A DNA stretch of 64,000 nucleotides, taken from contig JAPLZF010000009.1 of the NCBI GenBank assembly GCA_026395175.1, positions 82,083 through 146,082 on the forward strand, in the 5' to 3' direction. A model generated the notes under the pieces. The model ran no database searches, had not been told where the DNA came from, and saw only the letters and a program-made list of their open reading frames with translations. How positions within the stretch are numbered: the stretch's first letter is position 1; every line of letters starts with the position of its first letter. Of the stretch, positions 1 to 64,000 are shown one piece after another. The DNA is from Candidatus Staskawiczbacteria bacterium. Its GTDB lineage: Bacteria > Patescibacteriota > Minisyncoccia > Minisyncoccales > Staskawiczbacteraceae. The translations under genes and the position numbers were made by a program.

Positions 1-86
1 GTTCTACGTTGAACACGTTCAGGTTGCCGTTCGAATTGAGAATGTATAAAACGTCATCTGTGCCACTGCCCCTTGAATACTCTCAG
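1..86 (-). pseudogene. 3' fragment of a paralog of the GC-rich family gene at 417-1055. The minus-strand translation ...DDVLYILNSNGNLNVFNVE matches ...ILDSYGDLLVFSVEH of that gene, and the fragment runs off the window edge
   Basis: DNA 1-45 is about 80% identical to 515-560. In that frame a TGA lies just upstream with no Met before it. The flank at 60-100 is homologous to the flank at 17975-18015 of the second cassette. Confidence 0.35.
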
Positions 87-416
87 AGCTGTATATTATT
101 CGGCATCTTTATGCCTTAACGTTTTACACCAAGTAATCTTTATTTTTAGCAAATCAGGAGCGACTCTCACAAAAGCCTTGACCATTGTGACTCTGCGCTT
201 TCCTGAAATTCAGAATTCGGCAGCCTGAAGCCGTAACCGCAGACATATTCGCCTACTATCCTAAACATATTCTATCATATTGAAATAAAAAAAGAACCCC
301 TCGATACAAGTTGCAAACTTTGCAAAATGCGCCGAGAGGCCTGTGTCGCCAAGGGTTCAAGAAACCATGTGTCCGATGAAGGACAAGGGTTCCAAGTGCC
401 CAGAGGCAACTTGAGA

Positions 417-1055
417 TTACTTGCGGGGACGGCGGAAGACGAGCTGAGCGCCTGGACTCCAGAGATAGCCGGGATTAGCATAGTCGCTGCCGAGATACAC
501 GCCATCGCCCCCGTGCTCTACGCTGAACACGAGCAGGTCGCCGTACGAATCGAGAATGGGTTCAGAGCAAATTCTGAGCCATTCACCTTTGGGCTGATCC
601 TTGTACTGCCGACGCAGTTGCGGTCCGTCTTCCGTTCCGCACAACTCCAGTCCGAACCCGAGGGCTCGCTCGTAAATCCTGTCACGGCGAGTGGCTTCCG
701 TGAAGCCGAGTTCTGCGACGCTGGTTCGGACCAGGTCAACTTCCATTTCCGTGGCCGAGACGACGAAAGCATCCTTGTTAAGCATGTCGTCAGCCCAGTC
801 GCTGATATTCATACCGGCCTTCTTCATGGCTTCGCGGAAACCGTTGGCGTCCTTGAACCCGACACCGAGCTTGATGGTCCGCCAAACGGGAAACTCCCGT
901 GGCTCAATGAACATTCCTTCAACTGCCCGCTGGAGAAACTTATTCAGTCCCTCCGGATCATACGGATAGCCTCCGGGTTGCCTCATCTGCCGCTTGATCT
1001 CCGCTAACTTCCCATCAACATTGAAATACTGATCGCCAGTGAGTACAATACCCAT
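417..1055 (-). CDS. Hypothetical protein, member 1 of a GC-rich paralogous family (about 212 aa), C-terminal motif LLVFSVEHGGDGVYLGSDYANPGYLWSPGAQLV
   Basis: Long minus ORF in a visibly GC-rich segment. The internal ATG at 1055 is preceded by AAAGGAG-N7; the ORF-track start at 1121 lies inside the leader hairpin and is probably spurious. The antisense ORF 327-1007 has a low-complexity R/L/P composition. Confidence 0.55.
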   Translation of the reverse strand: MGIVLTGDQYFNVDGKLAEIKRQMRQPGGYPYDPEGLNKFLQRAVEGMFIEPREFPVWRTIKLGVGFKDANGFREAMKKAGMNISDWADDMLNKDAFVVSATEMEVDLVRTSVAELGFTEATRRDRIYERALGFGLELCGTEDGPQLRRQYKDQPKGEWLRICSEPILDSYGDLLVFSVEHGGDGVYLGSDYANPGYLWSPGAQLVFRRPRK

Positions 1056-1245
1056 GACAATCTCCTTTCTATTTTGCCCGCCGTTAGGACAGGCTGTTTG
1101 ACTGCCACTATTAGCAGTCATAGCCAGAAAACACCGAATAACATCAGTATCTTTTGGCTACGACTGCTAGTTTCGCAAGTATTTGATTATAAATGTACAA
1201 TCTTTACCAATTATTAATTATACACCCATAATGAGTCTTTGTCAA
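1056..1245 (-). promoter_or_regulatory. Conserved promoter-leader cassette L1: sigma70-like TTGACA (1240-1245, rc), 17 nt spacer, TATAAT (1217-1222, rc), then a roughly 130 nt 5' UTR with a long hairpin at 1113-1168
   Basis: The -35, 17 nt spacer and -10 are all consensus. The 14-bp stem agcagtcatagcca / tggctacgactgct can extend to about 20 bp. The same element recurs at 18945-19146 and 60205-60345. Confidence 0.6.
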
Positions 1246-1967
1246 GCTCTTACTTTACAATCTTTAAAATATGGAGAAATTTCTTTAACAATTTCTTCTA
1301 AAAATTCTTTTTTGAACGGCTGGATTTTTTCAAAATCAGGGTCAATTGTTTTTTCTGCCCTGAACTTCTGCAAATAATATTTTACGTTTTTTTCTCCAAT
1401 CCATTTTGCAATTTTAACAAAATCTTCTTTTGTATGAATTGTATTCACCACGGTTGTGCGAAATTCAAAATCCAAGCTTCCTCGCTTTAAAAATTCAACA
1501 CTCTCTTTAATATCTTCCATTTTCACACCCTCGCCCATAATTTTTTCGTATACTCCAGCAGGTCCCTTTATATCCATGGCAACATAATCAATCAAACTTG
1601 CCCTAACCAAATCTTTTAACATTGCAGGATTTGATCCGTTTGTGTCTAATTTCACAGAATATCTCTCACCCTGAGCAAGGTCGAAGGGCAAATTTTTAAT
1701 TTTTTCTATAAAGCTCGGCAAATCTTTGTTTATTGTCGGCTCTCCTCCGCAAATTACAACACCGTCCAGCAATCCTTTTCTTTCCCTTAAAAAATCAAAA
1801 AATTGTTTTTCTGAAATTCTTGGTTGCTCTGCAATTTTTAACGGCAAAACCAATTCTGAAGAATAACACCAAGGACATCTAAAATTACATCCTGCCAAAA
1901 AAACAATGCAGGCAATTTTCCCCGGGTAATCAATTAAAGTTGTTTTTTGAAGTCCAGCTATAATCAT
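1242..1967 (-). CDS. nrdG: Anaerobic ribonucleoside-triphosphate reductase activating protein (radical SAM)
   Basis: CNFRCPWC radical-SAM cysteine motif, and it sits directly downstream of nrdD. Confidence 0.85.
   Translation of the reverse strand: MIIAGLQKTTLIDYPGKIACIVFLAGCNFRCPWCYSSELVLPLKIAEQPRISEKQFFDFLRERKGLLDGVVICGGEPTINKDLPSFIEKIKNLPFDLAQGERYSVKLDTNGSNPAMLKDLVRASLIDYVAMDIKGPAGVYEKIMGEGVKMEDIKESVEFLKRGSLDFEFRTTVVNTIHTKEDFVKIAKWIGEKNVKYYLQKFRAEKTIDPDFEKIQPFKKEFLEEIVKEISPYFKDCKVRA
1669..1688 (+). repeat. Dispersed repeat family C copy (ccctgagc-nnn-gtcgaaggg), in frame in nrdG and encoding PFDLAQG
   Basis: A near-identical 19-20 nt motif recurs at seven other loci. Confidence 0.6.
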
Positions 1968-2025
1968 GAATTAATACTAACAAAAAAACTCCCCTGCGTG
2001 CAAGGGAGTTTTTTATATTTTATAA

Positions 2026-4194
2026 TTAAATCTTTTCTGCCATTATTGGGTTAACTTGCTCGTCAACAATTTCTAAAGTTGCAGCTATTGTTTCCATTGG
2101 AAAAGCAAACTCTTTTCTTTGCTGGTATTCTTCTTGTTTACCTTTATGCCATTGTTGAACTGGCCTAATATAGCCCACAACCCTTGAATAAACTTCACAT
2201 GGCTGTTTTATGGTGCATTGCGGGCATTCAAAGTGTTCGCCGGAAATATAACCGTGCGTTGGACAAATTGAAAATGTCGGGGTTAAAGTAATATACGGCA
2301 GGCTGTAATTTTCAAATATTTTTTTGACTAAATTTTTTGCCTGGTTGGGGTCTGAAATATTTTCTCCCAAAAATATGTGCAAAACTGTTCCGCCGGTGTA
2401 TTTTGTCTGAATGTCATTTTGCAAATCCAAAGCTTGGAAAACGTCATCTGTAAATCCAACCGGCAACTGGCTTGAATTGGTGTAAAAAGGAACTTCTTTT
2501 GTGCCGGCTGTAATAATATCTGGGTATTTTTCTCTGTCGGTTTTTGCCTGCCTGTAGCTTGTGCCTTCTGCCGGAGTAGCTTCCAAATTATACAAGTTTC
2601 CTGTTTCTTCTTGAAATTTAATCATGGTATCTCTCATAAAATCCAAAATTTCAATTGCAAATTTTCTTCCCTTTGGAGTTGTAATGTCTTCTTCCAAAAA
2701 GTTAAGCAAAGATTCATTCATTCCGCAAATTCCAATTGTTGAAAAATGATTTCCAAAATAAGTATTTCTCATTTTTTTCATATCTTCCAAATAATGCCTT
2801 GAATACGGGTAAAGCCCTTTTTCCATAAAGTTGTCCAAAGCTTTTCTCTTAATTTCCAAGCTTTCTTTTGCCAATTCCATTAAATGAGCCAGCCTGGCAA
2901 AAAATTCTGTTTTTGTTTTTGATGTATATCCAATTCTCGGCAAGTTGATTGTTACCACTCCAATGCTTCCTGTTTTTGGCGAAGAACCAAACAACCCGCC
3001 TCCTCTTTTGTATAATTCCCTATTGTCCAGGCGCAACCTGCAACACATACTTCTTGCATCATCCGGGCTCATGTCTGAATTAACAAAGTTTGAAAAATAA
3101 TTGATTCCATATTTTGCCGTAGCCTCCCACATTGCTGTCAAATTCGGATTGTCCCATTCAAAATCTTTTCCAACAGAAACCGTCGGAATTGGAAAAGTAA
3201 ACGGCCTTCCCGATGCGTCGCCTTCCATTAAACCCTCGTAAAAAGCTTTTATAAACATATCCATTTCCGGCTGAAATTCCCCATAAGTTTCATTTTGCGC
3301 CTCGCCCCCAATAATTACCGGCTGTTTTGCCAAGTGCGAAGGCGGTTTAATGTCCAAAGAAACATTTATAAACGGAGTTTGGAAGCCAACTCTTGTAGGC
3401 ACCATGCAATTGTACAAAAATTCCTGCATCGACTGCTTTACCTGCTTGTAATTTAAATTATCATATCTGATAAACGGAGCCAGCAAAGTGTCAAAATTTG
3501 AAATGGCGTTTGCCCCTGCTGTTTCGCCCTGCAAAGTAAACAGCGCGTTTACCAATTGCCCCAGCGCAGTTCTAAAATGTTTTGGAGGCCTGCATTCTAT
3601 TTTTCCATAAACCCCGCCAAATCCTTTCACCAAAAAATCATACAAATCCCAACCGGCGCAATAAGGAGCCAGCAATTCCAAATTGTGAATGTGAAAATCT
3701 TCGTTGGCTGCAGCCTCGCGAATTTCTTTTGGATAAATTTTATTCAGCCAATATTTTTTTGAAATATACGAGCCGACATATTGGTTTAACCCCTGCAAAG
3801 AAAAAGTCATATTGGCATTTTCTTTTACCTGCCAATCAATTTCTTTTAAGTAGCTGTCAATTTTTTCTGAAGATTCGTCAACCGCTTGTGACGCTTCCCT
3901 AATTGTTCTTCTTTGCTCTCTGTATAAAATATATGCCTTGGCTGTTTCAACCAAATCTTCCAGCATCAGAGCCTCTTCAACAATATCCTGAATTTGCTCA
4001 ATTGTCGGAATTTCACTTTTTTTGAACCTGCGATTGAGCAAGCTCAAAACTTTTTCTGAAACTCTTTTTGAAACTTCCCCGTCTCCCTGGTTTGCGGCAA
4101 CAACAGCTTTGTGAACTGCTTCTTCAATTTTTTTTATTTCAAAATCAACGACTCTTCCGTCTCTCTTCCTAATTTTTTCTATATTATTTTCCAT
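2026..4194 (-). CDS. nrdD: Anaerobic ribonucleoside-triphosphate reductase (class III)
   Basis: N-terminal ATP cone, C-terminal glycyl-radical region RVVGY, and a Cys-rich zinc ribbon CPQC. Confidence 0.9.
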   Translation of the reverse strand: MENNIEKIRKRDGRVVDFEIKKIEEAVHKAVVAANQGDGEVSKRVSEKVLSLLNRRFKKSEIPTIEQIQDIVEEALMLEDLVETAKAYILYREQRRTIREASQAVDESSEKIDSYLKEIDWQVKENANMTFSLQGLNQYVGSYISKKYWLNKIYPKEIREAAANEDFHIHNLELLAPYCAGWDLYDFLVKGFGGVYGKIECRPPKHFRTALGQLVNALFTLQGETAGANAISNFDTLLAPFIRYDNLNYKQVKQSMQEFLYNCMVPTRVGFQTPFINVSLDIKPPSHLAKQPVIIGGEAQNETYGEFQPEMDMFIKAFYEGLMEGDASGRPFTFPIPTVSVGKDFEWDNPNLTAMWEATAKYGINYFSNFVNSDMSPDDARSMCCRLRLDNRELYKRGGGLFGSSPKTGSIGVVTINLPRIGYTSKTKTEFFARLAHLMELAKESLEIKRKALDNFMEKGLYPYSRHYLEDMKKMRNTYFGNHFSTIGICGMNESLLNFLEEDITTPKGRKFAIEILDFMRDTMIKFQEETGNLYNLEATPAEGTSYRQAKTDREKYPDIITAGTKEVPFYTNSSQLPVGFTDDVFQALDLQNDIQTKYTGGTVLHIFLGENISDPNQAKNLVKKIFENYSLPYITLTPTFSICPTHGYISGEHFECPQCTIKQPCEVYSRVVGYIRPVQQWHKGKQEEYQQRKEFAFPMETIAATLEIVDEQVNPIMAEKI

Positions 4195-4270
4195 ATACTA
4201 CATTTTACTCTAACTAAAAACCCTGTCAAATCCCGTTTTAAGCCTAAAATCTGTGGATAAACTAAAAACG

Positions 4271-5191
4271 TTAAAATTTTGTGGCTATTACGGTAATTTT
4301 TATTTCTCCCTTCTTAAGCGTGCTGTCTTTTACTGCGCCAAAGATTATTTGAGCCTTTGAATCAACATTTTTTGTAATAACGTTTGCCGCTTCCTGAATT
4401 TCATTTAAAGTAACATCATTTCCCGAAGCCGAAAACAAAACTCCTTTTGCCCCCTTAATTGAAAAATCAAGCAACGGCGAGCTGATTGCTTTTTCTGCCG
4501 CCAAAACCGCCCTGTTTTCTCCCATCATTTTTCCTGTGCCAAACAATGCGTGCCCGGAATCTTTCATAATAGACAAAACCGACGCAAAGTCTATGTTTAT
4601 AATTCCCGGCACCAAAATCAAATCGGTAATTGATTGCACAGCCTCGCGCAAAACATCGTCGCAAATTAAAAACGCGTTTGTAACCGTGGTTTTTTCATCA
4701 ACTATTTTCAAAAGCTTGTCATTTGAAATAACCAGCAAAGAATCAACTTTTCCTTTTAAATTTTCCAAAGCAACTTGCGCAACTTTTTTTCTTTCTTCAC
4801 CCTCAAAGAAAAAAGGAGTCGTAACAACAGCAACAGTTAAAATGCCAAGATTTTTTGAAATCTCGGCAATAATTGGCGCAGCTCCGCTTCCGGTGCCTCC
4901 GCCAAGCCCACAAGTGACGAAAACCATATCTGCCCCTCTTAAGTTTTCTAAAATTTCTTGTTTAGATTCTTCGGCTGATTTTCTGCCCAGGTCAGCGTCC
5001 ATTCCGGTTCCAAGACCTTTGGTAAGATTTTTTCCTATTAAAAATTTTTTGTCGGCTCGGCAGATGTGCAAAGCTTGCGCATCTGTATTTACCGCCAGCA
5101 ATTCAACCTCCTGCATTTCCAATTTAGCCATTCGTGAAACCGTGTTAGACCCCGACCCGCCAACTCCAATAACTTTAATTTTTGGATTCAT
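4271..5191 (-). CDS. ftsZ: Cell division GTPase FtsZ
   Basis: GGGTGSGAAP tubulin signature; sits downstream of ftsA. Confidence 0.9.
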   Translation of the reverse strand: MNPKIKVIGVGGSGSNTVSRMAKLEMQEVELLAVNTDAQALHICRADKKFLIGKNLTKGLGTGMDADLGRKSAEESKQEILENLRGADMVFVTCGLGGGTGSGAAPIIAEISKNLGILTVAVVTTPFFFEGEERKKVAQVALENLKGKVDSLLVISNDKLLKIVDEKTTVTNAFLICDDVLREAVQSITDLILVPGIINIDFASVLSIMKDSGHALFGTGKMMGENRAVLAAEKAISSPLLDFSIKGAKGVLFSASGNDVTLNEIQEAANVITKNVDSKAQIIFGAVKDSTLKKGEIKITVIATKF

Positions 5192-5206
5192 AAAAACTTT
5201 ATCCTT

Positions 5207-6427
5207 TTATGGGATGAAGTTTCTGATCCATTTTCTAAATCCAGAGCCCCATCCCTTGGTAAGTCCTAATATACCATCTTTTGAGCCAGAATCAACCCCT
5301 TCCAAAGCCAATCCCGCAACAGTTGCCAACGCCGGGTCTTCTTGAAGCCCTATAATGCCTTTCGGCCTGCCAATTTCGCAGGAAAGATTCAATGTTTCTC
5401 TCACAAGCTCTTTTATTTTTGGAATTTTAGCTCCACCGCCTGTCAAAACAACTCCTCCCGGCAACAACTCCTGCCTGTTAATTTTTTTCAACTCTTTTTG
5501 CACCAAGTCCAAAATTTCAGAAACTCTCGGCTCAATAATGTCCACCAAATTTTTCTTTGTGAAACTCAAAGAATCTGATTTGTCAAAAACTTCTATTCTC
5601 TTTTTCGACTGGTCCAATCCTTTTTCTGTTTTTGAAGACATGCAAGTTCCATGTTGTTTTTTAATTGATTCTGCAATTGCCACGTCTGTTTTCAGACCAA
5701 TAGCAATGTCGTTTGTAATGTTTGCCGAGCCAATTGGAAAAACAGCCAAGTGCATCAGCTCGCCTTCTTCAAAAACTGCCAAAGATGTTGTTGCAGCCCC
5801 AATATCAATTAAAGCCACTCCCAGTTCTTTTTGTTGCGGAGTCAAAACAGCGTTGGCTGCTGCTAAAGGCGAAGGAATTACATCATTTATCTGCAATTTT
5901 GCAGCCAAAACAGCTTGGGTAAGCTTTATAAAATAAGGAGAAAAAACGCACAACAGCAAAACTTTTGCTTCCAATCTTACGCCGGTAAGGTCTTCGGGCT
6001 GTTTTATCCCTTTCTGGTCGTCAATAATAAATTCTCTGGGAATAACGTCTAAAACTTCATCATTTCTGGAAATATTTATTGCTCTTGTCGCCTGCAAAAC
6101 CCTTTCAACATCTTCTTTTGAAATTCTTTGGTCTGCCCTAGAAACAGAAATTATTCCGTCGGAAGGAGTAACATACAAATGGTTTCCGCCAATATTCACA
6201 AAAACAGAATTGATTTTCCTGTTGCAGTCTTTTTCAATTCCCGAAATTATCATCTGCACATTTTTTGCCGTTTCTTCCACAGAAACCACAGCACCCTTTC
6301 TCAGCCCAAACGAAGGAATTTCCGCATACGACAAAACTTCCCAGTCGTTTCCATTTCTTTGAGCCACCAAAGCTTTTATGCTGTGCGTCCCAATATCTAA
6401 ACCTGTGACAATGTCGGCTTTCGCCAT
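5207..6427 (-). CDS. ftsA: Cell division protein FtsA
   Basis: Actin-like ATPase N-terminus LDIGTHSIKALVA; ftsA-ftsZ gene order. Confidence 0.85.
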   Translation of the reverse strand: MAKADIVTGLDIGTHSIKALVAQRNGNDWEVLSYAEIPSFGLRKGAVVSVEETAKNVQMIISGIEKDCNRKINSVFVNIGGNHLYVTPSDGIISVSRADQRISKEDVERVLQATRAINISRNDEVLDVIPREFIIDDQKGIKQPEDLTGVRLEAKVLLLCVFSPYFIKLTQAVLAAKLQINDVIPSPLAAANAVLTPQQKELGVALIDIGAATTSLAVFEEGELMHLAVFPIGSANITNDIAIGLKTDVAIAESIKKQHGTCMSSKTEKGLDQSKKRIEVFDKSDSLSFTKKNLVDIIEPRVSEILDLVQKELKKINRQELLPGGVVLTGGGAKIPKIKELVRETLNLSCEIGRPKGIIGLQEDPALATVAGLALEGVDSGSKDGILGLTKGWGSGFRKWIRNFIP

Positions 6428-6514
6428 AATGCTATTTTTTAATTTCTAATTTTGAATTTCGATTAAATTTTAAAATTCTAATTTCGAAATTCTGGTTTTA
6501 TTCGAAATTCGAAA
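6428..6514. repeat. Degenerate array of the GAAATTC/TTCGAAA heptamer repeat (family A) in the ftsA-ybeY intergenic region
   Basis: aatttctaattttgaatttcga ... ttcgaaattcgaaatt; it shares a roughly 25 nt core with the copy inside polX at 53899-53937. Confidence 0.6.
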
Positions 6515-6901
6515 TTAAAAATTCAAAATTTCTAAATACTTCTCTTCTTTCTCCTGCATTTTTATTTCTTCTGCTCTGCTTTTCTCGTGGTCATATCCGC
6601 ACAAGTGCAAAATGCCATGAACAAAAACTTCCATTATTTTTTCTTTCTTTTCTTTTACAACTTCCGGACAAATCACAATCTCGCCTAAATAATCTTTTTC
6701 GTTAAACAAAAAAGATAAAACGTCGGTAGGTTTATTTTTCCCGCGATATTTTTTATTAAGCTTTGCAATCTCGGCTTTTTCCACAAAAGCCAAAGATAGC
6801 GTTTCCGTTTCTCTATTTTCGCCTAATAAAACTTTTTTTGCAACCTGTGAAAAACTTTTCTTATCCACAGAAAACTTGGTGAGGTTATTTATCTCTATCA
6901 T
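6515..6901 (-). CDS. ybeY: rRNA maturation endoribonuclease YbeY
   Basis: HGILHLCGYDH metal-binding motif. Confidence 0.85.
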   Translation of the reverse strand: MIEINNLTKFSVDKKSFSQVAKKVLLGENRETETLSLAFVEKAEIAKLNKKYRGKNKPTDVLSFLFNEKDYLGEIVICPEVVKEKKEKIMEVFVHGILHLCGYDHEKSRAEEIKMQEKEEKYLEILNF

Positions 6902-6995
6902 TCTGTCAATTATACCAAATATTCCACAATAAACAAAACAATAAAAAAGCGCTCATTTCACTGAGCGCCATGGCAAACCGAAAAGTTCGGCTATT

Positions 6996-7829
6996 TTACC
7001 CTTGCAAAACTTCGGCCATTGTAAAGATGTCTTTTTCAACTTTGTGTCTGGCGAGAAACCGAATCGCCCGCAACACGCCGTCCACATAGACGTTTCTGCC
7101 CAACACATTGTATGTGAATTGCAGTTTCACGGTGCCGTCCGGAGACATCATTGTGTAGGTATGATACGCGTGGCCACCAATATATTTCTTTGGAACGCCA
7201 AGCTTCACTTCTTGGACCACAGGGTCTCGCACCATGTTGTCTGCAATCTGTTCTTTTGTGTACGGCATTCCAAGCGCCGCGAAGAATTCCAGCAGGCTCA
7301 CCGCCGTCCCACTGGGGTCTTTTTTCCCAGCCTGGTGGCTTTCTTCAATGAGCAACTGCCAGCCTTCAAGCACATTCGGAAAATTCTTGGCAGCGTATTC
7401 CAACATCGCCTGAAACATCACAACTGGCGAGGCCATATTTGGAGCAATAACAGCCGAGACACAGGACTTCTTAACCGTTTCCTCCAGCTTTTGTCTGTCT
7501 CCGCCGGTTGTCCCCATAACAAAGGGAACTCCCGCTTGGCAATACAGCTCGGCATTGCGGTTGACCGCTTTCGGTTGTGTGAAATCAACAACCATGTCAA
7601 TATCTTTACGACTCCGTAAGAAGTCTGTATGTTCATCGGTTGGAATCAAACGCACTGCTTCCGGCGACCTCTCATCTGCGATGAGCGTAACTCCTTTCTC
7701 TTCGGAAAGCGCATAAGGATACAACTCCATGTCTTCCTGAGACACAATGGCTTCCGCGACAAGCCTGGCCATTTTCCCCATTTCTTGTTGTGCTGACAAT
7801 CCTGCTACCATCGCCATAATCTTTTTCAT
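6996..7829 (-). CDS. dapB: Dihydrodipicolinate reductase (DapB)-like oxidoreductase, visibly GC-richer than its neighbours
   Basis: ESHQAGKKDPSGTA matches the DapB E-HH-K-D-PSGTA signature. Its own promoter TTGACA-16-TAGTAT lies about 100 nt upstream. Confidence 0.6.
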   Translation of the reverse strand: MKKIMAMVAGLSAQQEMGKMARLVAEAIVSQEDMELYPYALSEEKGVTLIADERSPEAVRLIPTDEHTDFLRSRKDIDMVVDFTQPKAVNRNAELYCQAGVPFVMGTTGGDRQKLEETVKKSCVSAVIAPNMASPVVMFQAMLEYAAKNFPNVLEGWQLLIEESHQAGKKDPSGTAVSLLEFFAALGMPYTKEQIADNMVRDPVVQEVKLGVPKKYIGGHAYHTYTMMSPDGTVKLQFTYNVLGRNVYVDGVLRAIRFLARHKVEKDIFTMAEVLQG

Positions 7830-8131
7830 GACTTTCCCTTTCTATGTTGGCTCATTGAGCCGTTGTGAACGAACAGAACGAAACAAAACTTAACTTATTT
7901 ATATACTAATACTAATTATCATTTTGTCAAACAAAAAACCTGCCTGCCGGCAGTTTCTCACTTTCAGGGGGTAAAACGGCCCCAGCCCCTCCTGGCGCTC
8001 CAGGCGTAGTTCCTTGTCCCGCCGAAGCCTTTGGCGAAGACTGGTCCTGCCAAAAAATTATTTCTCAATTAATCTTTATTAAAAGGCTCCTACCCCTTTT
8101 TACCCCCTTTTACTCGAATCCAAAAAAAATA

Positions 8132-8863
8132 CTAATAAGTTTGAGGACTTAAATTTTCAACTATATTTTCAGATTTTTCTTTATAATCTTGGGACTGCAA
8201 ATATTCTTCTAATGTTGTATCTTGCCATTTTAGGTAGTATGCTTCTTTATTCCAACTCTTGAACAGTTCTTTGAGATATTTTTTCATTTCAATAAAAGTG
8301 TTTTCAACTAATGACCCACTACCATCTGATACAGATAACATTGTTGCGAATGCCTGCGATAGCATCATAATATTAATTGATATTTGGTCAGATTTATTCA
8401 TAACTTTTCTAATTGTTTGATCGCAATGATAAAAACTTATTAATAAAGCAAATTTATTCTTTACAACCACGATTCGATTTGAATGGATCAATGAGTAAAA
8501 AATATCATTTGAAATATAGCAAAACCCATGGACATCCTGATGGGTTTCTCTCCAATCTTTTATTTTTTTTAAATTACTATTTATACAGAGTAAATTATTG
8601 AATAATTCAGTTATAAGAAGTTTTTCCAATTCATTGTTTATTTGTTTTTCCCTTTGGACGCTAACACAATAAATCCCAAAAGCAACAATAATTGCTATAA
8701 CGTTAACGAATACAGAAATAGTATCTGCTACAAAACTCCATTCAATTTGTGGCATAACAAATAATTTATTTTCTAAAAAATAATCTGATAATATAAACAA
8801 TCCTCCAAAACCCATAAAAATAAAATGGTACCAGTTTAATTTTTCGAGCAAGCCATAATCCAT
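8132..8863 (-). CDS. Hypothetical membrane protein (two N-terminal TM helices), last gene of the defence-island operon
   Basis: ORF plus hydrophobic segments; no recognisable motif. Confidence 0.5.
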   Translation of the reverse strand: MDYGLLEKLNWYHFIFMGFGGLFILSDYFLENKLFVMPQIEWSFVADTISVFVNVIAIIVAFGIYCVSVQREKQINNELEKLLITELFNNLLCINSNLKKIKDWRETHQDVHGFCYISNDIFYSLIHSNRIVVVKNKFALLISFYHCDQTIRKVMNKSDQISINIMMLSQAFATMLSVSDGSGSLVENTFIEMKKYLKELFKSWNKEAYYLKWQDTTLEEYLQSQDYKEKSENIVENLSPQTY

Positions 8864-8894
8864 AATAGAGGTAAATCCACTATTTTTTTATTTC

Positions 8895-9125
8895 TCAATC
8901 AATTTTTGTCAACATTTTAAATTTATTCTCTAAATAAAAATTCTTTGTTTTTAAATAAATCATCTGATAAAACGGTGCCATTTTAATATTTTCGGGGTTT
9001 ACGCAATCAACCATCACGGCTTGCGCTACTTTTAGTAATTCAAATTGAGTGCTTTTTTTATCTAAAATTTTATTTTTTTCGAAGCTAATAAATTTTAACT
9101 CTTTTTCAAAATTAAATTTTTTCAT
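8895..9125 (-). CDS. Hypothetical small protein (76 aa)
   Basis: ORF tightly packed between the REase candidate and the membrane protein. Confidence 0.4.
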   Translation of the reverse strand: MKKFNFEKELKFISFEKNKILDKKSTQFELLKVAQAVMVDCVNPENIKMAPFYQMIYLKTKNFYLENKFKMLTKID

Positions 9126-9129
9126 ATTT

Positions 9130-10191
9130 TTATTTAAATAAAACTTTAAAATTATTGGTGCTCGCCTCCTCTTTTAATAATTCTATGATTTCTTTCTGTG
9201 ATTTTGTCATATTACTTTCATCAAATTTTGATCCAATGGTAAGTTTCAAAGCTGAAATTGAGTTATATTTTTTATCTTTAAATTTCACATCTTCAAGGTT
9301 GGTGAATAAAATCATTTTTAACAAACCATCTTTGATATCCTCTATGGATGGTAATGTGCCATCTTTGCTATGTTTCCCCTCTACTAAAAATAATTTATCA
9401 TCCTTAATCTTCGCTTCATCAACAGTGAAAAAATAATATCCACCTAAATAATTTTTTATAGTAATTATTGCTTTTTCCCCAGATAAGTTTTCTTTTGGTT
9501 GTATGATTAAACGCTCTCGCCCTTGGGCTTTTTTTGCCAACATCCGAGATAATTCCATAAAATTATTTTTACCTTTTAAAAGTTCGTTTATTCTTTTTTC
9601 GGCAGTTTGACGTGAGTGCATTTCTATTTTTAATTTTTTAGAAATTCCAGCATAGGATTCCAATGCCTTTTTTCCGATTTGCCCAATTTTGTCGATATGA
9701 GCAAGATTCCAGTGTAGAGCATCTGATTGATAAGATAAAATATTTTCAAGCTGTGTTTTAATATAGTCAATATCGAAACGTTGATTTGTAATTTTTTGCT
9801 TATATCTTTTACTCTTTTCTGCTGTATTATAATAAGCGATGATTACATAAATTCCCAATAAACTCATCAGTGAAATTGTATCCCATTGTAAAAAATCTCT
9901 ATCGCCTTCCAGCCCCTCGTCTTTAAAAACAGGTATAACCGTAATTTTTTTCCCAGAAAACCCTAAAGTATCATAGACTCTCGCGTAAGGATAGGAACGG
10001 GTTCGTTTTGCTGAAACCCACCAGCTCATCGCAACTTGATTCTCTTTATCAATTTTTAAAATAAAAGAAGAAAAAGAGGACATTCCTTTTCGTAAATCTT
10101 TTAAATCTAAAATCTCTAACTTACGGCAAAGTAGTGGCTTATATTTTATTCCTTTAATTTTAGCTAATATATCCATATTTGTCTGCTTCAC
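9130..10191 (-). CDS. Candidate Type II restriction endonuclease with a C-terminal PD-(D/E)xK-like motif TVDE...LVEGK
   Basis: Overlaps the downstream end of the adjacent DNA MTase gene. The D...ExK spacing is consistent with the nuclease fold. Confidence 0.5.
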   Translation of the reverse strand: MKQTNMDILAKIKGIKYKPLLCRKLEILDLKDLRKGMSSFSSFILKIDKENQVAMSWWVSAKRTRSYPYARVYDTLGFSGKKITVIPVFKDEGLEGDRDFLQWDTISLMSLLGIYVIIAYYNTAEKSKRYKQKITNQRFDIDYIKTQLENILSYQSDALHWNLAHIDKIGQIGKKALESYAGISKKLKIEMHSRQTAEKRINELLKGKNNFMELSRMLAKKAQGRERLIIQPKENLSGEKAIITIKNYLGGYYFFTVDEAKIKDDKLFLVEGKHSKDGTLPSIEDIKDGLLKMILFTNLEDVKFKDKKYNSISALKLTIGSKFDESNMTKSQKEIIELLKEEASTNNFKVLFK

Positions 10192-11266
10192 GATAAATAA
10201 TTTCTAATTTGTCGTTTTGGTTAGCAAAAAAAGTTTTTTGTGCATCACCAAAACCCAATTTTGTTTTTATGGTTGAAACGAGTGACTTTTTTATTTCAAA
10301 ACCAATACTATTTCTTCCTAATTCGCGAGCTTTTTTCATCGTCGTACCGCTACCAGCGAAAGGATCTAACACTGTTTCGTTTTTGTAAGAAAAAAGTTTA
10401 ATCGCACGATAAGGTAATTCTTCGGGAAAAGCCGCAATATCTTTTTCCAATGATGAACCAGGCATTACATTGTTCATTTCCCAAAGAGTCATATACCATC
10501 TATTTTTTTGAATCTCTTTCGTGTCCACTTTTGATTTTTCTCGGACATCTTTAGATATTGAACGATAATCAAATCTACCTTTTTGAAAAATTACTATACT
10601 TTCCAATAAATTGTCAGGATAAAAATACATAGGATAAGGATTCTGTAAAATAACTCCACTCCGACGACTAATTCTTAAATAACCATCGGGTTTCTTCCAG
10701 ACGATTTTATCTCTATATCTAAAACCTGCTTGTTGAAAAATTTTAACCGCGTCAGCGGCGATAGGATATTTCTCGCCATCAATCAACATATCATCAATAT
10801 TCAAAACGGCGATTCTCCCATCTTGTAAGACTCTATATGTTTCTTCGGCAAAACTTTTCAGCACTCCTAGATATTGTTCATAACTCTTAAATAAGCCCTT
10901 ATAATCAAAGGGAGCATTAAAATAAGGCGGCGAGGTTATCATTAGGTGAACACTACCATCTGGTATTTCTGCCATACTCATACAGTTGCCTACTATTAAT
11001 TTGTGGTTTGTTGCGGTAACATCGGGTTGTGTATGTTTTTTGGTTTCAACTAGTTCTTCCAAAACCGCATCTTTCACTCCTTGATTTTTAGATAGTTTGC
11101 TTTTAATTATTTCTTTCTGGATTTCATATAAAGCTTTTTTTGATTTTTTCCTTGGCCATTTTTTGGCTATAATTCCGTGTTTTGTTTTGCTAAGACTAAC
11201 AACCCCACGAAGTTTTTCTTTTGCCAATCTTAAAGCTTTTTTATTTTTAACTTTTACTTTTGCCAT
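10160..11266 (-). CDS. DNA methyltransferase, beta-class N6-adenine/N4-cytosine (motif IV SPPY before motif I DPFAGSGTT)
   Basis: The SPPY and FxGxG motifs occur in the order typical of PF01555-type MTases. Confidence 0.8.
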   Translation of the reverse strand: MAKVKVKNKKALRLAKEKLRGVVSLSKTKHGIIAKKWPRKKSKKALYEIQKEIIKSKLSKNQGVKDAVLEELVETKKHTQPDVTATNHKLIVGNCMSMAEIPDGSVHLMITSPPYFNAPFDYKGLFKSYEQYLGVLKSFAEETYRVLQDGRIAVLNIDDMLIDGEKYPIAADAVKIFQQAGFRYRDKIVWKKPDGYLRISRRSGVILQNPYPMYFYPDNLLESIVIFQKGRFDYRSISKDVREKSKVDTKEIQKNRWYMTLWEMNNVMPGSSLEKDIAAFPEELPYRAIKLFSYKNETVLDPFAGSGTTMKKARELGRNSIGFEIKKSLVSTIKTKLGFGDAQKTFFANQNDKLEIIYREADKYGYIS

Positions 11267-11269
11267 ATT

Positions 11270-11941
11270 TTATATTAATTTATTTTCCGAAAAACTAAAT
11301 GGTTTTTTACCCTTAGCTATTATAACATGATCTAGAACATCTACCCCCATAATTTTGCCGGCTCCAATAATTCTTTTTGTAATTTCTAAATCGTCTTCTG
11401 ACGGCTCGTTATCCCCCGACGGATGGTTGTGGGCTAAAATTACAGAGCAGGCATTTTGTTTTAGCGCTTCCTGAAAAATTTCTCGCGGATGTATTAAGCT
11501 TGCATTTAACGTGCCAATAAACATTGGTTTTTTATGTAAAAGTTCGTTTCTTGCATTAAGAAAAAGCGCCATCAAATGCTCTCTTGTTTTGTCTCGCATA
11601 TAAACAACTTGAGCCAAAACATCTTCAACTGAATTAATTTTTGGCAGACTTTCATCCCTAACATCCAAAGCTCTTTTTACCAATTCTTGGCTTGCCAAAA
11701 TTATACAGGCTTTAGCCGAGTTTATTCCTTTTATTTTTGTTAAATCTTCGTATTTTAATTGTAAAAAATTTTTAATAGGATATTTTGCCAAAATCTGTTC
11801 TGCAACTTCAATTACATTTTTACCTTCCACGCCCGTGCCAAGCAAAATTGCCAAAAGCTCTTTATCTTTCAAATTTTCTTCGCCTTTCGCAATCAACTTC
11901 TCTCTTGGTCTTTCAATTTTCGGCAAATCTTTTATCTTCAT
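11270..11941 (-). CDS. radC: RadC-like JAB/MPN domain protein
   Basis: HNHPSG JAMM motif plus an N-terminal HhH region. Confidence 0.8.
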   Translation of the reverse strand: MKIKDLPKIERPREKLIAKGEENLKDKELLAILLGTGVEGKNVIEVAEQILAKYPIKNFLQLKYEDLTKIKGINSAKACIILASQELVKRALDVRDESLPKINSVEDVLAQVVYMRDKTREHLMALFLNARNELLHKKPMFIGTLNASLIHPREIFQEALKQNACSVILAHNHPSGDNEPSEDDLEITKRIIGAGKIMGVDVLDHVIIAKGKKPFSFSENKLI

Positions 11942-11970
11942 ATTATAGCGACTTTCAGCTTTTACTTTTC

Positions 11971-12261
11971 TTACTTTCTATTAAAGTTTTTACCAACAAT
12001 TTTTTGCAGAATTTCTAAGGTGGCCTGCACAGAAGGATTTTCTGTATTTTCCAAGGTTAATCTATCCCCATAAGTGTTTAACAGAGGAGTTAAAAATTCA
12101 TCTCCCCAAGAAGGAGAAAAAGTTAACACGCCGTAAAAATCAATTTCAATACTTTCGGTTTCTTTCACGTCTCTTAAGAGTGATTGCAATGCAGAAAAAG
12201 CTTCCCTACCCGTTTGTCGGGAGATAAGTGTTGTGCCAAATTTTTTTAATTCTATTTTCAT
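11971..12261 (-). CDS. STAS-like (DUF4325-type) small protein, putative partner of the upstream GHKL kinase
   Basis: ISRQTGREAF ... IDFYGVLTFSPSWGDEF matches the DUF4325/STAS-like pattern; 4-nt gap to the kinase gene. Confidence 0.55.
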   Translation of the reverse strand: MKIELKKFGTTLISRQTGREAFSALQSLLRDVKETESIEIDFYGVLTFSPSWGDEFLTPLLNTYGDRLTLENTENPSVQATLEILQKIVGKNFNRK

Positions 12262-12265
12262 AATT

Positions 12266-12994
12266 TTAATAAGTTATTAAGGCAAGACATCCACGGACAG
12301 TTTCTGATGCATCTTCACTAACAATATCCGCGCTATTGCCTTTTAATAATAATTTTGCGTCGCCCGATTGGAATATCAAACTAATTGGATTCTTTGAAAT
12401 AACGCTTTTAACATATTTTAATCCATTACCTCTTGATTCGGGTTTCCTACCGGAGATTATCTCGGTAAATGCAGTTTGCAATGCATGAGCATGGTCTTTT
12501 AATTCTGGTTTTACTTTTCTTAATGTTTCTAAAATTCCCACTCCTCTGTCCGCCAATACAATCTGTTTTTTATTCAAATCATACGCAAAGAAAATTCCGG
12601 GAATATCTGGCCACTGACCAAGATTATGGTCATATGAATTATTTCCTATCTCTCCGGCAATAGATGTCAATAAAGAGAACAATGGTTTTGCATCTTTATT
12701 TTCAATCATCAGCGTTTCCATCTTTGTTATGCGAGCTTGAAAAACTCCGCTGTTTTGGCAATAAAATTGCTCGGGTATTTCTTTTTCTAAAACTGCCCAG
12801 TCTTTAGCAAGCTGGAATAAATCATTTAAGAAAACATCAATATCTTCTTTGCGATAATAACGATGACCGCCCGGTTTATCTCTAACTGAAAGCAAACGAC
12901 CGCTTTCATCCCAGCGACGCAATGTCATAATTGTAACTCCCAGCAATTCGGCTGCTTCACCTATTGTTATTAAATTTTTGTCTTTTTCTTCCAT
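12266..12994 (-). CDS. MerR-type HTH fused to a GHKL (HATPase_c, RsbW/anti-sigma-like) ATPase/kinase domain
   Basis: HTH ITIGEAAELLGVTIMTLRRWDESG; N-box EIGNNSYDH; G1 DRGVGI; G2 GRKPESRGNGLKYV. Start chosen at MEEKDK, downstream of a TATAAT; the ORF-track start at 13063 is probably too long. Confidence 0.65.
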   Translation of the reverse strand: MEEKDKNLITIGEAAELLGVTIMTLRRWDESGRLLSVRDKPGGHRYYRKEDIDVFLNDLFQLAKDWAVLEKEIPEQFYCQNSGVFQARITKMETLMIENKDAKPLFSLLTSIAGEIGNNSYDHNLGQWPDIPGIFFAYDLNKKQIVLADRGVGILETLRKVKPELKDHAHALQTAFTEIISGRKPESRGNGLKYVKSVISKNPISLIFQSGDAKLLLKGNSADIVSEDASETVRGCLALITY

Positions 12995-13093
12995 AGTTTT
13001 AATCTTTATTTGTATTATATCATAGTTTTTAAACCTATACAAGGTGCCAATAAACCTATACATTTACCCTAATTTTCAGCCAAACAAAAACCG

Positions 13094-13113
13094 TCCTGAG
13101 CGAAGTCGAAGGG
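13094..13113 (+). repeat. Repeat family C copy (intergenic), part of a hairpin plus T-run downstream of the 13139-13828 gene
   Basis: tcctgagcgaagtcgaaggg followed by cggttttt. Confidence 0.5.
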
Positions 13114-13138
13114 CGGTTTTTGGCCTTAACTTTTTTGG

Positions 13139-13828
13139 TTAGGATTTTACGCGTTTGAGGTCTTGGTATAAAGCATATAAAAATACAATGGTAAACGGAG
13201 CAACAAAGAATATGTTTATAATTGTGCCAAAGAATTTAATCCACGAAAGCAAAATTGCCACCACAAAAATTACCACCAGTCTGCCAAATATTGGCCACCA
13301 ATACCCTTGCACTAATTGTTTGCTTCTCTTTAAGGCACTTGTTCCTTTTGCGCCTTCGTCAATGTAAACAAACATAGAAAAGCAAAACCAAATGGCAAAA
13401 ATGATGCCGGGGATTATAAGCAAAATCAACCCGCCCAATGTTGCCAAGCCCACCAAAAGTGAAATCCAAAAAAATGATGCAATTTTTTGCCATCCAACTT
13501 CCAACGACGCTTTAAATTTTAATGCTGTGTCTTTAACCGCGCAGTACAATGCCGTTTTCGACCACAATGAAAAAATTATGCAAATTAAAATTCCAACCAG
13601 CCCCAAAAGCACATCAACCAAAATTATGGTTATGTTAAAGTCGCGCCTTTGAAACGGCCAGTAGCTTATTAAAAATCCAATCAAGCCGGCTGGCAACAAA
13701 ACCAAAGCGCCAATAAATCCAAACAATATTATGCCAGCATATGTCCAGATTTTTTTGTAATAAGCATCAAAACTTTTTTTAAATAATTCTACAACCGGCA
13801 AAAGCATTTTTGTTTGTGTTTCTTCCAT
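13139..13828 (-). CDS. Hypothetical polytopic membrane protein
   Basis: Multiple hydrophobic helices; no motif recognised. Confidence 0.5.
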   Translation of the reverse strand: MEETQTKMLLPVVELFKKSFDAYYKKIWTYAGIILFGFIGALVLLPAGLIGFLISYWPFQRRDFNITIILVDVLLGLVGILICIIFSLWSKTALYCAVKDTALKFKASLEVGWQKIASFFWISLLVGLATLGGLILLIIPGIIFAIWFCFSMFVYIDEGAKGTSALKRSKQLVQGYWWPIFGRLVVIFVVAILLSWIKFFGTIINIFFVAPFTIVFLYALYQDLKRVKS

Positions 13829-13833
13829 ATTTT

Positions 13834-14301
13834 TTATTTGCTTAACAGTTCTTTTATAATTTTAGAAATTTCCGAGTTGTCGGCTTTGCCTTTTACCTGT
13901 GGCATCAGGTCTGCCATTATTTTCCCTGTGTCTTTAATTTCTACAGCTCCTGTTTTTGCAATTGATTCTGCCACCAGCTTTCTTAATTCTTCGTCAGACA
14001 ATTGTTCTGGCAAATATTTTTTTATAATATCAATTTCTTTCTGCTCTTTTTCGGCCAATTCCGGCCTGTTGCCTTGCACGTATAAAGCAATGGCATCTTT
14101 TCTTTTTTTAATTTCCGAAGCCAAAACACTTATTATTTCCTCGTCAGAAAGCTGAATTTCTGTTTCAGACTTTTCCTTAAACTTTTTGTCTTTTTCTTTT
14201 GTAAGAATCACAGCCGACATCATACGCAAAACACCGGTAGTAAAGCTATCTTTGCTTTTCATTGCTTCTATAGTTTCTTTTTGTATTTTCTCTTTTAACA
14301 T
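13834..14301 (-). CDS. yqeY: GatB/YqeY domain protein
   Basis: GKIMADLMPQVKGKADNSEISKIIKELL, typical of the YqeY C-terminus. Confidence 0.7.
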   Translation of the reverse strand: MLKEKIQKETIEAMKSKDSFTTGVLRMMSAVILTKEKDKKFKEKSETEIQLSDEEIISVLASEIKKRKDAIALYVQGNRPELAEKEQKEIDIIKKYLPEQLSDEELRKLVAESIAKTGAVEIKDTGKIMADLMPQVKGKADNSEISKIIKELLSK

Positions 14302-14520
14302 TTACTTAGGCTTTGCGAGTTTTTCTGCTTTGATTTTTGCAATTTTTCTCTCAACTCTTTTCAAAGCAGACCTCTTTTTAACCAAATCAGATTTTGCTCT
14401 TTTAAAAAACTTTGTTTTTCTTAACTGAAGCAAAACACCCGATTGTCTCACAGTTTTTGTAAAACGGTGTCCCAAGTTTTGAGAAGTCTCTTTGTCTTTT
14501 TTTGTAACTTGTACTGGCAT
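14302..14520 (-). CDS. rpsU: 30S ribosomal protein S21
   Basis: RFTKTVRQSGVLLQLRKTKFFKRAKSDLVKKRSALKR resembles the S21 pattern RFKRSVSKTG...ARKREFYEKP. Confidence 0.7.
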   Translation of the reverse strand: MPVQVTKKDKETSQNLGHRFTKTVRQSGVLLQLRKTKFFKRAKSDLVKKRSALKRVERKIAKIKAEKLAKPK

Positions 14521-14595
14521 GATTTATGAACGAAGTGAATAAATCACCCTGACACTGAGGCATTTATGCCGAAATGGAAGGGTATACATTTATTT

Positions 14596-15879
14596 CTATT
14601 TTTTAATTTTAGCTTTCATTTCGCTTACGACCTTGTCAAGTTTTATTTCTTTTTGGACTCCTGTTTCCATATCCCTTAAAGTAATAAAATCTTCTAATGC
14701 TTCTTTTTGCCCAAAAATCAGCACCCACCTAATGTTTAATTTGTTGGCGTTTCTTAATTGGGTTTTTAAAGAATCTTTTGAAAATGATTCAGCCACCGGA
14801 ATTTTTGCGGCCCTAAATTCTTCAAACAATTTCATACTTTTCCTTTTTGCCAAAATTCCCAGCTGAGCCAAATATATTTTTGGATTTTCTTCCTGTTTTC
14901 CGGTTTTCATTTCTCTGGCTTTCATCAAGCTGATAATTCTTTCAATTCCGGCAGCCGACCCGCAGCCGGCTGTATCTCTGCCTCCCATAATTTTTGCCAA
15001 GTTGTCATATCTTCCTCCGCCGGACAACGTGCCCAGGGCTTTGCCATCTTCAGAAGTTTCCACAATTTCAAAAACCGTTTTTGTATAATAATCTAAGCCT
15101 CGCACCAAATACGGGTTTAAAGTATATGGCAATTCCAGCTCATCTAAAAATTCCAAAACTTCTTTAAAGTGCGCGTGGCATTTTTCGCAAAGGTGGTCAA
15201 TTATCTGCGGGGCATTGGCTTTTACTCTTTGGCATTTTTCTTCTTTGCAGTCTAAAATTCTCAAAGGGTTTTCCTTCAGCCTGCGTTGGCAGTCTGCGCA
15301 CAAAGACGATTTGCGCGATTTAAAATAGTTTGTCAAAATCTTTTTAAAATACGGCCTGCATTCAGAATCTCCAATTGAATTCACTTCAATTGTTAAATTT
15401 TTAAATCCCAATTCTTTCAAAACGTCATAACTCATTTGAATTATTTGGCTGTCAATTGAAGGAGTTGCGTCGCCAATTGCCTCAAATCCAAACTGGTGGA
15501 ATTGTCGAAATCTTCCTGCCTGCGGTCTTTCATACCTAAAAAATGGCCCCAAATACCAAAGCTTTACGGGCTGTGGCAAGTTGTGCATTCCGTGTTCCAA
15601 ATATGCGCGCATCACGGGGGCTGTGCCTTCGGGTCGCAAAGAAACCATGTCCCCGCCTTTTGTGCGAAATGTGTACATTTCTTTTCCAACAATGTCTGTG
15701 TCGTCTCCCACTGCCTTTTGAAAAACTTCCGCGTATTCCAAAATTGGAGTTTCAATTTTATCAAAGGTGTAAGAATTGGCAACCGCTTCAACAACTTTTT
15801 GCACGCGCTTAAAATACAATTGGTCTTCTGGCAAGACGTCATGCATTCCTGTTAGATTCTGATATCTTAATTTGCTCAT
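14596..15879 (-). CDS. hisS: Histidyl-tRNA synthetase
   Basis: Class II aaRS motifs, GMHDVLPED N-terminus, anticodon-binding C-terminus. Confidence 0.85.
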   Translation of the reverse strand: MSKLRYQNLTGMHDVLPEDQLYFKRVQKVVEAVANSYTFDKIETPILEYAEVFQKAVGDDTDIVGKEMYTFRTKGGDMVSLRPEGTAPVMRAYLEHGMHNLPQPVKLWYLGPFFRYERPQAGRFRQFHQFGFEAIGDATPSIDSQIIQMSYDVLKELGFKNLTIEVNSIGDSECRPYFKKILTNYFKSRKSSLCADCQRRLKENPLRILDCKEEKCQRVKANAPQIIDHLCEKCHAHFKEVLEFLDELELPYTLNPYLVRGLDYYTKTVFEIVETSEDGKALGTLSGGGRYDNLAKIMGGRDTAGCGSAAGIERIISLMKAREMKTGKQEENPKIYLAQLGILAKRKSMKLFEEFRAAKIPVAESFSKDSLKTQLRNANKLNIRWVLIFGQKEALEDFITLRDMETGVQKEIKLDKVVSEMKAKIKK

Positions 15880-15887
15880 ATTTTTTA

Positions 15888-16496
15888 TTAGTATGTTGGC
15901 CGATTAATTTCTGATATGGTTGTTATTGGAAAAATTCTCAAAGCTGCCTTGCCAATTATATATTGCCTTGAAACAACTCCCCACATTCTTGAATCATAAG
16001 AATATTCCCTGTTGTCTCCCAAAACAAAATATTGTCCGGGCATTAAGGTGACATTTACATATCCGTAAGTTTTTAAAATGTCTCCTCCGATTTGCGATAA
16101 ATATTTTTCATTTAGAATAGTTGTTTTTCCGTCTTGAATTATTTCAACCTTGCCGTTTGTTATGTTAATTGTTTCGCCGGGCAGCCCGACAACTCTTTTG
16201 ATAAAGCGCTGGCCTTCATAGCCTTTTATAAAACTGGCATCAAAAACAACTACATCTCCCCGTTGCGGTTCGGCAAATCTGTAAGAAATTTCATCAATAA
16301 TTAAATAATCTCCTGTTGCAAAATTCGGCGCCATTGATGCTCCGCTGACTATAAACGGCTGAAACAAAAAATATCTTATTGGAGCCACAATAACAAAAGC
16401 AATAATGGCAATTTTAACCAATTCCAAAACAAACGGCGAATATTTCCTTACAAATTTCCTTACCTTGCCAGCTTCTTGTTTAGTTTCACTATCCAT
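15888..16496 (-). CDS. lepB: Signal peptidase I
   Basis: GASMAPNF and GDNREYSYDSR motifs. Confidence 0.85.
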   Translation of the reverse strand: MDSETKQEAGKVRKFVRKYSPFVLELVKIAIIAFVIVAPIRYFLFQPFIVSGASMAPNFATGDYLIIDEISYRFAEPQRGDVVVFDASFIKGYEGQRFIKRVVGLPGETINITNGKVEIIQDGKTTILNEKYLSQIGGDILKTYGYVNVTLMPGQYFVLGDNREYSYDSRMWGVVSRQYIIGKAALRIFPITTISEINRPTY

Positions 16497-16564
16497 AAAT
16501 TTGTTTTATTTTATCACACTTTTTAGGCAATTACAACCCCTTTATAAATAGTCCAAATATAGAA

Positions 16565-16598
16565 AAAAAGTCGGGCTCCAGCATGTGCTAGAGCCCCT
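16565..16598 (-). terminator. Intrinsic terminator (GGGCTC-loop-GAGCCC then a T-run on the minus strand)
   Basis: Hairpin plus TTTTTTT seen in the minus-sense sequence. Confidence 0.5.
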
Positions 16599-16627
16599 CA
16601 AACTTGAAACAGGTACAACAAATGCAA

Positions 16628-16897
16628 CTACCGCCGCAAGCGCAGGGACTGCTTCCTGCACTTGGGCTTATGATGCCCATTGCCATTGCCGTTTTTGCCG
16701 TTGCCGGGGGATTGATCCCTAAAAACCTGCAGGAGCAACTTCCGCATTCCCTTCCGTCCGATGTGTTCCCCGCCATAGCGAGCGTTGAAGATTCTCGCCA
16801 GTTTTGCGATGGCGTCAGAATGCGCATTCGGGGGAACTTGAAATTTCCGTAGAAACCGTACTTGGTCCTCTGGCAACTGCATTGTCGCGTTAAGCAT
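16628..16897 (-). CDS. Hypothetical small basic protein in a GC-rich island (MLNATMQLPEDQVRFLRKF...); gene model uncertain
   Basis: This frame stops about 30 nt before the terminator. The alternative overlapping frame 16588-16968 is Cys-rich and stops inside the terminator hairpin. Confidence 0.3.
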   Translation of the reverse strand: MLNATMQLPEDQVRFLRKFQVPPNAHSDAIAKLARIFNARYGGEHIGRKGMRKLLLQVFRDQSPGNGKNGNGNGHHKPKCRKQSLRLRR

Positions 16898-17061
16898 ACT
16901 CTTTTCCCTCTTCGTTTTTGTTGTGTTTTCCCTGTTTCTACAAACAAAATTGGAAATGAGCTGACCATTCAACCGCCTTTCTCTCGGTTCTTGAATGGGT
17001 TGTTGACAACTAATATCATAGCTCTTTCATAAATTGATGTCAAATGCTATAATTACAAAAT

Positions 17062-17625
17062 ATGATAATTATTATTGGCCTGGGAAATCCGGGCAAACAA
17101 TATAAAAATACCCGCCACAATGTTGGATTTATGGCAGTTGACAGCTTTGCAGAGAAAAATAATTTCCCGGAGTTTAAGTTAAACAAAAAATTTAATTCTT
17201 TAGTTTCAGAAGGAATTATTGAAGAAGAAAAAATATTGCTCGCCAAACCTCAAACGTTTATGAATAACAGCGGTTCTGCAGTAAAATCCTTAATTCGAAA
17301 TTCGAAATTCGAAATTAGAAATTCTATCGTCGTGGTACACGACGATATAGATCTTCCTGTTGGAAAAATCAAAATCGTGCAAGAACGCGGTTCTGCCGGC
17401 CACAAAGGCGTTGAGTCAATAATTAAAAGCATTGGCAACAACGGCTTAGTAAGATTTCGCATAGGAATTGCAGGCAATAAAAAAACCGACGCCATGAAAG
17501 TTGTCTTAAAAAACTTTTCAGCAGAAGAGAAAAAAACATTGGATGAAACGATAGAAAAAATAACAGAAGCTTTAGACATGTTTATAAAAGAGGGTTTAGA
17601 AAAAACAATGAACAAATTTAATTAA
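17062..17625 (+). CDS. pth: Peptidyl-tRNA hydrolase
   Basis: MIIIIGLGNPGKQY...HNVGF motifs. It carries an in-frame heptamer-repeat insert encoding RNSKFEIRNS. Confidence 0.85.
   Translation: MIIIIGLGNPGKQYKNTRHNVGFMAVDSFAEKNNFPEFKLNKKFNSLVSEGIIEEEKILLAKPQTFMNNSGSAVKSLIRNSKFEIRNSIVVVHDDIDLPVGKIKIVQERGSAGHKGVESIIKSIGNNGLVRFRIGIAGNKKTDAMKVVLKNFSAEEKKTLDETIEKITEALDMFIKEGLEKTMNKFN
17291..17325 (+). repeat. (TTCGAAA)n heptamer tandem repeat (family A), in frame inside pth
   Basis: ttcgaaattcgaaattcgaaattagaaattc. Confidence 0.7.
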
Positions 17626-17841
17626 AAATTTGCGCTTGAATTTTTCTCGTATTCCCGTTTTTTATCAAACCTTATGATTCAAAATACTTTTCATAGTCAA
17701 AATATAAATAATAAAAGCCAGCTTTTAAGCCCCCCCCCCTAAACTTTTGCCTGTTTTAGAAAAATGTAAAGTGATGTACAAAAAGTGGATTGAAATGCAC
17801 CGCAATATTGAAAGAACTGCAAGATTTAGCAAAAGAAAACA

Positions 17842-17949
17842 TTAGCTGGAGATCACCTGGTTGCCGGCATTCCATTCGTTCGGATTCTCAACAGAGTTGG
17901 CGTTCACGTTCCAATAGCGATTGTCAGAGTTCCAGTTCGCGTTCACAGC
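17842..17949 (-). pseudogene. 3' fragment paralogous to the C-terminus of gene 18282-18944 (AVNANWNSDNRYWNVNANSVENPNEWNAGNQVISS*)
   Basis: About 85% DNA identity to 18295-18405. An in-frame TAA lies immediately upstream, so only about 35 codons are intact. Confidence 0.5.
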
Positions 17950-18281
17950 CCAGACCGATTATATGCAACACGCCATCACAACCACTGTCCTTTGAATACT
18001 CTTGGGACTGTATCTTATTTGGGACATAAAAGTCCTCCAGCGCGCTACACCGATTCTTTTCTTTTTTAGAAACTTGCATAATGACGCTTGTTGAAGACTT
18101 GTCCGCAACAATTCTGCAATATACAATTTCAAGGCGCTACGCAAAAGCCTTAACCTCCACGTTCAGCTATCCTTAGATTTATTTTACATTTTTTTGTGAA
18201 AATAAAAAGACTCTCCTTTACTTTTCAAAGTTTCAGAGAGCCATAGATTCTGAGAGTCCAAAGTCCCGAAGGGCTTTAGAG

Positions 18282-18944
18282 TCAAGAATCGCAAGAGAGG
18301 ACCTGGCTGCCAGCAAACCACACGTCCGGATTCTCAACAGAGTAGGCGTGCACGCTCCAATAGCGATTGACAGAGTTCCAGTTCGCGATCACAGCCCAGA
18401 CATTGCCGTCTTTTCCTGAGATATGCATGACGTTCGCACGCCCATTAACGAGCAATTTGCCCTCTTCTCCATGTGCCTGTTTTTTAATCAGGCAAAATAG
18501 GTAAGCGAGGTAAGCTCTGGCAAGATCGCCTAACTCAGCGATGATTTGTGGGTCTTTGGAGTCCAACTCCAACCGATGAATCGCGAGCGTGGCGTCAGGA
18601 ACGTTTTCTTCCACAAGATTGAGGAATTGTTCCTTGAAGACGTCGTTAGTCCAACCGACGTTAGCTTCTGCGAGATGGTCTTTGGCGATAAACTTCTTCG
18701 CGCCATCGACCGACGCCGTCGCAATCTTCATGAGAATACCGCCAACACGCCCACCTTTGGCCAGAAACTGAAGGAAACGTCCAAAGAAATCATCCTGGCT
18801 GTCGTTCACGATTTGTTGAGCAGTGGCACAGGATACGTCCCAATCCATCTTCCCTGTTACCACCTCAACACTCATCTTGATGAATGCCTTGAAAAGCATC
18901 ATCAAAATTTCTCCCAATTGCTCAACACTCATCCTGTCCTTCAT
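18282..18944 (-). CDS. Hypothetical protein, member 2 of the GC-rich paralogous family (C-terminal ...NRYWSVHAYSVENPDVWFAGSQVL)
   Basis: GC-rich ORF with the conserved promoter-leader upstream. Its C-terminal motif NP..W..G.QVL and internal AELG segment are shared with gene 417-1055. Start uncertain (MKDR or MSVEQ); the track start uses TTG. Confidence 0.55.
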   Translation of the reverse strand: MKDRMSVEQLGEILMMLFKAFIKMSVEVVTGKMDWDVSCATAQQIVNDSQDDFFGRFLQFLAKGGRVGGILMKIATASVDGAKKFIAKDHLAEANVGWTNDVFKEQFLNLVEENVPDATLAIHRLELDSKDPQIIAELGDLARAYLAYLFCLIKKQAHGEEGKLLVNGRANVMHISGKDGNVWAVIANWNSVNRYWSVHAYSVENPDVWFAGSQVLSCDS

Positions 18945-19146
18945 TGTATGAACCTTTTTTGCGGCTACTGTTGCTCTCGCCACAAGGCAGAGCAAGCTCA
19001 ACGCATACTGTGGCAACCCTTTGCCACACCAGAAAATTATCTGTTTCTCAAATCTCTTTCTGGCATGGCAAAAACAAGTATTTTTAAATTATAAATGTGC
19101 CAATTTACTATTTATTAATTATACACCCTCTATCAATTATTGTCAA
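18945..19146 (-). promoter_or_regulatory. Conserved promoter-leader cassette L3: perfect TTGACA (19141-19146, rc), 17 nt, TATAAT (19118-19123, rc), plus the leader hairpin (about 19021-19073)
   Basis: caagtatttttaaattataaatgtgccaatttactatttattaattatacaccc aligns to 1170-1235. The hairpin sequence differs from L1 but pairing is preserved. Confidence 0.6.
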
Positions 19147-19188
19147 TGTTTTGACTTTTACGTTACACTATTGTATTTTTAGTTAAAG

Positions 19189-21153
19189 ATGGACGATAAA
19201 AATTTAAATCAGCTATTAATCGTTGGCATCACACCCTACTTTTTGGAAAAGGAGGGTTTTTGGTTTCAAAAAAATCTACAAGGAATATTAGAAGCAAGAC
19301 ATACTCAAAATTTTTTTGAAGACAATATAATTTTTTTGCAAAAAGATCACAGCTTTCAATTTTCGCAATTTTTAAGAAAGCTGGACGAAATGGGTTATGA
19401 AAGAGTTTTTAAGGTTTCAGAGCCAGGAGAGTTTTCACAACGCGGAGGAATTGTTGACGTCTTCCCCATCAACACAACAAATGCCGTAAGGCTGGATTTT
19501 TTGGGAAACGAAGTAGACCAAATAAAAATTTTAGACATAAAAGTTGCCGACGAAAAAAAATCAAAAAATATTCTAATAAAAAGATTAAAATCTCAAAAAA
19601 TATATTCTGAATTAAAGGGATTAAAAGAAGGAGATTATTTAGTTCACTTAGACCACGGAATTGGCAAATTTATAGGCATTGAAAAATTTAATACCACAAT
19701 AGAAGAATCCCAAAGTTATTATGTTTTAGAGTACGCGCAGGAAGATAAGTTATATGTTCCTTTAGGACTTGAAAGAAAGCTGTCTCGGTATTTTGGCTTT
19801 CAAGACCCAAAGGTTTCCAGGCTTGGTTCTTCTTTGTGGCAAAAAACAAAAAAAGCAGTAAAAGAAGAAGTTGAAAAATTAGCCAAAGAGCTTCTGCAGT
19901 TATATGCCCAGAAAGAAACCGCGCAAAGACCTCCTTATATAGAAGATTCAGAAATGGAGTCTAAGTTAAAAGACGGTTTTAATTTTCAAGAAACTCCAGA
20001 CCAAATCCAAACAATAGAAGACATAAAAAACGACTTATCAAAAACAAAACCAATGGACCGCATTGTTTGCGGAGATGTTGGCTTTGGCAAAACCGAAGTT
20101 GCAATGCGAACCGCTTTGTTGGCTGTTGCCAACAACAGGCAGACAGCTTTAATTTGCCCAACCACAATTTTGGCAAACCAGCATTATAATAACTTTAAAA
20201 AGCGGTTTGAAAATTTACCCGTAAGAATTGCCGAGCTTTCAAGGCTTCAATCAAAAAAAGAAGAAATAAAAGTTATAAAAGATTTAGAAGACGGCAGAAT
20301 AGACATTGTAATAGGCACGCACAAGCTTTTGTCAAAAAATATAAAGTTTAAAAACCTGCAACTTTTAATAATTGATGACGAGCAAAAATTTGGCGTAAAA
20401 CAAAAAGAAAGGTTAAGAAGCATAAAAGCCAGCCTAGATGTTTTGAGCTTGTCGGCCACTCCAATTCCCCGCACAATTTATTTGGCGCTTTCATCTTTAA
20501 AAAACATCAGCTTAATGCAAACTCCGCCGGTTGGCAGGCAGGCAATAAAAACAGAAATTTTGCCATATTCAGAAAAAGCAATAAAAAAAATAATTAACGA
20601 AGAGTTAAACAGAAAAGGCCAAGTTTATTTTTTGCACAACAGAGTTGAAAGCATAGATAAAAGGGCGCATGAATTAAAAAAACTTTGTAAAAATGCAAAA
20701 ATTAGCCTAATCCACGGCAGAATGCCAGAAGGTAAACTGATAAAAATAATGGATGATTTTCAAAAAGAAAAAACAAATGTGCTGGTTGCCACAACAATAA
20801 TAGAGAACGGATTGGACTTTCCAAACGTAAATACTATTATAATAGAAGACGCCACCAGGCTTGGGTTGTCTCAGGCTCACCAAATAAGAGGCAGAGTTGG
20901 AAGGTCCGGCACAAAAAGTTATGCCTATTTTATGTATTTAGAAAAAAACCTAACTCCTTTGGTTAAAGAAAGATTAAAAGCTTTGGAAGACTCGCAAGAA
21001 TTGGGTTCAGGCTACAGGCTTGCCATAAGAGACTTAGAATTGCGGGGAGCTGGCAATATTTTAGGCCGTGAACAATCTGGCGCCATAAACAAAATCGGTT
21101 TAAATTTATACAGCCAAATGATTTCTGAAGCCATCGAAAAATTCAAACAATAA
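19189..21153 (+). CDS. mfd: Transcription-repair coupling factor (short form lacking the N-terminal UvrB-homology domains)
   Basis: CarD-like RNAP-interacting domain, DEAD/H helicase motifs GFGKTEVA and LIIDDEQKFG, TRCF C-terminus. Confidence 0.8.
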   Translation: MDDKNLNQLLIVGITPYFLEKEGFWFQKNLQGILEARHTQNFFEDNIIFLQKDHSFQFSQFLRKLDEMGYERVFKVSEPGEFSQRGGIVDVFPINTTNAVRLDFLGNEVDQIKILDIKVADEKKSKNILIKRLKSQKIYSELKGLKEGDYLVHLDHGIGKFIGIEKFNTTIEESQSYYVLEYAQEDKLYVPLGLERKLSRYFGFQDPKVSRLGSSLWQKTKKAVKEEVEKLAKELLQLYAQKETAQRPPYIEDSEMESKLKDGFNFQETPDQIQTIEDIKNDLSKTKPMDRIVCGDVGFGKTEVAMRTALLAVANNRQTALICPTTILANQHYNNFKKRFENLPVRIAELSRLQSKKEEIKVIKDLEDGRIDIVIGTHKLLSKNIKFKNLQLLIIDDEQKFGVKQKERLRSIKASLDVLSLSATPIPRTIYLALSSLKNISLMQTPPVGRQAIKTEILPYSEKAIKKIINEELNRKGQVYFLHNRVESIDKRAHELKKLCKNAKISLIHGRMPEGKLIKIMDDFQKEKTNVLVATTIIENGLDFPNVNTIIIEDATRLGLSQAHQIRGRVGRSGTKSYAYFMYLEKNLTPLVKERLKALEDSQELGSGYRLAIRDLELRGAGNILGREQSGAINKIGLNLYSQMISEAIEKFKQ

Positions 21154-21202
21154 AATTTTATGTTATTATAAGGTAAGCTAAAAAAATTAAAAAACAGAAC
21201 CA

Positions 21203-23254
21203 ATGAAAAAAAGTTTAGTTATAGTTGAGTCACCTACAAAGGCCCGCACAATACAAAAATTTTTAGGAAGCGACTTTATAATTAAGTCGTCTTTTGGTCA
21301 TGTAAGAGATTTGCCAAGAAGAGAGCTTGGAGTAGATGTTGAAAAAAACTTTTTGCCAAAATATGTCATTCCTCCAAAAGCCAAAAAAGTTATTGCCGAA
21401 TTAAAAAAGGATATGGCAAAAGTTGAAAACACCATACTGGCTACCGACGAAGACCGCGAAGGTGAATCAATTGCCTGGCACTTGCAGGAAGCCTTAAAAT
21501 TAAAAGACCCGCAAAGAATTGTATTCCACGAAATTACAGAATCTGCAATTAACCATGCCTTAAAATCTCCAAGAAAAATTGATATGAATTTGGTTGATGC
21601 CCAGCAGGCAAGGCGCGTTTTAGACAGAATTGTAGGCTACAAACTTTCGCCATTTTTGTGGAAAAAAGTTGCCAAAGGACTTTCAGCCGGCAGAGTGCAA
21701 TCGGTTGCGGTAAAACTAATTGTGGAAAAAGAAAGAGAAATTGAAAAATTTATTGCAGTGGAATATTGGGGCGTTGAAGCTTTGCTGAAAAAACCTGCCT
21801 CGCCGAGTCAAGGCGGGTCTGACAAAGAATTTCCTGCTTCTTTAATTAAAAAAGGCGACAAAGCAATTGAGAAGCTGGAAATAAAAAATAAAGTAGAGGC
21901 AGATAAAATTTTGCAGGATTTAAACAATGCAGATTATATTGTTGAGTCAATAGAAAAAAAGGAAACAAAAAGAAACCCTGCTCCCCCATTTACAACCAGC
22001 ACCCTGCAACAGGCCGCGTCCCAAAGATTTGGCTGGCCGGCAAAAATGACAATGTCGATTGCTCAAAGGCTTTACGAAGAAGGAAATATAACTTACCACA
22101 GAACAGATTCTTTAAATTTATCTGAAACATCTTTGGAGTCTGCTAAAAATTTTATAACCAAAGAATATGGCAAAAATTATTGGGCCGGCAAAGCGGTAAA
22201 ATATATTACAAAAAGCAAAGGAGCTCAAGAAGCTCACGAAGCCATAAGACCTGCTTACGCAGACAGAACTCCAGAATCATTAAAGGGCATAGACGCAAGG
22301 CAATTAAAACTTTACACCTTAATTTGGCAGAGATTTATTGCCTGCCAAATGACTCAAGCAATTTTTGACTCTGTTTCAGCCGACATAAGCGCAAATGATT
22401 ACACATTCCGAGCCAACGGGCTTACAATGAAATTTGACGGATTTTTAAAAGTCTACCCAACAAAATTTGAAGATAAAGACCTGCCGGACCTGGAAAAAAA
22501 TGACAAATTAGATTTTGTAAAACTTGATTCTATTCAGCATTTTACAGAACCTCCGGCAAGATACAACGAAGCCAGCTTAATAAAAACTTTAGAAAAAAAT
22601 GGCGTAGGAAGGCCGTCAACTTATGCGCCAACCATATCTACCATACAAGACAGGAATTATGTTTCAAAAAATGAACAAAAAAGATTTTTTCCAAGCGAAA
22701 TGGGGTTTATAGTCAATGATGTTTTAGTGGAAAATTTTTCGGAAATTGTCGACATTGGATTTACCGCAAAAATGGAAGAAGAACTGGACGGAGTAGCCGA
22801 AGGCAAAGACAAATGGGAAAAAGTCTGCAAAGATTTTTATGGTCCTTTTGCCAAAATTTTAGCGGAAAAATATAAAGACGTGGTAAAAACCGACCTAACT
22901 CAGGAAACAGATAAAATATGCCCGAAATGTGGCTCTAAAATTATTGAAAGAATGGGCCGATTTGGAAGATTTTATGCCTGCTCTCGTTTCCCAGAATGCA
23001 AGCACACAGAATCAATAGAAGACAAAAAAAATGATTTGGGAATAAAATGTCCAAAATGCAAAGAAGGAGATATTGTTGCCAGGAAAAGCAAACGTGGAAA
23101 AATATTTTACGGGTGCAATAGCTTTCCAAAATGTGACTTTGCTTTGTGGGACAAGCCCGTAAATGAGTTTTGCCCAAAATGCGATTCCATATTAGTTCAA
23201 AAAAATAAAAGCACAATCAAATGCTCAAACAAAGAGTGCGACTATGCCAAGTGA
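21203..23254 (+). CDS. topA: DNA topoisomerase I
   Basis: TOPRIM N-terminus, type IA core, C-terminal C4 zinc ribbons. Confidence 0.9.
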   Translation: MKKSLVIVESPTKARTIQKFLGSDFIIKSSFGHVRDLPRRELGVDVEKNFLPKYVIPPKAKKVIAELKKDMAKVENTILATDEDREGESIAWHLQEALKLKDPQRIVFHEITESAINHALKSPRKIDMNLVDAQQARRVLDRIVGYKLSPFLWKKVAKGLSAGRVQSVAVKLIVEKEREIEKFIAVEYWGVEALLKKPASPSQGGSDKEFPASLIKKGDKAIEKLEIKNKVEADKILQDLNNADYIVESIEKKETKRNPAPPFTTSTLQQAASQRFGWPAKMTMSIAQRLYEEGNITYHRTDSLNLSETSLESAKNFITKEYGKNYWAGKAVKYITKSKGAQEAHEAIRPAYADRTPESLKGIDARQLKLYTLIWQRFIACQMTQAIFDSVSADISANDYTFRANGLTMKFDGFLKVYPTKFEDKDLPDLEKNDKLDFVKLDSIQHFTEPPARYNEASLIKTLEKNGVGRPSTYAPTISTIQDRNYVSKNEQKRFFPSEMGFIVNDVLVENFSEIVDIGFTAKMEEELDGVAEGKDKWEKVCKDFYGPFAKILAEKYKDVVKTDLTQETDKICPKCGSKIIERMGRFGRFYACSRFPECKHTESIEDKKNDLGIKCPKCKEGDIVARKSKRGKIFYGCNSFPKCDFALWDKPVNEFCPKCDSILVQKNKSTIKCSNKECDYAK

Positions 23255-24986
23255 TACGCAAAAAATAATTCGCCAAATATCAGACAAAAGCTCAGACCCA
23301 CAATTAATTGAGTCGGCTTTCGAATTTGCAAAAGAAGCCTACAAAGACAAATACAGAATTTCCGGAGAAAATTATATTGTTCACGCCACAAGAGTGGCTT
23401 TAGAACTTGGCAAAATGGACCTCGACCCCTCAACAATCGCTCTGGGGTTGCTTCATGATGTGCTTGATGACACTCCCGGATTTACAAAAAAAGTTGAATT
23501 AAAGGAAATTGAAAAAAAATTCGGCAAAGACCTAAGCCAAATGATAGAAAAAATTTCAAACATCAGCAAGGTACAATATTCTTTGTCACTTGGGCTAAAA
23601 GATAAAAAAACTTTAACTAAAGAAAAAATTGAAAATTTAAGGAGAATGTTTTTAGCCCTGGCCGGAGATTTAAGGGTAGTGCTGGTAGAACTTGTTTCAC
23701 GACAAGATGGATTAAATTTTCTGGATAGCTTGCCCGAAGACCAGCAAAAATTGTTTGCCCTTGAAACCTTGCAAATTTTTGTGCCCGTTGCCAGCAGATT
23801 AGGATTGTCAGGAATAAGGAGAAACCTTGAAGATACGGCTTTTTCTTTTTTATTTCCTGCCAAATTCAAATGGCTGAAAGAAAACATTAAAGAGCAATTT
23901 GAAGAAAGAGAAAAATACTTAAAAAAATTCATACCCCATCTAAAAAAAATATTCAAAAAAGAAAGAGTAAAAGTTTTAGATATAAACTATCGGGCAAAGT
24001 CGTATTGGAGTACTTATCAAAAATTGCTGCGGCACGGAATGAATTTTGATGAAATATACGACCTGCTTGCTTTAAGAATAATCACATCAGACATTGAAAG
24101 TTGCTACAAAATTTTGGGCGTGGTGCACAAACATTTCAAACCAATCTCTGACGAAATAAACGATTACATAGCGCATCCAAAATTAAATGGTTACAGATCG
24201 TTACACACCACCATTTTTTCAGAAGGAAACAAAACAACAGAAGTGCAGATAAGAACCGAGGAAATGCACAAAGAAGCCGAATACGGAGTGTGCGCCCACT
24301 GGTCTTACAAAGAAAAAATTGACCTCAAAAAAGAAGGAGAAAACTTTGAATGGGTAAAAGACGTTTCTGATTTTTGGAAAAACTTCAAAATAGATTTTTT
24401 CCCAAGCAAGGTTTTTTGCTTCACCCCAATGGGAGATGTTATTGTTTTGCCAAAAGATTCAACTCCTGTTGATTTTGCGTACGCTGTGCATTCAGATGTT
24501 GGAAATCATTGCGAGTCAGCAAAAATTGGCGGTAAAATTGTGCAGCTTAACCACATTTTAGAAAATGGAGACACGGTGGAAATTGTCACAAGTAAAAATA
24601 AAATTCCTTCAAAAGACTGGCTAAGATTTGTAAAAACTTCTCTGGCGCGGTCTCACATAAACAGACTAACCGACCAAAAATCCAATTTCCAATTTCCTTT
24701 GCCAAACTTTATAAAAAGGAAAATTGCAGAAATTTCCGAGGCCTCAAAAAAAAGGCAGGAAGAAAAACAAAATGTAAAAAAAGGAAATGTTAAACAAATT
24801 TATCTTTCCGGTCAACAGGGAATGCTAATTCACATTGCAAAATGCTGTAATCCAAAGCCGGGAGATAAGGTTTCAGCCTATCTTGCCCAGAGCAGGTCTG
24901 CTGTTTTGCATAAAATTTCCTGCAATAATTTCAAAAAAATATCAGAAAAATATCCTGAAAAAGTAATTGATGCTTCTTGGGAATAG
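23244..24986 (+). CDS. rel: Bifunctional (p)ppGpp synthetase/hydrolase
   Basis: HD hydrolase motif HDVLDDT, synthetase motif YRSLHTTIF...IRTEEMH, TGS domain. Confidence 0.85.
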   Translation: MPSDTQKIIRQISDKSSDPQLIESAFEFAKEAYKDKYRISGENYIVHATRVALELGKMDLDPSTIALGLLHDVLDDTPGFTKKVELKEIEKKFGKDLSQMIEKISNISKVQYSLSLGLKDKKTLTKEKIENLRRMFLALAGDLRVVLVELVSRQDGLNFLDSLPEDQQKLFALETLQIFVPVASRLGLSGIRRNLEDTAFSFLFPAKFKWLKENIKEQFEEREKYLKKFIPHLKKIFKKERVKVLDINYRAKSYWSTYQKLLRHGMNFDEIYDLLALRIITSDIESCYKILGVVHKHFKPISDEINDYIAHPKLNGYRSLHTTIFSEGNKTTEVQIRTEEMHKEAEYGVCAHWSYKEKIDLKKEGENFEWVKDVSDFWKNFKIDFFPSKVFCFTPMGDVIVLPKDSTPVDFAYAVHSDVGNHCESAKIGGKIVQLNHILENGDTVEIVTSKNKIPSKDWLRFVKTSLARSHINRLTDQKSNFQFPLPNFIKRKIAEISEASKKRQEEKQNVKKGNVKQIYLSGQQGMLIHIAKCCNPKPGDKVSAYLAQSRSAVLHKISCNNFKKISEKYPEKVIDASWE

Positions 24987-25025
24987 CCTTGAAATTTATC
25001 ACAAAACGTGCTAAAAATATAAAAT

Positions 25026-25109
25026 GCCGAGGTGGTGAAATTGGCAAACACGCCGGACTCAAAATCCGGTGCCCTTAAAAGCTTGAGGGTTCAAGTCCCT
25101 CCCTCGGCA
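25026..25109 (+). tRNA. tRNA-Leu (anticodon CAA), long variable arm, CCA not encoded
   Basis: Acceptor stem GCCGAGG/CCTCGGC, anticodon loop CTCAAAA, T arm GAGGGTTCAAGTCCCTC. Confidence 0.8.
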
Positions 25110-25137
25110 CACTTCACTTTGTTCAGTGTGAACAACT

Positions 25138-25166
25138 AAAAAGCCCCAGATCGGGGCTTTTTTATT
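25138..25166. terminator. Bidirectional intrinsic terminator (aaagccccagatcggggcttttttatt)
   Basis: A-run, GC hairpin, T-run between the tRNA and glyA. Confidence 0.7.
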
Positions 25167-26412
25167 AACTTGGCAATGGGAATTTTTTGCAGAACTTTTT
25201 AATTTCTTCTCTAACTTTTTTAACAGACTTTGGGTTCAAAATAACTTCATTTATCCAGCCTGCTACCTGCTTCATATCTTTTTCTTTCATTCCCCTTGTT
25301 GTAATTGCAGGGGTACCCATTCTTATTCCCGAAGGCTTAAACGGCGGAGCCGGGTCATAAGGAATAGTATTTTTATTGATTGTAATTCCTGCAGCTTCCA
25401 GCAAGTCTTGAGCTTCGGGACCCGAAACATTTTTGTTCCTTAAATCCACCAAAAGCAAATGGTTGTCGGTTCCGCCGGAAACCAAATTAAATCCGTGTTT
25501 TTTTAATTCTTCAGCCAAAGCTTTTGCATTTTTCACAATTTGCTTTGCATATTTTTTAAATGCCGGAGTTGAAGCTTCTTTCAGGCAAACTGCAATGGCG
25601 GCAACTTGGTGCATATGAGGCCCGCCTTGAAACCCCGGAAAAATTGCTTTATCAATTTTTTTGGCAAGTTCTGCGTCCTTTTCCAATCCTTTTTGAGTAA
25701 CCATAATCATTCCGCCCCTTGGCCCTCTCAAGGTTTTATGCGTTGTTGTTGTAATAATATGCACATAAGGAGCCGGGCTTGGATGCGCGCCACCTGCCAC
25801 AAGCCCTGCAATATGCGCAATATCAGAAACCAAATATGCTCCCACAGAGTCTGCAATTTCTCCCAATCTTTTCCAATCAAACAATCTTGGATAAGCTGTG
25901 GCGCCCACAAATATAAGTTTTGGTTTGTTTTCTTTCACCAACTTTTCCATCCCTTCATAATCCAGCAACCCTGTTTTCTCGTCCACTCCATACTGAACAG
26001 AATTATAAAACTTGGCAGAAAAGTTAACCTTCCACCCATGCGTTAAATGTCCGCCCATTGGCAAAGCCATTCCCATTATTGTGTCTCCCGGCTCGCAAGT
26101 TGCCAAATACACCGCAGCATTTGCCGGGCTTCCAGAATATGGCTGGACATTGGCATGAGCAACTTTAAACAACTTTTTTGCACGGTCTCTGCACAAATCT
26201 TCCAAAATGTCATAATATTTCAAGCCAGCATAATATCTTTTGCCGGGGTAACCTTCAGCATATTTGTCAGTTAAAATTGACCCCAAGGCTTCCCTGACAG
26301 CCGGCGAAGAATGGTTTTCAGAAGGAATCATTTCCAAAGATGTCTTCTGCCTTTCTGTTTCCAAATTTATTAATTTATCAATTTGCGGATCCTGTTTTTT
26401 TAATTTTGCCAT
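25165..26412 (-). CDS. glyA: Serine hydroxymethyltransferase
   Basis: PLP-lysine region TTTTHKTLRGPRGG. Confidence 0.9.
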   Translation of the reverse strand: MAKLKKQDPQIDKLINLETERQKTSLEMIPSENHSSPAVREALGSILTDKYAEGYPGKRYYAGLKYYDILEDLCRDRAKKLFKVAHANVQPYSGSPANAAVYLATCEPGDTIMGMALPMGGHLTHGWKVNFSAKFYNSVQYGVDEKTGLLDYEGMEKLVKENKPKLIFVGATAYPRLFDWKRLGEIADSVGAYLVSDIAHIAGLVAGGAHPSPAPYVHIITTTTHKTLRGPRGGMIMVTQKGLEKDAELAKKIDKAIFPGFQGGPHMHQVAAIAVCLKEASTPAFKKYAKQIVKNAKALAEELKKHGFNLVSGGTDNHLLLVDLRNKNVSGPEAQDLLEAAGITINKNTIPYDPAPPFKPSGIRMGTPAITTRGMKEKDMKQVAGWINEVILNPKSVKKVREEIKKFCKKFPLPS

Positions 26413-26429
26413 AACGAAAATTTTTAATG

Positions 26430-26993
26430 TTAATTTCTTATTATTTTATTATTATTTGTTAAATCTATTATTTTTGATGGTTTGCTTTTCTTTAAATTCC
26501 CTGCATCTATTATTATAATATCATACTTGCCGAATTGTTCTATTATATCACTAATTTTTGCCAGTGTAGAATTTCCTGAAATATTAACCGAAGTTTGAAC
26601 CAAGGGTTTATTAATCTTTTTTAACAAATCATTCAAAAATTTATATTTTGGAATTCTTAAGGCAATTGTATTTTTATCTGTGCCATAAAGCTTTACCTTT
26701 TTCTTATTTAATATAAATGTGTATTTTCCCGGCCATTTACTTTTTAAAGCTTTAGCGTGCTTTTCATCAATTTCTGCCAATTCTTTTGCCATTTTAAAAT
26801 CTTTTACAAAAACCGGTAATGGTTTTGTTTTGCTTCTTTTTTTTATTTTATATATTCTATCAACTGCTTTTTTATTTGTCGCATCTGCCAAAAAACCATA
26901 AACCGTATCTGTGGGGCAGACAACTACTGCCCCATTTTCTAGGGCAGTAACAATTTTTTTTATATTTGCATTTTTTTTCTTAAGTATTTCCAT
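26430..26993 (-). CDS. tsaC: L-threonylcarbamoyladenylate synthase (YrdC/Sua5 family)
   Basis: YrdC fold motifs VVCPTDTVYGF and KIKKRSKTKPL. Confidence 0.75.
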   Translation of the reverse strand: MEILKKKNANIKKIVTALENGAVVVCPTDTVYGFLADATNKKAVDRIYKIKKRSKTKPLPVFVKDFKMAKELAEIDEKHAKALKSKWPGKYTFILNKKKVKLYGTDKNTIALRIPKYKFLNDLLKKINKPLVQTSVNISGNSTLAKISDIIEQFGKYDIIIIDAGNLKKSKPSKIIDLTNNNKIIRN

Positions 26994-27729
26994 TTAAAAA
27001 TTTAGATATTTTTTGAATGTCATTTGGATTTCCAAAGTCGTGCCAGCAATCTTTAATTTTTTTAATTTTTACTTTTTTTTCTTTTGCCAAAAGTGAGATA
27101 GCATCTGTAACTTCATACTCTCCCCTGACAGATTTTTCTATTTTTAAAACTTTTTCAAAAATGTCTTTTGTAAATTTATAAAGCCCGGCGTTTACCAGGT
27201 TTCCCACAAACTCTGTTGGTTTTTCAATAATTTTTTCCAAAAAGTCATCTCCATCTTCAATCAAAACTCCATATTTTTCAGGGTGTTCTTGCTTTAACCC
27301 CGCAATATAACAAAACTCATCATCTATGTTCATAGACTTTAAATCTTCAACAGAAAATAAATTATCTCCATAAACATAAAGAAAATTTTCGTCTCCAACA
27401 ATATCTTTTACGCATTTTATAGGGCAGGCAGTTCCATACTCTTTTTCTTTGGGGCCTAAAATATCGCACTGGTTCACAAGAGAAACTTTAAAATCATCTT
27501 TGCTAATTCCTTTTGGGGGCAAATAGCTTTCTACAAAGTCATTCATTAATTCAACCTTAAAGCCAACAACTAAAATTATTTCTTTGTATTGGGCAAGCAA
27601 AAGGCTGTCAATCAAATATGCCAAAAACGGCCTGTTATTAACCTCTATTAAGTGTTTTGACTTGTCCTTAGATAATTCAAGCATACGAGTCCCCTGACCC
27701 GCAGCGGCTATAACAACTTTTTTAACTGC
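26980..27729 (-). CDS. Sugar-phosphate nucleotidyltransferase
   Basis: N-terminal VIAAAGQGTRM glycine-rich NTP-transferase motif. Confidence 0.7.
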   Translation of the reverse strand, partial: AVKKVVIAAAGQGTRMLELSKDKSKHLIEVNNRPFLAYLIDSLLLAQYKEIILVVGFKVELMNDFVESYLPPKGISKDDFKVSLVNQCDILGPKEKEYGTACPIKCVKDIVGDENFLYVYGDNLFSVEDLKSMNIDDEFCYIAGLKQEHPEKYGVLIEDGDDFLEKIIEKPTEFVGNLVNAGLYKFTKDIFEKVLKIEKSVRGEYEVTDAISLLAKEKKVKIKKIKDCWHDFGNPNDIQKISKFLNGNT

Positions 27730-28294
27730 CATAACCCAAGTTGAATGCATTAATATTTAATTCTTTATATTTTTCCGGTACCATTTGGTCAATTGCTTTC
27801 AGCACAGATTCTTTTTTCATTGGAATTAAATTTTTGGCAACAGCATACCCCAAAGAATAAAGCGTGCAAACAATTTCATTCTGCAGTTTTTCTTTGCAGT
27901 CTTTTGAGGCTGGAATTATATAAGTTTCATTTTTAATCAAACCAAGCTGTTTTTTAATTTCCTCTGCCGTCAAAGACCCTAAAAACGGCAAAAAATAATC
28001 ATTAACCAAAAATTTTGTCTGCTTTCCAGATTTCTCTGTTTCGCGCAAGCCCTCCAGTATTTCCAAAGAAAGTATCAAGTCTGCCTTGCCGTTTGCAATC
28101 AAAGGAGAATTTACTTTTTTGCCAAACCTAATATGCGTTTCCACGCTTCCCCCTCTTTGCGAAAGTCCGTGCAATTCTGAAGACCTCACGTCATATCCTT
28201 CATTCATAGCTACCTGGTCAATCAAAATTAACAGCGTAATAACTCCCTGGCCGCCAACTCCATTAATTATCAAATTAAATATTTTATTGGTCAT
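27722..28294 (-). CDS. iorB: Indolepyruvate/2-oxoacid:ferredoxin oxidoreductase, beta (gamma-like) subunit
   Basis: NGVGGQGV motif; adjacent to iorA. Confidence 0.7.
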   Translation of the reverse strand: MTNKIFNLIINGVGGQGVITLLILIDQVAMNEGYDVRSSELHGLSQRGGSVETHIRFGKKVNSPLIANGKADLILSLEILEGLRETEKSGKQTKFLVNDYFLPFLGSLTAEEIKKQLGLIKNETYIIPASKDCKEKLQNEIVCTLYSLGYAVAKNLIPMKKESVLKAIDQMVPEKYKELNINAFNLGYGS

Positions 28295-29939
28295 GTTTTT
28301 CTGCTGTTTGTTTTTTTAATAATAGAGCGCAGATTTTTTTGCAAACAATCAAAGAAATTTCTTCTTTTTCTAAAAATTCTTTAACAACGTCTTCCAGTTC
28401 TTTTTGATTTATCGGGTCTAAAACTTTTATGTTTTTTACTCCGCAAGCCTTTGCAATTTCTTCAATTGAAAGTTCTGGGGCTTCTTCTCCCATCAAATTT
28501 TTTCCCATCCCGGGATTTGGCTGGTGCCCGGTCATTGCTGTAATTCTGTTATCCATTACAATCATCAAAGGGTTTGATTTGTTGTAAACAGCATTAACCA
28601 TTCCTGCAATTCCGGAATGAAAAAATGTGCCATCCCCCATAAAAGATATAACCTTTCGGCTTCGCTCAGGGCCTTCGGCCTTTAAAATGCCGTGGGCAAC
28701 ACCTATAGACGCGCCCATGCAAAACAAATAATCATACATTGAATGAGGAGGCAAAGCTCCAATCATGTTGCACCCAATATCTCCACCAAAAATTGTGCCT
28801 TCCGGGGCAATTCTTTTTATGGTTGGTAAAATATACCAATATGGGCAACCCTCACAAAGCCTTGCTGTTCTCTTTGGCAAATTCAAATTCTTTGTTTTAA
28901 ATTCGGCAAATTTCATTCCCACTACTTTTGACAAAGCGCCACAAACTTTTTCAGCGCTCAATTCTCCAATAATTGGCAAAACATTTTTGCCAAAAATTTC
29001 CATTTTTGCGTTTGCGTCTTTTGCCAACACAGCAATTTCTTTTTCAACATATCCTTCCAACTCCTCAACAACTAAAACTTTTTTTAATGGTTTTATAAAC
29101 TTTATAATTTTTTCTTTTGGTAAAGGATAAAAAGATCCAAGTTGCAAAACCGGCAAATCCAATTTCAATTCTTCCAAAGCCTCCATAACATGCAAACCTG
29201 CAACTCCCGAAGCTATTATTCCAACCTTCAAATTGTAGGACTTCGGGAGTCCTACAATTTTGTTGATTTTAGACTTTTCTGCATATGCCTGTATTTTTTT
29301 TATTTTTTCCAAAAGCTCTTTTTTCATTTCCAAGGTTCTTGGTGGCATTGTAGAATACTGATGCGGATTTTTGACGAAGTCACCCCGCGGAGTTTCAACG
29401 GAGTGGGGCTCATCCACCTCAACAACTGCCCGCTGGTGCGCGCATCTTGTAACAGTTCGTAAAATTACCGGCATATTAAATTTTTCAGAAATTTCAAAAC
29501 CAATTTTTGTAAAGTCGTAGCATTCCTGCGGATCTGCGGGCTCTAACATTGGAATATGGCCCAAATAAGCATACATTCTGGAATTTTGCTCAGATTGAGC
29601 CGAACTCCAGCAGGAAGGGTCGTCTGCCACCACAATCACCATTCCGCCTTTTGTGCCGGTGTAGGCCAATGGCAACAAAACGTCCGAGCACACATTAATT
29701 CCAAAGCTCTTCATATTCACCAAAACTTTCAAACCGGAAAAACTTGCTCCAATGGCAGATTCCAAAGCTGTTTTTTCGTTTGTAGCGTACTCTGCATAAA
29801 CCCCGTTTTCTTTGGCAATCTTGCCAAATTCGTCTCCAATTTCAGCCGATGGGCATCCGGGATATCCGGTAACATAAGAAACGCCCGATGCCAACGCCGC
29901 CCTAACTATTGCCTCATTCCCCAATAAAATTTTCTTCAT
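28284..29939 (-). CDS. iorA: Indolepyruvate:ferredoxin oxidoreductase alpha subunit (TPP-dependent)
   Basis: TPP-binding and CEGCPYW Fe-S motifs. Carries an in-frame 31-nt palindromic insert. Confidence 0.75.
   Translation of the reverse strand: MKKILLGNEAIVRAALASGVSYVTGYPGCPSAEIGDEFGKIAKENGVYAEYATNEKTALESAIGASFSGLKVLVNMKSFGINVCSDVLLPLAYTGTKGGMVIVVADDPSCWSSAQSEQNSRMYAYLGHIPMLEPADPQECYDFTKIGFEISEKFNMPVILRTVTRCAHQRAVVEVDEPHSVETPRGDFVKNPHQYSTMPPRTLEMKKELLEKIKKIQAYAEKSKINKIVGLPKSYNLKVGIIASGVAGLHVMEALEELKLDLPVLQLGSFYPLPKEKIIKFIKPLKKVLVVEELEGYVEKEIAVLAKDANAKMEIFGKNVLPIIGELSAEKVCGALSKVVGMKFAEFKTKNLNLPKRTARLCEGCPYWYILPTIKRIAPEGTIFGGDIGCNMIGALPPHSMYDYLFCMGASIGVAHGILKAEGPERSRKVISFMGDGTFFHSGIAGMVNAVYNKSNPLMIVMDNRITAMTGHQPNPGMGKNLMGEEAPELSIEEIAKACGVKNIKVLDPINQKELEDVVKEFLEKEEISLIVCKKICALLLKKQTAEKHDQ
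29230..29260. repeat. 31-nt palindromic element (family B), in frame inside iorA and encoding KIVGLPKSYNL
   Basis: aaattgtaggacttcgggagtcctacaattt, identical to 49235-49266. Confidence 0.7.
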
Positions 29940-29967
29940 AAATTTATTTTTATTTACTAAACTATTT

Positions 29968-30453
29968 TCAGTCCTCTTTTCCAGGGTTATCTAAATGTTT
30001 AATGATTTCGAAAGTTTTTCTCCCTCTATCATTATCTGCTTCATAAGCTAATTTCTCAGCCAATCTTTTTAAATCTTCCTTAGTTGATTGTTCATCGGGC
30101 ACCCACCCTTCTCTTGACCCCTGCCTTAAGATTTCTTCTGTTATTTTATGTATCCTGTTATCTTCAGCAAGTTGTTCTGGAGACATATTTTTGCGTCTTT
30201 TCTCATTAAATCTTCTTGTTTGTTCTCCCATTTCAGCATAATGTCGCGCCAACTCTACTTCTGATAATTCACCAAGTGTCTTTGACCTTCCTTTCCTATT
30301 TTCTTTAGCAAGGTCTTTTGGAGATAATCTTGCCCGTCTTTCATCGTCTTGTTTTAGCAACTCGTCCCATCTACGTTGCCTATCTGCATCTGATTCTTCA
30401 CCAACTTGTTTTGGCTCTGAATCTTTTTCAAAACCTGGATTTTCTATTGACAT
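29968..30453 (-). CDS. Hypothetical highly charged protein
   Basis: ORF only; K/E/R/D-rich. Confidence 0.45.
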   Translation of the reverse strand: MSIENPGFEKDSEPKQVGEESDADRQRRWDELLKQDDERRARLSPKDLAKENRKGRSKTLGELSEVELARHYAEMGEQTRRFNEKRRKNMSPEQLAEDNRIHKITEEILRQGSREGWVPDEQSTKEDLKRLAEKLAYEADNDRGRKTFEIIKHLDNPGKED

Positions 30454-30551
30454 GATTTTTCCTTTCTAATTACGATGGGTTAAATTTAATTTAACACAAA
30501 TTAATAAAAAGTATTATATAATAATATTGATTAATTTATTTATAACGAAAA

Positions 30552-31406
30552 TTATTTTAATTTTTTTATAGCTTCAGGCGTTTGTAAAAAATTATGTCCG
30601 TTGACAACCTTTTTGCCGGTTTTGGTTTCTAATTCTAATCGCGCATTTTTGGCGATACGTCCGCCTTTTTGGGCTGGAATCTTATTTTCTTCAAATCCTT
30701 TTGCTTTTTCGGTCTCAGCAATTTCTCGTGTGGAAAGCTCTGCTAAAGCTGTGAAAACCAATTCGGCATCTGTCATATGGTCTCGCAAATTTTGTGTTTT
30801 TAAATTTTTCAATTTTTTATGTTCTTTAACCGATAAGTCGCTCCATTCTTGATGGATAATATTTGTTAAAATGGCATACTCATCTTTTTCTTTGACTTCG
30901 TTGTCTTTCCAATAATCAGTTAATTTATTTCTAATTTCCTGGCCCATCATTCTTTGCTGAATCCATTTTTGGCTTCTGCCCATTCTTTGCCAATTTTTTC
31001 TTCCTCTGTCAATTGATTTTTCAGGGTCGGCTGTTTCCTGAATTCTTTCATAGCCAACCCGAGCCAGCCAAAGTTTTATTGGTTCGGCTTTTGGGCTTGG
31101 CACCGATTGAATCAAACGAAATAATGTTTCTGCATCAGCAGAATCGGTTAAATACAATTTTCCATCAGAGGCCGGCATTTTGAGTTGGTTACATTTTGTA
31201 ACCAAATGAAACCCTTCTTTTTTATGGCGATTTTTCAATACCTTCCAATAATTTCTTGCCAACTTAAAATCTGTTTGATCAGTCAAAACTTGGATAATAT
31301 CTACTACTGAAAAATACCATTTCTCTTTTTTCTCATCCCAAAGCCTGCGTATTTTTTGACCTTCAAATATCGCAAGTTGTTTATTTTTTAATTTTTTGCT
31401 TTTCAT
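30552..31406 (-). CDS. Bro-N / DinD-like (DNA-damage-inducible protein D family) protein
   Basis: N-terminal LAIFEGQKIRRLWDEKKEKWYFSVVDIIQVL resembles Bro-N. Confidence 0.5.
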   Translation of the reverse strand: MKSKKLKNKQLAIFEGQKIRRLWDEKKEKWYFSVVDIIQVLTDQTDFKLARNYWKVLKNRHKKEGFHLVTKCNQLKMPASDGKLYLTDSADAETLFRLIQSVPSPKAEPIKLWLARVGYERIQETADPEKSIDRGRKNWQRMGRSQKWIQQRMMGQEIRNKLTDYWKDNEVKEKDEYAILTNIIHQEWSDLSVKEHKKLKNLKTQNLRDHMTDAELVFTALAELSTREIAETEKAKGFEENKIPAQKGGRIAKNARLELETKTGKKVVNGHNFLQTPEAIKKLK

Positions 31407-31413
31407 ACAAAAC

Positions 31414-33864
31414 TCAAATAACTATATTAATTAATTTGTTTTGCACGTAAATTGTTTTTACAGATTTTTTATCGCCAATTAAGGCTTTTATTTTTTCAGA
31501 TTTCAAAACTAATTTTTCTGCATCTTTTTGTGCAATGCCGGCTTTAGCTTCAATCTTATCTCTTACCTTGCCGTTTACCTGCACAATCAAAAGCACATTT
31601 TCTTCTTCAATTAATTTTTCATCATATTTTGGCCATTTTTGTTCACAACACATTTCTTTAAATCCCATTCCGCTCCAAATTTCTTCTGCCAAATGCGGAG
31701 CAAAAGGAGATAAAATTTTCAAAAAGTCTGCCAAACCTTTCTTGTCCAGCCCTTCCTCTGAAACTTGCCATGCGTTCACAAATTCCATCATAGAGCTTAC
31801 AGCTGTGTTAAACTTCATCAGCTCAATATCTCCAGAAACTTTTTTAATTGTTTTATGTAAAATCTTTTCCAAGCTCTCACTGGTTTTAACAGCAACTTTT
31901 TTGCCGGCCAGGTTATAAATTTTTTCAACAAATCTGCGCGAGCCCACAACTCCTTTTGTATCCCAAGGAATCATTTGCTCAAAAGGCCCCATAAACATTT
32001 CATAAATGCGCAAAGTGTCGGCTCCCCATTGCTTTACAATTGTATCCGGGTTTATAACATTTCCCTTAGATTTTGACATCTTAATTCCGCCCTCGCCCAA
32101 AACCATTCCATGTGAAGTGCGTTTTTTATAAGGCTCTGGCCCCACAATTGTGGGAACGGCTTTAATATCCCACAAAAATTTAAAAATAAATCTTGAATAT
32201 AATAAGTGCAAAGTTGTGTGCTCCATTCCGCCATTATACCAATCAACCGGCATCCAATATTTTGTTATCGCGCCATCTGCCAATTCCTTGTTATTTTTTG
32301 GGTCTAAATATCTTAAATAATACCAATTACTGCCTGCCCAATTTGGCATTGTGTCTGTTTCTCGTTTGGCTTGGCCTTTGCATTTTTCGCATTTTACATT
32401 TACCCATTTATCAATTAAAGCTAAGGGCGACTCTCCTGTGTCTGTTGGCTTATATTTTTTTACATTTGGCAATTCAATTGGCAAATCTTTTTCAGCAACT
32501 GCCTGCCACCCGCATTTCTTGCAAAAAATCATTGGAATTGGCTCGCCCCAATAATGCTGTCGTGAAAATACCCAGTCACGCAATTTATAACTTACTTTTG
32601 GTTGGGCTAAACCCTTACCAGCCAGCCACATAATTATCTTTGGCCTGGCTTCTGCAGATTTTAAATCATCAAACTGCTGTGAATTATAAAGTGTTCCCTC
32701 TTCTTCAAAACATTCCTCTAAATTTTTAACTTTCTGCATTAATAATTCATCATCTGGCTTAATAGAAGTTCTCAAAGGTATGCCATATTTTTTTGCCATC
32801 TTAAAATCTCTTTTATCATGCGCATCGGCAAAAACAGCTCCCGTGCCATAATGCTCCAAAACAAAGTCAGCAGTCCACACCGGCATTTCTTCATTGGTTG
32901 CAGGGTTTCTTACCACAATTCCCTTCAACTGCACTCCTGTAATTTCTTTGTCCTGGTTGGTCCTGTCCATGTCAGAAACATTTTTTGCATCTTCCCTGTA
33001 TTTTAAAACTTCGTCAATGTTTTCAATTCTGCTTTTATATTTATCAATAAAATTATGACCTGGTGCCACAATTAAAAATGTTACGGAAAATATTGTGTCC
33101 ACTCTGGTTGTAAAAACATCAATATGTTCTTCAACTCCTTCAACAAAAAATTTAATCAAAGCTCCGTGGCTTTCCCCAATCCAATCTTTCTGCTGAGTTT
33201 TAATTTTTTCCAAATAATCTACATTATCCAAATCTTTAATCAGCCTGTCTGCATATTTTGTAATTTTTATCATCCATTGTTCTTTTTCTCTTTTTTCAAC
33301 TTTTGTTCCGCACCTTTCACATTTTCCATCAATGACTTCTTCGTTTGCCAAACCAATTTTATCTTTAGGACACCAATTAATATCAATTTTAGATTTATAA
33401 GCCAATCCATTATTAAACAGCTGAATAAAAATCCACTGCGTCCATTTATAATATTTGGGGTCTGTTGTGTTAATTTCACGGCTCCAGTCAAAAGACCAGC
33501 CCAAGCTTTTCATTTGCCTGCGGAATGTATCTGTATTCTTTTTTGTAACCACAGCCGGGTGTACTTTCTTTTTAATGGCATAGTTTTCTGTGGGCAAACC
33601 AAAAGCATCCCAGCCCATTGGGTACAAAACATTAAATCCCTGCATCCTGCGTTTCCTGGCAACCACATCTAAGGCAGTATAGCTTCTGCAATGGCCCACA
33701 TGAAGCCCAACTCCCGAAGGGTATGGAAACTCCACCAAAAGGTAGCATTTCTTCTTTTTAGAGCCATTTTTCGCCTTAAAAACACTTGATTTATACCAAG
33801 CATCCTGCCACTTCTGCTCTATTTTTTTAGGATTATATTTAATCATATTATTACATAATAACAC
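31414..33864 (-). CDS. leuS: Leucyl-tRNA synthetase
   Basis: HIGH (GLHVGH) and KMSKS motifs; editing and anticodon-binding domains. Confidence 0.9.
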   Translation of the reverse strand: MLLCNNMIKYNPKKIEQKWQDAWYKSSVFKAKNGSKKKKCYLLVEFPYPSGVGLHVGHCRSYTALDVVARKRRMQGFNVLYPMGWDAFGLPTENYAIKKKVHPAVVTKKNTDTFRRQMKSLGWSFDWSREINTTDPKYYKWTQWIFIQLFNNGLAYKSKIDINWCPKDKIGLANEEVIDGKCERCGTKVEKREKEQWMIKITKYADRLIKDLDNVDYLEKIKTQQKDWIGESHGALIKFFVEGVEEHIDVFTTRVDTIFSVTFLIVAPGHNFIDKYKSRIENIDEVLKYREDAKNVSDMDRTNQDKEITGVQLKGIVVRNPATNEEMPVWTADFVLEHYGTGAVFADAHDKRDFKMAKKYGIPLRTSIKPDDELLMQKVKNLEECFEEEGTLYNSQQFDDLKSAEARPKIIMWLAGKGLAQPKVSYKLRDWVFSRQHYWGEPIPMIFCKKCGWQAVAEKDLPIELPNVKKYKPTDTGESPLALIDKWVNVKCEKCKGQAKRETDTMPNWAGSNWYYLRYLDPKNNKELADGAITKYWMPVDWYNGGMEHTTLHLLYSRFIFKFLWDIKAVPTIVGPEPYKKRTSHGMVLGEGGIKMSKSKGNVINPDTIVKQWGADTLRIYEMFMGPFEQMIPWDTKGVVGSRRFVEKIYNLAGKKVAVKTSESLEKILHKTIKKVSGDIELMKFNTAVSSMMEFVNAWQVSEEGLDKKGLADFLKILSPFAPHLAEEIWSGMGFKEMCCEQKWPKYDEKLIEEENVLLIVQVNGKVRDKIEAKAGIAQKDAEKLVLKSEKIKALIGDKKSVKTIYVQNKLINIVI

Positions 33865-33886
33865 CGCTTTAACCTGTTTTAAAGTC

Positions 33887-33915
33887 TTGACATAATCAAC
33901 AAATATGATAATATT
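33887..33915 (+). promoter_or_regulatory. Sigma70-like promoter (TTGACA-17-AATATT) for the small GC-rich gene
   Basis: Consensus -35 with correct spacing, followed by AAGGGAGG-N7-ATG. Confidence 0.55.
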
Positions 33916-33943
33916 CAGTCAACACAACTAAGGGAGGTAACAC

Positions 33944-34153
33944 ATGAAAGCGAACGAAGCTGTTGACGCCTTGAAAAAAGGCACTGGACTGGTCGCTTTT
34001 CGACCAAGCTGGGAAAAGGGCGAGTATCTATTTGTTACGGGAGGAAACGGAAGTGCGTGGGACGTCCACGATACGTTCAAAAAACCTCGTACACAAAAGC
34101 AAATGCTCGCCGACGCAGAGGCCAATGACTGGAGGGTTCAACTACTTGTATAA
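33944..34153 (+). CDS. DUF2829-like small protein (Tad2-like fold family), GC-rich self-contained module
   Basis: EAVDALKKGTGLVAFRPSW...YLFV...SAW...MLADAEANDWRV fits the DUF2829 pattern; strong RBS. Confidence 0.55.
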   Translation: MKANEAVDALKKGTGLVAFRPSWEKGEYLFVTGGNGSAWDVHDTFKKPRTQKQMLADAEANDWRVQLLV

Positions 34154-34204
34154 TGGAGCCCCCTCCCAAACAGAACCGCCGAGGTTTCGACCCGGCGGTG
34201 AACA

Positions 34205-34237
34205 AAGCGCGAGACTTCGGTCCCGCGCTGTTTTATT
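34205..34237 (+). terminator. Intrinsic terminator (agcgcgagacttcggtcccgcgct then gttttattg)
   Basis: GC hairpin plus T-run, preceded by a second hairpin ccgccg...cggcgg. Confidence 0.6.
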
Positions 34238-34345
34238 GCACATTTAACTGCCATCACATTTCCAGCGATAGCATAAAATCTGACACCACCTATTTTACAT
34301 ACTTTTTAAAAATATTTCGGGTTAATGAGTATTAACCTGCGCGAA

Positions 34346-35182
34346 TTAAATATTAAATAATTTTTTAGCGTTTTGGGTGGTGGCATCTGCAACTTCGTCA
34401 AAACTCATGCCTCGTAAGTCTGCAATTTTCTGGATAACATGTTTTACAAAAATTGGCTCGTTTCTTTTTTCTCCAGCTTCAGGTGGAGCAAGGTAAGGAC
34501 AATCTGTTTCAGTTAAAAGTCGGTCCAAAGGAGCTTTTTTAATAACCTCATCAATATCAAATTTAAATATAATTCCATTGATACCAAGATAAAATCCCAA
34601 ATCCATATATTTTTGCGCCTGCTCCCAGCTTCCAGTAAAACAATGAATCACTCCGCGCAATTCGTTAACACTAGCAAGCCCTTTAAATCTACCCAAAATA
34701 TCAAGCACATCTTCGTGCGCCATTCTGCAATGAATAATAATAGGTAAATCTCGTTTAACTGCAAGATCAATCTGCTCAATAAAAACCTCTCTTTGCTTTT
34801 GCTTAAATTTTTCCTGCTTTGTAGCTCCTTTTGGTTTGTAATAATAATCCAAACCAATTTCTCCAATTGCCACAACTTTCGGCGATTTCAAAAGCTCTTT
34901 ATATTTTTGCCTATCAAATTCCTCGCCAAGCGGTTCAAATGCGCCCTCTTCCTCGTCCATTTTTAACTTCATCAAATCTGTTTTTATATGAATCGGATGC
35001 ATTCCAATTGCAGCATAAATTCCCTCATTCTTTTCAGCCAACTCAATTGCCAATTTTGAAGTTTCATATTTTGTTCCAACATCAATACAAACCACCCCCG
35101 CTTCTTTCGTGCGTTTTACAACCTCCTCCCTATCTGCATCATAGGCTTTAAAGCTTAAATGTGAGTGCGTATCAGTTATCAT
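34346..35182 (-). CDS. tatD: TatD-family metal-dependent hydrolase/DNase
   Basis: ITDTHSHL N-terminus; TIM-barrel metal ligands. Confidence 0.8.
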   Translation of the reverse strand: MITDTHSHLSFKAYDADREEVVKRTKEAGVVCIDVGTKYETSKLAIELAEKNEGIYAAIGMHPIHIKTDLMKLKMDEEEGAFEPLGEEFDRQKYKELLKSPKVVAIGEIGLDYYYKPKGATKQEKFKQKQREVFIEQIDLAVKRDLPIIIHCRMAHEDVLDILGRFKGLASVNELRGVIHCFTGSWEQAQKYMDLGFYLGINGIIFKFDIDEVIKKAPLDRLLTETDCPYLAPPEAGEKRNEPIFVKHVIQKIADLRGMSFDEVADATTQNAKKLFNI

Positions 35183-36672
35183 TTTTTGTTTTCTAGTCTC
35201 GGAAATAAAATTTCTGACCTGCCCTGAGCGGAGTCGAAGGGTTTTTCAACTACTTTTTTTATTTTTTCTGAAGTTTGTGGCAAAAATGGTTCCAGCAAAA
35301 TTCCAATTTCTTTTATAGCAAAAAATAAGTCATTAATAACTTCCATTTTTTTTGCCTGCCCAGAGCTGGTCGAAGGGGTTTCCCAAAGTTTTTCTTCATT
35401 TATATATTTGTCGCAAAAACTTATTATTTCCCAAACAGAAATTAAAGCTTCGTTAAATTTAAAACTTTCAATGGCTAATTTATAATTTTTTTGCGTTTTT
35501 TCAATTTGTTTTTTTAATTCTAAATTTGAAAATTTATTCGAAATTCGAAATTCAAAATTCGAAATTTTGTCTGATATTCCCAATGTTCTTGCTACCAGAT
35601 TGCCAATACCGCCGGCTAAATCGGCGTTGTATCTTTGCTCAAATTTTTCGTATGTAAAATCACCATCCTCTGCAGAGACGATTTCTCTTAACAAATAATA
35701 TCTAACTGCATCAACTCCATATTTGTTTACCAGCTCAAAAGGGTCAACTACATTTCCCAAAGATTTTGACATTTTTTGCCCGCCAACATTTATAAATCCA
35801 TGAACAAAAATCTTTTTAGGGAGAGCAAGCTTAGCCGACAAAAGCATTGCTGGCCAAAATATGGTATGAAACTTCATTATATCTTTGCCTAAACAATGAA
35901 CGTCTGCTGGCCAATATTTTTTGAATTGCTCTGTTTCATTGTCATATCCAATAGCCGAAATATAATTTGGCAAAGCGTCGCACCAAACATACATTACCTG
36001 TTCTGGGTCTCCCGGAACTTCAAACCCCCAATATTTATCTTTTGTTCTGGAAAAGCTTACATCTTCCATACCTTGCTTCAACATTGATAAAGTTTCATTC
36101 TTTCTAGACTCGGGAATAATTTCTATTTCGCCACTCCTAATTTTTTCTTCCACTTCTTTAGTATATTTTGAAAGCCTAAAAAAATAATTTTCTTCTTCAA
36201 CAAATTCCAGCTCTTTCAAATGTATAGGACACTTGCCATCAACTATTTCTTTTTCTGTTTTAAATGCCTCGCATCCTGGGCAATAATAACCTTTATATTT
36301 TTTCTTATAAATATCGCCTGCTTCATCTAATTTTTTCCAAAGCTTTTCTACTGCTGGCTTGTGCTTTGTTTCATCTGTGGTTCTTATAAAGTCATTATTT
36401 GATATATTTAAAATTTTTGTCAGCTCTCTAAATTTGCCAGAAATTCCATCGGCAAAATCTTTTGGGTCACGGCCCGCTTCTCTCGCCACCCTTAAGGTTT
36501 TAATGCCGTGTTCATCTGTGCCGGTCAGGAAAAAAACATCTTCACCTAAACACTTATGATATCTTGCCAAAACATCTGCCTGAATTGCCTCCAACGCAAA
36601 GCCAATGTGCGGAGGCGCATTTGTGTAGGGAATGCTGGTGGTGATATAGAATTTTTTGTTTTTATTTGTCAT
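35179..36672 (-). CDS. metG: Methionyl-tRNA synthetase
   Basis: PYTNAPPHIGH and KMSKS motifs. Start moved to MTNKNKK. Carries in-frame repeat inserts from families A and C. Confidence 0.85.
   Translation of the reverse strand: MTNKNKKFYITTSIPYTNAPPHIGFALEAIQADVLARYHKCLGEDVFFLTGTDEHGIKTLRVAREAGRDPKDFADGISGKFRELTKILNISNNDFIRTTDETKHKPAVEKLWKKLDEAGDIYKKKYKGYYCPGCEAFKTEKEIVDGKCPIHLKELEFVEEENYFFRLSKYTKEVEEKIRSGEIEIIPESRKNETLSMLKQGMEDVSFSRTKDKYWGFEVPGDPEQVMYVWCDALPNYISAIGYDNETEQFKKYWPADVHCLGKDIMKFHTIFWPAMLLSAKLALPKKIFVHGFINVGGQKMSKSLGNVVDPFELVNKYGVDAVRYYLLREIVSAEDGDFTYEKFEQRYNADLAGGIGNLVARTLGISDKISNFEFRISNKFSNLELKKQIEKTQKNYKLAIESFKFNEALISVWEIISFCDKYINEEKLWETPSTSSGQAKKMEVINDLFFAIKEIGILLEPFLPQTSEKIKKVVEKPFDSAQGRSEILFPRLENKK
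35222..35241 (+). repeat. Repeat family C copy in the metG C-terminus (KPFDSAQGRS)
   Basis: ccctgagcggagtcgaaggg. Confidence 0.6.
35359..35377 (+). repeat. Repeat family C copy in metG (PSTSSGQ)
   Basis: cccagagctggtcgaaggg. Confidence 0.6.
35523..35568. repeat. Heptamer repeat family A array, in frame in metG (ISNFEFRISNKFSN)
   Basis: aatttgaaaatttattcgaaattcgaaattcaaaattcgaaatttt. Confidence 0.65.
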
Positions 36673-36706
36673 AATGTATAAATTATATAATCTTAACACT
36701 TTTTTT

Positions 36707-37180
36707 ATGATTCTGTTAGTCCATCTTTTATTTGGAACGGCAATCGGGTCTGCGGTAAACAACGTTTGGCTGGCTATTATTTTAGCCTTTATAAGCCATT
36801 ACCTTTTAGACCTCCTCCCCCATATTGAGTATAATATCCAAAATATAGAACAAAAACAATGGCACAAAGCCCTACCGGACATTTTAAGAGTAATTTTAGA
36901 TTTTTGTCTGGGAATTTTACTTATATTTATCTTATCTAAGAATAATCCTATTATTTATATTTGCGCCTTTTTTGCCTTACTGCCGGACGGCTTAACTGTT
37001 TTTAATACTCTTTTTCCAAACAAAATTTTAGAACCTCTCCAAAAATTTCACATAGAAAAAATCCATTTCCTAAAAGAAAACCCTTCGACAAGCTCAGGGC
37101 AAGAAAAAATCTCCACTTTCTGGAGAATTTCAACTCAAGTCGTAGTAATTATAATTTCTATAGTTTTATTTAGAATATAG
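36707..37180 (+). CDS. Membrane-bound metal-dependent hydrolase-like protein (DUF457/YdjM-like)
   Basis: LVHLLFGTAIG...SHYLLDLLPH pattern in a polytopic membrane protein; start moved to the internal ATG. Confidence 0.5.
   Translation: MILLVHLLFGTAIGSAVNNVWLAIILAFISHYLLDLLPHIEYNIQNIEQKQWHKALPDILRVILDFCLGILLIFILSKNNPIIYICAFFALLPDGLTVFNTLFPNKILEPLQKFHIEKIHFLKENPSTSSGQEKISTFWRISTQVVVIIISIVLFRI
37091..37109 (+). repeat. Repeat family C copy, in coding orientation (NPSTSSGQ)
   Basis: cccttcgacaagctcaggg. Confidence 0.6.
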
Positions 37181-37186
37181 CGAGCG

Positions 37187-38221
37187 CTATTCTTCTTCTA
37201 TTTCCCCAACTCTCCTCTTTTCTAAAAACTCTTTTGTAAACTCATAAATAATTCCAAAAACAGGCACGGCAAAAATCATTCCCAAAAATCCAAAAATTTC
37301 GGCTCCCAAAAATAAAGAAACCAAAACCAAAACCGGCGGAATGTCGGTCATTTTTTTCATTAAAAGCGGAGTTAAAAGCTTATTTTCTACCTCCTGAACC
37401 AATGTTACTGAAATCAAAACATAAAGCACCATCATCCAAGAGCCGGAAGAAACAGCAACTAGCACAATCAACAAAATGCTGGTTATCCATGGCCCAATAT
37501 ATGGCACAAAATTCAAAAACCCGGAAATTAAAGCCAAAATAAAAGCATATTTTATCCCAAATATAAAAAACACAATGTACGAGGCAACTCCAACAAACAA
37601 GCACGCCAGTAACCTTGCTCCAAACCAGCCGGCAACTTTTTTCTGGACTCTTTCAAAAATGTTTTTTATCTGGTCTTCATATCTTTGCGGGAATAATAGC
37701 AACAAAACTTTTTCTGGTGCGTTTTCTTCCAAAGAAAGAAAAAATGCCATGGTTAAAATAGATATTGTAGAAGCCAAACCGCCAAAAAATATCATAAGCG
37801 CCTTCAAAATACCCTGAGAATTTTGTTGCACGTATCCCGTAAGCACTTCTGACAAATCACTAAAATTTTGCGCAGTATCTATCCCAACCTGGTTTAAAAC
37901 CGGGCTAATTTGGCTGAAATAATTTGGTAAATTTTGGGAAAACTGGCCCATTTCAGAAATAAAAACTGGAGCTGAAAGGTAAATTAAAAGCCCTAAAATT
38001 CCAAAAATAGAAAGGTAAACAATAAGTATGGAAATAATTTTTGGTATGTGCCTTTTCCTTAAAGCGCTTATTGCCGGGTCCAGCAAAATAGAAATTGCTA
38101 CAGCAAAAAACAGCCAAAGTGCTATGTTCCGGGCCAAATAAATAATGTAAAAAATAAAAATCGCTATAAATATTTTTATAATAGTTTCCCAAGAAATATC
38201 TAATGTTTGTTCTTTGCTCAT
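37187..38221 (-). CDS. AI-2E family transporter (UPF0118/PerM-like)
   Basis: Eight-TM topology and the typical conserved C-terminal helix pattern. Confidence 0.7.
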   Translation of the reverse strand: MSKEQTLDISWETIIKIFIAIFIFYIIYLARNIALWLFFAVAISILLDPAISALRKRHIPKIISILIVYLSIFGILGLLIYLSAPVFISEMGQFSQNLPNYFSQISPVLNQVGIDTAQNFSDLSEVLTGYVQQNSQGILKALMIFFGGLASTISILTMAFFLSLEENAPEKVLLLLFPQRYEDQIKNIFERVQKKVAGWFGARLLACLFVGVASYIVFFIFGIKYAFILALISGFLNFVPYIGPWITSILLIVLVAVSSGSWMMVLYVLISVTLVQEVENKLLTPLLMKKMTDIPPVLVLVSLFLGAEIFGFLGMIFAVPVFGIIYEFTKEFLEKRRVGEIEEE

Positions 38222-38224
38222 TTA

Positions 38225-39496
38225 TTAAATCTTTAATAATTGTCTTAATCTTTCGTTCTCCTTTTCTTCAAACGGACCAATAATGGCTAAATTAAGCTTT
38301 TCGGGCAAAAATATGTCTTCTGCAATTTTCTGGATGTCATCAACCGAAACCTCGTCAATTTTTTTAAACTTTTCTTCCGGAGTCAGAATATTTTTTTCCA
38401 ATAATTCCTGCACTGCGTAAAAAGATGCCTGGCTGTCTGAAGAATCCAAAGACAAAGATGTAATGCCCTTTAAATAATCTTTTGCCTTCTGCAATTCTTT
38501 TTGCGTGATCTTTTTATCTTTCATACTTTTATATTCCTGCAATATTAATTTTACAGATTTTTCCAAATTTTTGTGGTCAATTCCGGCCTGCGTTACCAAA
38601 TATCCGGTGTCGGTGGAGCTATCGGCTGAAGTATGAATTGAATATGCCAAACCGTTCCTTTCCCTTACTTTTATAAAAAGCCGAGAACTCATATTTCCTC
38701 CCAAAATTATAGACAACAAAGCTAAAGCATATTTTCTTTTATCAAACAAATCATAAGCCCTGACTCCCAAACAAAAATGCGTCTGGTCTGTCTTTTTGTG
38801 ATGCAATAAAACTTCAGGTTTTAACTGGCTTTCTTTTACTTTAATTTTTTGCCCAGTTTTGCTGTCCTTTGAATTTTTAAAATAATTTTTTATTTTTTCT
38901 TCCATTTTATCTGAATTCACAGCTCCCGAAACACAGACAATTATATTAGATGGAGAATAATGAGCGTTATAATAATCCAAAACCTTTTTCCTGTTAAAGC
39001 CCAAAATGTTTTCTTTCTCGCCTATAACTCGCCAGCCGGCAGGAGTGTCGCCGTATAAAAGTTTTTCAAAAAGTTCTCCAACGTAAGCCATCGGCGTATC
39101 CAAATACATGTTTACCTCTTCAACTATTACTCCTTTTTCTCTTTCCATCTCTTTTTCATCAAACTTAGAATTCAAAAATATATCGCATATCCAATCTAAA
39201 GCAATGTCAGAATGCAATTTATCAACTTTTGCCCAAAATCCGGTAATTTCTTTTGAAGTAAAAGCATTGTATTCTCCGCCAACCGAATCCAAGGTTTCTG
39301 AAATTTTCAAAGTATTCGGCCGTTTTTGAGTGCCTTTAAAAAACATATGCTCTAAAAAATGAGAAATCCCATTTATGTCTTTTGTCTCATATTTTGACCC
39401 TGTGCCAACCAAAATTAAAGCCGTGACAGAATTGGCGTTTTCCATCGGGATTGTGATAACCCTTAGTCCGTTGCTTAAAGTTGTTTTTTTATACAT
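38225..39496 (-). CDS. M16 family (insulinase-like) zinc peptidase
   Basis: HFLEHMFFKGT inverted zinc-binding motif HxxEH. Confidence 0.8.
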   Translation of the reverse strand: MYKKTTLSNGLRVITIPMENANSVTALILVGTGSKYETKDINGISHFLEHMFFKGTQKRPNTLKISETLDSVGGEYNAFTSKEITGFWAKVDKLHSDIALDWICDIFLNSKFDEKEMEREKGVIVEEVNMYLDTPMAYVGELFEKLLYGDTPAGWRVIGEKENILGFNRKKVLDYYNAHYSPSNIIVCVSGAVNSDKMEEKIKNYFKNSKDSKTGQKIKVKESQLKPEVLLHHKKTDQTHFCLGVRAYDLFDKRKYALALLSIILGGNMSSRLFIKVRERNGLAYSIHTSADSSTDTGYLVTQAGIDHKNLEKSVKLILQEYKSMKDKKITQKELQKAKDYLKGITSLSLDSSDSQASFYAVQELLEKNILTPEEKFKKIDEVSVDDIQKIAEDIFLPEKLNLAIIGPFEEKENERLRQLLKI

Positions 39497-40170
39497 AGTT
39501 GTAATCTTATTTTTATTATTTGCCCAACCATTTTTACACGGCTTATAAAGCCTTTGCAAAACCCGTATTTTTTTTCTTTAATTATTATTGAGAGCTTGGG
39601 CAATTTTACATATTTTACGAGCAACTTTTTATTTATGCAATAATGGTTTAACGCCAGCTCCACTGCAAATTTTTGAATAAATTTTTCCGGAATGTCTTCT
39701 AATATAGCCCGCTTAATTGCCCGCTCTCCTCCAATTGCCAACAAAGGATCAATTTTTACAACCAGTTTAGGAAACCCAAAAAACCTGTCTCTTATTCCAA
39801 CACACATATCAGCATTATCTTTTACCATTGGCTCCAAAAGCAAATAAATATGTTTTTGTGATAAACCAATCAAATCTGCGTCAAAGAAAACAATAATTTC
39901 AGCATTGGTTGCATTCAAGCCTTGTTTCATTGCGTTTCCCTTGCCTTTGTTTTCAGATAACTTCAAAACTTTAACTCCCAGGTTTTTTCCAATTTCTGCG
40001 GTTTTGTCAGTCGAGCCATCATCAACCAAAATTACCTCATCCAAATCTTTCGAGCTTAAAAGAACTTTCAAAACATTCCCGACATTTTTTTCTTCGTTAT
40101 ATGCCGGCACAATCGCCGCAATCCTTCGACGTGGCTCAGGACCTTCGGTTTTTTCAACAAAGTTTATCAT
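39475..40170 (-). CDS. Family 2 glycosyltransferase (dolichol-phosphate mannosyltransferase-like)
   Basis: IVPAYNEE ... VDDGSTD GT-A motifs. Confidence 0.75.
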   Translation of the reverse strand: MINFVEKTEGPEPRRRIAAIVPAYNEEKNVGNVLKVLLSSKDLDEVILVDDGSTDKTAEIGKNLGVKVLKLSENKGKGNAMKQGLNATNAEIIVFFDADLIGLSQKHIYLLLEPMVKDNADMCVGIRDRFFGFPKLVVKIDPLLAIGGERAIKRAILEDIPEKFIQKFAVELALNHYCINKKLLVKYVKLPKLSIIIKEKKYGFCKGFISRVKMVGQIIKIRLQLCIKKQL

Positions 40171-41470
40171 TTAAATAATCTATCAAATCCTTTATCTTTA
40201 TTCTCTCCTGTTTCATTGTGTCGCGGTCTCTCACGGTCACGTCGTCATTTTCCAAAGTATCAAAATCAATTGTCACGCAAAACGGAGTTCCAATTTCATC
40301 CTGGCTGTAATAACGTTTCCCAATATTTCCCCTGTCGTCAAAGGCTACATTAAACCCTGAGCCTATCGAAGGGTTCCTCAACTGGATGTACACTTCTTTT
40401 GCTTTTGCAACTAATTCAGGCTTGTTTTTTAAAAGCGGAAACACAGCCACCTTATATGGAGCCAAACTTGGTTTTAGCTTTAAAACAACTCTATCTTTTT
40501 CTTCTACATAAGAATCGCAAAGCACCGCCAAAACCGACCTATCCACTCCAAAAGTCGGTTCAATAACATGCGGATAAAATTTTTCGCCGGATTCTGCGTC
40601 CTCGTATGGCGGTTCCTCAAAATGATTTTTTAAATCAAAATCTGTTCTATAGGCCAAACCATACAACTCGCTTTTTTCAAAAGGAAAGTCATATTCAATA
40701 TCTATAGTTTTTTTGGAATAATGAGCCCTATTCTCTGGCTCGCATTCGCAGTCATGAATATGTTCTTTTTTTAAGCCAAGATCATTTACCGTCCAATCCC
40801 ACATTTCTTTTTGCCAATAATCAAATACTTTTTCCCAATCAGCATCTTTTTTAGGAACTGGAATAAAATATTCAATTTCCATTTGCTCAAATTCACGAGT
40901 TCTAAAAATAAAATTTCCTGGAGTAACTTCATTTCTGAAAGCTTTTCCTGTTTGGGCGATACCAAAAGGAATTTTCCTTCTTGTTGTATCCAAAACATTT
41001 TTAAAATCAACAAACATCGACTGCGCAGTTTCAGGACGAAAATACACGGTGCTTGCGCTGTCTTCGGTTACGCCCAAAAAAGTTTTTAGCATTAAATTAA
41101 ATTGTCTCGGTTCGCCCAATTTTCCCCCGCAGTCAGGGCATTTCTTTGAATTTACATGGTCAGCTCTAAATCTCCTTTTGCATTTTTCGCATTCAACCAA
41201 TGGGTCAGCAAACTCTTTCAAATGGCCTGACGAGGCCCAAACTTTTGGATTCATAATTAAAGCCGCATCAATTCCAACCATGTCATCTCTTTTATGCACA
41301 AAACGCTTCCACCAAATATTTTTTATATTATTTTTCAACTCAACTCCCAGGGGCCCATAGTCAAACGAGTTTGCCAAACCGCCATAAATTTCAGAGCCGG
41401 GGAATATAAAACCCCGTCGCTTGCACAAAGATACAATTTTTTCCATTGAATTATTTTCTTCTTTTTTCAT
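40154..41470 (-). CDS. glyQS: Glycyl-tRNA synthetase (dimeric alpha2 type)
   Basis: Class II motifs with a GlyRS-specific N-terminus. Confidence 0.85.
   Translation of the reverse strand: MKKEENNSMEKIVSLCKRRGFIFPGSEIYGGLANSFDYGPLGVELKNNIKNIWWKRFVHKRDDMVGIDAALIMNPKVWASSGHLKEFADPLVECEKCKRRFRADHVNSKKCPDCGGKLGEPRQFNLMLKTFLGVTEDSASTVYFRPETAQSMFVDFKNVLDTTRRKIPFGIAQTGKAFRNEVTPGNFIFRTREFEQMEIEYFIPVPKKDADWEKVFDYWQKEMWDWTVNDLGLKKEHIHDCECEPENRAHYSKKTIDIEYDFPFEKSELYGLAYRTDFDLKNHFEEPPYEDAESGEKFYPHVIEPTFGVDRSVLAVLCDSYVEEKDRVVLKLKPSLAPYKVAVFPLLKNKPELVAKAKEVYIQLRNPSIGSGFNVAFDDRGNIGKRYYSQDEIGTPFCVTIDFDTLENDDVTVRDRDTMKQERIKIKDLIDYLNDKLC
40365..40383 (+). repeat. Repeat family C copy in glyQS (NPSIGSGF)
   Basis: ccctgagcctatcgaaggg. 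Confidence 0.6.
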
Positions 41471-41482
41471 AAATATATTATT

Positions 41483-42040
41483 CTAAGGATTTCCCACAGG
41501 CGGTATAAAAACAGCCAATGCCAATACTGTTGTCCACAAGCCGTCTTCGTTGCCTTGAGCTGACTGCGTTATGCTTGTTGTCGTGACAATCTTGTCTGAC
41601 ATTTTAAAAACTTTTTCCTTCTCATCCCAAGCTGAGTTAGGGTCAAACGCAACGCCTAAAGTCGTCGCCAGCATTGTCGCCGCCAAATCTTCAGCCATAT
41701 CCGATGCTTTTCCTTCGGTTTCTCCAAAAGGGTGATGCTCTGATAAATATCCATGCTGATTTTCTTCTGCAGGAACCGCGCATCCTACCGAAGCTGCAAT
41801 TAATCTGTTTGGCTCATTTGTCGCGTTTCTTGCCATAACACAAAAAACAACTTCTCCTGGCTTTAAGTATTCAATGCCTTCCTCTTTTTTAATTCTTTCG
41901 CATCTTGGAGGCAAAATGCTTGAAACCGAAACCAAATTAAATTTTTCAATTCCGGCATCTCGCAAAGCCATCTCAAAAGACATAAGTTGCTCTTTGGCGA
42001 CTCCTACGCCTTTTGTAAAAAACATTTTACACGGTATCAT
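41483..42040 (-). CDS. pdaD: Pyruvoyl-dependent arginine decarboxylase
   Basis: MIPxxxFFTKGVG N-terminus and LVSVSSILP conserved block. Confidence 0.65.
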
Positions 42041-42088
42041 ATTTTTATTGGTTAAAATTTTTAATAATTTATTTTACTTTATTTTTTA

Positions 42089-43750
42089 TCATTGGACAAT
42101 ACCTCCGCCAGAATTGGAAAAATCATCGGGTAGGCTTGTATTTATTCCAGAATCTTGAGATGTAACCGTTGTATTTGTAAACTGGTTTTCTCCCGAAATT
42201 TGAGCCGGGCCAATAAGAGAAGCAACAGATCCTTTTTGCGAACTGTCCGGAGTTAAGGAAACCTGGAAAGAAAGAGTTACCGGGTCTCCATTCACTCCTG
42301 TGCCGGCTAGGATGTCGCCAGAGGACCAAACAATCTCACGGCTGGCCGAGTCATAAGAAAAGTTCGACGACTCATCCTGGGGCATAATTTGTCCGGTCAA
42401 GCTAACATTTTTCGGCAAAGTTGCTTTTACTTTTACATTTTTTGCATCATTAAAATAATTTTTTATTTCCCAATTTATAGTGTACGTGGTTGCCTGACCG
42501 GCTTTTGGCGGGGTAGGTCCCGAATTTGGAATATCAGAATCTTGGTAATATCCTTTTTGAGAAATCACCAGTCCGGAACTCACTTTTATTGAAAACTTCT
42601 GGGTAATTTGCGAAACATTAATTTCATCGGTTATGGTTGTATTGCTTGCATCCGAGCCGGAAGGATTCCAATTGCTTTTCACTTTTACCGAAAAATCAAC
42701 CTCTCCTTCCTGTTGCACATCCAAATGCGCCAATTGCGGAACTTGGCTGTGGTCCCAAACAATCATGTTGTCATCCGGTTGAGCTTTACCATTTTCGTCT
42801 GGTTGAATTGTAGACATATCCAATGCCGGACTATCAAGCTTTGCCACCAAAAATAAATTATCAAACGGGGTAGAACCTATATTGGTGAAAAAAATTTTAT
42901 AATGCAAGGTTTCGCCAGGTAAAGCAACATAAGAGGCCGAACCGTTAACCTGCTGAGAAATAAACAGCAACGGCTGTATAACCTGAACCTCAACGCTGGC
43001 TTGTTTTATCACAATAAAATTTCCCTTTTGCCACATTCCAAGCGAAGCTGAAAAAGTCAAATTCTGATTGGTAGTGGCGGAAACTTTTCCCGTAATATTT
43101 ATTCTTCCCCCTTGCGCTTTATTCAAAGTCTGCAATTTCCATTCTGAATTATCCAAAGATTTAGGGTCTGAAGAAACAAAATCAAAACCGGGCGTAGGAT
43201 CAATTTTAACGCTTAAGTTTTCCAGCGGGTAATCCACATTTGAAAAATAATTTATTGAATACTGCAAACTTTTTTCCTGCTCCACCTTAGTTGGCAAATC
43301 AAAATCCAAAGTAATCGGGCTTGCGTCAATTTTGGTTATAAAAGTGGTATTTGATTCATAAGTAGCTGTTATGTTTTTTGGTATATAGGAAATAGATGCC
43401 TTGGCGGTTTTCAAATCTCCGTCTTTGCCCAAAAGCCGAGCTTTGAATTTTACAGATTCCTGGTCTCCAGGATATATGTCGTTTAGACTTTGGACAATTA
43501 TTGTTTTGCCGTCTTCAGTCAAAGAATTATCCGGCAAAACAAAAGTCAGCTTTGGATTCTGCAAAACAAAATTTCCGTTGTTTTTATATTGCACAGTATA
43601 TTCTATTTCATCTCCTATTTTGGCATTGTCTGGCCCCAAAATTTCAACTTTTAAAATTTCCTTTGAAAACATCCCTTCCCTGTAAAACAAAAAGACGACA
43701 AAAATCACCACTATAACCCCAAATATTATAAAAAATGTTTTTTTGTTCAT
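42089..43750 (-). CDS. Cell-surface protein with an N-terminal TM anchor and repeated beta-rich (DUF11/CARDB-like) domains
   Basis: N-terminal hydrophobic helix followed by S/T/N-rich repetitive segments. Confidence 0.5.
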   Translation of the reverse strand: MNKKTFFIIFGVIVVIFVVFLFYREGMFSKEILKVEILGPDNAKIGDEIEYTVQYKNNGNFVLQNPKLTFVLPDNSLTEDGKTIIVQSLNDIYPGDQESVKFKARLLGKDGDLKTAKASISYIPKNITATYESNTTFITKIDASPITLDFDLPTKVEQEKSLQYSINYFSNVDYPLENLSVKIDPTPGFDFVSSDPKSLDNSEWKLQTLNKAQGGRINITGKVSATTNQNLTFSASLGMWQKGNFIVIKQASVEVQVIQPLLFISQQVNGSASYVALPGETLHYKIFFTNIGSTPFDNLFLVAKLDSPALDMSTIQPDENGKAQPDDNMIVWDHSQVPQLAHLDVQQEGEVDFSVKVKSNWNPSGSDASNTTITDEINVSQITQKFSIKVSSGLVISQKGYYQDSDIPNSGPTPPKAGQATTYTINWEIKNYFNDAKNVKVKATLPKNVSLTGQIMPQDESSNFSYDSASREIVWSSGDILAGTGVNGDPVTLSFQVSLTPDSSQKGSVASLIGPAQISGENQFTNTTVTSQDSGINTSLPDDFSNSGGGIVQ

Positions 43751-43786
43751 ATTTTTTATTAGTTTATTATATCACTAAAATTAGAA

Positions 43787-44500
43787 TTAAGATGGACAAA
43801 ACGAATTAAAAGCATTTTCTGAAATTTCTGACAGCATTTTCTGATAAGCCGGTTCAACTTTTAATTTAGACAATGTCTGCCAATCTTTTGATAAAATAAT
43901 CCTTAATATTTTTACAATGTCTGAATTCACTATTTTTGCTGATTTGTCGTTGCTAAAACATTTTTCGCAAATAATGCCGCCTTCTTTAGCAGAAAAATAA
44001 ATACTGCGCGGGTTTAATTTTTCATGGCAATTTGCGCAATTCTGGACTTCGCAATGGTACCCCAGCAAAGAAAAAACATTCCACAAAAAATAATAATAAA
44101 CTAATTGCTTGTTCTTAACCTGCCCATTTAATCTTTCAATTGTTTCGTCTAATAAATTAAAAATATCTTTGTCTTTTTGTTCGCCTTTTACAAAATTATC
44201 CAAAACTTCTGCTATTTTGTTGGCAATTTCAAACTTCTCCAAGTCACAATAAACATTGCCAAACTTTTTAGTTGCCACGGCATCCGTGAGGGTTTTCTTT
44301 ATTTTGCCCTGTATAAATTCTATTTCCGACACAAAAAAAATATCAATTCCGCTTCTTAATTTTGAAGCATTTTTTCTTATGGCTTTGGCAAAAATATCCA
44401 ATCTTCCAAAGTCGTCTGTAAAAACAGAAAAAACCCTGTCTGATTCATTTGCATCATTCTTTTTAAAAACAAAAGCTCTTGTTTTATAGCGAGTCGTCAT
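43787..44500 (-). CDS. recO: DNA repair protein RecO
   Basis: OB-fold N-terminus and C-terminal zinc finger CANCHEKL...CEKC. Confidence 0.75.
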   Translation of the reverse strand: MTTRYKTRAFVFKKNDANESDRVFSVFTDDFGRLDIFAKAIRKNASKLRSGIDIFFVSEIEFIQGKIKKTLTDAVATKKFGNVYCDLEKFEIANKIAEVLDNFVKGEQKDKDIFNLLDETIERLNGQVKNKQLVYYYFLWNVFSLLGYHCEVQNCANCHEKLNPRSIYFSAKEGGIICEKCFSNDKSAKIVNSDIVKILRIILSKDWQTLSKLKVEPAYQKMLSEISENAFNSFCPS

Positions 44501-44874
44501 TTTATCCCGCCAATTTTTTTGAAAAAACTTATTTCTTTCCTGATGTCTGCATGCTCTTTTGGAGTTTTGGCGCCAAGCAATTTTTTATTGAGCCCTGCAA
44601 TGCTTCTGTTCAAATCTGTCTTAGAAACATTAGAGCCATAAACTTGAGGAATATCTTTTTTTATCAATTCTGCTCTTTGCGCCGGACTCAAGTTAAGCCC
44701 CGCACTTCTCTCAGCCTGCCAAACTCCGGCATCTGTTCTCATTTTTTGCTCCAATGCCTTTCTTGAAATTTCCGGCTTTCCACCGAAGATTGAGCCGTCC
44801 TGCTTTGCCGGCTGGCTTGGCATTGATTTTTGCGGAGTTTGCGGTATTTTTGATCCCATTTTTTGATTATCCAT
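44497..44874 (-). CDS. Hypothetical protein
   Basis: ORF overlapping the recO start by 4 nt; Pro/Gln-rich N-terminus. Confidence 0.4.
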   Translation of the reverse strand: MDNQKMGSKIPQTPQKSMPSQPAKQDGSIFGGKPEISRKALEQKMRTDAGVWQAERSAGLNLSPAQRAELIKKDIPQVYGSNVSKTDLNRSIAGLNKKLLGAKTPKEHADIRKEISFFKKIGGIK

Positions 44875-44879
44875 ATTTT

Positions 44880-47672
44880 TTATTTTTTAATAATATTTAT
44901 TTTTGTTTTGTCGGCTTCAACGTTTTCATCTTTTACAAAAATTTCCACTGCTCTGAATTCTTTCAGCAAAAATTCCTTATTCTTTTCTATAATCAATTTC
45001 TCTTTTTCAGAGACAAACATTTCAACAGAAATTTTATCTTGCGGAACCAATTTTTGTTCTTTTCTTTGGTTTTGTACTGCCCTTATAATTTCCCGCAATG
45101 TTCCCTCTTCTTTTAATTCTTCTGTAAGATTTATGTCCAGCTCAACTTCGCCTGCAATTTTGTCATCAAAAATAATTTCTTTTACATTCACTTCATCTTT
45201 TACCAATCCCAACAAATCATTTTCATTTTTTATTTTAGCTTTTATATTTTTTATTTTCAGTAAAGCCAACGGCTGTTTTACTTTAACTCCTTTTGCAATT
45301 CTTTCGGCCAAAGCTAAGTTAACAACCGTTCTCACTTCATTCATTTTTTCTTCCAGGTCATTATTAATTTTCTTTTTGTCCACATCTGGCCAGATGCATA
45401 AATGCACTGACTCTGGTGTATCATTTGTTTTTACCTGCTGATAAATTTCCTCTGCAAAAAATGGCATTGCCGGAGACATCAATAAAGATACATAATTTAA
45501 AACATATCGCAGGGTAGCCAATGCGTCTTTTTTGTCTTGCCCGTCTTCCTTAAAGCGTTCTCGGCTTCTCCTTAAATACCAGACAGAAAAGTCATCAATA
45601 AAGTCAGTCAATGGTCGTGTAGCCAAATCTAATCTGTAACTTTCATAACCCTCTGTAATATTTTTTATCAACCCGTTAAGTCGAGATATTATCCATTGGT
45701 CAAGCAAATTTTTGCTTTTATTGCTTGCCGGAGTGCCGTCTGCATAAAGCTGATAAAAAGATAAAACGTTGTAAAGCCTGCTGATATTTTTGTTTGCAAT
45801 TTCGGCAACACCTTTTTCAGAAAACGCCAGATTGTCTGCCTGCACCACAGGCGAGCTCAACATATAAAACCTCATTGCATCTGCTCCATACTTTTCCATT
45901 ACTTCTTTTGGATCTGGATAGTTTTTTAACTTTTTAGACATTTTTTTGCCGTCTTCAGCCAAAACAATTCCGGTTACAATGCAATTTTTAAATGCTTCCT
46001 TGCCAAATAAAGCTCCAACCAAAACATGCTGGTAATAAAACCAAGCCCTTGTTTGGTCTTGAGCTTCTCCAATAAAATCTGCCGGAATATGCTTTTTGGT
46101 GGCAAATGGCACCGACCCAGAATCAAACCAAGTGTCCAAAACATCGGGCACCCTTTTCATTTTGTCGCCACAACTGCAATCAAAAACCACTTCATCAACA
46201 ACATCTTTATGCAAATCAACAACTTTTATTCCGCTGGCTTTCTCAAGTTCTTCTGCCGACGCAAAAACAATTTCTTTTTTGCATTTTTGGCATCTCCACA
46301 CAGGAATTGTATTTGCCCAAAAACGCTGGCGTGAAATAGACCAGTCTCTGGCTCCTTCTAACCACTGGCCAAATCTTCCTTCTTTTATATGCGTTGGCAC
46401 CCAGTGTATTTTTTTTGCGGTCTTCAACAATATTGATTTTATTTTCTCAACTGCAACAAACCACGAACTTGTAGCATAATTCAACAAAGCAGTATCACAC
46501 CTCCAGCAATGCGGGTAGCTGTGCTCATATTTTTCATATTTAAATAACAATCCTTTTTCTTCCAAATATTTTACTATTGTCAAATCTGCTTCGCGAATTT
46601 CTTCGGGCTTATCTTTTGCCCGAGGCTTTAAATCAAGCCCGGCAAACTCGCCAGTCTCCTCTTTAAATGTGCCGTCCATTTTTACGTGCTGGACAAATGG
46701 CAAGCTTTCTTTTTTGCCAAGTATCATATCGTCTGTTCCAAATGCTGGTGCTATATGAACAATTCCTGTTCCATCTTGTGTATTCACAAAATCAGCAGAA
46801 TAAACCTTTCCACTTTTTATATAATAATCAAACAATGGCTCATATTCCAGCCCAACCAAATCTTTCCCTAAAATATTTTTTACAATTTTATATTCCTTCT
46901 CATTAAAAATATCTTTTACTCTTTCTTCTGCTAAAATATAATTATTATTTTCAAATTCCACAACTACATAATTTATTTTCTCGCCAACTGCCAATGCAAC
47001 GTTGCCGGGCAAAGTCCAAGGAGTTGTAGTCCAAGCCAAAAAATAACCATCTTTTGTTTTAAACTTTAATGTTGCCGACAAATCTTTTATGTCTTTATAG
47101 CCTTCTGCAACTTCACCCTGGCTTAATGTTGTTTCGCACCGTGGACAAATATGAAGCGACCGGTAATCTTCATAAATAAGCCCCTTCTTATATAATTCTT
47201 TAAATGCCCACCATTCTGCCTGCATATACTCAAAATCCATAGTGCGATATGGGTTTTTCATATCAGCCCATCTGCCGAATCGTGGTATTATAGTCTCCCA
47301 CTCGTGAATAAAAGTAAAAATTTGTTCACGGCACAAATCATTAAATTTTTTGACTCCCATGGCTACAATATCCTTTTTGGATTTTGTGCCAAGGCTTTTT
47401 TCAACAATGTTTTCAATTGGCAAACCATGGCAATCCCAGCCCCATTGCCTTTCAACATAAAAACCCTGCATCGTTTTATACCGGGGAATTGCGTCTTTAA
47501 CCACGCTTTGAAGCAAGTGGCCATAATGCGGAGTTCCTGTGGCAAATGGCGGACCATCATAAAACACAAAAGCTTTTTTGTTTTTTGTCTGTTCTAAAGA
47601 TTTCTCAAAAATCTTATTCTCCTGCCAAAATTTTAATATTTTATTTTCCTCCTCAGAATAATTATACGGCAT
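44880..47672 (-). CDS. ileS: Isoleucyl-tRNA synthetase
   Basis: HIGH (PHYGH) and KMSKK motifs; CP1 editing domain. Confidence 0.9.
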   Translation of the reverse strand: MPYNYSEEENKILKFWQENKIFEKSLEQTKNKKAFVFYDGPPFATGTPHYGHLLQSVVKDAIPRYKTMQGFYVERQWGWDCHGLPIENIVEKSLGTKSKKDIVAMGVKKFNDLCREQIFTFIHEWETIIPRFGRWADMKNPYRTMDFEYMQAEWWAFKELYKKGLIYEDYRSLHICPRCETTLSQGEVAEGYKDIKDLSATLKFKTKDGYFLAWTTTPWTLPGNVALAVGEKINYVVVEFENNNYILAEERVKDIFNEKEYKIVKNILGKDLVGLEYEPLFDYYIKSGKVYSADFVNTQDGTGIVHIAPAFGTDDMILGKKESLPFVQHVKMDGTFKEETGEFAGLDLKPRAKDKPEEIREADLTIVKYLEEKGLLFKYEKYEHSYPHCWRCDTALLNYATSSWFVAVEKIKSILLKTAKKIHWVPTHIKEGRFGQWLEGARDWSISRQRFWANTIPVWRCQKCKKEIVFASAEELEKASGIKVVDLHKDVVDEVVFDCSCGDKMKRVPDVLDTWFDSGSVPFATKKHIPADFIGEAQDQTRAWFYYQHVLVGALFGKEAFKNCIVTGIVLAEDGKKMSKKLKNYPDPKEVMEKYGADAMRFYMLSSPVVQADNLAFSEKGVAEIANKNISRLYNVLSFYQLYADGTPASNKSKNLLDQWIISRLNGLIKNITEGYESYRLDLATRPLTDFIDDFSVWYLRRSRERFKEDGQDKKDALATLRYVLNYVSLLMSPAMPFFAEEIYQQVKTNDTPESVHLCIWPDVDKKKINNDLEEKMNEVRTVVNLALAERIAKGVKVKQPLALLKIKNIKAKIKNENDLLGLVKDEVNVKEIIFDDKIAGEVELDINLTEELKEEGTLREIIRAVQNQRKEQKLVPQDKISVEMFVSEKEKLIIEKNKEFLLKEFRAVEIFVKDENVEADKTKINIIKK

Positions 47673-47676
47673 ATGT

Positions 47677-48258
47677 TTAATTTAGTTGTCTTAGTTCTGC
47701 TGTGCCAATTTCCTCTCTTTTTAAATAAAAATCTTTGTTTGGTATTCCTTTGACCGTGCAACTTAAAAAAAGAATTGGAAGCTCGTGGCTGATTATTAAA
47801 ATATTTTTACCTTTGTATTTTTTGTCTGTGTCTTTCAAAAAATCTACCATTCGTTTTTTAATCTCAATGTATGTTTCGCCGTTTTTCGGCCTTATCTTAA
47901 ACCTTCTCAAACCTCTTTCGCCAAAAAAAATACTCATCCCCATAAAAGGCAACCCGTTAAAATCTCCTGCCCCTTGCTCTCTCAGCCTTTTATCAATTTT
48001 TGGCTTTATATGCAAAATTTTTCCCACAATTTCAGCTGTCATTTTTGTTCTCAGCAACGGAGAACAAAAAATTAAATCAATGCTTCGACCCTGCTCAGCA
48101 CAGGTGTTTTTAAGCTTTTTGGCTGTTTCTTTTGCTTTCTGCCTGCCAATTTTTGTTAAAGGATTATAAAATTTTTCCGGCCAGCAGGATACAAGCTCTT
48201 TTACGTTTGAAATTGCCTGCCCGTGCCGCATTATATAATATTTGTTATTTAGCTTCAT
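47677..48258 (-). CDS. Histidine phosphatase (phosphoglycerate mutase-like) family protein
   Basis: IMRHGQAISN RHG catalytic motif. Confidence 0.7.
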   Translation of the reverse strand: MKLNNKYYIMRHGQAISNVKELVSCWPEKFYNPLTKIGRQKAKETAKKLKNTCAEQGRSIDLIFCSPLLRTKMTAEIVGKILHIKPKIDKRLREQGAGDFNGLPFMGMSIFFGERGLRRFKIRPKNGETYIEIKKRMVDFLKDTDKKYKGKNILIISHELPILFLSCTVKGIPNKDFYLKREEIGTAELRQLN

Positions 48259-49825
48259 TTCTTTTTAGTTCTTTAGGGGTTGATATTCCCATTAATTTCA
48301 GCGCATTCTCCAAAACAATTTTTGTTGCCAATATTAAAGACAAGCGGGCTTCTGTTAATTTTTTATCTTCAGTAACAACTCTGCATTTTTCATAAAACTT
48401 ATGGAATGAATCTGCCAGTTCAATTGCATAATTTGGCAGACGTTGCAGTTGATAATCATTTGCGCTGTCTCCAATAATTTCCGGAAATCTTATTAATTGT
48501 TTTATCAATTCTAATTCACTTTGCTCTTTCAACAAATCCAAATTATTTGTTTTTGCTTTAATTTTAGATTTTGCAAAAATGCTGTTTATTCTGGCATAAG
48601 CATATTGCACTTTAAAAACCGGGTTTTTGTCTGACTTTTCTTTTGCCAAGTCCATATCAAAATTAAAATGCGTGTTTAAAGACCTTTGCAAAAAGAAAAA
48701 ACGCGCAACATCCAGGCCAACCTCGTCAATTAATTCGTCAATGGTTACATAAATTCCTGTTCTTTTAGACATGCGCACTTCTTTGCCGTTTTCAAAAAGC
48801 TTTACCAATTGCAAAACAATTGCATCAACATTTTCTTTGTTATAACCCAACGCTTGGCAAGCAGCTTTCAACCTTGCCACATAGCCGTAATGGTCTGCTC
48901 CTAAAAATATTATTAATTTGTCAAAGCCTCGCTCAAATTTATTTCTTAAATAGGCAATGTCTGAGGCAAAATAGGTTTTAACCCCATCCTCTCTTATCAA
49001 AACCCTGTCTTTGTCGTCTCCTAGTTCAGATGATTTAAACCACAAAGCGCCTTCGCTTTCGTAAGCAAAACCCTTTTTTGTGAGTTCTGCGATTGTTTTG
49101 TCCACTACGCCATTTTTATACAAAGTTGTTTCAGAAAACCAGGTATCAAATTTAATGCCCATCCTTTTCACAGACGGCTTTATCATTTTTTCTAAAATTA
49201 TCTTTCCTGCCTTTTCACCAATTTCTTCAGCTTTAAAATTGTAGGACTTCGGGAGTCCTACAATTTCTTTTCTTAAATCCTCAATATACTTTCCGGAATA
49301 AACCGCTTCTTCGTCTCCAATTACTGAATGTCCCAGCTTTGTAATTTGAGCGCCAATATCATTTATGTAATATTCTCTTGAAACTTTATATCCGGCTTTT
49401 TCTAAAACCTTTGCCAAAACATCTCCACCAAATCCGCCTCTTCCATTGCCCAGTGTCAAAGGCCCCGTGGGATTTGCAGAAATAAACTCCACATTTATTT
49501 TTTGTTTTTTCCCAATATTTGAGCTCCCAAATTTTTCCTTTCCTTTTAAAACTTTCTGCACCTGCTCTTTTAAATATTTTTCTGAAAGATAAAAATTAAT
49601 AAACCCATTTACAACTTCTATTTTAGAAAATAATTTATTTTTTTGTTTTTCTATTTCTGTTTTTATCAGCTCTGCCGTTTCGCGAGGATTTTTATTTTCT
49701 TTTTTCGCCAAAATCAACGCAACGTTGCTTGAATAATCTGCATGGCTTGAAGTTTCAACAGAAAAGTTCAGGACTTCTCCTTTAATAACTTTCTCAATTA
49801 TTTTTTTGATTTCTTCTTTTATCAT
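48245..49825 (-). CDS. argS: Arginyl-tRNA synthetase
   Basis: Class I HIGH-like SANPTGPLTLG motif and DALR anticodon-binding domain. Carries the in-frame 31-nt palindrome. Confidence 0.85.
   Translation of the reverse strand: MIKEEIKKIIEKVIKGEVLNFSVETSSHADYSSNVALILAKKENKNPRETAELIKTEIEKQKNKLFSKIEVVNGFINFYLSEKYLKEQVQKVLKGKEKFGSSNIGKKQKINVEFISANPTGPLTLGNGRGGFGGDVLAKVLEKAGYKVSREYYINDIGAQITKLGHSVIGDEEAVYSGKYIEDLRKEIVGLPKSYNFKAEEIGEKAGKIILEKMIKPSVKRMGIKFDTWFSETTLYKNGVVDKTIAELTKKGFAYESEGALWFKSSELGDDKDRVLIREDGVKTYFASDIAYLRNKFERGFDKLIIFLGADHYGYVARLKAACQALGYNKENVDAIVLQLVKLFENGKEVRMSKRTGIYVTIDELIDEVGLDVARFFFLQRSLNTHFNFDMDLAKEKSDKNPVFKVQYAYARINSIFAKSKIKAKTNNLDLLKEQSELELIKQLIRFPEIIGDSANDYQLQRLPNYAIELADSFHKFYEKCRVVTEDKKLTEARLSLILATKIVLENALKLMGISTPKELKRNEAK
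49235..49266. repeat. 31-nt palindromic element (family B), in frame in argS and encoding EIVGLPKSYNF
   Basis: aaaattgtaggacttcgggagtcctacaattt. Confidence 0.7.
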
Positions 49826-50520
49826 TGGATAATAGTGCCTACAAATGGCTTGTTATTTAAGCAATCTTCAAGGCGGTCTAAATTTTTTCCGTTAATTATA
49901 ACAACTTTCAGCTTTAATTTTGAAGCCAGCTTTGAAGCCCTTGGATCAAACGGCATTGAAAGCCCGGGGTTCCATTTGTCTCCAACAATTCTTTCAAAAC
50001 TTTTCCAATCAATTTCTTTTAATGCTTTGGCATCGGGAAACTGATTTGGGTCTTTATCATAAACATAATCAATGTTTGAAAGATTTATTATGGTTTTTAC
50101 ATTATGATTTTTTGCAATTAGCACAGCGTCGTAGTCTGTTGACCAGCCGGGTTTCCAGCCGGCTCCCACAATAACATCTTTGTTGGTTTTTACTTTTATA
50201 TTTGGGTCGGTGATAACTTTTGGATAAGCATTACCAACAAACATTTGCTTTATAACTTCAGCATTAAGCCTTGTAATGTTAATTCCAATCCAATCTCGGT
50301 CTTTGCTTTGCCCGCCAAACTCCAAAAGAGCATTTTGATAATTCCTGGCAACTTTCCCTCCCCCAACTATAATAAAAAATTTAAATCCTGAGCCTGTCGA
50401 AGGGCCGTTTCCGATATATTTTTGAAGAGTATGCTTAAAACTTTTCAAAAATCCCAGGTCAATATTATCTGGAACCACCAACGACCCACCCAATGAAATT
50501 ATAATAGTTTCTTTATTCAT
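49822..50520 (-). CDS. pyrH: UMP kinase (amino-acid kinase family, archaeal-like)
   Basis: ISLGGS ... IVGGGK.AR amino-acid-kinase motifs. Contains a family C insert (NGPSTGSGFK). Confidence 0.6.
   Translation of the reverse strand: MNKETIIISLGGSLVVPDNIDLGFLKSFKHTLQKYIGNGPSTGSGFKFFIIVGGGKVARNYQNALLEFGGQSKDRDWIGINITRLNAEVIKQMFVGNAYPKVITDPNIKVKTNKDVIVGAGWKPGWSTDYDAVLIAKNHNVKTIINLSNIDYVYDKDPNQFPDAKALKEIDWKSFERIVGDKWNPGLSMPFDPRASKLASKLKLKVVIINGKNLDRLEDCLNNKPFVGTIIQ
50387..50404 (+). repeat. Repeat family C copy in pyrH
   Basis: cctgagcctgtcgaaggg. Confidence 0.6.
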
Positions 50521-50568
50521 TATTTATAGTTTAGCTTATTTTACTCAAAATTTAAAGAGCTGAAAGCA

Positions 50569-50606
50569 ATAAAAAAGCCGACAGAGGTCTTTCGACATGT
50601 CGGTAT
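50569..50606 (-). terminator. Intrinsic terminator for the 91-aa gene (CCGACA-loop-TGTCGG then a T-run on the minus strand)
   Basis: Hairpin plus CTTTTTTATT in the minus-sense sequence. Confidence 0.6.
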
Positions 50607-50632
50607 AAAAGCAGTAGGTCTACTTAGTCCTA

Positions 50633-50908
50633 TTACGAGTGATGTTCTTGGCCAGCTTTGAAGGCCGCGGTCACTGCCTCATCGATGAGTCTGAATATGC
50701 TGACTTCAGGACAAGCGATAACTTCATCAAGGGCCCGTATCGCCTTGTAGGTTTTCTCGAGCTCTTCATCAAGTTCGACTTCGACAAAGCCGACGATTTT
50801 TTCGTCTGGCATTACTGCACCAAGCTCAAGCTCGGGGCTTAAACCACCCTCTCCCGTAACAATTGAAACGTAGAATTTCCCTTGAGTTTGTACTAAAGCG
50901 AGTCGCAT
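50633..50908 (-). CDS. Hypothetical 91-aa acidic protein, GC-rich self-contained module (MRLALVQTQGKFYVSIVTGEGG...)
   Basis: Perfect RBS AAAGGAGG-N5-ATG, its own promoter TTGACA-17-TACTAT, and its own terminator. Confidence 0.55.
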   Translation of the reverse strand: MRLALVQTQGKFYVSIVTGEGGLSPELELGAVMPDEKIVGFVEVELDEELEKTYKAIRALDEVIACPEVSIFRLIDEAVTAAFKAGQEHHS

Positions 50909-50962
50909 ATATCCTCCTTTGCTACTTTTTGGCGTAGCGACCTTAGTTGAAGAACTATAAAT

Positions 50963-50991
50963 ATAGTAGCATATTTTATACACCTTGTCAA
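50963..50991 (-). promoter_or_regulatory. Sigma70-like promoter (TTGACA-17-TACTAT) for the 91-aa gene
   Basis: Consensus hexamers with 17 nt spacing. Confidence 0.55.
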
Positions 50992-51034
50992 TGATAAATT
51001 TTTATGTTAGTATGATAGTATAAAAGTATAGATT

Positions 51035-51481
51035 ATGAAGATATTCAGTGAAAACAAAAAGGCGGGGTTTAACTATGAAATCCTAGAGAAGTTTGAAGCC
51101 GGGATGGTTTTGTTTGGCCAGGAAGTTAAATCAATAAAAACCGGGCACATCAATTTGTCCGGGTCTTATGTTGTTTTTAACAGGTCAGAGCCCTATTTAA
51201 CCGGCGTAAAAGTGCCTCCATACCAGCCAAACAACATTGGAGCCGACTATAATGAAGAAAGGCAAAGAAAACTTCTTTTAAACAAAAAAGAGATAGATTA
51301 TTTGGCGGGCAAGACCAAAACCAAGGGTTTTAGCTTAATACCCTTGAAAATTTATGAGAACAATGGTAGAATAAAACTCGAATTCGGGTTAGCCCGCGGA
51401 AAGAAGAAATTCGACAAAAAGGAGAAAATTAAAAAACGGGATGTCGACCGAGAGGTTAATCGCGAATTATCACGGGGATGA
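51035..51481 (+). CDS. smpB: SsrA-binding protein
   Basis: GFNYEILEKFEAGMVL..EVKS SmpB signature. Confidence 0.85.
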   Translation: MKIFSENKKAGFNYEILEKFEAGMVLFGQEVKSIKTGHINLSGSYVVFNRSEPYLTGVKVPPYQPNNIGADYNEERQRKLLLNKKEIDYLAGKTKTKGFSLIPLKIYENNGRIKLEFGLARGKKKFDKKEKIKKRDVDREVNRELSRG

Positions 51482-51827
51482 TTGTTTCGATGACTAGTTC
51501 TTTAAAACAAGGCAAGTTAAGCTTTCTCAGGGCTTATAAATCTTCTGGGAAAAAACATAATTGCTACTAATTTATTTAATAGACAACCAGCATTAGCTTT
51601 CGCTTAATGCGGCATCTCAACCATTGACTCCTAATAAATGGACCTGAGGTGTTATATTATTAGGATAGGAATTCTGAGTCCTTGGCAGATTTCCAAAATA
51701 AAAAGGATAAGATGTTAAAAATTTTGCTATTTCTTTATTTGACATCCTAAAAAACAGAACTAGCTAAACTTGTAGAATTGCTTTAGAAAACTTTTCAGAC
51801 GCGATTTCAACATCGCCATCTCCACCA
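51474..51827 (+). ncRNA. ssrA: tmRNA (SsrA); its 5' GGGGATG pairs with 3' CATCTCC-A-CCA; predicted tag ATNLFNRQPALAFA
   Basis: tRNA-like 3' end GACGCGATTTCAACATCGCCATCTCCACCA and 5' GGGGATGATTGTTTCGATGAC resemble E. coli tmRNA; the candidate tag reading frame ends in TAA; sits downstream of smpB. Confidence 0.75.
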
Positions 51828-51848
51828 TTAAATTATTAAAATAAATCA

Positions 51849-52355
51849 TTGGACAAAATATTAATCAACAATTTCATAAGGGCAAAAGAGGTTAGGGTAA
51901 TTTCTGAAACTGGAGAACAGCTGGGAGTTATGAATATATTTTCGGCAATTGATTTGGCAAAGTCAAAGGGTTTGGACTTAATTCAGGTCACAGAAAAAGT
52001 TGAGCCTCCTGTTTGCAGAATTGCAAACTACGGAAAATTTCTTTACCAGCAACAGAAAAAAGAAAAAAAAATGTCCAAACCCAGGGGTGGAGAATTAAAA
52101 GAAATAAGATTAACCTTTAAAATTTCACCGCACGACATGGAAACAAGGGCAAAACAGGCGGAAAAATTTTTAAACGAAGGAGATAAAGTAAAAATTAATA
52201 TGGCGCTTAGGGGCAGAGAAAAAGCAATGGGGCAATTTGCCACAGACAAAGTAAAATTATTTTTAGAAAAATTAAATTTATTAATACCAATTAAAACCGA
52301 GAGAGAATTAAAGCGTGAGCCCCGAGGATTCACAATGATTGTCTCTAAGCAATAA
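51849..52355 (+). CDS. infC: Translation initiation factor IF-3
   Basis: IF3 N- and C-domain pattern; infC-rpmI-rplT operon. Confidence 0.8.
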   Translation: MDKILINNFIRAKEVRVISETGEQLGVMNIFSAIDLAKSKGLDLIQVTEKVEPPVCRIANYGKFLYQQQKKEKKMSKPRGGELKEIRLTFKISPHDMETRAKQAEKFLNEGDKVKINMALRGREKAMGQFATDKVKLFLEKLNLLIPIKTERELKREPRGFTMIVSKQ

Positions 52356-52551
52356 TAAAGACATGAACAAGACAAAAAAAGCTTTAGTTAAAAGGTTCAA
52401 AATAACCAAAAACGGAAAAATTTTAAGAAGGGCAACCGGGCAAAACCATAACCGGGCAAAAAAAACCGGCGAAGCAAAAAGAAAGGGCCGAAAATGGGTT
52501 GCCTTGGCTCCAAACGAAGCAAAAAGATTAAAAAAATTCTTAACAAAATAA
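52339..52551 (+). CDS. rpmI: 50S ribosomal protein L35
   Basis: KTKKALVKRFKITKNGKILRR L35 pattern. Confidence 0.75.
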   Translation: MSLSNNKDMNKTKKALVKRFKITKNGKILRRATGQNHNRAKKTGEAKRKGRKWVALAPNEAKRLKKFLTK

Positions 52552-52552
52552 C

Positions 52553-52903
52553 ATGAGCAGAATAAAACGAGCCGTACAAGCAAGAAAACACAGAAAGCAT
52601 TTAATGAAACATGCCAAGGGTTTTCAAAACGGCAGAAAAACAAAATTCAAATTAGCAAAAGACGCGCTAAGGCATGCTTGGACTTATGCATACAGAGACA
52701 GAAAGGTAAAAAAACGAACATACAGAAATTTGTGGAACCTGCAAATAAACGCCCTATCCCGAGCAAACGGAATCACTTACAGCAGGCTGATAAACGGATT
52801 AAAAATTAAAAAAATTGAACTGGACAGGAAGGTTTTGTCAGAATTGGCAAAAGAGCACCCAGAAATTTTCATAAAAATTGTAGAAGAAGTTAAAGCCAAG
52901 TAA
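52553..52903 (+). CDS. rplT: 50S ribosomal protein L20
   Basis: MSRIKRAVQARKHRK... L20 signature. Confidence 0.85.
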   Translation: MSRIKRAVQARKHRKHLMKHAKGFQNGRKTKFKLAKDALRHAWTYAYRDRKVKKRTYRNLWNLQINALSRANGITYSRLINGLKIKKIELDRKVLSELAKEHPEIFIKIVEEVKAK

Positions 52904-52906
52904 TTT

Positions 52907-52936
52907 AAAAAACACCCGAAAGGGTGTTTTTGTTTT
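52907..52936. terminator. Intrinsic terminator (aacacccgaaagggtgtttttgtttt)
   Basis: GC hairpin plus T-run after rplT. Confidence 0.7.
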
Positions 52937-52940
52937 GTAA

Positions 52941-53408
52941 TTATTTTATAGATAAAACAAACTCATTTGCTTTTTCTAATAATTTTTTTGAATTTTTAAA
53001 TGTTGTTTTTTTAATTGCCTCTTTAATGGGCAACCACACAAAATCAATATGTTCGTCGGAAATTTTAACATCTTTTGTTTTTGTTTCTGCCAAGAAAAAA
53101 ACAACCAGTTTAAAAACCCATGGAGCTTTTTTTCTGGCTTCACCCGCCAGACCATAATTTCTCCTAAAGAAATATTTTTCCAATTCCTTAAATCCCAAAA
53201 TTATTTTTAAGTCTTTAATTCCTGTTTCCTCAAAAATCTCGCGCTTTGCGGTTTCTGTTTCGGTTTCTCCTTGTTCAACATGGCCTTTGGCAAAACCCCA
53301 TTGCCCCCTTTTCCCCTTTTCAGCCGGTGCATAATGCAAAAGTAAATAGTGCGGCACACCATTTTCCATTCTATATATTATAGCTCCTGCAGATTTTTCT
53401 TTCGGCAT
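52941..53408 (-). CDS. NUDIX hydrolase
   Basis: Nudix box GHVEQGETETETAKREIFEETG. Confidence 0.8.
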   Translation of the reverse strand: MPKEKSAGAIIYRMENGVPHYLLLHYAPAEKGKRGQWGFAKGHVEQGETETETAKREIFEETGIKDLKIILGFKELEKYFFRRNYGLAGEARKKAPWVFKLVVFFLAETKTKDVKISDEHIDFVWLPIKEAIKKTTFKNSKKLLEKANEFVLSIK

Positions 53409-55132
53409 TACTTAAAATACTTTAATAATTTTTCTACTGAATTCGTGTTTATAATATCTTCTTTCTCGGACCAGCCTCTTCGTGCTTGCGCAATTCCATA
53501 TTCCATAAAATTTAATTGCTCTTTTTGGTGAGCGTCTGTGTTTATTATCATTTTTATTCCGGCCTCTTTTGCTCTTCTAATGTAAAAACCATTCAAATCA
53601 AGCCTTTCCGGGGCAGAGTCAATTTCCAAAATTGTTCCTGTTTTTTTGGCAACTTCCAAAATTTTATCAAAGTCCATTTGGTACTCATCTCTTTTCCCAA
53701 TCAGTCTTCCTGTTGGATGCCCAAATATATCAACATTTTTATTTTGCATTGCTTTTACTATTCTTTGGGTCATTTCTTTCTTTTCCATTTTCATATTTGA
53801 ATGCACGCTGGCAATTGCATAATCCAGTTTTTCTAAAACTTCATCTTTAATATCAAGACTGCCATCTGCCATTATATTAACTTCACATCCATGCAATATG
53901 CGAAATTTCGAATTTCTAATTTTGAATTTCGAATTTAATTGTTCTATTTTTTTATTCTGGGCTAAAAGTTGTTTTTCGTTTAAGCCATGCGTTATTCCTA
54001 AAGATTTCGTATGGTCTGAAATGCCAACATATTCATATCCCATATTTATTGCCGCTTTAACCATTTCTTCAATTGAATTCTCTCCATCGGAAGCTGTTGT
54101 GTGGCAGTGCAAGTCACCTTTAATATCTTTATATCCTATTATTTTTGGCAATTCATTTTTTAAACCAGCCTCAATTTCTCCTTCATTTTCGCGAAGCTCG
54201 GGCTCAATATACGGAAGCCCAATTGCCTTATAAACGCCTTCTTCTGTCTCGCCTGCAATCTGCTTTTTCCCTTTAAATATTCCATATTCAGAAAGCTTTA
54301 AACCTTTTGAAATAGCAATTTTCCTTGTAATAATGTTATGGTCTTTGTTGCCGGTAAAATATTGCAAAGCAGACCCATAGCTTTCTTTTTTTACAACTCT
54401 CAAATCCATATCAAATCCTTCTCTTATCCTAACCGAAGCTTTTGTTCCGCCCTTGCCCCAAACTTTTTCTACTCCGTCCAACTTCACAAAAAAATCCATA
54501 ACTTTGGCAGGATTTTTAGAAACAACTAGAATGTCCACGTCCCCAATTGTTTCTTTTCTTCTTCTTACAGATCCCGCCAAGCTAATCTGGTCAACTTCTT
54601 CCAAGCTTTTTAATTTTTCCAAAACATTTCTGGCAGTAGGCAAAATTTGCCCAATTGGAAACCTGCCTTTATCTCTTTTTAAAAATTCCAAACCCTGCAA
54701 AATATTTTTTTCTGTTTTTTCTCCAAAACCAAATAGGGGAGCCACTTTGTGGGCATTAGCAACTTTTTCCAAATCCTTTAAATTTTTAACTCCCAATTTT
54801 TGATATAATATTTTTGCCTTTTTCACTCCCATCCCTTCAACCCTAACCAGCTCATCCAATTTCAACGGTAATTTTTTCTTAAAATCTTCATAATGTTTTA
54901 TTTTTCCAGTTTTTAAATATTCTTCTATGTGGTCAGCAATTGCTTTGCCAACTCCGGGAATTTCCAGCAAAGCTTTAACTCCTCCTTTTTTATAAATGTC
55001 GCCCACGTCCTCGCTCAGGCCTTCTAAAGACAAAGCTGCCCTTTGGTACGCATAGGGCTTAAAAGCCACGCCGTCGGCTTCCAAAAATCTTGCCATATCA
55101 TTGAAAACTTTAGCCAATTCCTGATTTCTCAT
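53408..55132 (-). CDS. polX: DNA polymerase X family protein with a C-terminal PHP domain
   Basis: N-terminal HhH/pol-beta-like domain, nucleotidyltransferase GDVD region, PHP histidines. Carries an in-frame heptamer-repeat insert. Confidence 0.8.
   Translation of the reverse strand: MRNQELAKVFNDMARFLEADGVAFKPYAYQRAALSLEGLSEDVGDIYKKGGVKALLEIPGVGKAIADHIEEYLKTGKIKHYEDFKKKLPLKLDELVRVEGMGVKKAKILYQKLGVKNLKDLEKVANAHKVAPLFGFGEKTEKNILQGLEFLKRDKGRFPIGQILPTARNVLEKLKSLEEVDQISLAGSVRRRKETIGDVDILVVSKNPAKVMDFFVKLDGVEKVWGKGGTKASVRIREGFDMDLRVVKKESYGSALQYFTGNKDHNIITRKIAISKGLKLSEYGIFKGKKQIAGETEEGVYKAIGLPYIEPELRENEGEIEAGLKNELPKIIGYKDIKGDLHCHTTASDGENSIEEMVKAAINMGYEYVGISDHTKSLGITHGLNEKQLLAQNKKIEQLNSKFKIRNSKFRILHGCEVNIMADGSLDIKDEVLEKLDYAIASVHSNMKMEKKEMTQRIVKAMQNKNVDIFGHPTGRLIGKRDEYQMDFDKILEVAKKTGTILEIDSAPERLDLNGFYIRRAKEAGIKMIINTDAHQKEQLNFMEYGIAQARRGWSEKEDIINTNSVEKLLKYFK
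53899..53937. repeat. Heptamer repeat family A, in frame in polX (NSKFKIRNSKFRI)
   Basis: gaaatttcgaatttctaattttgaatttcgaattt, nearly identical to the core at 6440-6465. Confidence 0.7.
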
Positions 55133-55167
55133 AAAAAAACCCGCCTGGCGGGTTTGAGCATTATATT

Positions 55168-55644
55168 CTAGCTTATTTCGTATTTTATATTCTTTATTTT
55201 GTAGGTTATTTTAGTCGGTGAAGTGACAACAATTTCGTCTCCAACTTTATGTCCCAAAAGAGCTTTACCAACTGGAGACTCATTGCTAATTTTTCCTAAA
55301 GCCGGGTTTGCTTCAAGAGTTCCAACTATGACAAATTCGTCTTTTTGGCCGTTTACAGCCACGTTAACCTTAGCTCCCAATCCAATAAATCCCTGTTTGT
55401 CTTTTGCCGGATTTTTTATTAATTCATGATGGTCTATAACGCTTTTAAGCTCGTCAATTCTTGACCTAAGAAAGCCAACATCTTCCTGAAAGCTTACAAA
55501 TTCCGGATTCAAATCTTCTGATTCCAAAATTTTTGGCGCTTCCTGTTCCAAAGATTTTTTATGCTCAAAAGCAACCAACTCTTCATATTCTTTTTTGAGC
55601 TCATATAATTTTCCCTTAGTTATATAGAAAATTTTTCCATCCAT
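55168..55644 (-). CDS. greA: Transcription elongation factor GreA
   Basis: Coiled-coil N-terminus and FKBP-like C-terminus. Confidence 0.8.
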   Translation of the reverse strand: MDGKIFYITKGKLYELKKEYEELVAFEHKKSLEQEAPKILESEDLNPEFVSFQEDVGFLRSRIDELKSVIDHHELIKNPAKDKQGFIGLGAKVNVAVNGQKDEFVIVGTLEANPALGKISNESPVGKALLGHKVGDEIVVTSPTKITYKIKNIKYEIS

Positions 55645-55694
55645 GTTATTGTTATTGTATAATAATATGCCTCATCATTTGAATTGTCAATTAT

Positions 55695-56924
55695 TTAAAA
55701 TAGAGTATTCTGGTTTTGCCCGGAGAAAATTTTAATTTTCCCATAGACGCCGTCATATCCCGGCTCAATTAAAACCTTGCCCTCGCGCATTTTAATAACC
55801 CCCTCGGCAATTTCCGGCAAAGATTTCTCTTTTATTTCCTTTTCGGTTGATTCCAATAATATTTTGAATTCGTTTCCCAAATTTTTAATTAAGTTATTAT
55901 AATGTTCAACAACTTTTTTTGAAGCAACAGGAGAACCAATTGATTCTGCAATAATTTCATTTAAAGGAATTAAACTTTTAAAGGGAATTGCATTTTTAGG
56001 CGCAAATCCTTCTGGTCTGTCGGCTAATTCTGCAACACGATTTAAAACTCCAATTACCAAAGGCTTTTTGCATATTGGGCAAATATTATTATATTTTTTT
56101 GATTGCTCGGGCTTTAAGCTTAAGTTGCACAAGCGGTGGCCGTCATAATGGTATTTTCCTTCTTCGGGAAAAAATTCAATTGTGCTTAAAAATTTGCTAT
56201 TATCTTTTGTTTTTATCGCATCAAAAACACCCATATAGCTTAACTCTGTATCAAAAACATTTGCTTCTCTGCCAAGCTTTGGAAGGGAATGCGCGTCTGA
56301 ATTTGAAATTAGAGTAATTTTATCAAGTTGCGACAGCCTCCAGTTCATTGCAGGGTCAGAAGACAACCCTGTTTCAATTGCATAAATATGTTTTGTATAT
56401 TCTTCAAAGCATTCTTCCAAAGTATCAAAACCAGATTTTGAGCCAAAAACAGAAAACCAAGGCGTCCAAGCATGAGCCGGCACCACCAAACAATTTTCGT
56501 CTGCCGACAAAACAATTTTTGCCAGTTCTTTTGCGTCTAGTCCTAAAATTGGTCTACCATCTGAGTGCAAATTTCCAATTTTATTCAATTTTTCATTTAT
56601 TTTCTCTACAGCGCTTATAGACGGAGCAAAAACTATTATATGAACCTTCCTGACTTTTCCGCCCTTTGAATAAATACAGCTAATTTCTGCGGTTAAGATA
56701 AATCTGATACCGGAATCACTTTGCGCCAGCATAAAAAGGCCGGGTTCAGCCGGCTCTAACTTTTGCTTTATTTCCTCAAACCATTTAGGATGCGTAAAAT
56801 CTCCCGTGCCCAAAACATTTATTCCTTTTATTGCTCCCCATCTGTCTAAGTTTTCCAAATCCATTAAGGGAGAGGTGGCTCTGGAATATTTTGAGTGTAT
56901 ATGAAAATCTGCAACAAACTTCAT
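55695..56924 (-). CDS. PHP-domain protein with a C4 zinc finger (endonuclease Q-like)
   Basis: N-terminal FHIHSKYSRATSP PHP motif; later Cys cluster CPICKKPL. Confidence 0.55.
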   Translation of the reverse strand: MKFVADFHIHSKYSRATSPLMDLENLDRWGAIKGINVLGTGDFTHPKWFEEIKQKLEPAEPGLFMLAQSDSGIRFILTAEISCIYSKGGKVRKVHIIVFAPSISAVEKINEKLNKIGNLHSDGRPILGLDAKELAKIVLSADENCLVVPAHAWTPWFSVFGSKSGFDTLEECFEEYTKHIYAIETGLSSDPAMNWRLSQLDKITLISNSDAHSLPKLGREANVFDTELSYMGVFDAIKTKDNSKFLSTIEFFPEEGKYHYDGHRLCNLSLKPEQSKKYNNICPICKKPLVIGVLNRVAELADRPEGFAPKNAIPFKSLIPLNEIIAESIGSPVASKKVVEHYNNLIKNLGNEFKILLESTEKEIKEKSLPEIAEGVIKMREGKVLIEPGYDGVYGKIKIFSGQNQNTLF

Positions 56925-57316
56925 TTTTTTTCAAGTTCTTTTATTAAAAAACTGACAAACTCTTTTTTGCTCATTGAAAATTTGAAAAAATCATTTTTAC
57001 CCGCTAGCTCTTTAAATTTTAAAGACGGAACAACCAAAAAATTATCTTCTATATCCTGTTTTACAATGTCAAAAGAAACAACCAATAAATAAAAATTTTC
57101 AACCGGTTTTAAATCTGCTTTTTCTACCAGCTGATTAATTTCGTCTTTTCCAAAAATATCCAGAGCTATTACTTTCTTTTTATAGTCGCCTTTCTTTTCA
57201 ACAACCAAATCATTATCTAAATTTTCGGGCTTAAAAACAACCAATCTTCCCTTGGCGTTCAAAGCAATCAAATCAATTATTTTGTTTTCAATCTTTTCCT
57301 TTGTGTTGTCTGACAT
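56921..57316 (-). CDS. Hypothetical protein
   Basis: ORF only. Confidence 0.4.
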   Translation of the reverse strand: MSDNTKEKIENKIIDLIALNAKGRLVVFKPENLDNDLVVEKKGDYKKKVIALDIFGKDEINQLVEKADLKPVENFYLLVVSFDIVKQDIEDNFLVVPSLKFKELAGKNDFFKFSMSKKEFVSFLIKELEKK

Positions 57317-57317
57317 C

Positions 57318-57623
57318 TTATATTTTATACACCTTATACCCTTCGTGAACTTTTTCATCTATCTTCATCCCCACCGAATCGCCCTTTTTTGCCGACTTCA
57401 CCTCTTTGTGGTCAATTTGCATAGAACCGGCTTTCTGCTCAAAATCAGTTTCTTGCCCACCAATTATCCTAATTTTATCTCCTTTTTTTAATGGAACGGT
57501 TAACTTAATAACTGCCACCTCAATATTGGAAAAATAATGTGTTATTTGGCCAATTAATTTTCCCTGCTTTTTAATTTTTACCATATTTTTTATTGTTTTA
57601 ATACTATTGTTATACTTTATCAA
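57318..57623 (-). CDS. Hypothetical small beta-rich protein
   Basis: ORF only. Confidence 0.4.
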   Translation of the reverse strand: MIKYNNSIKTIKNMVKIKKQGKLIGQITHYFSNIEVAVIKLTVPLKKGDKIRIIGGQETDFEQKAGSMQIDHKEVKSAKKGDSVGMKIDEKVHEGYKVYKI

Positions 57624-57877
57624 AAAATTTGCTGCAGAGCAACAAAAAACACCAGCTTTACAGCTGATGGACTTTGTTGGAGGGGGATAATAATTCCTAA
57701 CAAAAATGGATTATTTCTCGAGATAAATTCGGACAATGAATTTATGTATAATACTTATACCCTCTTCGTTAAAAACTATTATGTCCTTGAGGATAAACCT
57801 CGCACCCCCTCATAATAATTATTTTATTCTATTTTAAGCCGATGTCAAATTTTTATTCACTTTTTATCTGCAAGGGC

Positions 57878-57906
57878 TTGACACAATTTTTAGTTGGGAC
57901 TATGCT
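57878..57906 (+). promoter_or_regulatory. Sigma70-like promoter (TTGACA-17-TATGCT) driving a GC-rich orphan transcript
   Basis: Consensus -35, 17 nt spacer, near-consensus -10. Confidence 0.55.
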
Positions 57907-57912
57907 TAAATA

Positions 57913-58412
57913 ACCTAGTGTTCTTCGCGCTTCGCCACAGAAGAGGAAGTAGTACAATACACTACACACGACAAACAACACGATCAACCTGGCGAAAGGA
58001 GGGCCAATAAGCAAGACCCACGAACACTCTTCTGATGAAGAGGCCGAAGACACGATGAGGTGTAGTATAGCCACCATTGTTGTGGCACGCGACGAAGTCG
58101 GAAGACGACAAGGCAAGGAGAACTTCCATGATGCACCGGACAATGATGAAGCGAATCGTCGGCCTGACGATCGCAACGGCCGAAGTAGTGCGCGGTGTCG
58201 AGAGCAACATCGGCGTAACGGCCGGCTAGGTCCAAGTTGCTGTGACCTTGATGGTTGTGTGGCTGGGCTGCCCGCGGGCGAAATTGCTTGCTTCGGCGAG
58301 CGATATCCGGTGGGCAGCCCGCTCACAACAACAGTTCTTTGACATCAACCAGTCCTATCGCATGATAGGACATAACCCAGGAGCAACAACACACACGTTG
58401 CTCAATTTTTTT
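57913..58412 (+). ncRNA. Candidate structured ncRNA or small-ORF transcript (about 500 nt, GC-rich), delimited by a promoter and a rho-independent terminator; no convincing ORF
   Basis: All three minus frames are open (GC artefact). The plus ORFs are low-complexity. Strong internal hairpin gggctgcccgc...gggcagccc. Terminator gagcaac-loop-gttgctc then ttttttt. Confidence 0.4.
58381..58412 (+). terminator. Intrinsic terminator (gagcaacaacacacacgttgctcaattttttt)
   Basis: 7-bp stem plus T7. Confidence 0.65.
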
Positions 58413-58457
58413 ACAAAAAAACAAGCCTTTTAATAAGACTTGCTTTAAAATTTAAAT

Positions 58458-59429
58458 TTATTTGACTCGCGAGAATCTGGTAAAGCCGGAGCACGGGACA
58501 ATTTCAATTCCCTGTTTTTCCAATTCATCCATAAACAAATTAACTCCCAAAGAATCAGAAGAAATATGTCCGGCAATTACAATGTTAACATGGGCAGACT
58601 CTGCCTCTTTTTTGTGCTCTTCAGAAATATGCATTGCAATTGATGTGCCAATTCCAGCTTGCGCCATTTTTTCATACATTTTTGGCGAGCCCTCTGTGCC
58701 TCCTGTAATCTCAGACATGGCAATTTTTCCGCATCTGTTTTCTGAGCTTCCCACAAATATCTTAGGGCCCACTCCAATTTTCATCGCCTCCTTATATTCC
58801 GGTATTTCTTTTAAAATGTTTATTATTTCTCCAACTGTTTGTGGTTTTTTTGCTTCAAGCAAATCTTTCAAAAATTTTGCAGCTAAGTTGTCGCAAGGAG
58901 TGTGAGAATTCATTAAATTAACTTTCATAAGCCTGGCCGAGTCAACTGTTCTTTGATGGTTTGAGGCATTAAGGCCCCTGGCAACTTCAGAAATTCTTTC
59001 TTTCATCAAGCCCTCGGCAACATTAATTGGCACGCCATAATAGTTGTAAACATCTGCCTGCAATTCCATAACATCGGCCAGTTGGGCCAATCCTTTTCCA
59101 ATTGGATGATGGGCAATAACTAAATCTATCCCTCCTCCGTCGGGACCTGCGGTATCACTCAATTCTTTTGCCATCAAAATTTCTGCAGGAGCGATGTCAA
59201 TTCCAACCAAAACTTTCTTGATTTCTTTGTCATCGGCAATATTATAAATGCCAGAATCCAAGTAAGGGTTTTCCAAGGCGTCCTTATCAAACTCTTCTTT
59301 GTCTTTTTCCGACAATCTATCAAATGCGCGCCTTTTATTATCCAATAATTTCTGCACGCCCTCTTTGCCCCTAAAATCGGACTCAACCCCCATTTTAAGC
59401 GCTAAATTAAAAATATCTTGTATCTTCAT
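58458..59429 (-). CDS. Nif3-family dinuclear metal centre protein
   Basis: IDLVIAHHP and C-terminal IAGHISSD motifs. Confidence 0.65.
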   Translation of the reverse strand: MKIQDIFNLALKMGVESDFRGKEGVQKLLDNKRRAFDRLSEKDKEEFDKDALENPYLDSGIYNIADDKEIKKVLVGIDIAPAEILMAKELSDTAGPDGGGIDLVIAHHPIGKGLAQLADVMELQADVYNYYGVPINVAEGLMKERISEVARGLNASNHQRTVDSARLMKVNLMNSHTPCDNLAAKFLKDLLEAKKPQTVGEIINILKEIPEYKEAMKIGVGPKIFVGSSENRCGKIAMSEITGGTEGSPKMYEKMAQAGIGTSIAMHISEEHKKEAESAHVNIVIAGHISSDSLGVNLFMDELEKQGIEIVPCSGFTRFSRVK

Positions 59430-59682
59430 ATTATTTTACAGGGTTAAGTTTGTTATACATTTCTTTAATCAATTCTTCCTGTTTTTTTATATCCCAAAAC
59501 TGGCGCCTTATTTGCGCTTTTTGGTTGCGGATAAATTTTTTCTCAGATTTTGAATATTTCATAATATATTACCTTAACACAAAATTAAAATTTTTGCAAT
59601 AATAAAAAAGCCCAATGCAAATACGATGAAATGCAAAGGGCAAAAATTCTGGGGAAAAATAGATTGAGGCGATGACCGCAAC

Positions 59683-60204
59683 TCAGTAAAAGTACAGCGT
59701 CACAGAATCTATCTCAATTCCGTAACCATCCCCTCCACTGATGACCAAATAGAGGATACGGTCATCACCACCGCTCTCGACATTGGCCGGGCCGATTTTG
59801 AGGCTTTCAGAAAAAACATTCCAGCCGTTGCCCCCGCTACCGGTACTGCCGGCTGTGAACGAGCCGATAAACTCGGCCCCGACGGCGAGCGTCACCCGTT
59901 CGGATATAGGACTGCCATTATCGTTCGAATACCTGACGCTAACCCACAACTTGGTGGCGCCCGGCGGGACGGAGAAATTCTTATCAATTGACTCGCCGGC
60001 ACGCAGGTGAACCGTCCAATCGTTCTGGGCGTTGCCCCGTTGCTGTTTATAACCGTCTCCTTCAAACTTCTCCGCCGGGATTTGTACCTGTTTGAGCAAG
60101 GGACCGCTTAATAACGGCTGAAGCAGAGAACAGCCCGTCATTACCGGCGCTGTTAACAGCAGCGCCATTGCCAACACCATAAACCACCACTTCGATTTCT
60201 TCAT
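59683..60204 (-). CDS. Lipoprotein, member 3 of the GC-rich paralogous family (C-terminal LYLVISGGDGYGIEIDSVTLY)
   Basis: Signal peptide with a lipobox (VMTGC); RBS AGGAGGG; the conserved leader lies upstream; GGDG C-terminal motif shared with gene 417-1055. Confidence 0.6.
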   Translation of the reverse strand: MKKSKWWFMVLAMALLLTAPVMTGCSLLQPLLSGPLLKQVQIPAEKFEGDGYKQQRGNAQNDWTVHLRAGESIDKNFSVPPGATKLWVSVRYSNDNGSPISERVTLAVGAEFIGSFTAGSTGSGGNGWNVFSESLKIGPANVESGGDDRILYLVISGGDGYGIEIDSVTLYFY

Positions 60205-60345
60205 GACCTTTACCCTCCTGTGTTGCTTAAGCTGCTGCTATAGCAGTCATAGCCAGAAAACACCGACTAATAATATCAGTATCTTTTGGCTACAACTGCT
60301 AATTTCGCAAGTAATTTTTAAGTGTAAATGTGCTGATTTATCAAG
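60205..60345 (-). promoter_or_regulatory. Conserved leader L2 with hairpin (60242-60300); its upstream end overlaps the 3' end of the Mur ligase gene
   Basis: About 90% identity to 1110-1185 over roughly 75 nt; a C-to-T change keeps pairing as G-U. Confidence 0.55.
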
Positions 60346-61588
60346 TTTTCGAATTCAATGCGTCTCTGGCAATTTGGCGGTCATCCCATGGAATTTTTTT
60401 CCCGTTTGCTAAACACATTAAAGGCTCTGAACCTTTTCCGGTTATAATAACCACGTCACTCGGCTTTGCTATTTTTATTGCTTTTCCTATTGCTTCTTTT
60501 CTGTCTAAAATCTTTTCAGCCTTATCTCCTGCAGTTTCTGCAACTTGGTTTATAATTTCCATTGGGTCTTCATCGTAAGGGTCTTCGTTGGTGATTATAA
60601 TTTTATTGCAATATTTTTTTGCAATTTCTCCCAAAACAGGCCTTCTCCATTTGTCTCTGCCTCCTCCTGTTCCACCTAAAACGCAAATTAAATTTTTGCC
60701 TTCAAACGTTTTATACACTTTTTCTAAAGCATCTGGAGTAAATGCGAAATCAACAAAAACTTTAAATGGTTCAGAAACAACTTCTTCCATCCTGCCTGGG
60801 ATCCCTTTTGTCTTTCCCAGGGCTTTTCTGCAGACTTCTAAACTAATACCATAATTTTTCGCAACATTTATTGCGGCCAGAGCATTATAAATATTAAATG
60901 ATCCTAAAATATTAATATTAAATTTTTGTCCCTCCAGCTCAAAACTTGTGCCATTATTAAAACTTATATTTTTTGCATCCTGAACGCTAAAACTTATTAT
61001 TTTACGTGCTTTAATATCTAAAAAGTATCTTGAATTTTCATCATCTCTATTTATAACGTGGATGTTTCTTCCTGCCCGGAATAACTTTAATTTTTCGTTT
61101 CTGTAATTTTCAAAACCTCCGTGGCTTTCAATATGCTCTGGAGTTAAATTTATAAAAACAACTGCATCAAAATTTATAAACTTGTGCCTGAATTGCCTTA
61201 TTCCTTCTGAAGTAACTTCCAAAACAACATAATTGCACCCGGCCTTTTTTGCTTGGCTCAAAAGCTTTTGTATTACAAATCTTCCGGGCATTGTCATTTT
61301 GTATTTATTTTCCCATTCTTTGTCTGCAACTTTAAATCTGATAGAAGACACAGATGCAACTTTGTTTTCAGACCTGCCTTGAGGCATCTCGAAGGGTTCT
61401 TCTAAAATTCTTGTTATAAAATCCGTGGTTGTAGATTTTCCGCTGGTGCCGGTGACTCCAATAATTTTCATATTTTTAGAGTATCCTGGAAACCCAAAAA
61501 TTACAGCTCCCAAAAGCGCCCAACAAAAATGATAGAATCTCAATAAAAACTTCGGTATAATTTTTTTAACAAATTCTTTAAATGTCAT
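60341..61588 (-). CDS. Mur ligase family protein (MurE/MurT-like) with an N-terminal hydrophobic segment
   Basis: GVTGTSGKSTT P-loop, Mur ligase middle and C-terminal domains; contains a family C insert (EEPFEMPQGRS). Confidence 0.65.
   Translation of the reverse strand: MTFKEFVKKIIPKFLLRFYHFCWALLGAVIFGFPGYSKNMKIIGVTGTSGKSTTTDFITRILEEPFEMPQGRSENKVASVSSIRFKVADKEWENKYKMTMPGRFVIQKLLSQAKKAGCNYVVLEVTSEGIRQFRHKFINFDAVVFINLTPEHIESHGGFENYRNEKLKLFRAGRNIHVINRDDENSRYFLDIKARKIISFSVQDAKNISFNNGTSFELEGQKFNINILGSFNIYNALAAINVAKNYGISLEVCRKALGKTKGIPGRMEEVVSEPFKVFVDFAFTPDALEKVYKTFEGKNLICVLGGTGGGRDKWRRPVLGEIAKKYCNKIIITNEDPYDEDPMEIINQVAETAGDKAEKILDRKEAIGKAIKIAKPSDVVIITGKGSEPLMCLANGKKIPWDDRQIARDALNSKT
61377..61396 (+). 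repeat. Repeat family C copy in the Mur ligase gene
   Basis: ccttgaggcatctcgaaggg. Confidence 0.55.
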
Positions 61589-61758
61589 TTTTTCCAGTCT
61601 TTAATAATCAGGTGTCTTCCTTTCAGCTCAACAGAAACTTTCTGATGCTCTTTCCAACCTAGTTTTTCCATAATTTCAATAGGCAAAGTTAAACCCATAC
61701 TAAATCCTGCTCCCATATTAGTAAGTTTTCTTATATTTTTTTCTTTCAAAACTCTCAT
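61585..61758 (-). CDS. AbrB/MazE/SpoVT-type swapped-hairpin small protein (57 aa), stop overlapping the Mur ligase ATG (ATGA)
   Basis: MRVLKEKNIRKLTNMGAGFSMGLTLPIEIMEKLGWKEHQKVSVELKGRHLIIKDWKK; below the 60-aa ORF-track cutoff. Confidence 0.5.
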   Translation of the reverse strand: MRVLKEKNIRKLTNMGAGFSMGLTLPIEIMEKLGWKEHQKVSVELKGRHLIIKDWKK

Positions 61759-61767
61759 ATTATTTTC

Positions 61768-61799
61768 CTACTTACATATTTCAGTAGTGATGTAAGTAG
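61768..61799. promoter_or_regulatory. Perfect 10-bp inverted repeat CTACTTACAT-N12-ATGTAAGTAG immediately upstream of the AbrB-like gene (candidate operator)
   Basis: The exact reverse-complement arms are visible in the sequence. Confidence 0.5.
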
Positions 61800-61809
61800 C
61801 ATTTTTTAT

Positions 61810-61953
61810 TTACTCAATCACTTCTTCAATTTTAGTAGCATAAACAAGTTTATCTTTTATCCATTCAATGAAATTGCTTAATGCCTGCTCCTTATCATCG
61901 GATTCAACCTCCATCTGCTCGTTTATTTTACATTTAATATTATATTTTTTCAT
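61810..61953 (-). CDS. Hypothetical 47-aa ORF upstream of the operator
   Basis: ORF only (MKKYNIKCKINEQMEVESDDKEQALSNFIEWIKDKLVYATKIEEVIE). Confidence 0.25.
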   Translation of the reverse strand: MKKYNIKCKINEQMEVESDDKEQALSNFIEWIKDKLVYATKIEEVIE

Positions 61954-61998
61954 ATTTTTTACTTTGAAATTACAAAAATTATTTTATAAAACAAATAA

Positions 61999-62826
61999 CT
62001 AAAAATTTAATAACTTAATTTGCTGTTCCTCTAATCTTTTTCTATTTTTTACAAACTCTAATTTAAATTCTGTTTTAATTTCTCCATTATTTTCCAATCT
62101 ATCTAAAATCATTTTGTAATACTTCTGATGTATTTCGCAAGAAATAAAATTTCTTTTCAAATCCTTGCATTTTATAATCTCCGAACCGCTTCCACCAAAC
62201 AATACAAAAACATTGTCCCCCTCTTTTGTGCTTGCTTTTATTAGCATTTCAACTAATCCTAAAGGTATTTGACAGGAATGGAAAGTTTTATCTTTGGAAA
62301 CATTTTTAACTAAATCAAAATAAAACCAAGAATATGGCATTCTGCCCAAACTACCATTTTCGATTCTATTTTGAATCCTTCTGTCGTTTGGATTTTGGTA
62401 GGGCAATGCAATTTGATCCTTGTAAAAATTATTATTCTTTGTTTTAGTAGCATGTAAAATAATCCTATGAGCAGTGGTAAATTTTTTATCGCTATGACCA
62501 ATATTCGAATTATAGACCCAAACATAATCATTTACTGAAAAAGCATTGTCATCTAAAAATTTCACTCTTAAATAAGCGTTTTGTTTTGGATAATTCATCA
62601 TAAATAAATTCCCAGTTGGTTTTAATACCCTTATACATTCTTGTGTAAGTTTAATATACCAATCAATATACTTATTCCATTCAGCGGTAAATTTTTTGCC
62701 GGCATAATTTATGCCAACATTATAATCCGGGTCTCCATAAACCATATCAATAGAATTATCTGGCATTCTCTTCAAAACTTCTAAAATGTCCTCATTAAAA
62801 ATTTTATTTGTAAAACTATCTGTCAT
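61999..62826 (-). CDS. DNA methyltransferase, beta-class N6A/N4C (motif IV DPDY, then motif I FGGSGS)
   Basis: GDPDYN ... VLFGGSGSE in beta-class order. Confidence 0.75.
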   Translation of the reverse strand: MTDSFTNKIFNEDILEVLKRMPDNSIDMVYGDPDYNVGINYAGKKFTAEWNKYIDWYIKLTQECIRVLKPTGNLFMMNYPKQNAYLRVKFLDDNAFSVNDYVWVYNSNIGHSDKKFTTAHRIILHATKTKNNNFYKDQIALPYQNPNDRRIQNRIENGSLGRMPYSWFYFDLVKNVSKDKTFHSCQIPLGLVEMLIKASTKEGDNVFVLFGGSGSEIIKCKDLKRNFISCEIHQKYYKMILDRLENNGEIKTEFKLEFVKNRKRLEEQQIKLLNF

Positions 62827-63662
62827 TTTTTGTTTTGATTTATTAAGTTATACCTAACTGACTTTAAAAATTTAATTGAAGTTATATCTTTCGGATTAGC
62901 AAAAGTGTAAGCGTATAAATTAAGCGCATCAAATTCTTTTTGCTTTTCTCTAACCACATAAATACAAATAATTTCTTTTATTTTTGATTTTAATTCTGGT
63001 TTTTGCTTCGCTTGCCAATAATAAAGAAAGGGATGATAAATTTGGTATATCGAAAAATTAGTTGGCTTACCATTTTTTGCCTCAAAAATTCCTATTTTAC
63101 CGTTAAATTCAATGGTTAAATCAATCTCAATTTGGACCTTATTCAATTTTACCCCTATATTATTCCCAAAATTATATTCTAAATTAGCTTTTGTTCTGTG
63201 AGGAAAATATGTTTTGGGTCTGCTGTCAATGTCTGAATTATCAAACTCTTTATCCTGACCAAATAAAAAATGATGCAAAATTCTTTGGTTGTTCGCAACC
63301 GACAAAATATTTGATTCGCTAGTATTATATTGATTCAAAACTGACTTTCTATATTGCCAATCAATTACCTTTTCTATCGGCTCAAAATTATGATAAATCT
63401 TTTCTATATTTTTAATAAACTGATGTTTCCCGCTTCCTAAATGAATAAGGGCAAAATCTTCTTTTTGCAAAGCAACGGGCAATTTTTCTTTAGTATCCAA
63501 TTTCGTAGCATCAAAATGATTTTGGAAGCCAACTCTTTTAGAAACAGCTTTAACTAAATCGTTATTAAAAACAAAATTGTTTTTATCTTTGCAAATTTTA
63601 AAAATTACCGACAAAACTTTTTTCTTTCTATTCTCTCTTTTTAAAATCTTTTTAGCTTTCAC
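62823..63662 (-). CDS. Candidate Type II restriction endonuclease paired with the MTase
   Basis: 4-nt overlap with the MTase gene and a typical REase-MTase arrangement; no motif recognised. Confidence 0.45.
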   Translation of the reverse strand: MKAKKILKRENRKKKVLSVIFKICKDKNNFVFNNDLVKAVSKRVGFQNHFDATKLDTKEKLPVALQKEDFALIHLGSGKHQFIKNIEKIYHNFEPIEKVIDWQYRKSVLNQYNTSESNILSVANNQRILHHFLFGQDKEFDNSDIDSRPKTYFPHRTKANLEYNFGNNIGVKLNKVQIEIDLTIEFNGKIGIFEAKNGKPTNFSIYQIYHPFLYYWQAKQKPELKSKIKEIICIYVVREKQKEFDALNLYAYTFANPKDITSIKFLKSVRYNLINQNKK

Positions 63663-63682
63663 AATTTTTATTTTTAATAATA

Positions 63683-64000
63683 TTATTTGCCTAAATGTTT
63701 TAGAGCAATTTTTATACGTTCTTCCGGGTTTTTTATAGAATCTGAAACTTTGCTCAAGGCGTCTCTTGCCTGTTGTTTTGAAAAGCCAAGTTGAGTCAAA
63801 GCATCTTCGGCTTCGTCTTTAGAACCTTTTTTATTTCCCAGCATTTTTATTTTTCCTGTAAGTTCTAAAATTATTGTCATAGCTTTTTTTGAACCAATAC
63901 CAGGAATGCCCTCAAATATTTTCTCGTCTTGTTTTAAAATTCTGTCTTTTATTTTTTCCAAAGAACCCAAAGCCGAAATATCTAAGGCCGACTTTGGCCC
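63683..64000 (-). CDS. ruvA: Holliday junction helicase subunit RuvA, C-terminal part (gene continues beyond the window end)
   Basis: HhH motif IFEGIPGIGSKKA and the C-terminal domain III; the frame stays open to position 64000. Confidence 0.7.
   Translation of the reverse strand, partial: GPKSALDISALGSLEKIKDRILKQDEKIFEGIPGIGSKKAMTIILELTGKIKMLGNKKGSKDEAEDALTQLGFSKQQARDALSKVSDSIKNPEERIKIALKHLGK

Follow-up and report, generated by a model that had tools for sequence, protein, structure and literature searches.

A small antisense gene for a predicted divergent DUF2829 (Tad2-like) protein in the variable tatD-leuS slot of Candidatus Staskawiczbacteria

The DUF2829/Tad2 family is widespread in phages and prophages, and its proteins have so far been described as weapons with which phages and prophages mop up the signals of Thoeris and CBASS. 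SPO1 Tad2 (Gp34.65; PDB 8SME/8SMF/8SMG; 89 aa) and ModTad2 (8V3E/9EIB; chains of 88-89 residues) are DUF2829 proteins that act as anti-Thoeris sponges; the Tad2 sponge is characterised as a homotetramer that captures 1''-3' gcADPR and thereby keeps ThsA from being activated. The gcADPR pocket of SPO1 Tad2 includes W25 and W73, the latter being the second Trp that packs on the ligand, while that of HgmTad2 (AcrIIA7) comprises W21/N22 of a G-W-N-G-K-G loop together with W87, L88, S90, T92 and D93 of a G-W-L-A-S-Q-T-D segment. The HgmTad2 mutants W21A/N22A and S90A/T92A/D93A are markedly impaired in 1''-2' gcADPR binding and in ThsA inhibition, and the gcADPR site is predicted to be missing from only about 1% of the homologues of Tad2. 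HgmTad2 and SptTad2 (PDB 8KBI-8KBM, 8WJD) bind cyclic dinucleotides (CDNs) as well, in a pocket formed by a 35-41-residue insertion between β2 and β5. Short phage forms of about 70 aa also exist; one of them, the ORF at 2789-3001 of an IMG/VR contig (L065), lies directly upstream of a canonical Tad2-like gene, matches the Pfam family PF11195 (Tad2-like, formerly DUF2829) with 46.7 bits over the whole 73-position model and keeps the second Trp in its P-Y-L-x-V...G-x-V-P-W hairpin.

Staskawiczbacteria (Patescibacteria/CPR) are ultra-small bacteria that live as episymbionts on a host cell, and our literature search found no paper linking Tad2 with Patescibacteria. Exploring a 64-kb stretch of a Candidatus Staskawiczbacteria chromosome (hereafter the window), we found a small gene for a 69-aa protein that resembles SPO1 Tad2 and ModTad2 in its A-x-x-A-L-K-x-G helix, R-x-x-W β-hairpin and D-x-x-A-x-D-W-x-V motif, and in standing alone. 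It differs from them in being shorter, in having neither the second ligand-stacking Trp nor the Asn/Ser/Thr contacts, in scoring below the Pfam cut-off and in being encoded by a gene that is not phage- or prophage-borne. With HgmTad2 and SptTad2 it shares the domain but not the insertion, and since a protein of 69 aa has no room for those 35-41 residues, CDN binding in the HgmTad2 mode is excluded. The short phage form has the same minimal length and domain boundaries, but unlike it the window protein has no second Trp. New here are a CPR-chromosomal, non-prophage subgroup of the family, the loss of the gcADPR site, judged from aligned residues, in four of its six members, and an assignment validated by positional homology. 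The DUF2829 family would thereby extend to CPR chromosomes as a stand-alone, apparently selected, non-prophage gene in a conserved accessory slot.

The small gene and its transcription unit

The small ORF (33944..34153, + strand) encodes a protein identical to NCBI NTY81_00930, a hypothetical protein on a 178,960-bp MAG contig. It is the single ORF in the 481-bp gap between leuS (leucyl-tRNA synthetase; 31414..33864, - strand), from which it is divergent, and tatD (TatD-family hydrolase; 34346..35182, - strand), with which it is convergent, and thus runs on the strand opposite to both neighbours. These genes form the left and the right border of the slot, and tatD overlaps the end of metG. Upstream of the ORF lies a sigma-70-type promoter (33887..33914, + strand; 10 of 12 positions matching) consisting of TTGACA (33887-33892) and a TG-extended TAATAT (33909-33914) at a spacing of 16 nt, followed by a ribosome-binding site read from the sequence (AAGGGAGGT, 33930..33938, + strand), in which the GGAGG ends 6 nt before the ATG. 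The consensus promoter, the strong ribosome-binding site and the 69-aa coding sequence of a preliminary description of this DNA, made from the letters alone, were thus all confirmed. A 750-nt region contains seven promoter-like sites compared with 1.5 ± 1.0 in shuffled sequences, and a further promoter-like site on the - strand (33883..33855) lies at the leuS side.

Two GC-rich hairpins follow the ORF. The first (34175..34199) has the form ACCGCCGAGG-TTTCG-ACCCGGCGGT and is terminator-like on the - strand, where its T-rich tail, TCTGTTTGGG, is found. The second (34207..34237, + strand) has the form GCGCGAGAC-TTCG-GTCCCGCGC; its stem-loop (34207-34228) is closed by a CUUCGG loop and followed directly 3' by TGTTTTATT, making it the intrinsic terminator of the small gene. 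Folding of the two-hairpin region gave -37.3 kcal/mol (z = -3.3), and both hairpins are unique in the window, where no second copy of either was found. The preliminary description had read them as tandem terminators of one gene; the hairpins are real, but only hairpin 2 carries a T-tail on the + strand. Given that the T-tails lie on opposite strands, the two hairpins resemble a bidirectional terminator that separates the small ORF from the convergent tatD more than a tandem pair serving one gene, and hairpin 1 probably stops read-through from tatD.

The non-coding spacer between hairpin 2 and the tatD stop codon (34238..34345) is about 80% identical to the equivalent spacer of a related contig (L224, see below), and alignment of the two revealed a conserved block at 34253-34285. 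It also contains a hairpin, GGTTAATGAGTATTAACC, at 34320-34337, which is probably the tatD terminator. Rfam searches (E ≤ 1 over 33000-35000, gathering score over the whole window) returned only tmRNA, one tRNA and a spurious miRNA match, and the spacer was without a match.

The window has 36.5% GC (sd of 6% among 250-nt windows), while the small ORF has 49% with a local peak of 54%. GC by codon position of the small ORF follows the order GC1 (0.60) > GC3 (0.47) > GC2 (0.40), as expected of a coding frame. Since its GC3 is only about 1.5 sd above that of the window genes (0.338 ± 0.091) and the window has at least six GC-rich islands besides this one, the composition of the ORF is suggestive and not exceptional. 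The contrast drawn earlier between a GC-rich copy and an AT-rich chromosome therefore stands in its numbers but not in its uniqueness. The window is filled with housekeeping genes, among them aminoacyl-tRNA synthetases, a topoisomerase, FtsZ, SmpB and tmRNA. The genes flanking the small gene are leuS, tatD and metG; no phage gene or integrase was found near it, and the module is not bracketed by direct or inverted repeats. Of the 12 Logan contigs, six were compared: five are 100% identical to the window and one (L001) has a single mismatch in 2157 nt (99.95%), which falls outside the small ORF, so that the ORF is invariant across the six. Taken together, the small ORF is almost certainly a real, expressed gene.

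Assignment to DUF2829 by positional homologues

From the window protein alone, the assignment to DUF2829 is a reasonable guess and no more. The sole Pfam match of the protein is PF11195 (E 0.0013, 19.6 bits), below the curated gathering cut-off of 25 bits; it aligns residues 1-43 to model positions 1-40 of 73, i.e. the N-terminal half only, and the central third of the protein does not align to the model. The DUF2829 pattern that the preliminary description had recognised is present, with the helix, the hairpin and the C-terminal motif in order and residues A6, L10, K11, G13, R20, W23, D57, A60, D62, W63 and V65 aligned with family columns, but on this sequence by itself the match is weak, and the Pfam check proposed there returned the right family at a score under the cut-off. 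Among known DUF2829 proteins the best BLASTP match is an AcrIIA7-like protein (P0114; 34% identity in 56 alignment columns, E 3e-4), and hhalign of the single sequence against ten Tad2 proteins gave a probability of 22%. When an HMM of 204 Tad2-like sequences was used, the window ORF was the top-scoring Patescibacteria ORF (E 0.17), with two co-linear matches, one over residues 2-46 and one pairing the C-terminal 'ADAEANDWRV' with 'tDvlaeDwei'.

Broad searches retrieved little else. A word-indexed search of 5.8 billion proteins returned only the window protein itself; phmmer, run in full over 1.84 billion representative proteins, added just two repetitive artefacts (P0002, P0003). PHROGs, NCBIfam, PADLOC and PDB sequence searches were without a match to the protein, as was tblastn against 50,697 phage records (E ≤ 10), which yielded nothing relevant. 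The surplus of viral DUF2829 ORFs among the weak phmmer matches was not taken as independent evidence, as these matches are mutually homologous and amount to about one observation. The structure check proposed in the preliminary description gave little: where the family fold has an N-terminal helix and then a five-stranded antiparallel sheet, AlphaFold2 produced an H-E-E-(H)-H-E order of elements at low confidence (pLDDT of 63 from the single sequence and 55 from a 26-row DUF2829 alignment), models too poor for use, and Foldseek searches with them against PDB and BFVD had no significant match. The scattered Tad2 entries that appeared there at E 3-7 were not counted as support for the fold. Nor does the protein miss a whole β-hairpin, as alignment to the long Tad2s had suggested; this was an artefact, and the protein is full length when set against the short CPR and Pfam-length forms.

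The neighbourhood was more informative. The order metG-tatD-leuS is conserved in relatives, and among TatD-relative loci taken from GTDB genomes and JGI metagenomes we found five other Staskawiczbacteria-like contigs (L145, L153, L224, L206 and L195) that have a PF11195 ORF in the corresponding slot, antisense and just downstream of tatD. Clustering of ORFs from filled gaps uncovered L153, and six-frame searches the other four. The far side with leuS is visible in L153 only, as the contigs of the others end earlier. The L153 ORF has the place and orientation of the window ORF and encodes a textbook-like short DUF2829 protein, likewise of 69 aa (MKLLKALERAKAENAGIRRKIWPNEDY...PDITAMDWEVV). Its promoter (TTGACATA...TATGCTAATGT) resembles the one in the window, and the ORF likewise has a ribosome-binding site and a GC hairpin followed by a T-run. 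The promoter motif TTGACATA...TATG[AC]TAAT[AG]T is thus shared by L153, and its -10 part also by L224; a GC hairpin with a T-run lies 3' of every homologous ORF. The L224 protein (P0125, 73 aa) is 79-80% identical to that of L153. The ORFs of L145 and L206 are cut by the contig end, the former at its N-terminus, and the L195 ORF, which carries two tandem domains, is also cut.

PF11195 is the only or the top Pfam family for all five slot ORFs. Those of L195 (48.0 bits, E 1.8e-12) and L206 (30.1 bits, E 7.1e-7) pass the cut-off, and those of L224 (24.9 bits, E 2.9e-5), L153 (22.6 bits, E 1.6e-4, over the whole model) and L145 (17.5 bits, E 0.0061) follow. L145 derives from one of the two relatives nearest to the window (TatD identity 77-78%), and its slot protein is, by sequence comparison, the bridge from the window protein to the others: it is 35% identical to the window protein over 51 aa (E 3e-7 with composition correction), the highest identity of any slot homologue, and it matches L224 at E 7e-12 and L153 at E 4e-9. 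Between the window and L153 proteins themselves BLAST found no detectable similarity. In a leave-one-out test, an HMM of the remaining five slot proteins picked out the window ORF from 23,451 six-frame segments (19.0 bits, E 0.0014); the aligned part runs over aa 14-66 and covers both the R-x-x-W-E-x-x-x-Y-L-x-V hairpin and the D-x-x-A-x-D-W-x-V tail, and the other non-training matches among those listed were viral DUF2829 ORFs. The six-member family aligned to the ten Tad2 proteins with a probability of 88% (hhalign, E 3e-6), and its profile retrieved from 177,635 PDB sequences Tad2/AcrIIA7 entries only, the best being ModTad2. Based on this chain of similarity, from the window protein to L145, on to L224/L153 and to L206/L195, and on the synteny of the slot, the window ORF very probably encodes a divergent DUF2829-domain protein. 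The original family call was hence right, by way of positional homologues and despite a single-sequence Pfam match under the threshold, and positional homologues can validate sub-threshold domain matches in fast-evolving small proteins.

The tatD-leuS slot, selection and origin

Analysis of 98 loci in which tatD is followed by leuS revealed that the gap is at most 200 bp, i.e. the slot is empty, in 48, while it is 200-400 bp in 6, 400-1000 bp in 21 and longer than 1 kb in 23. The cargo is varied and often GC-richer, and recurrent types include GC-rich antisense ORFs with a REC domain, a membrane-anchored protein family of 85-152 aa (13 loci) and a PaaX_M/Cas2-like protein of about 190 aa (9 loci). 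The DUF2829-like gene is patchy, its carriers being interspersed with non-carriers. The nearest TatD relatives of L145 (L148, 87% identity), L224 (L152, 80%) and L195 (L160, 81%) have gaps of 72, 37 and 78 bp, respectively, and the nearest relative of L206 (L202, 87%) has a stand-alone receiver-domain gene in the slot instead. We are confident that accessory genes are gained, lost and replaced at the tatD-leuS junction, which makes it a hotspot for such genes, and the patchy presence of the small gene, together with a slot that is empty in about half of the relatives, indicates that the gene is accessory. Because the best TatD identity to the window in GTDB genomes and JGI metagenomes is 75-78%, the boundaries of an insertion are not definable by alignment to an empty site.

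Comparison of the L153 and L224 small ORFs gave a dN/dS of 0.14 at a dS of 0.89, close to the dN/dS of 0.12 of tatD, and the two contigs are 80% identical in the small gene and 83% in tatD. The small gene of this pair is under purifying selection, and as its divergence is in step with that of tatD, the gene is functional and passed on vertically in at least the L153/L224 lineage. The window protein is much further from that of L153 than TatD divergence predicts. Given that these two proteins have no BLAST match while the L153/L224 pair diverges no faster than tatD, the slot proteins may be independent insertions and not orthologues; the distance fits an independent or more recent arrival of the window gene, or its replacement by another DUF2829 lineage, better than simple orthology. 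GC content of the slot genes is elevated in the window, L145 and L206 (about 0.50-0.53) and host-like in L153, L224 and L195 (0.39-0.42); the raised GC of the window gene agrees with the same options of independent or later arrival or replacement.

A horizontal origin at some point is plausible, and so, in this general sense, is the acquisition proposed in the preliminary description. A phage donor and recency are not supported: on either side lie housekeeping genes and neither a phage gene nor an integrase nor a repeat, the slot family occurs in five other lineages, and one homologue pair is host-like in GC with a dN/dS of 0.14.

The ligand pocket and possible roles of the protein

To relate the protein to characterised members of the family, we aligned it with HgmTad2. 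The equivalents of HgmTad2 W21, N22, W87, S90, T92 and D93 are W23, E24, Q51, M54, A56 and D57, so that two of the six gcADPR-contact positions, W23 and D57, are kept and the second Trp is replaced. This Trp is likewise absent from L145, L153 and L224, while L195 and L206 keep it in a W-x-P-S/T-x-E-D motif. As judged from these alignments, the gcADPR site is lost in at least four of the six members of the slot family.

The explanation we favour, and consider somewhat better than even, is that of a self-contained antisense accessory gene in the variable tatD-leuS slot, encoding a minimal, highly divergent DUF2829 protein of 69 aa that would work by binding. The gene would be transcribed from its own promoter, translated from its own ribosome-binding site and ended by its own terminator, as antisense cargo of the Staskawiczbacteria slot. 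By analogy with other DUF2829 proteins, its product would probably fold with its N-terminal helix lying against a small antiparallel sheet, probably assemble into an oligomer and probably bind a small nucleotide-derived molecule in a pocket predicted to include W23, the conserved Trp of the β1-β2 loop, and D57, the Asp of the C-terminal D-x-x-A-x-D-W motif. It would act by sequestration, as a sponge or buffer, and not by catalysis; the sponge-type part of this explanation, which is drawn from the described Tad2 proteins, is tentative and in our view falls somewhat short of an even chance. With other residues in place of the second Trp and of the Asn/Ser/Thr contacts, the protein probably has a ligand other than canonical 1''-3' gcADPR, or else binds weakly. 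The protein may bind another nucleotide-derived molecule, or it may have lost binding; with a pocket conserved at two of six positions, complete loss of binding or an unrelated role may apply. A new ligand specificity, or a new role, may naturally be looked for in the slot-family members without the gcADPR site, while a window protein that proved inactive or a plain Tad2 would be an ordinary extension of the family.

The pocket also bears on the idea that the protein is a canonical Tad2, i.e. a recently phage-derived anti-Thoeris sponge for 1''-3' gcADPR left behind by a phage or mobile element, as the preliminary description had implied. DUF2829 homology, a GC content above that of the host, the patchy, hotspot-like distribution, the match of W23 and D57 to two ligand contacts and the second Trp with the S/T-x-E-D motif kept by L195 and L206 in the same slot are all in keeping with it. 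However, four of the six contacts are replaced (N22 by E24, W87 by Q51, S90 by M54 and T92 by A56), the HgmTad2 mutations W21A/N22A and S90A/T92A/D93A markedly weaken 1''-2' gcADPR binding and ThsA inhibition, and homologues predicted to be without the site make up only about 1% of the family. Moreover, no phage, integrase or repeat signature lies nearby, tblastn against the 50,697 phage records gave no match, and PADLOC, run on the 67 window proteins, had neither a Ths nor a CBASS family among its 25 best families for the 64-kb window, a weak negative on the genome-wide Thoeris check that had been proposed. We therefore regard a canonical Tad2 as unlikely, and the implied Tad2-type sponge is not borne out by a pocket with two of six contacts and no second Trp.

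Just as unlikely, in our estimate, is a functionless remnant, a DUF2829-derived ORF minus its pocket that is kept solely because the antisense module, bidirectional terminators and divergent promoter included, does no harm or helps to insulate tatD from leuS. Such decay would agree with the extreme divergence from all relatives, the central third that does not align to the Pfam model, the low-confidence structure predictions and the six contigs, in which the small ORF has no variation that could reveal selection. Against it, the ORF is intact behind a strong ribosome-binding site and promoter, it has the same length as the L153 protein (69 aa; 73 aa in P0125) with conserved N- and C-terminal motifs, and one homologue pair is under purifying selection. 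We give a similarly small chance to a domesticated, chromosomal and non-phage Tad2-like sponge with a remodelled pocket, held under purifying selection for a new ligand and used by the episymbiont for its own purposes. Should this be true, a different, possibly unknown nucleotide signal might be sequestered to buffer the bacterium's own immune signalling, or else to blunt signalling-based immunity of the episymbiont's host cell; in that case, exchangeable conflict genes such as those for Tad2-like proteins, stand-alone receiver domains and PaaX/Cas2-like proteins would have a dedicated landing site in the tatD-leuS slot. Chance resemblance, in which the locus has no relation to DUF2829 and either encodes a real small protein or is a structured, GC-rich element without coding function, would account for the sub-threshold Pfam score, the PHROGs, NCBIfam and PDB sequence searches without a match and the non-significant Foldseek results, but is very improbable given that, out of 24,736 Pfam families, six independent slot ORFs single out the same one, that the leave-one-out profile recovers the window ORF, that L145 bridges the family at E 3e-7, that no Rfam family matches and that the codon-position GC pattern is typical of coding sequence.

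The families that PADLOC did list for the window included MTases, a TatD-like QatD, and DpdF-like and PDC matches. The QatD match was considered as a sign of a functional link between the small gene and TatD and was set aside, as tatD belongs to the conserved housekeeping pair metG-tatD.

Spacer and cargo of the tatD-leuS slot

Comparing the ~100-nt non-coding spacer that runs from the small-gene terminator to the tatD stop (window 34238-34345) with L224, a related contig carrying a DUF2829-like ORF in the slot, we found that it is ~80% identical to about 404-545 of that contig, despite the fact that the two small proteins can barely be aligned. The equivalent spacer is missing from the related contigs L145 and L153. 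Within the window spacer lie a conserved block, ATCACATTTCCAGCGATAGCATAAAATCTGACA (34253-34285), and a hairpin, GGTTAATGAGTATTAACC (34320-34337), which is probably the tatD terminator; a search of Rfam with the spacer gave no match.

The tatD-leuS gap of other related contigs carries other cargo. A stand-alone, GC-rich response-regulator receiver-domain gene lies antisense in the gap of L007 (PF00072, 37.7 bits), L017, L144, L146, L157 and L202 (for example, L202 3394..3819, minus strand). L202 and L206, the latter with a DUF2829-like ORF, are nearest relatives (TatD 87%), yet their slot cargo differs. Two further cargoes recur in the gap of L014, L018, L020, L024, L025, L057, L174 and others: a ~190-aa protein, encoded on the tatD strand, that carries a PaaX_M/Cas2-like domain (PF20803, 70.9 bits), and a family of membrane-anchored proteins of 85-152 aa, encoded on the strand opposite tatD at 13 loci and without a family in Pfam. 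These two are often paired in the slot.

Other arrangements of DUF2829 domains

The slot protein of the related contig L195 (2183..2581, minus strand) has two tandem DUF2829 domains, matched by PF11195 in two stretches (48 bits). The first is cut by the contig end and has the C-terminal residues DICADDWEVL, and the second is full and retains the second Trp, one of the ligand-stacking tryptophans of the Tad2 pocket. In the IMG/VR viral contig L065, a gene for a short, 70-aa DUF2829 protein (2789..3001, plus strand; PF11195, 46.7 bits) lies directly upstream of, and abuts, a canonical Tad2-like gene of 85 aa (3001..3258, plus strand), which places two distinct forms of Tad2 in tandem.

Compositional outliers in the window

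The genome is a compositional mosaic; therefore GC-richness alone is weak evidence of phage origin. A GC-rich 234-aa ORF (55%, GC3 0.63; 417..1121, minus strand) matches neither Pfam nor NCBIfam and has homologues in two Nealsonbacteria loci (L037 and L045; 44% and 32% identity); the long opposite-strand ORF at 327..1007 is probably its shadow. A GC-rich 244-aa ORF (18282..19016, minus strand), without a Pfam match, has its C-terminal 37 residues repeated at 70% identity in a short fragment ~300 bp downstream on its coding strand (17845..17958), and its L023 homologue shows the same duplication. Two stretches of 50-58% GC (16588..16968 and 57853..58326) contain no Rfam family at gathering score; their longest ORFs, with GC2 above GC1 and odd Cys/Ser/Arg-rich translations, are probably not true coding frames. 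Also outliers are a DapB-like gene with a GC3 of 0.55 (6996..7829, minus strand) and an ORF of 173 aa (59683..60204, minus strand; GC3 0.63) that is lipoprotein-like, with a signal peptide and a Cys, and has a strong RBS and no family match.

Defence-type and RNA genes

Among the matches listed by PADLOC, the only clear defence-type hits in the window were 62002..63662 and 10160..11266, both on the minus strand. The former comprises an N6/N4 DNA methyltransferase (62002..62826) and, next to it, a DUF6996/DUF6997 protein (62823..63662); the two may form a restriction-modification pair. The latter is a second methyltransferase. The tmRNA (51474-51827, plus strand; Rfam, 95.8 bits) starts at the 3' end of the probable smpB, an ORF of 148 aa (51035..51481), overlapping its final bases. 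The single tRNA, tRNA-Leu(CAA), lies at 25026-25110 on the plus strand.

Follow-up and report, generated by a model that had tools for sequence, protein, structure and literature searches.

A very small, mobile-looking DNA repeat read in frame within essential genes of a Candidatus Staskawiczbacteria genome

The metG gene in a 64-kb stretch of Candidatus Staskawiczbacteria DNA (the window, here the whole stretch analysed) carries two copies of a short GC-rich motif, TTCGAC-N2-3-GCTCA, that recurs in unrelated genes nearby, which raises the question of what kind of element it is. A sequence-only reading had listed eight copies in the window and proposed a DNA-level element whose orientation is linked to transcription. 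All eight copies are present, and the motif occurs far above chance. Specifically, CCCTGAGCNNNGTCGAAGGG with up to three mismatches gives 6 matches in the window versus 0.06 expected (no shuffle reaches 6), and the exact pattern with a spacer of 2–4 nt gives 3 matches versus 0 expected. The list was nevertheless incomplete: three more coding copies, all in the opposite orientation, lie at 28652-28671, 40122-40141 and 48081-48100, giving 11 copies, 10 coding and one intergenic. Most of the coordinates first given hold, and three were off by up to 10 nt (true spans 37081-37099, 40355-40373 and 50386-50404). The peptides quoted for the coding copies (PFDLAQG, PFDSAQG, PSTSSGQ twice, PSIGSGF, PSTGSGF and PFEMPQG) are correct, as are the hosts NrdG activase, MetG, GlyQS, PyrH and Mur ligase; the ORF named 'DUF457' (36656-37180) has no Pfam match.

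The repeat is 19–24 nt in size, with a core of 19–20 nt, and usually reaches 24 nt once the extension GGGCAGG or GGGCAAG is counted. It is a very small, REP/SDR-like, mobile-looking repeat and ranks among the smallest mobile-looking DNA repeats; that it is a non-coding repeat spreading by copy-and-paste is, in our judgement, probable.

Copies in the window and turnover at their sites

All 10 coding copies are in-frame insertions of 9–24 nt, with a mode of 24, relative to close orthologues in protein and codon alignments, and they read as extra 3–8-residue peptides (PFDxAQGR, PSTxSGQA, LRQAQGK) in housekeeping enzymes. Copy 1 (1669-1688, + strand; CCCTGAGC-AAG-GTCGAAGGG, exact match) is antisense to the NrdG-activase gene (1242-1967, − strand) and is read as PFDLAQG(E). 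This 8-aa insert between KIKNL and (G)YSVKLDTNG is filled in 3 of 120 homologues and missing in relatives ~80% identical, and an AlphaFold model of NrdG places it in the loop that links helix 83-91 to strand 104-109. MetG holds two antisense copies on the + strand. Copy 4, near the C-terminus (35218-35241; 24-nt unit CCTG-CCCTGAGC-GGA-GTCGAAGGG, exact match), is read as PFDSAQGR and adds a net 18 nt at GAAAATAAA^AAG; it is missing in six of six syntenic relatives, and its site is filled in only 3 of 120 homologues. Copy 5 (35353-35377) has CCCAGAGC-TG-GTCGAAGGG at 35359-35377 inside a 24-nt insert read as PSTSSGQA. Its site, ACC^AAAAAA when empty and ACC[CCTTCGACCAGCTCTGGGCAGGCA]AAAAAA when filled, is filled in 15 of 119 homologues and also hosts 3-nt-spacer variants (PSTPLRAG) and, in L127, one copy nested inside another (CCCTTCGACAAG[GGCTTCGACTGAGTTCAGCC...]CCTCAGGGCAAGC).

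Four further copies are antisense to their hosts. Copy 6 (37081-37099, − strand; the + strand reads CCCTTCGAC-AA-GCTCAGGG, exact match) lies in the + strand ORF 36656-37180 and is read as PSTSSGQ; it is the only window copy within a + strand gene, its orientation flips with the gene, and it forms a 24-nt insert at GAC^AAAAAAATC that is missing in three orthologues. Copy 8 (40355-40373, + strand; CCCTGAGC-CT-ATCGAAGGG), read as PSIGSG in GlyQS (40154-41470, − strand), adds a net 15 nt at AAGAAA^AATTTT and is missing in six of six orthologues. Copy 10 (50386-50404, + strand; TCCTGAGC-CT-GTCGAAGGG), read as PSTGSG, sits in the PyrH (49822-50520, − strand) loop KYIGxK^RFFI, which is empty in ~22 of 33 orthologues. 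In L136, L138 and L193 the same loop holds motif copies that differ in spacer and register, and in L130, L144, L148 and L140-142 it holds GC-rich mini-hairpins unrelated to the motif. Copy 11 (61377-61396, + strand), a degenerate CCTTGAGG-CAT-CTCGAAGGG with three mismatches and ACCTG 5′ of it, is an 8-aa insert read as PFEMPQGR in a Mur ligase gene (60341-61588, − strand). It is missing in relatives 75% identical, matches the copy at 35211-35262 with 73% identity over 52 nt (repeat family D5), and has as counterpart PFDSAQGR at the same Mur ligase site in P0323, P0352 and P0339.

The three added copies are in the sense orientation and on the − strand, as are their hosts. Copy 3 (28652-28671; CCCTGAGC-GAA-GCCGAAAGG, two mismatches) contains GCGAAGC and is read as GPERSRKV in a POR/TPP-enzyme gene (28284-29939), which is 9–12 nt longer here than in four orthologues. 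Copy 7 (40122-40141; TCCTGAGC-CAC-GTCGAAGGA followed by TTGC, two mismatches) has an exact core and a TCC/GGA stem and is read as GPEPRRRI at the N-terminus of a GT2 glycosyltransferase gene (39475-40170), whose extra N-terminal residues are not present in orthologues. Its sequence shape, TCCTGAGC..GGATTGC, also occurs, sense-oriented, in ArgS of L154 and L158. Copy 9 (48081-48100; TGCTGAGC-AGG-GTCGAAGCA, with the exact 11-nt core and a complementary TGC/GCA stem) is read as CAEQGRSI in a histidine phosphatase gene (47677-48258). This 6-aa insert is an older copy: it is common to L131, degenerate in five relatives and missing in most of 36 orthologues.

Copies in the common, antisense orientation are read in all three frames (PFDxAQG, PSTxSGQ/PSTxLRA and ALRQAQGK) and those in the sense orientation in two (LSxVEG and PExxRR). 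Together with the intergenic copies, the non-coding clusters in other phyla and the insertions relative to orthologues, these three frames and two orientations support a DNA-level element, in agreement with the sequence-only reading, and exclude a protein motif. The inserts do encode small polar, loop-like peptides, and the genomes are metagenome-assembled, as would be expected of a convergent protein motif or of an assembly or sequencing artefact, respectively. Yet the frames, orientations and non-coding copies speak against the former, and against the latter the same inserts recur at orthologous sites, always in frame, in independent NCBI, JGI, ENA and Logan assemblies, which leaves either account extremely improbable.

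Filled and empty alleles are scattered among relatives. On single-protein neighbour-joining trees, whose resolution is limited for such parsimony counts, at least 11 changes (gains or losses) are required to explain the 15 filled alleles of MetG, 6 to explain the 6 of Mur and 3 to explain the 3 of NrdG. Furthermore, in MetG, PyrH and Nudix one site is filled by versions differing in spacer length and reading register. The patchy presence could instead reflect allele exchange by recombination between strains, without repeated insertion. A 21-kb syntenic block holds 6 copies in the window versus 0–1 in relatives L001-L006, and the window as a whole holds about one copy every 6–7 kb, compared with about one every 40 kb over 0.93 Mb of relatives. 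The window lineage has thus undergone a lineage-specific burst, with about six times the copy density of its relatives.

Of five readable empty sites, four are A-tracts (ACC^AAAAAA, GAC^AAAAAAA, AATAAA^AAG and AAGAAA^AAT), and the POR target is not A-rich. Insert lengths vary from +9 to +24 nt, insert edges are fuzzy, and no consistent target-site duplication or terminal inverted repeat is seen at the five sites aligned as DNA. A possible AAGAAAA repeat flanking the orf174 copy was considered as a target-site duplication, and the other sites show nothing alike. In addition, several unrelated GC-rich hairpin families share the PyrH and NrdG loops with the motif.

A conserved hairpin loop across phyla

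The motif core is the loop of a mini-hairpin with a 3–6-bp stem of any sequence (here mostly CCC(T)/(A)GGG). The conserved loop, TGAGC-(GNA or YT)-GTCGAA, is 13–14 nt long with 11 bases fixed. Among cores without CCC/GGG flanks, 54 of 76 have complementary flanks versus 0 in an offset control, and this is repeated in the viral-contig set (48 of 73 versus 1). Consistent with a covarying stem, a formal count finds 66% of cells paired versus 44% in shuffles (0 of 500 shuffles reach 66%), and the covariation score is 0.516 versus 0.184 for shuffles and 0.06–0.17 for slid controls. Three-base spacers in three sets are GNA in 7 of 15, 27 of 46 and 35 of 49 cases, versus 0, 0 and 2 for TNC; GNA thus makes up 47–71% of 3-nt spacers, on one strand only. 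Nearest-neighbour RNA and DNA folding of the coding copies and of consensus 19–20-mers gives the coding copies z ~0, without significant stability. Because the energy models give z ~0 and do not score GNA loops, the structural argument rests on covariation and the GNA loops. An asymmetry of G-T versus A-C mismatches in the outer stem was dropped as strand indicator, because it is confounded by conserved 3′ flank composition, and the GNA spacer test was used instead. Written as a DNA oligonucleotide, the GNA-strand mini-hairpin is d(CCCTGAGCGAAGTCGAAGGG).

Copy 2 (13086-13121, + strand), the sole intergenic copy of the window, lies between two − strand genes. Its core, TCCTGAGC-GAA-GTCGAAGGG with one mismatch (13094-13113), is the apex of a longer hairpin, AAAAACCG...CGGTTTTT. 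The RNA fold of the + strand, which carries both the G-T wobble and the GNA spacer, reaches −19.9 kcal/mol (z = −3.5), versus z = −1.6 for the − strand. A simple terminator scan does not recognise the hairpin at 13094 because its loop exceeds 8 nt.

A resemblance of the conserved blocks to several structured RNAs was considered: the 5′ end of 16S rRNA (GCTCAGGRCGAACG), the 5′ end of tmRNA (TTCGAC), the tRNA T and D arms, the hammerhead core and group II intron domain V. The order and spacing of the blocks do not fit any of them, nor does the variety of the 3′ flanks, which include CAGGC, TGACA and ACCGA. In the window, only tmRNA and tRNA-Leu reach Rfam gathering thresholds, with no family at the motif sites. 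At E up to 1, eight motif-rich loci likewise give no family at the motif sites, only four weak matches below the gathering score, their targets being a microRNA, a trypanosomatid snoRNA and the model of an Aggregatibacter sRNA. A literature search with peptide and DNA strings returned primer coincidences only and no match by sequence.

Matches to the motif come from across the bacterial phyla (more than 20 phylum-level groups among those listed) and from viral contigs. The genome and viral-contig scans gave at least 120 matches each; because ~140 chance matches are expected in 596 Gb, these counts say nothing on enrichment, and only internal features (spacer, flank and covariation) were used from them. 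In other phyla the core is mostly non-coding and forms REP/BIME-like tandem and alternating clusters, as in L014, L050 and L101; loci of Sphingomonadales and Burkholderiales are among those with clusters. A Pfam scan of 60 of the 68 window ORFs revealed neither a transposase or RAYT nor a reverse transcriptase or Y1 enzyme, and the window contains no insertion sequence. Among the 120 genome loci listed, no transposase or RAYT recurs beside the motif, and the neighbours that do recur belong to common housekeeping families (ABC ATPase, FtsX, CheB and GAPDH).

Orientation and candidate routes of spread

All seven coding copies of the original list, including the one in a + strand gene, had been counted as co-oriented with their genes, and a link to transcription had been drawn from this. 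With the three sense copies, the window holds 7 antisense versus 3 sense copies (one-sided binomial p = 0.17), and independent host sites in the window plus ~0.93 Mb of relatives number ~15 antisense versus 4–6 sense. The bias over ~1 Mb is real but modest, with a one-sided p of 0.01–0.04 against a 50% null and of 0.07–0.20 against the 60% antisense expected because one of three sense frames contains TGA; what stands of the original claim is therefore the bias, neither its absoluteness nor its tie to transcription itself. Insertion into, or retention on, one strand of transcribed DNA would fit these ratios and would also fit the GNA-loop strand being usually kept off mRNA. However, the three sense copies and the lack of significance against the 60% null count against such coupling, as does an equal asymmetry of A-runs, which favour the coding strand by 2.6:1 (at least 5 A) or 3.9:1 (at least 6 A), so that a fixed insertion polarity relative to A-runs would yield the same orientation ratio. 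Moreover, with 86% of coding sequence on one strand, the direction of transcription is confounded with that of replication, and copy 37081 is the only informative one. The A-run asymmetry (3.9:1) or the sense-frame TGA explains the bias as well as transcription does, and the GT2 sense copy, in a coding-strand A-run, misfits a strict A-run polarity rule. The ~3:1 antisense excess is most simply a by-product of A-run target polarity, of the sense-frame TGA or of selection against the structured mRNA strand and need not reflect a transcription-coupled mechanism, which we regard as distinctly unlikely.

Under the reading we prefer, of a copy-and-paste repeat, new copies arise as short insertions, and the only ones to survive are those that keep the frame, contain no stop codon and lie in tolerant surface loops. 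Inserts therefore appear as extra peptides in this genome, which is 90% coding. Gain and loss are so frequent that even close relatives vary from one site to the next, and single loops are struck repeatedly. Because the GNA spacer is strand-specific, the active species may be the CCCTGAGC...GTCGAAGGG strand in single-stranded form, probably as DNA, and insertion appears to prefer A-tracts and the apex of existing hairpins. Candidates for the mobilising activity are an HUH/Y1-type enzyme that acts in trans from another part of the genome and a host replication/repair process.

A host process might even suffice without any element-specific enzyme: a nascent strand would switch template at an A/T-tract or hairpin apex, copy ~20–24 nt from an A-run-flanked copy at another locus and switch back, and slippage between flanking A-runs would delete copies precisely. 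The A-tracts at four of five readable empty sites, the match between the ~15:4–6 orientation ratio and the A-run asymmetry (2.6:1 and 3.9:1), the variable insert lengths without target-site duplication and the unrelated hairpin families in the same PyrH and NrdG loops are all consistent with it, as are the distribution across phyla, which fits a universal host activity, and the negative searches for a transposase in the window ORFs scanned and for an associated gene family among the loci listed. Such a process would also account for other GC-rich mini-inserts and heptamer arrays in these genomes. It leaves unexplained why, from phylum to phylum, the stem drifts but the loop is conserved base for base, and why the GNA spacer is strand-specific; nor does it easily explain the six-fold lineage-specific burst, the POR target that is not A-rich or the GT2 copy, whose polarity is 'wrong' for its A-run. 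We consider it a possible but rather unlikely route. The conserved loop could point instead to a functional nucleic-acid signal kept by selection, such as a hairpin that a conserved protein of the host or of a phage recognises, in which case the coding copies would sit where they are tolerated or even of use. The signal might serve in replication, recombination, RNA processing or termination, or as a DNA-uptake-type tag in these competence-dependent CPR bacteria. Eleven fixed loop bases across phyla and viral contigs with a covarying stem are typical of a recognition hairpin, and the strand-specific GNA preference, the strong terminator-like hairpin of the intergenic copy downstream of a gene and the persistence of some copies at one site in distant relatives (Nudix loop, HisPhos) point the same way. 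But the copies are insertions, and because the nearest relatives lack a copy at every site tested, no site needs one. A density that varies ~six-fold among close relatives, a spacing of ~1 per 6 kb with a variable spacer (unlike uptake sequences), the absence of an Rfam family and coding copies without a predicted stable fold likewise weigh against selection for a signal, to which we give as low a probability as to transcription coupling.

A broader proposal extends the copy-and-paste repeat beyond these genomes: the loop TGAGC-(GNA/YT)-GTCGAA with a stem of any sequence would define a family of ~20–24-nt single-stranded DNA mini-hairpins, common to all bacteria and carried by phages. We hold this unlikely; if true, no self-propagating genetic element smaller than these pan-bacterial mini-hairpins would be known. 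Their movement would depend on a universal host replication/repair activity or on a very widespread enzyme not yet linked to them, and in CPR bacteria the surface loops of essential enzymes would be under constant remodelling by the mini-hairpins, which would so be a source of protein-length variation.

Comparison with known systems

MITEs have terminal inverted repeats and target-site duplications, measure ~50–500 bp and derive from insertion sequences; the motif, in contrast, is 19–24 nt long, with no target-site duplication at five aligned sites and no insertion sequence in the window. DNA uptake sequences (DUS/USS) have a fixed-length core, occur at ~1 per kb and arise by substitution in place, whereas the motif has a variable 2–3-nt spacer, occurs about once per 6–7 kb (once per 40 kb in relatives) and arrives by insertion. 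The AT-rich mitochondria of fungi contain mobile GC clusters, double-hairpin elements and 'byp' elements of 30–55 nt or longer, some of which are bypassed by the ribosome and whose mechanism of spread is unknown. These too are short GC-rich hairpins spread in AT-rich genomes, coding regions included; they are, however, organellar and unrelated in sequence, and the motif inserts keep the frame, lack stops and are presumably translated. Rickettsia palindromic elements (RPEs), which Ogata et al. reportedly described in Science in 2000, are said to be selfish palindromes of 100–150 bp, confined to Rickettsia, that lie in frame in unrelated genes of a small AT-rich genome and are translated as extra loop segments. 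The motif resembles them in being in frame in unrelated protein genes and missing in orthologues (10 of 10 coding copies) and differs in being five times shorter, unrelated in sequence and taxonomically unrestricted. At the level of structure, Hirao and co-workers are said to have described GNA-triloop DNA mini-hairpins of the d(GCGAAGC) type. This is a structural motif and not a repeat family, but the centre of the 3-nt-spacer copies, GC-GNA-GY, resembles it by sequence, with GCGAAGC exact in copies 28652 and L158.

REP/BIME elements and REPINs are mobilised by RAYT transposases (Di Nocera et al. 2013, PMC3733652; Bertels and Rainey 2011, PMC3116915), and REPs are sometimes located inside ORFs and translated (PMC3733652). 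The motif shares with them a short GC-rich stem-loop and, in other phyla, tandem, alternately oriented intergenic clusters. Unlike REPs, which are 20–40-nt imperfect palindromes with a conserved stem, it has a free stem of 3–6 bp and a conserved loop, and its 19–24-nt hairpin is much weaker. A GTAG/CTAC or CGTC/GACG tag is not consistent in the flanks of the 11 window copies, CGTC occurring only incidentally near copies 13094 and 40122. In addition, 10 of the 11 window copies are intragenic singletons, whereas REPs are mostly extragenic and often form inverted pairs or clusters, an arrangement that the motif does show in other phyla; no RAYT is among the 60 of 68 window ORFs scanned; and REPs are species-specific, whereas the loop sequence of the motif is shared across phyla.

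The small dispersed repeats SDR1-8 of Nostoc and related cyanobacteria are reported to be 21–27 nt long, to have a predicted hairpin backed by compensatory changes, to be present in some relatives and missing in others, to insert into themselves, to be associated with tandem heptamers and to be confined to one cyanobacterial subgroup. We know of no mobilising enzyme for them. In the same manner, the motif has a unit of 19–24 nt with a covarying hairpin stem, and its recent mobility is indicated by empty sites in relatives and by the nested copy in L127. Tandem heptamers are present as well: arrays of AATTCGA occur in the window, including one in MetG, and the motif copy of L041 is embedded in GTGACGA heptamers. 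The SDR study (Elhai et al. 2008, Genome Res 18:1484) is cited in PMC4390886 and PMC3116915. Compared with SDR1-8 by description, the motif differs in that its loop spans phyla and viral contigs and most copies here lie in frame inside essential genes.

If this reading is right, inserts would lengthen protein loops, create strain-level indel polymorphism in aminoacyl-tRNA synthetases, PyrH, NrdG and Mur ligase, account for the recurrent PFDxAQGK, PSTSSGQA and LRQAQGK of metagenomic proteins and spurious ORFs, and be able to distort alignments and phylogenies and to misplace the boundaries of domains. With both filled and empty sites in close relatives, how the element moves is directly testable in population metagenomes, and the combination of conserved loop, free stem and GNA spacer would provide a precise, searchable signature. 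Very small mobile repeats would then extend from one cyanobacterial group to bacteria in general, and would be able to live mainly inside the essential genes of ultra-small CPR genomes.

Copies in the window and their insertion into genes

The window, part of a metagenome-assembled genome of Candidatus Staskawiczbacteria (Patescibacteria/CPR), is ~36% G+C and 90% coding, with 86% of its coding sequence on the − strand. The pattern CCCTGAGC-NNN-GTCGAAGGG with at most 3 mismatches has 6 matches in the window, versus 0.06 expected, and the exact pattern with a 2–4-nt spacer has 3, versus 0 expected. Half-site and fuzzy searches recovered all eight copies listed in the sequence-only reading, together with the peptides that it quoted, with three positions shifted by up to 10 nt. 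The list proved incomplete, as three further coding copies, all in the opposite orientation, lie in genes for a POR/TPP enzyme (28652–28671, peptide GPERSRKV), a glycosyltransferase (GT2; 40122–40141, GPEPRRRI) and a histidine phosphatase (48081–48100, CAEQGRSI, with an exact 11-nt core and a TGC/GCA stem). In total, the window contains 11 copies, 10 genic and 1 intergenic; the genic share is close to the 90% coding fraction, and the element therefore does not avoid genes.

For comparison, we aligned 120 homologues each of MetG, the NrdG activase and the Mur ligase, and used DNA of syntenic relatives (L001–L006, L127–L128) and, from 80 metagenome contigs, ~0.93 Mb surrounding ArgS. In this check of orthologues, which the earlier reading had proposed, all ten coding copies prove to be insertions at the protein and codon level. 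Specifically, MetG carries 24 additional nucleotides at WET^KK (filled ACC[CCTTCGACCAGCTCTGGGCAGGCA]AAAAAA versus empty ACC^AAAAAA) and 18 at its C-terminus (empty AATAAA^AAG), orf174 (+ strand, 36656–37180) carries 24 (empty GAC^AAAAAAATC), and GlyQS carries 15 (empty AAGAAA^AATTTT). The insert of 9 to 12 nt in the POR/TPP gene has a non-A-rich target, and that in GT2 adds N-terminal residues in a coding-strand A-run. The PyrH insert is in the loop KYIGxK^RFFI. The 8-residue NrdG insert is located between KIKNL and GYSVKLDTNG, in a loop between helix 83–91 and strand 104–109 of the AlphaFold model (mean pLDDT 82). The 6-residue histidine phosphatase insert is missing from most orthologues, and the 8-residue Mur insert from 75%-identical relatives. 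The nearest relative, L001 (MetG 84% identical), has 0 copies in 20.6 kb versus six in the syntenic window segment; with one fixed pattern, copy density is ~1 per 7 kb in the window versus ~1 per 40 kb in relatives.

Hairpin anatomy and distribution

The invariant core of the element is TTCGAC-N2–3-GCTCA (TGAGC-N2–3-GTCGAA when read from the opposite strand). Searching 185,579 species genomes for cores flanked by CCC/GGG gave at least 120 matches, a number that says nothing about enrichment because ~140 chance matches are expected in 596 Gb. The matches are clearly non-random in spacer and flank. Among the matches listed, AA and AG together account for 81 of 133 spacers, 3-nt spacers are mostly TCC and TTC, and the 3′ flanks are of few types (CGAACGG, CAGGC/CAAGC, TGACA/TGAGC and ACCGA).

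At the loci listed, 54 of 76 extra cores lacking CCC/GGG flanks are bordered by complementary 3-nt sequences, versus 0 in an offset control, with pairs including GGC/GCC, TGG/CCA, TCC/GGA and TGC/GCA. A viral-contig scan, an independent replicate, gave 48 of 73 versus 1 in the control among the matches listed. In a formal count over 107 sequences, 66% of cells are paired versus 44% in shuffles (0 of 500 shuffles reach the observed value), and the covariation score is 0.516 versus 0.184 in shuffles and 0.06–0.17 in slid controls. Stems extend up to 6 bp (TCRNNN...NNNYGA). The complementary, covarying flanks argue that the element is a hairpin, with a free stem and a conserved 13–14-nt loop.

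In the TGAGC-NNN-GTCGAA orientation, the 3-nt spacer is GNA in 7 of 15 CPR copies and, among the matches listed, in 27 of 46 from genomes and 35 of 49 from viral contigs; the corresponding counts for TNC are 0, 0 and 2. Triloops of the C(GNA)G type, such as that of d(GCGAAGC), form exceptionally stable DNA mini-hairpins; together with the strand-specific spacer, they suggest that it is the CCCTGAGC...GTCGAAGGG strand that would fold. The coding copies have no significant stability by standard energy models, which omit GNA loops and tandem G-A pairs. A strong fold is obtained only for the intergenic copy 13094, whose stem reaches 12 bp (z = −3.5 on the + strand).

Among the matches listed, the motif occurs in IMG/VR viral contigs as well as in bacterial genomes, including Bacteroidota, Patescibacteria (Saccharibacteria, Staskawicz-, Lipton- and Peregrinibacteria), Cyanobacteria, Planctomycetota, Alpha-, Beta- and Gammaproteobacteria, Spirochaetota, Actinomycetota, Verrucomicrobiota, Nitrospirota, Myxococcota, Clostridia, NC10, Acidobacteriota, Chloroflexota, Armatimonadota, Desulfobacterota, Latescibacterota, Zixibacteria and several more. 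Outside CPR, copies among these matches are chiefly intergenic and frequently form the apex of a longer hairpin specific to the locus; they also make up tandem arrays (periods 24, 35 and 54 nt) and clusters of alternating orientation (L014, L021, L050, L101). No gene family recurs beside the motif at the 120 genome-scan loci listed. In Proteobacteria, the motif with flank CCCTTCGACAAGCTCAGGGCGAACGG reads PFDKLRANG in spurious upstream reading frames, as in L016 (Burkholderiales), upstream of GAPDH, and in L050, L110 and L101, and pairs with inverted partners such as GAGCCTGTCGAA. Translation of the motif may account for unusual peptides that recur in hypothetical proteins across many phyla.

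Turnover and orientation

On single-protein neighbour-joining trees, which are approximate, the fifteen filled MetG alleles are scattered and need at least 11 changes, the six filled Mur alleles need six, and the three filled NrdG alleles need three. In addition, one site can hold alternative versions: PSTSSGQA (2-nt spacer) versus PSTPLRAG (3-nt spacer) in MetG, PSTGSG versus PSTGLRARR and PSTTLRVRQ in PyrH, and PFDTAQGK versus PSTSLRAS in a Nudix loop where the window has no copy. Such versions do not easily derive from one another. In the relative L127, the MetG copy holds, exactly at its centre, a second, nested copy whose stem is GGC/GCC.

In other lineages, unrelated GC-rich mini-hairpin inserts also occupy the PyrH and NrdG loops, which accept inserts of this kind in general. 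Examples are found in PyrH of L130, L144, L148 and L140–L142 and in the NrdG homologues P0152, P0186, P0192, P0198 and others; they include CCCCACTTCGCCAAGGCTTCGCGGGG (PTSPRLRGAL) and the peptides PSPSGFGVAR and PASPSQGG, and one is nested. Several mini-hairpin families, many with CTTCG, seem to colonise CPR housekeeping genes.

The uniform orientation described for seven coding copies becomes 7:3 among the ten coding copies of the window. A fixed pattern finds 17 antisense, 4 sense and 2 intergenic copies in the relatives (0.93 Mb), and window and relatives together give ~15 antisense versus 4–6 sense sites once orthologous sites are collapsed. The proposed bias relative to transcription holds against 50% (one-sided p = 0.01–0.04) but not clearly against 60% (p = 0.07–0.20), the antisense share expected because TGA is present in one of three sense frames. 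The observed ratio is also what insertion with a fixed polarity towards A-runs would give, with no need for transcription: A-runs of at least 6 show a 3.9-fold excess on the coding strand (2.6-fold for at least 5), and empty sites are A-tracts in four of five readable cases. A third possibility is selection keeping the folding (GNA) strand off the mRNA. In the window, the direction of transcription is confounded with that of replication, and the sole copy that separates the two, 37081 in a + strand gene, follows the gene. We conclude with moderate confidence that the bias is a by-product and not coupled to transcription.

Other repeats and relation to known classes

The window contains further repeats. 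Heptamer arrays of 4–5 tandem AATTCGA/TTCGAAA units, which look like a second family of in-frame mini-insertions, occur at 6500–6530, overlapping the 5′ end of the ybeY ORF, and in frame inside Pth, MetG and PolX (17292–17324, 35536–35566 and 53904–53936; e.g. ISNKF in MetG); at this position, MetG homologues carry differing versions (FSIFN, FLISN, IQISN). A near-perfect 32-nt palindrome, AAATTGTAGGACTTCGGGAGTCCTACAATTT, occurs at 29230–29261 (POR/TPP gene) and 49235–49266 (ArgS), where it is in frame, reads (L)PKSYNF and aligns as an insert versus most orthologues; it is a third in-frame hairpin element. A 48-nt intergenic repeat (92% identity) lies just downstream of the nrdG-activase gene (1137–1184) and of the Mur ligase gene (60269–60316), and a 43-nt AT-rich repeat (79% identity) at 1203–1245 and 19104–19146; both could be terminator or promoter modules used in common, or a small RNA. 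A 118-nt direct repeat (17838–17955 and 18284–18401, 84% identity) and a 56-nt repeat (48–103 and 17967–18022, 75% identity) connect the 17.8–18.4-kb region with the window start; the ORFs there have no Pfam match.

Two N6/N4 DNA methyltransferase genes (10160–11266 and 61999–62826) lie in the two lowest-GC stretches (8000–12000, 29–33% G+C; 62000–64000, 28.6%), which may be restriction-modification islands. smpB (51035–51481) is directly followed by the tmRNA gene (51474–51827, Rfam 95.8 bits), and tRNA-Leu(CAA) is at 25026–25110. The − strand ORF 53408–55132 encodes PolX, a family-X DNA polymerase with a PHP domain (HHH_8, DNA_pol_B_thumb, PHP); as a repair polymerase that fills gaps, it could conceivably take part in short templated insertions.

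The coding copies are insertions read in three frames and in both orientations, and other copies are non-coding, which bears out the proposed DNA-level element and rules out a protein motif. An assembly artefact is ruled out by the presence of the same inserts, at the same sites and in frame, across independent assemblies. A known RNA family is ruled out, with no Rfam family at the motif sites of the window or of eight motif-rich loci, as is an uptake sequence, given the varying spacer, low density and origin by insertion. At ~20 nt, with neither inverted termini nor target-site duplication, the element is not a MITE, and it is not a classical REP as defined in PMC3733652, having no GTAG/CGTC tag and conservation in the loop instead of the stem. 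We found no transposase, RAYT or reverse transcriptase by Pfam in 60 of the 68 ORFs of the window. Literature searches with DNA and peptide strings returned no description of the element, an absence that is no proof of novelty. Taken together, the element is probably a DNA-level, mobile-looking mini-hairpin repeat with gain and loss. It may be moved by an enzyme acting on single-stranded-DNA hairpins, or by template switching of the host at A-tracts.

Closest in behaviour are the small dispersed repeats of Nostoc, which are 21–27 nt long, form hairpins with compensatory changes, nest and associate with heptamer repeats, and for which we know of no mobiliser. Rickettsia palindromic elements colonise genes in frame. 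REPs do so occasionally (PMC3733652). In contrast to these known small repeats, the element described here is distinguished by its extreme smallness and mainly intragenic life in essential genes, by its conserved loop, free stem and GNA spacer, and by one loop sequence common to bacterial phyla and viral contigs.

Follow-up and report, generated by a model that had tools for sequence, protein, structure and literature searches.

In the leaders of rRNA operons (rrn), boxB, boxA and boxC nucleate an assembly of NusB-NusE, NusA, NusG, SuhB and S4, and boxA is close to the 5′ end, with kilobases of untranslated RNA downstream. CRISPR arrays are also among the known boxA contexts, and there boxA is likewise found near the 5′ end, ahead of long untranslated RNA. 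Complexes of the rrn type are far more effective against Rho-dependent termination than against strong intrinsic terminators. In lambda-type nut sites, boxA occurs together with short GNRA-like hairpins, and mRNA 5′ UTRs of the E. coli/Salmonella suhB type carry it outside rRNA operons (PMC5725501). The consensus in gamma-proteobacteria is GYTCTTTAANA (PMC5725501).

Shine-Dalgarno (SD) sequences that do not initiate translation have a precedent in STAB-SD, which binds 30S subunits and stabilizes the RNA (PMC4113751). For large structured bacterial non-coding RNAs (ncRNAs), a discovery approach based on GC-rich intergenic islands has been described (PMC6429828, PMC11109978).

Genomes of the CPR/Patescibacteria are tiny, experimental genetics of these bacteria hardly exists and very few of their non-coding RNAs have been described. 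Here we analyze an element from one of them, a member of Candidatus Staskawiczbacteria. Our reading of it is a lineage-specific ncRNA gene that contains an rrn-leader-like Nus-factor (NusB/S10) module and probably 30S-binding motifs, with a decoy or scaffold role; we put the probability of this reading as a whole at roughly 0.5. Taken by itself, the claim that window positions 57907-58412 (+) hold a genuine structured ncRNA gene is probably correct.

Results

The element lies at positions 57878-58412 on the plus strand of the window, which is the whole 64,000-nt stretch of DNA analyzed; SRR20698650 and SRR20698651 hold contigs identical to it. It is flanked on one side by p101, a small EF-Tu-domain-2-like gene of the p101 operon, and on the other by a NIF3-like gene. 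The features of the locus are as follows:

57808-57612, minus strand: predicted leader RNA of the p101 operon
57848 to 57821, minus strand: promoter driving the p101 leader, back to back with the element promoter
57878-57906, plus strand: sigma-70-type promoter, with TTGACA at 57878-57883, 17 nt and TATGCT at 57901-57906
57907-58412, plus strand: predicted ncRNA, about 500 nt long, 5′ end expected near 57912-57914
57918-57927, plus strand: 5′ strand of helix P1, GUGUUCUUCG, within the conserved 5′ motif UAGUGUUYUU; pairs with 58045-58053
57938-57945, plus strand: 5′ strand of helix P2, CAGAAGAG; pairs with CUCUUCUG at 58027-58034
57960-57989, plus strand: CA-rich, G-poor stretch cactacacacgacaaacaacacgatcaacc, unpaired in the minimum free energy (MFE) fold
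57994-58002, plus strand: SD-like motif GAAAGGAGG, placed in the loop of a short UGGC...GCCA hairpin and followed by no usable start codon
58027-58034, plus strand: 3′ strand of P2, CUCUUCUG, inside the block ACTCTTCTGA, which is invariant in win, L004A and L004B
58045-58053, plus strand: 3′ strand of P1, CGAAGACAC, inside the conserved block GAAGRCACRAAGCGA
58115-58229, plus strand: SD and 33-codon mini-ORF, with AAGGAG at 58115-58120, 7 nt from SD to ATG, and the ORF at 58128-58229
58261-58324, plus strand: large GC-rich hairpin, with outer stem 58261-58273 paired with 58312-58324 and inner stem-loop GCUUGCUUCGGCGAGC
58334-58344, plus strand: boxA-like sequence GUUCUUUGACA, predicted to be single-stranded
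58352-58371, plus strand: hairpin h1, GUCCUAUC, loop GCAU, GAUAGGAC
58381-58412, plus strand: intrinsic terminator, with GAGCAAC at 58381-58387, a 9-nt loop, GUUGCUC at 58397-58403, AA, and U7 at 58406-58412
about 58450-58415, minus strand: terminator of the convergent NIF3 gene, directly beyond the element terminator

The initial annotation had described about 500 nt of visibly GC-rich sequence bracketed by a consensus-type promoter and a clean intrinsic terminator, and all three are present. GC content is 55-60% in a 36.5% GC genome (0.55-0.605 in 200-nt windows over the element, against 0.365 for the whole window), and the plus strand has more A than T and more G than C. The promoter hexamers match at 10/12 positions. 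Promoter-like sites in 2.5 kb number 9, against 6.7 ± 2.8 in shuffles, such that the window promoter alone is not above chance, and every complete homologous unit has a promoter of the TTGAC(A/T/G)-17-TATGCT/TATATT type at the equivalent place. The terminator was missed by our scanner because scanner loops were limited to 3-8 nt, and a hairpin with a U-run stands at the 3′ end of all units. Hexamer spacing within 16-18 nt, the GC hairpin with U-run and the conservation in homologs are those of a sigma-70 unit with an intrinsic terminator, of which the transcript and its ends are predictions. A TTGACA within boxA (58339) was considered as an internal promoter and rejected, since other units have no conserved -10; the -35-like hexamer owes its conservation solely to lying inside boxA. 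Elsewhere in the genome, other GC-rich islands look like foreign or mobile DNA, including the target of a diversity-generating retroelement (DGR) and a Tad2-like gene, so the high GC of the element need not stem from structure alone.

Ten homologous units were found in seven Candidatus Staskawiczbacteria genomes: win (the window), L004A, L004B, L057, L013, L076A, L076B, L089, L091A and L091B. The family has so far been seen only in this group, and every unit occupies the same variable gap, which separates the NIF3-like gene from the p101 operon. All 10 units are convergent with NIF3, their ends lying 10-50 nt from the NIF3 stop codon, and in L013 a single bidirectional terminator is shared by the unit and NIF3. 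Unit length ranges from 260 to 710 nt, and three genomes (L004, L076 and L091) carry tandem pairs. The element had been labeled an orphan, a term that we drop because it belongs to a small family. Most close relatives lack it, and it is therefore dispensable; the gap itself is a variable hotspot where other genomes hold quite different insertions. In MAFFT alignments, the diverged primary sequences have a mean column identity of ∼56-62%, with a conserved 5′ domain and 3′ module around a fast-evolving middle section.

Further copies were absent from the window and ∼90 loci in nhmmer searches with whole-element and 3′-core profiles. A strict pattern search of JGI metagenomes gave at least one true match, L057, and BLASTN of the element against 50,697 phage records gave none. 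Matches to the boxA pattern in IMG/VR are calicivirus-like RdRp genes and promoter/RBS regions of Firmicutes phages, and are not homologs. We also rejected antisense pairing between the A and B units of a tandem, as they have no reverse-complement similarity and a duplex energy no better than that of shuffles, and tRNA-adjacent insertion, as there is no tRNA at the element borders. The window also holds a DGR, with a TR/VR pair at 17838-17955 and 18284-18401. An adenine-tolerant scan that recovered this genuine pair as a positive control gave no match for either element strand against the 64-kb window, and a role as DGR template RNA was rejected.

Rfam 15 places the element in no family; the refuting outcome named in the initial annotation, an Rfam hit, did not arise. 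A gathering-score search of the whole window returned only tmRNA (51474-51827) and one tRNA, a search of 57600-58700 at E≤10 gave nothing credible in the GC-rich part, and a search at E≤0.5 of the seven loci carrying other units gave no match on any unit. The families compared with the element, all without a match, include tmRNA, RNase P, 6S, SRP, OLE, ROOL, GOLLD, raiA and HEARO; the earlier exclusion of tmRNA, which sits elsewhere in the window, and of RNase P is thereby upheld. The family is small, absent from Rfam and a candidate for inclusion. Like OLE, ROOL, GOLLD and raiA, it is a long GC-rich, purine-rich intergenic region of a low-GC genome, with its own promoter and terminator, a length of 260-710 nt and several covarying helices. 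Unlike them, it has a far more variable middle and a narrower taxonomic range, and by Rfam it matches none of them in sequence or structure. To our knowledge, neither tandem copies nor boxA have been described for those classes.

The plus strand folds with an MFE of -186.5 kcal/mol (z = -5.73 versus dinucleotide shuffles; z = -2.89 for the minus strand), and the sense-strand folds of the other units have z = -3.5 to -6.6, with every unit better than shuffled controls. The G-U pairs of the conserved helices are compatible with the plus strand only. Since whole-unit MAFFT alignments are structurally unreliable in the variable middle, helix registers for counts of compensatory changes were aligned by hand across the 10 units, which come from closely related genomes; terminator “covariation” was left out of the evidence. 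P1 closes the 5′ domain and has compensatory changes in win, L004A, L004B, L057, L076A, L076B and L091B. P2 pairing is retained in L004A (CAGAAGA/UCUUCUG) and in L004B (CAGAGGAG/CUCUUCUG, with one G-U pair).

The 3′ module contains the strong internal hairpin already noted in the initial annotation, in which GGCTGGGCTGCCC (58261-58273) pairs with GGGCAGCCCGCTC (58312-58324), and which covaries in the homologs. It occupies the position equivalent to boxB of an rrn leader. In the 8 bp adjoining CUCACAA, compensatory double changes occur at five positions across six units, and 0/48 cells are unpaired. Equivalents of h1 are present in 8/10 units (not L089 or L091B), three of them with a GCAA loop, and again with compensatory changes. 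A further hairpin, h2 (GCGCCU-GAAAGG-AGGCGC), has a G-to-A change in L091A that converts a U-G pair to U-A. With the conserved promoter and terminator, the helices and their compensatory changes in 10 units from seven genomes support the proposal of a self-contained transcription unit for a structured ncRNA.

These helices also bear on whether the locus could be foreign or duplicated DNA in decay that serves no function today, either a phage nut/moron remnant or an rRNA-operon promoter-leader that has lost its downstream genes. Its patchy occurrence among close relatives, at a hotspot that takes different insertions, would fit such an origin, as would the phage-like or mobile genes of other GC-rich islands (the DGR target and the Tad2-like gene) and the order of hairpin then boxA, which is the exact layout of an rrn leader. 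However, helices are kept by compensatory substitutions despite the low mean column identity, each unit has an intact promoter and terminator and three genomes retain tandem copies, none of which is expected of neutral decay. We consider this explanation rather unlikely.

A GYTCTTTNACA motif at the equivalent position in 10/10 units is the best-conserved primary sequence of the family, although its position 8 varies. Measured against the gamma-proteobacterial consensus (PMC5725501), L013 is a perfect match, win, L004A, L004B, L057, L091A and L076A have one mismatch and L076B, L089 and L091B have two. In the L013 unit, UGCUCUUUAACAAUUUA is identical to the boxA region of the E. coli rrn leader, with a 17-nt match to that leader, in which boxA likewise comes after a hairpin. 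In MFE folds of the 3′ modules, boxA is unpaired in most units and partly paired in L013 and L076A.

As in rrn leaders, then, a consensus-type boxA follows a boxB-type hairpin, with single-stranded GYUCUUUNACA within 3-12 nt of a stable stem, in an untranslated, GC-rich RNA with a strong promoter. In contrast to rrn leaders, where boxA is promoter-proximal and precedes a long untranslated transcript shielded from Rho, the boxA of the element is near the 3′ end. That of the window lies 427 nt into the 506-nt RNA and is followed by h1 and the strong terminator; across units, boxA lies 70-140 nt before the terminator, after ∼150-600 nt of RNA. Downstream there is only the convergent NIF3 gene, with no rRNA or tRNA.

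Like suhB-type mRNAs, the element has boxA outside an rRNA operon, and the 32-54 nt between boxA and a perfect SD enclosed in h2 (L004A, L004B and L057) resembles the boxA-to-RBS spacing of regulated mRNAs (PMC5725501). Related genomes L078 and L079 have boxA-like sequences directly upstream of small ORFs. In the element, by contrast with suhB-type mRNAs (PMC5725501), no ORF follows the h2 SD, and so there is nothing for its boxA to repress. As in lambda-type nut sites, boxA is accompanied by short GNRA-like hairpins. The h2 hairpin recalls lambda boxB, GCCCUGAAAAAGGGC, but it lies 32-54 nt from boxA rather than ∼8, and the order, with boxA after the main hairpin, is that of rrn leaders and not of nut sites. 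No locus has an N-like gene or a phage context. Whether the boxA-like motif is a real Nus site is an even call.

If it is, the Nus factors loaded at boxA might act in cis, either by promoting read-through of the terminator antisense into NIF3 or by shielding the p101 promoter from NIF3 read-through (transcriptional interference). The invariable orientation toward NIF3 and the short distance to its stop codon fit such a role, as do the shared terminator in L013 and the rank of boxA as the best-conserved primary sequence. On the other hand, a strong hairpin with a U7-8 terminator is kept in every unit, and complexes of the rrn type are far less effective against such terminators than against Rho. 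Moreover, the upstream unit of a tandem pair faces another unit instead of NIF3, and NIF3 is expressed without any such element in most relatives, which leaves cis action very unlikely.

The absence of a credible long ORF was claimed at the outset and is supported here. The 95-aa ORF called by gene callers (58055-58342) has no homolog and matched only itself among 5.8 billion proteins. The minus frames, described as all three open, are not fully so, with ORFs of 157, 83, 82 and 40 aa. The 33-aa ORF with a good RBS does exist, and the rival reading is of a small-protein mRNA, in which this or another short ORF is translated and the surrounding structure is a UTR controlling translation or stability. 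Besides the AAGGAG 7 nt upstream of its ATG, an SD and AUG are retained at a comparable place in most units, often with AUG-AAR/CAR-MGN as first codons, and the mini-ORF may therefore be translated. The peptide, however, is not conserved. Mini-ORFs at the equivalent place encode 33, 8, 10, 41, 40, 34 and 6 aa of unrelated sequence in the scan; in L004B the hand-aligned AUG gives 8 aa rather than 10, with an SD too weak for the scan, and L013 has 14 aa with its SD 14 nt from the AUG. With L004B and L013 taken from the hand alignment, the lengths are 6, 8, 8, 14, 33, 34, 40 and 41 aa, stop codons are at differing places and no sequence is shared, such that no ORF is conserved in length, frame and amino acids across the homologous loci. 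SD-to-AUG spacing is poor in L013 and L004B, the gene-caller ORF is of no help, having no homolog, and a mini-ORF would leave ∼400 nt of GC-rich, structurally conserved flanks unexplained. The suggestion of a small-protein gene is thus unsupported, and we give it little chance.

SD-like motifs are nevertheless a recurrent feature of the structured ncRNA. Domain 1 contains GAAAGGAG(G) in each of win, L004A, L004B, L057 and L076B, and in most units a CAAACAACA-like stretch lies close to the AAGGAG motif. In win, L004A, L004B, L057 and L013, AAGGAG occurs 12 times compared with 1.6 ± 1.2 in shuffles, and AGGAG 17 times compared with 4.4 ± 2.0; 0/500 shuffles reach either observed count. The motifs start no conserved ORF. 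The extended SD-like GAAAGGAGG, with no start codon after it, resembles STAB-SD of cry3A in Gram-positive bacteria, and by analogy its predicted pairing with the 3′ end of 16S rRNA would block 5′-to-3′ decay (PMC4113751). Whereas STAB-SD is a single element in an mRNA 5′ UTR (PMC4113751), the element has one to six copies along a non-coding RNA, some of them partly buried in stems.

Tandem gene copies are common for sponge sRNAs, and CsrB carries roughly twenty GGA motifs. A protein sponge of the CsrB/RsmZ type, in which loop-displayed GGA motifs sequester a CsrA-like translational repressor, could draw on the tandem copies and on the recurrent A(A)GGA(G) motifs, several in loops (UGGC-GAAAGGAGG-GCCA and h2 CCU[GAAAGG]AGG), but is highly improbable, given only one to six motifs per 260-710 nt, a motif that is the extended anti-16S GAAAGGAGG(UG) and not ANGGA, no csrA-like gene in the window or ∼90 loci, and a boxA left unexplained.

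Discussion

The structured ncRNA that we favor would operate through its two kinds of motif. Its 3′ module, comprising the large hairpin, the single-stranded boxA-like sequence and the hairpins, would mimic the boxB-boxA signal of an rRNA-operon leader and bind the NusB-S10 (NusE) pair. The SD-like motifs would base-pair with the 3′ terminus of 16S rRNA, and the bound 30S subunits would stabilize the untranslated RNA, as STAB-SD does in Gram-positive bacteria. No nus gene, nusB included, and no rpsJ or csrA gene lies in the window or ∼90 loci, and the partner proteins are therefore assumed.

One point against this reading is the position of boxA near the 3′ end, the wrong place for its known cis function. 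With boxA 70-140 nt before a strong terminator and nothing downstream to protect, the role is most likely not classical cis antitermination. A mature, abundant RNA would be more likely to hold or titrate Nus factors, 30S subunits or both, and to serve as a decoy or a ribonucleoprotein scaffold linked to ribosome synthesis. As a component of the reading, a decoy role is unlikely. In its most explicit form, a natural boxA decoy would be an abundant, stable, often tandem RNA that sequesters NusB-S10 and/or free 30S via boxA and SD-like motifs, and this we hold to be rather doubtful. Such a decoy could adjust how an ultra-small CPR bacterium transcribes its rRNA and builds its ribosomes or, alternatively, could starve an invading phage of Nus factors. 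We know of no cellular RNA with a boxA-decoy role.

For a genome of this size, a structured RNA of 260-710 nt that has its own promoter and terminator, and is sometimes present in tandem, represents a sizeable investment. The sequence conserved best in this RNA is the one by which, at rRNA operons, Nus factors are loaded onto polymerase, yet it is misplaced for that known job. Should the RNA bind NusB-S10 or 30S, it would be a new link between regulatory RNA and ribosome synthesis, and would extend boxA biology beyond rRNA, phage nut sites, suhB-type mRNAs and CRISPR arrays. Whatever its function, the family offers Rfam a defined and testable candidate, and a second is the covarying leader of the p101 operon. 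This leader adjoins the element on the opposite strand and is riboswitch-like and strongly covarying.

A conserved transcription unit in a variable intergenic gap

Comparison of ten homologous units from seven related genomes shows the GC-rich element at 57878-58412 (plus strand) to be a conserved, self-contained transcription unit for a predicted folded RNA bearing a boxA-like single strand and Shine-Dalgarno (SD)-like motifs. These homologues contradict the label "orphan" given by the initial annotation. Its description otherwise holds: a consensus promoter and an intrinsic terminator bracket a stretch with 55-60.5% GC in 200-nt windows between 57901 and 58401, against 36.5% for the whole window, and the internal hairpin and the 33-codon ORF with a good ribosome-binding site are both present. 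On the plus strand A exceeds T and G exceeds C. The anatomy of the unit, with window coordinates where these apply, is as follows.

Conserved features of the element, 5' to 3', plus strand
57878-57906: sigma-70-type promoter, TTGACA (57878-57883), 17 nt, TATGCT (57901-57906), 10/12 matches
57918-57927 with 58045-58053: helix P1, UAGUGUUYUU pairing ~120-190 nt downstream with ...AAGRCAC; closes the first domain
57938-57945 with 58027-58034: helix P2, CAGAAGAG/CUCUUCUG, within the first domain of the window copy, L004A and L004B
57960-57989: CA-rich, G-poor stretches accompanying the SD-like motif
57994-58002: SD-like motif GAAAGGAG(G), often in a hairpin loop
RAAGCGA: conserved linker
58115-58130: further AAGGAG, then AUG; opens the 33-codon ORF (58128-58229), AAGGAG lying 7 nt upstream
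Highly variable middle section, between AAGGAG-AUG and the large hairpin
58261-58324: large GC-rich hairpin, 58261-58273 pairing with 58312-58324; 3' strand GAGCAGCCYGCUCACAA in most units
58334-58344: boxA-like sequence, 3-12 nt after the large hairpin
58352-58371: hairpin h1, GCAA loop in three units
Hairpin h2, CCU-GAAAGG-AGG: in L004A, L004B, L057 and L091A, degenerate in L076A, missing from the window copy
58381-58412: terminator, GAGCAAC (58381-58387), 9-nt loop, GTTGCTC (58397-58403), AA, seven T (58406-58412)

Every complete unit has a promoter of the TTGAC(A/T/G)-17-TATGCT/TATATT/TAGAAT type and ends in a hairpin followed by U7-8. The scanner we used accepts terminator loops of 3-8 nt only, and missed the window terminator because its loop is 9 nt. 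The RNA from 57907 to 58412 folds at -186.5 kcal/mol, against -150.4 +/- 6.3 for dinucleotide shuffles (z = -5.73; opposite strand, z = -2.89). Rfam 15 yields nothing credible in the GC-rich stretch even at E<=10, and recognises only two RNAs in the window: the tmRNA, elsewhere as had been noted (51474-51827, plus, 95.8 bits), and tRNA-Leu(CAA) (25026-25110, plus). Promoter, terminator, fold, hairpin, ORF and blank Rfam search together thus confirm the initial observation.

Genes of the minus strand run in the order Mur ligase, GC-rich lipoprotein gene, 43-aa ORF, NIF3 (a NIF3-like gene, 58458-59429), the gap, p101, p145, a PHP-like gene and GreA. The NIF3-like protein is 100% identical to that of a Candidatus Staskawiczbacteria MAG and 60-88% identical to those of 47 loci in Staskawiczbacteria and other Patescibacteria; the 101-aa p101 product has a weak EF-Tu domain 2 match. 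The element lies on the other strand from these genes; it converges on NIF3 and stands back to back with the promoter of p101. In most relatives the gap is only 170-400 nt, and elsewhere unrelated insertions occupy it (genes for membrane proteins, a signal-peptide peptidase, tRNAs, other GC-rich islands); it is therefore a variable hotspot. One relative (L082, 4600-4990) has a different GC-rich island of ~350 nt there, adjoining a tRNA. On the locus plus strand this island begins with an SD and a 6-codon ORF and finishes with a terminator; it has no Rfam match.

The homology search in relatives that had been proposed, made by inspecting this same gap, located the diverged units; three genomes carry tandem pairs (A and B), and identical copies of the element occur on two Logan contigs. 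Profile searches found no additional copies in the window or in ~90 loci, and matches in phage and viral collections were all false positives.

Homologous units in relatives, by locus
L004: two tandem units, 541 and 442 nt
L057: one unit, 604 nt
L013: minimal unit, 259 nt
L076 (= L077, identical): two tandem units, 710 and 533 nt
L089: divergent unit, 403 nt
L091 (= L092, identical): partial unit and a 259-nt unit

Compensatory changes as evidence of selection on structure

MAFFT does not align the middle sections of whole units reliably. The helices were registered manually against conserved anchors, in a set limited to ten units from related genomes. The 8 bp of the large hairpin adjoining CUCACAA have compensatory double changes at 5 positions among six units (for example CAGGCUGC/GCAGCCUG, CGGGCCGC/GCGGCCCG and CAGACUGC/GCAGUCUG), with 0/48 cells unpaired. 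P1 and h1, registered by hand, have compensatory changes likewise, and a G-to-A change in h2 of L091A turns a U-G pair into U-A. The U-G pairs that P1 also carries (GUGUUUUCA/UGAAGGCAC) would read as C-A mismatches in the complementary strand, so the orientation of the element is fixed. All units fold better than their own dinucleotide shuffles (sense-strand z = -3.5 to -6.6). That the units are functionless foreign or duplicated DNA is doubtful, given these compensatory changes and the intact promoters and terminators.

Coding potential

Between a structured ncRNA and a small-protein gene, the two possibilities first raised, the fold and the compensatory changes favour the former. No homologue of the 95-aa ORF predicted by gene callers turned up among 5.8 billion proteins. 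ORFs after the conserved SD and AUG range from 6 to 41 aa (33 in the window) and have no shared sequence, and indels between units ignore reading frame. What is kept is an initiation-like site, often AUG-AAR/CAR-MGN, while the peptide varies; hence a mini-ORF may be translated, but a small protein is unlikely to be the product, and we regard the element as improbable as a small-protein mRNA.

A boxA-like sequence and SD-like motifs

All ten units have GYUCUUUNACA at the same position.

boxA-like sequences
Window: GTTCTTTGACA
L004A, L057, L091A: GTTCTTTTACA
L004B: GTTCATTAACA
L013: GCTCTTTAACA
L076A: GCTCTTTCACA
L076B: GTTCGTTCACA
L089: GCCCTTTTACA
L091B: GTTCCTTCACA

The L013 sequence matches the functional boxA consensus, GYTCTTTAANA (PMC5725501), perfectly. 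Over UGCUCUUUAACAAUUUA, L013 and the E. coli rrn leader are identical; at the locus read, this leader sequence begins and ends ahead of the 16S rRNA gene, at a distance of ~95-145 nt, follows a hairpin and has a median of seven copies per E. coli genome. In predicted folds of most units boxA is unpaired between the large hairpin and h1. The 3' module, as modelled, thus resembles an rrn-type boxB-boxA signal in both order and character. The conserved 5' motif itself (UGUUCUUUGAAU in L004A) resembles boxA of Gram-positive bacteria; this motif is paired in P1, and we give the resemblance little weight.

The first five units contain 12 copies of AAGGAG (1.6 +/- 1.2 in dinucleotide shuffles) and 17 of AGGAG (4.4 +/- 2.0); 0/500 shuffles reach either count, and both motifs are almost missing from the reverse complement. 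Several have the extended form GAAAGGAGG(UG), the complement of the 16S rRNA 3' end, with no start codon after them. The middle section of L076B (L076 3464-3996, minus) is pyrimidine-rich with four CCUCC (anti-SD-like), whereas elsewhere it is purine-rich and bears GGAGG; L076B has no complementarity to its tandem partner L076A. A precedent for the SD-like motifs is STAB-SD, which initiates no translation but binds 30S subunits and blocks RNase J1 (PMC4113751).

By analogy, boxA would bind NusB-S10, and the SD-like motifs would bind 30S subunits and so stabilise the RNA. In its mode of action the element would come closest to an antitermination signal of an rrn leader joined to a stable RNA that bears STAB-SD. 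Only 70-140 nt separate boxA from the strong terminator, and nothing follows, so the classical cis role of shielding a long untranslated transcript from Rho does not fit and a function of the mature RNA is favoured. We tentatively propose, with a probability of roughly 15-20%, that this RNA holds Nus factors, 30S subunits or both, or acts as a decoy for them. The conserved strong terminators and tandem arrangement count against antitermination in cis, or an antisense effect on the convergent NIF3, which seems unlikely. A CsrA-type sponge is very improbable.

A promoter-proximal site ahead of a long untranslated transcript, which defines the rrn-leader class, was looked for and is missing, placing the element outside that class. 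It was recognised by the signature that revealed OLE, ROOL, GOLLD and raiA, a GC-rich island within an AT-rich genome, yet it has neither sequence nor structure in common with them. We place the family broadly among structured ncRNAs of bacteria and untranslated RNAs that carry boxA; it is itself absent from Rfam and the searched literature.

Further boxA-like sequences occur in relatives. In L017 a perfect boxA (GCTCTTTAACAA) just after a promoter opens a 5' UTR equivalent to that of the GC-rich cassettes of the window; in L078 (~121) and L079 (~5889), GTTCTTTAACA and GCTCTTTTAAA lie a few nt upstream of a small-ORF RBS, a layout that recalls suhB-type boxA regulation. These suggest that the clade uses boxA outside rRNA. 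An unrelated phage contig (L066, IMGVR_UViG_3300029813_000033, ~1036-1092) has three tandem boxA-like TTCTTTAACAATCT with a strong RBS directly after.

A structured leader upstream of p101

Next to the element, on the opposite strand, p101 is preceded by a structured leader of ~200 nt.

57848 to 57821, minus strand: promoter
57612-57815, minus strand: leader
57669-57650 and 57646-57628, minus strand: terminator-like hairpins
57318-57623, minus strand: p101

Conservation of the leader extends to at least 18 Staskawiczbacteria/Parcubacteria loci. For it RNAalifold gives 41 pairs, of which 29 show compensatory changes, and an intrinsic terminator comes after them; the invariant blocks AAGGAC and CAUUGUCCGAA are mutually complementary (GGACA/UGUCC), and Rfam 15 has no match. 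The layout suggests a riboswitch or protein-binding attenuator not described before, and this leader could be a clearer case of a new RNA than the element itself.

Other GC-rich islands and a retroelement

The island at 33880-34260 (plus) has its own TTGACA promoter, a strong RBS and two terminator hairpins. The 69-aa protein that it encodes (33944-34153) has a Tad2-like (Thoeris anti-defence 2) Pfam match, but a weak one (E = 0.0013, under the curated cut-off). A pair of template and variable repeats (TR/VR) belonging to a diversity-generating retroelement lies at 17838-17955 and 18284-18401 (minus), its target being a GC-rich ORF of 244 aa (18282-19016, minus; 3' end ...NWNSVNRYWSVHAYSVENPDVWFAGSQV). 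The downstream copy and the 3' end of this ORF differ at adenines of the downstream copy, and the 40-nt segments tested contain no mismatch at any other base. Beside the repeats we saw no reverse transcriptase gene.

The GC-rich minus-strand genes at 417-1121, 18282-19016 and 59683-60204 have AT-rich upstream modules in common.

1137-1184 and 60269-60316: repeated upstream module
1203-1245 and 19104-19146: repeated upstream module
48-103 and 17967-18022: repeated upstream module

One common module is a promoter (TTGACAA..GGGTGTATAATTAATAA), a second a long perfect 5'-UTR hairpin (TAGCAGTYGTAGCCA...TGGCTATGACTGCTA) and a third a block just upstream of the retroelement template, which suggests a repeated cassette design.
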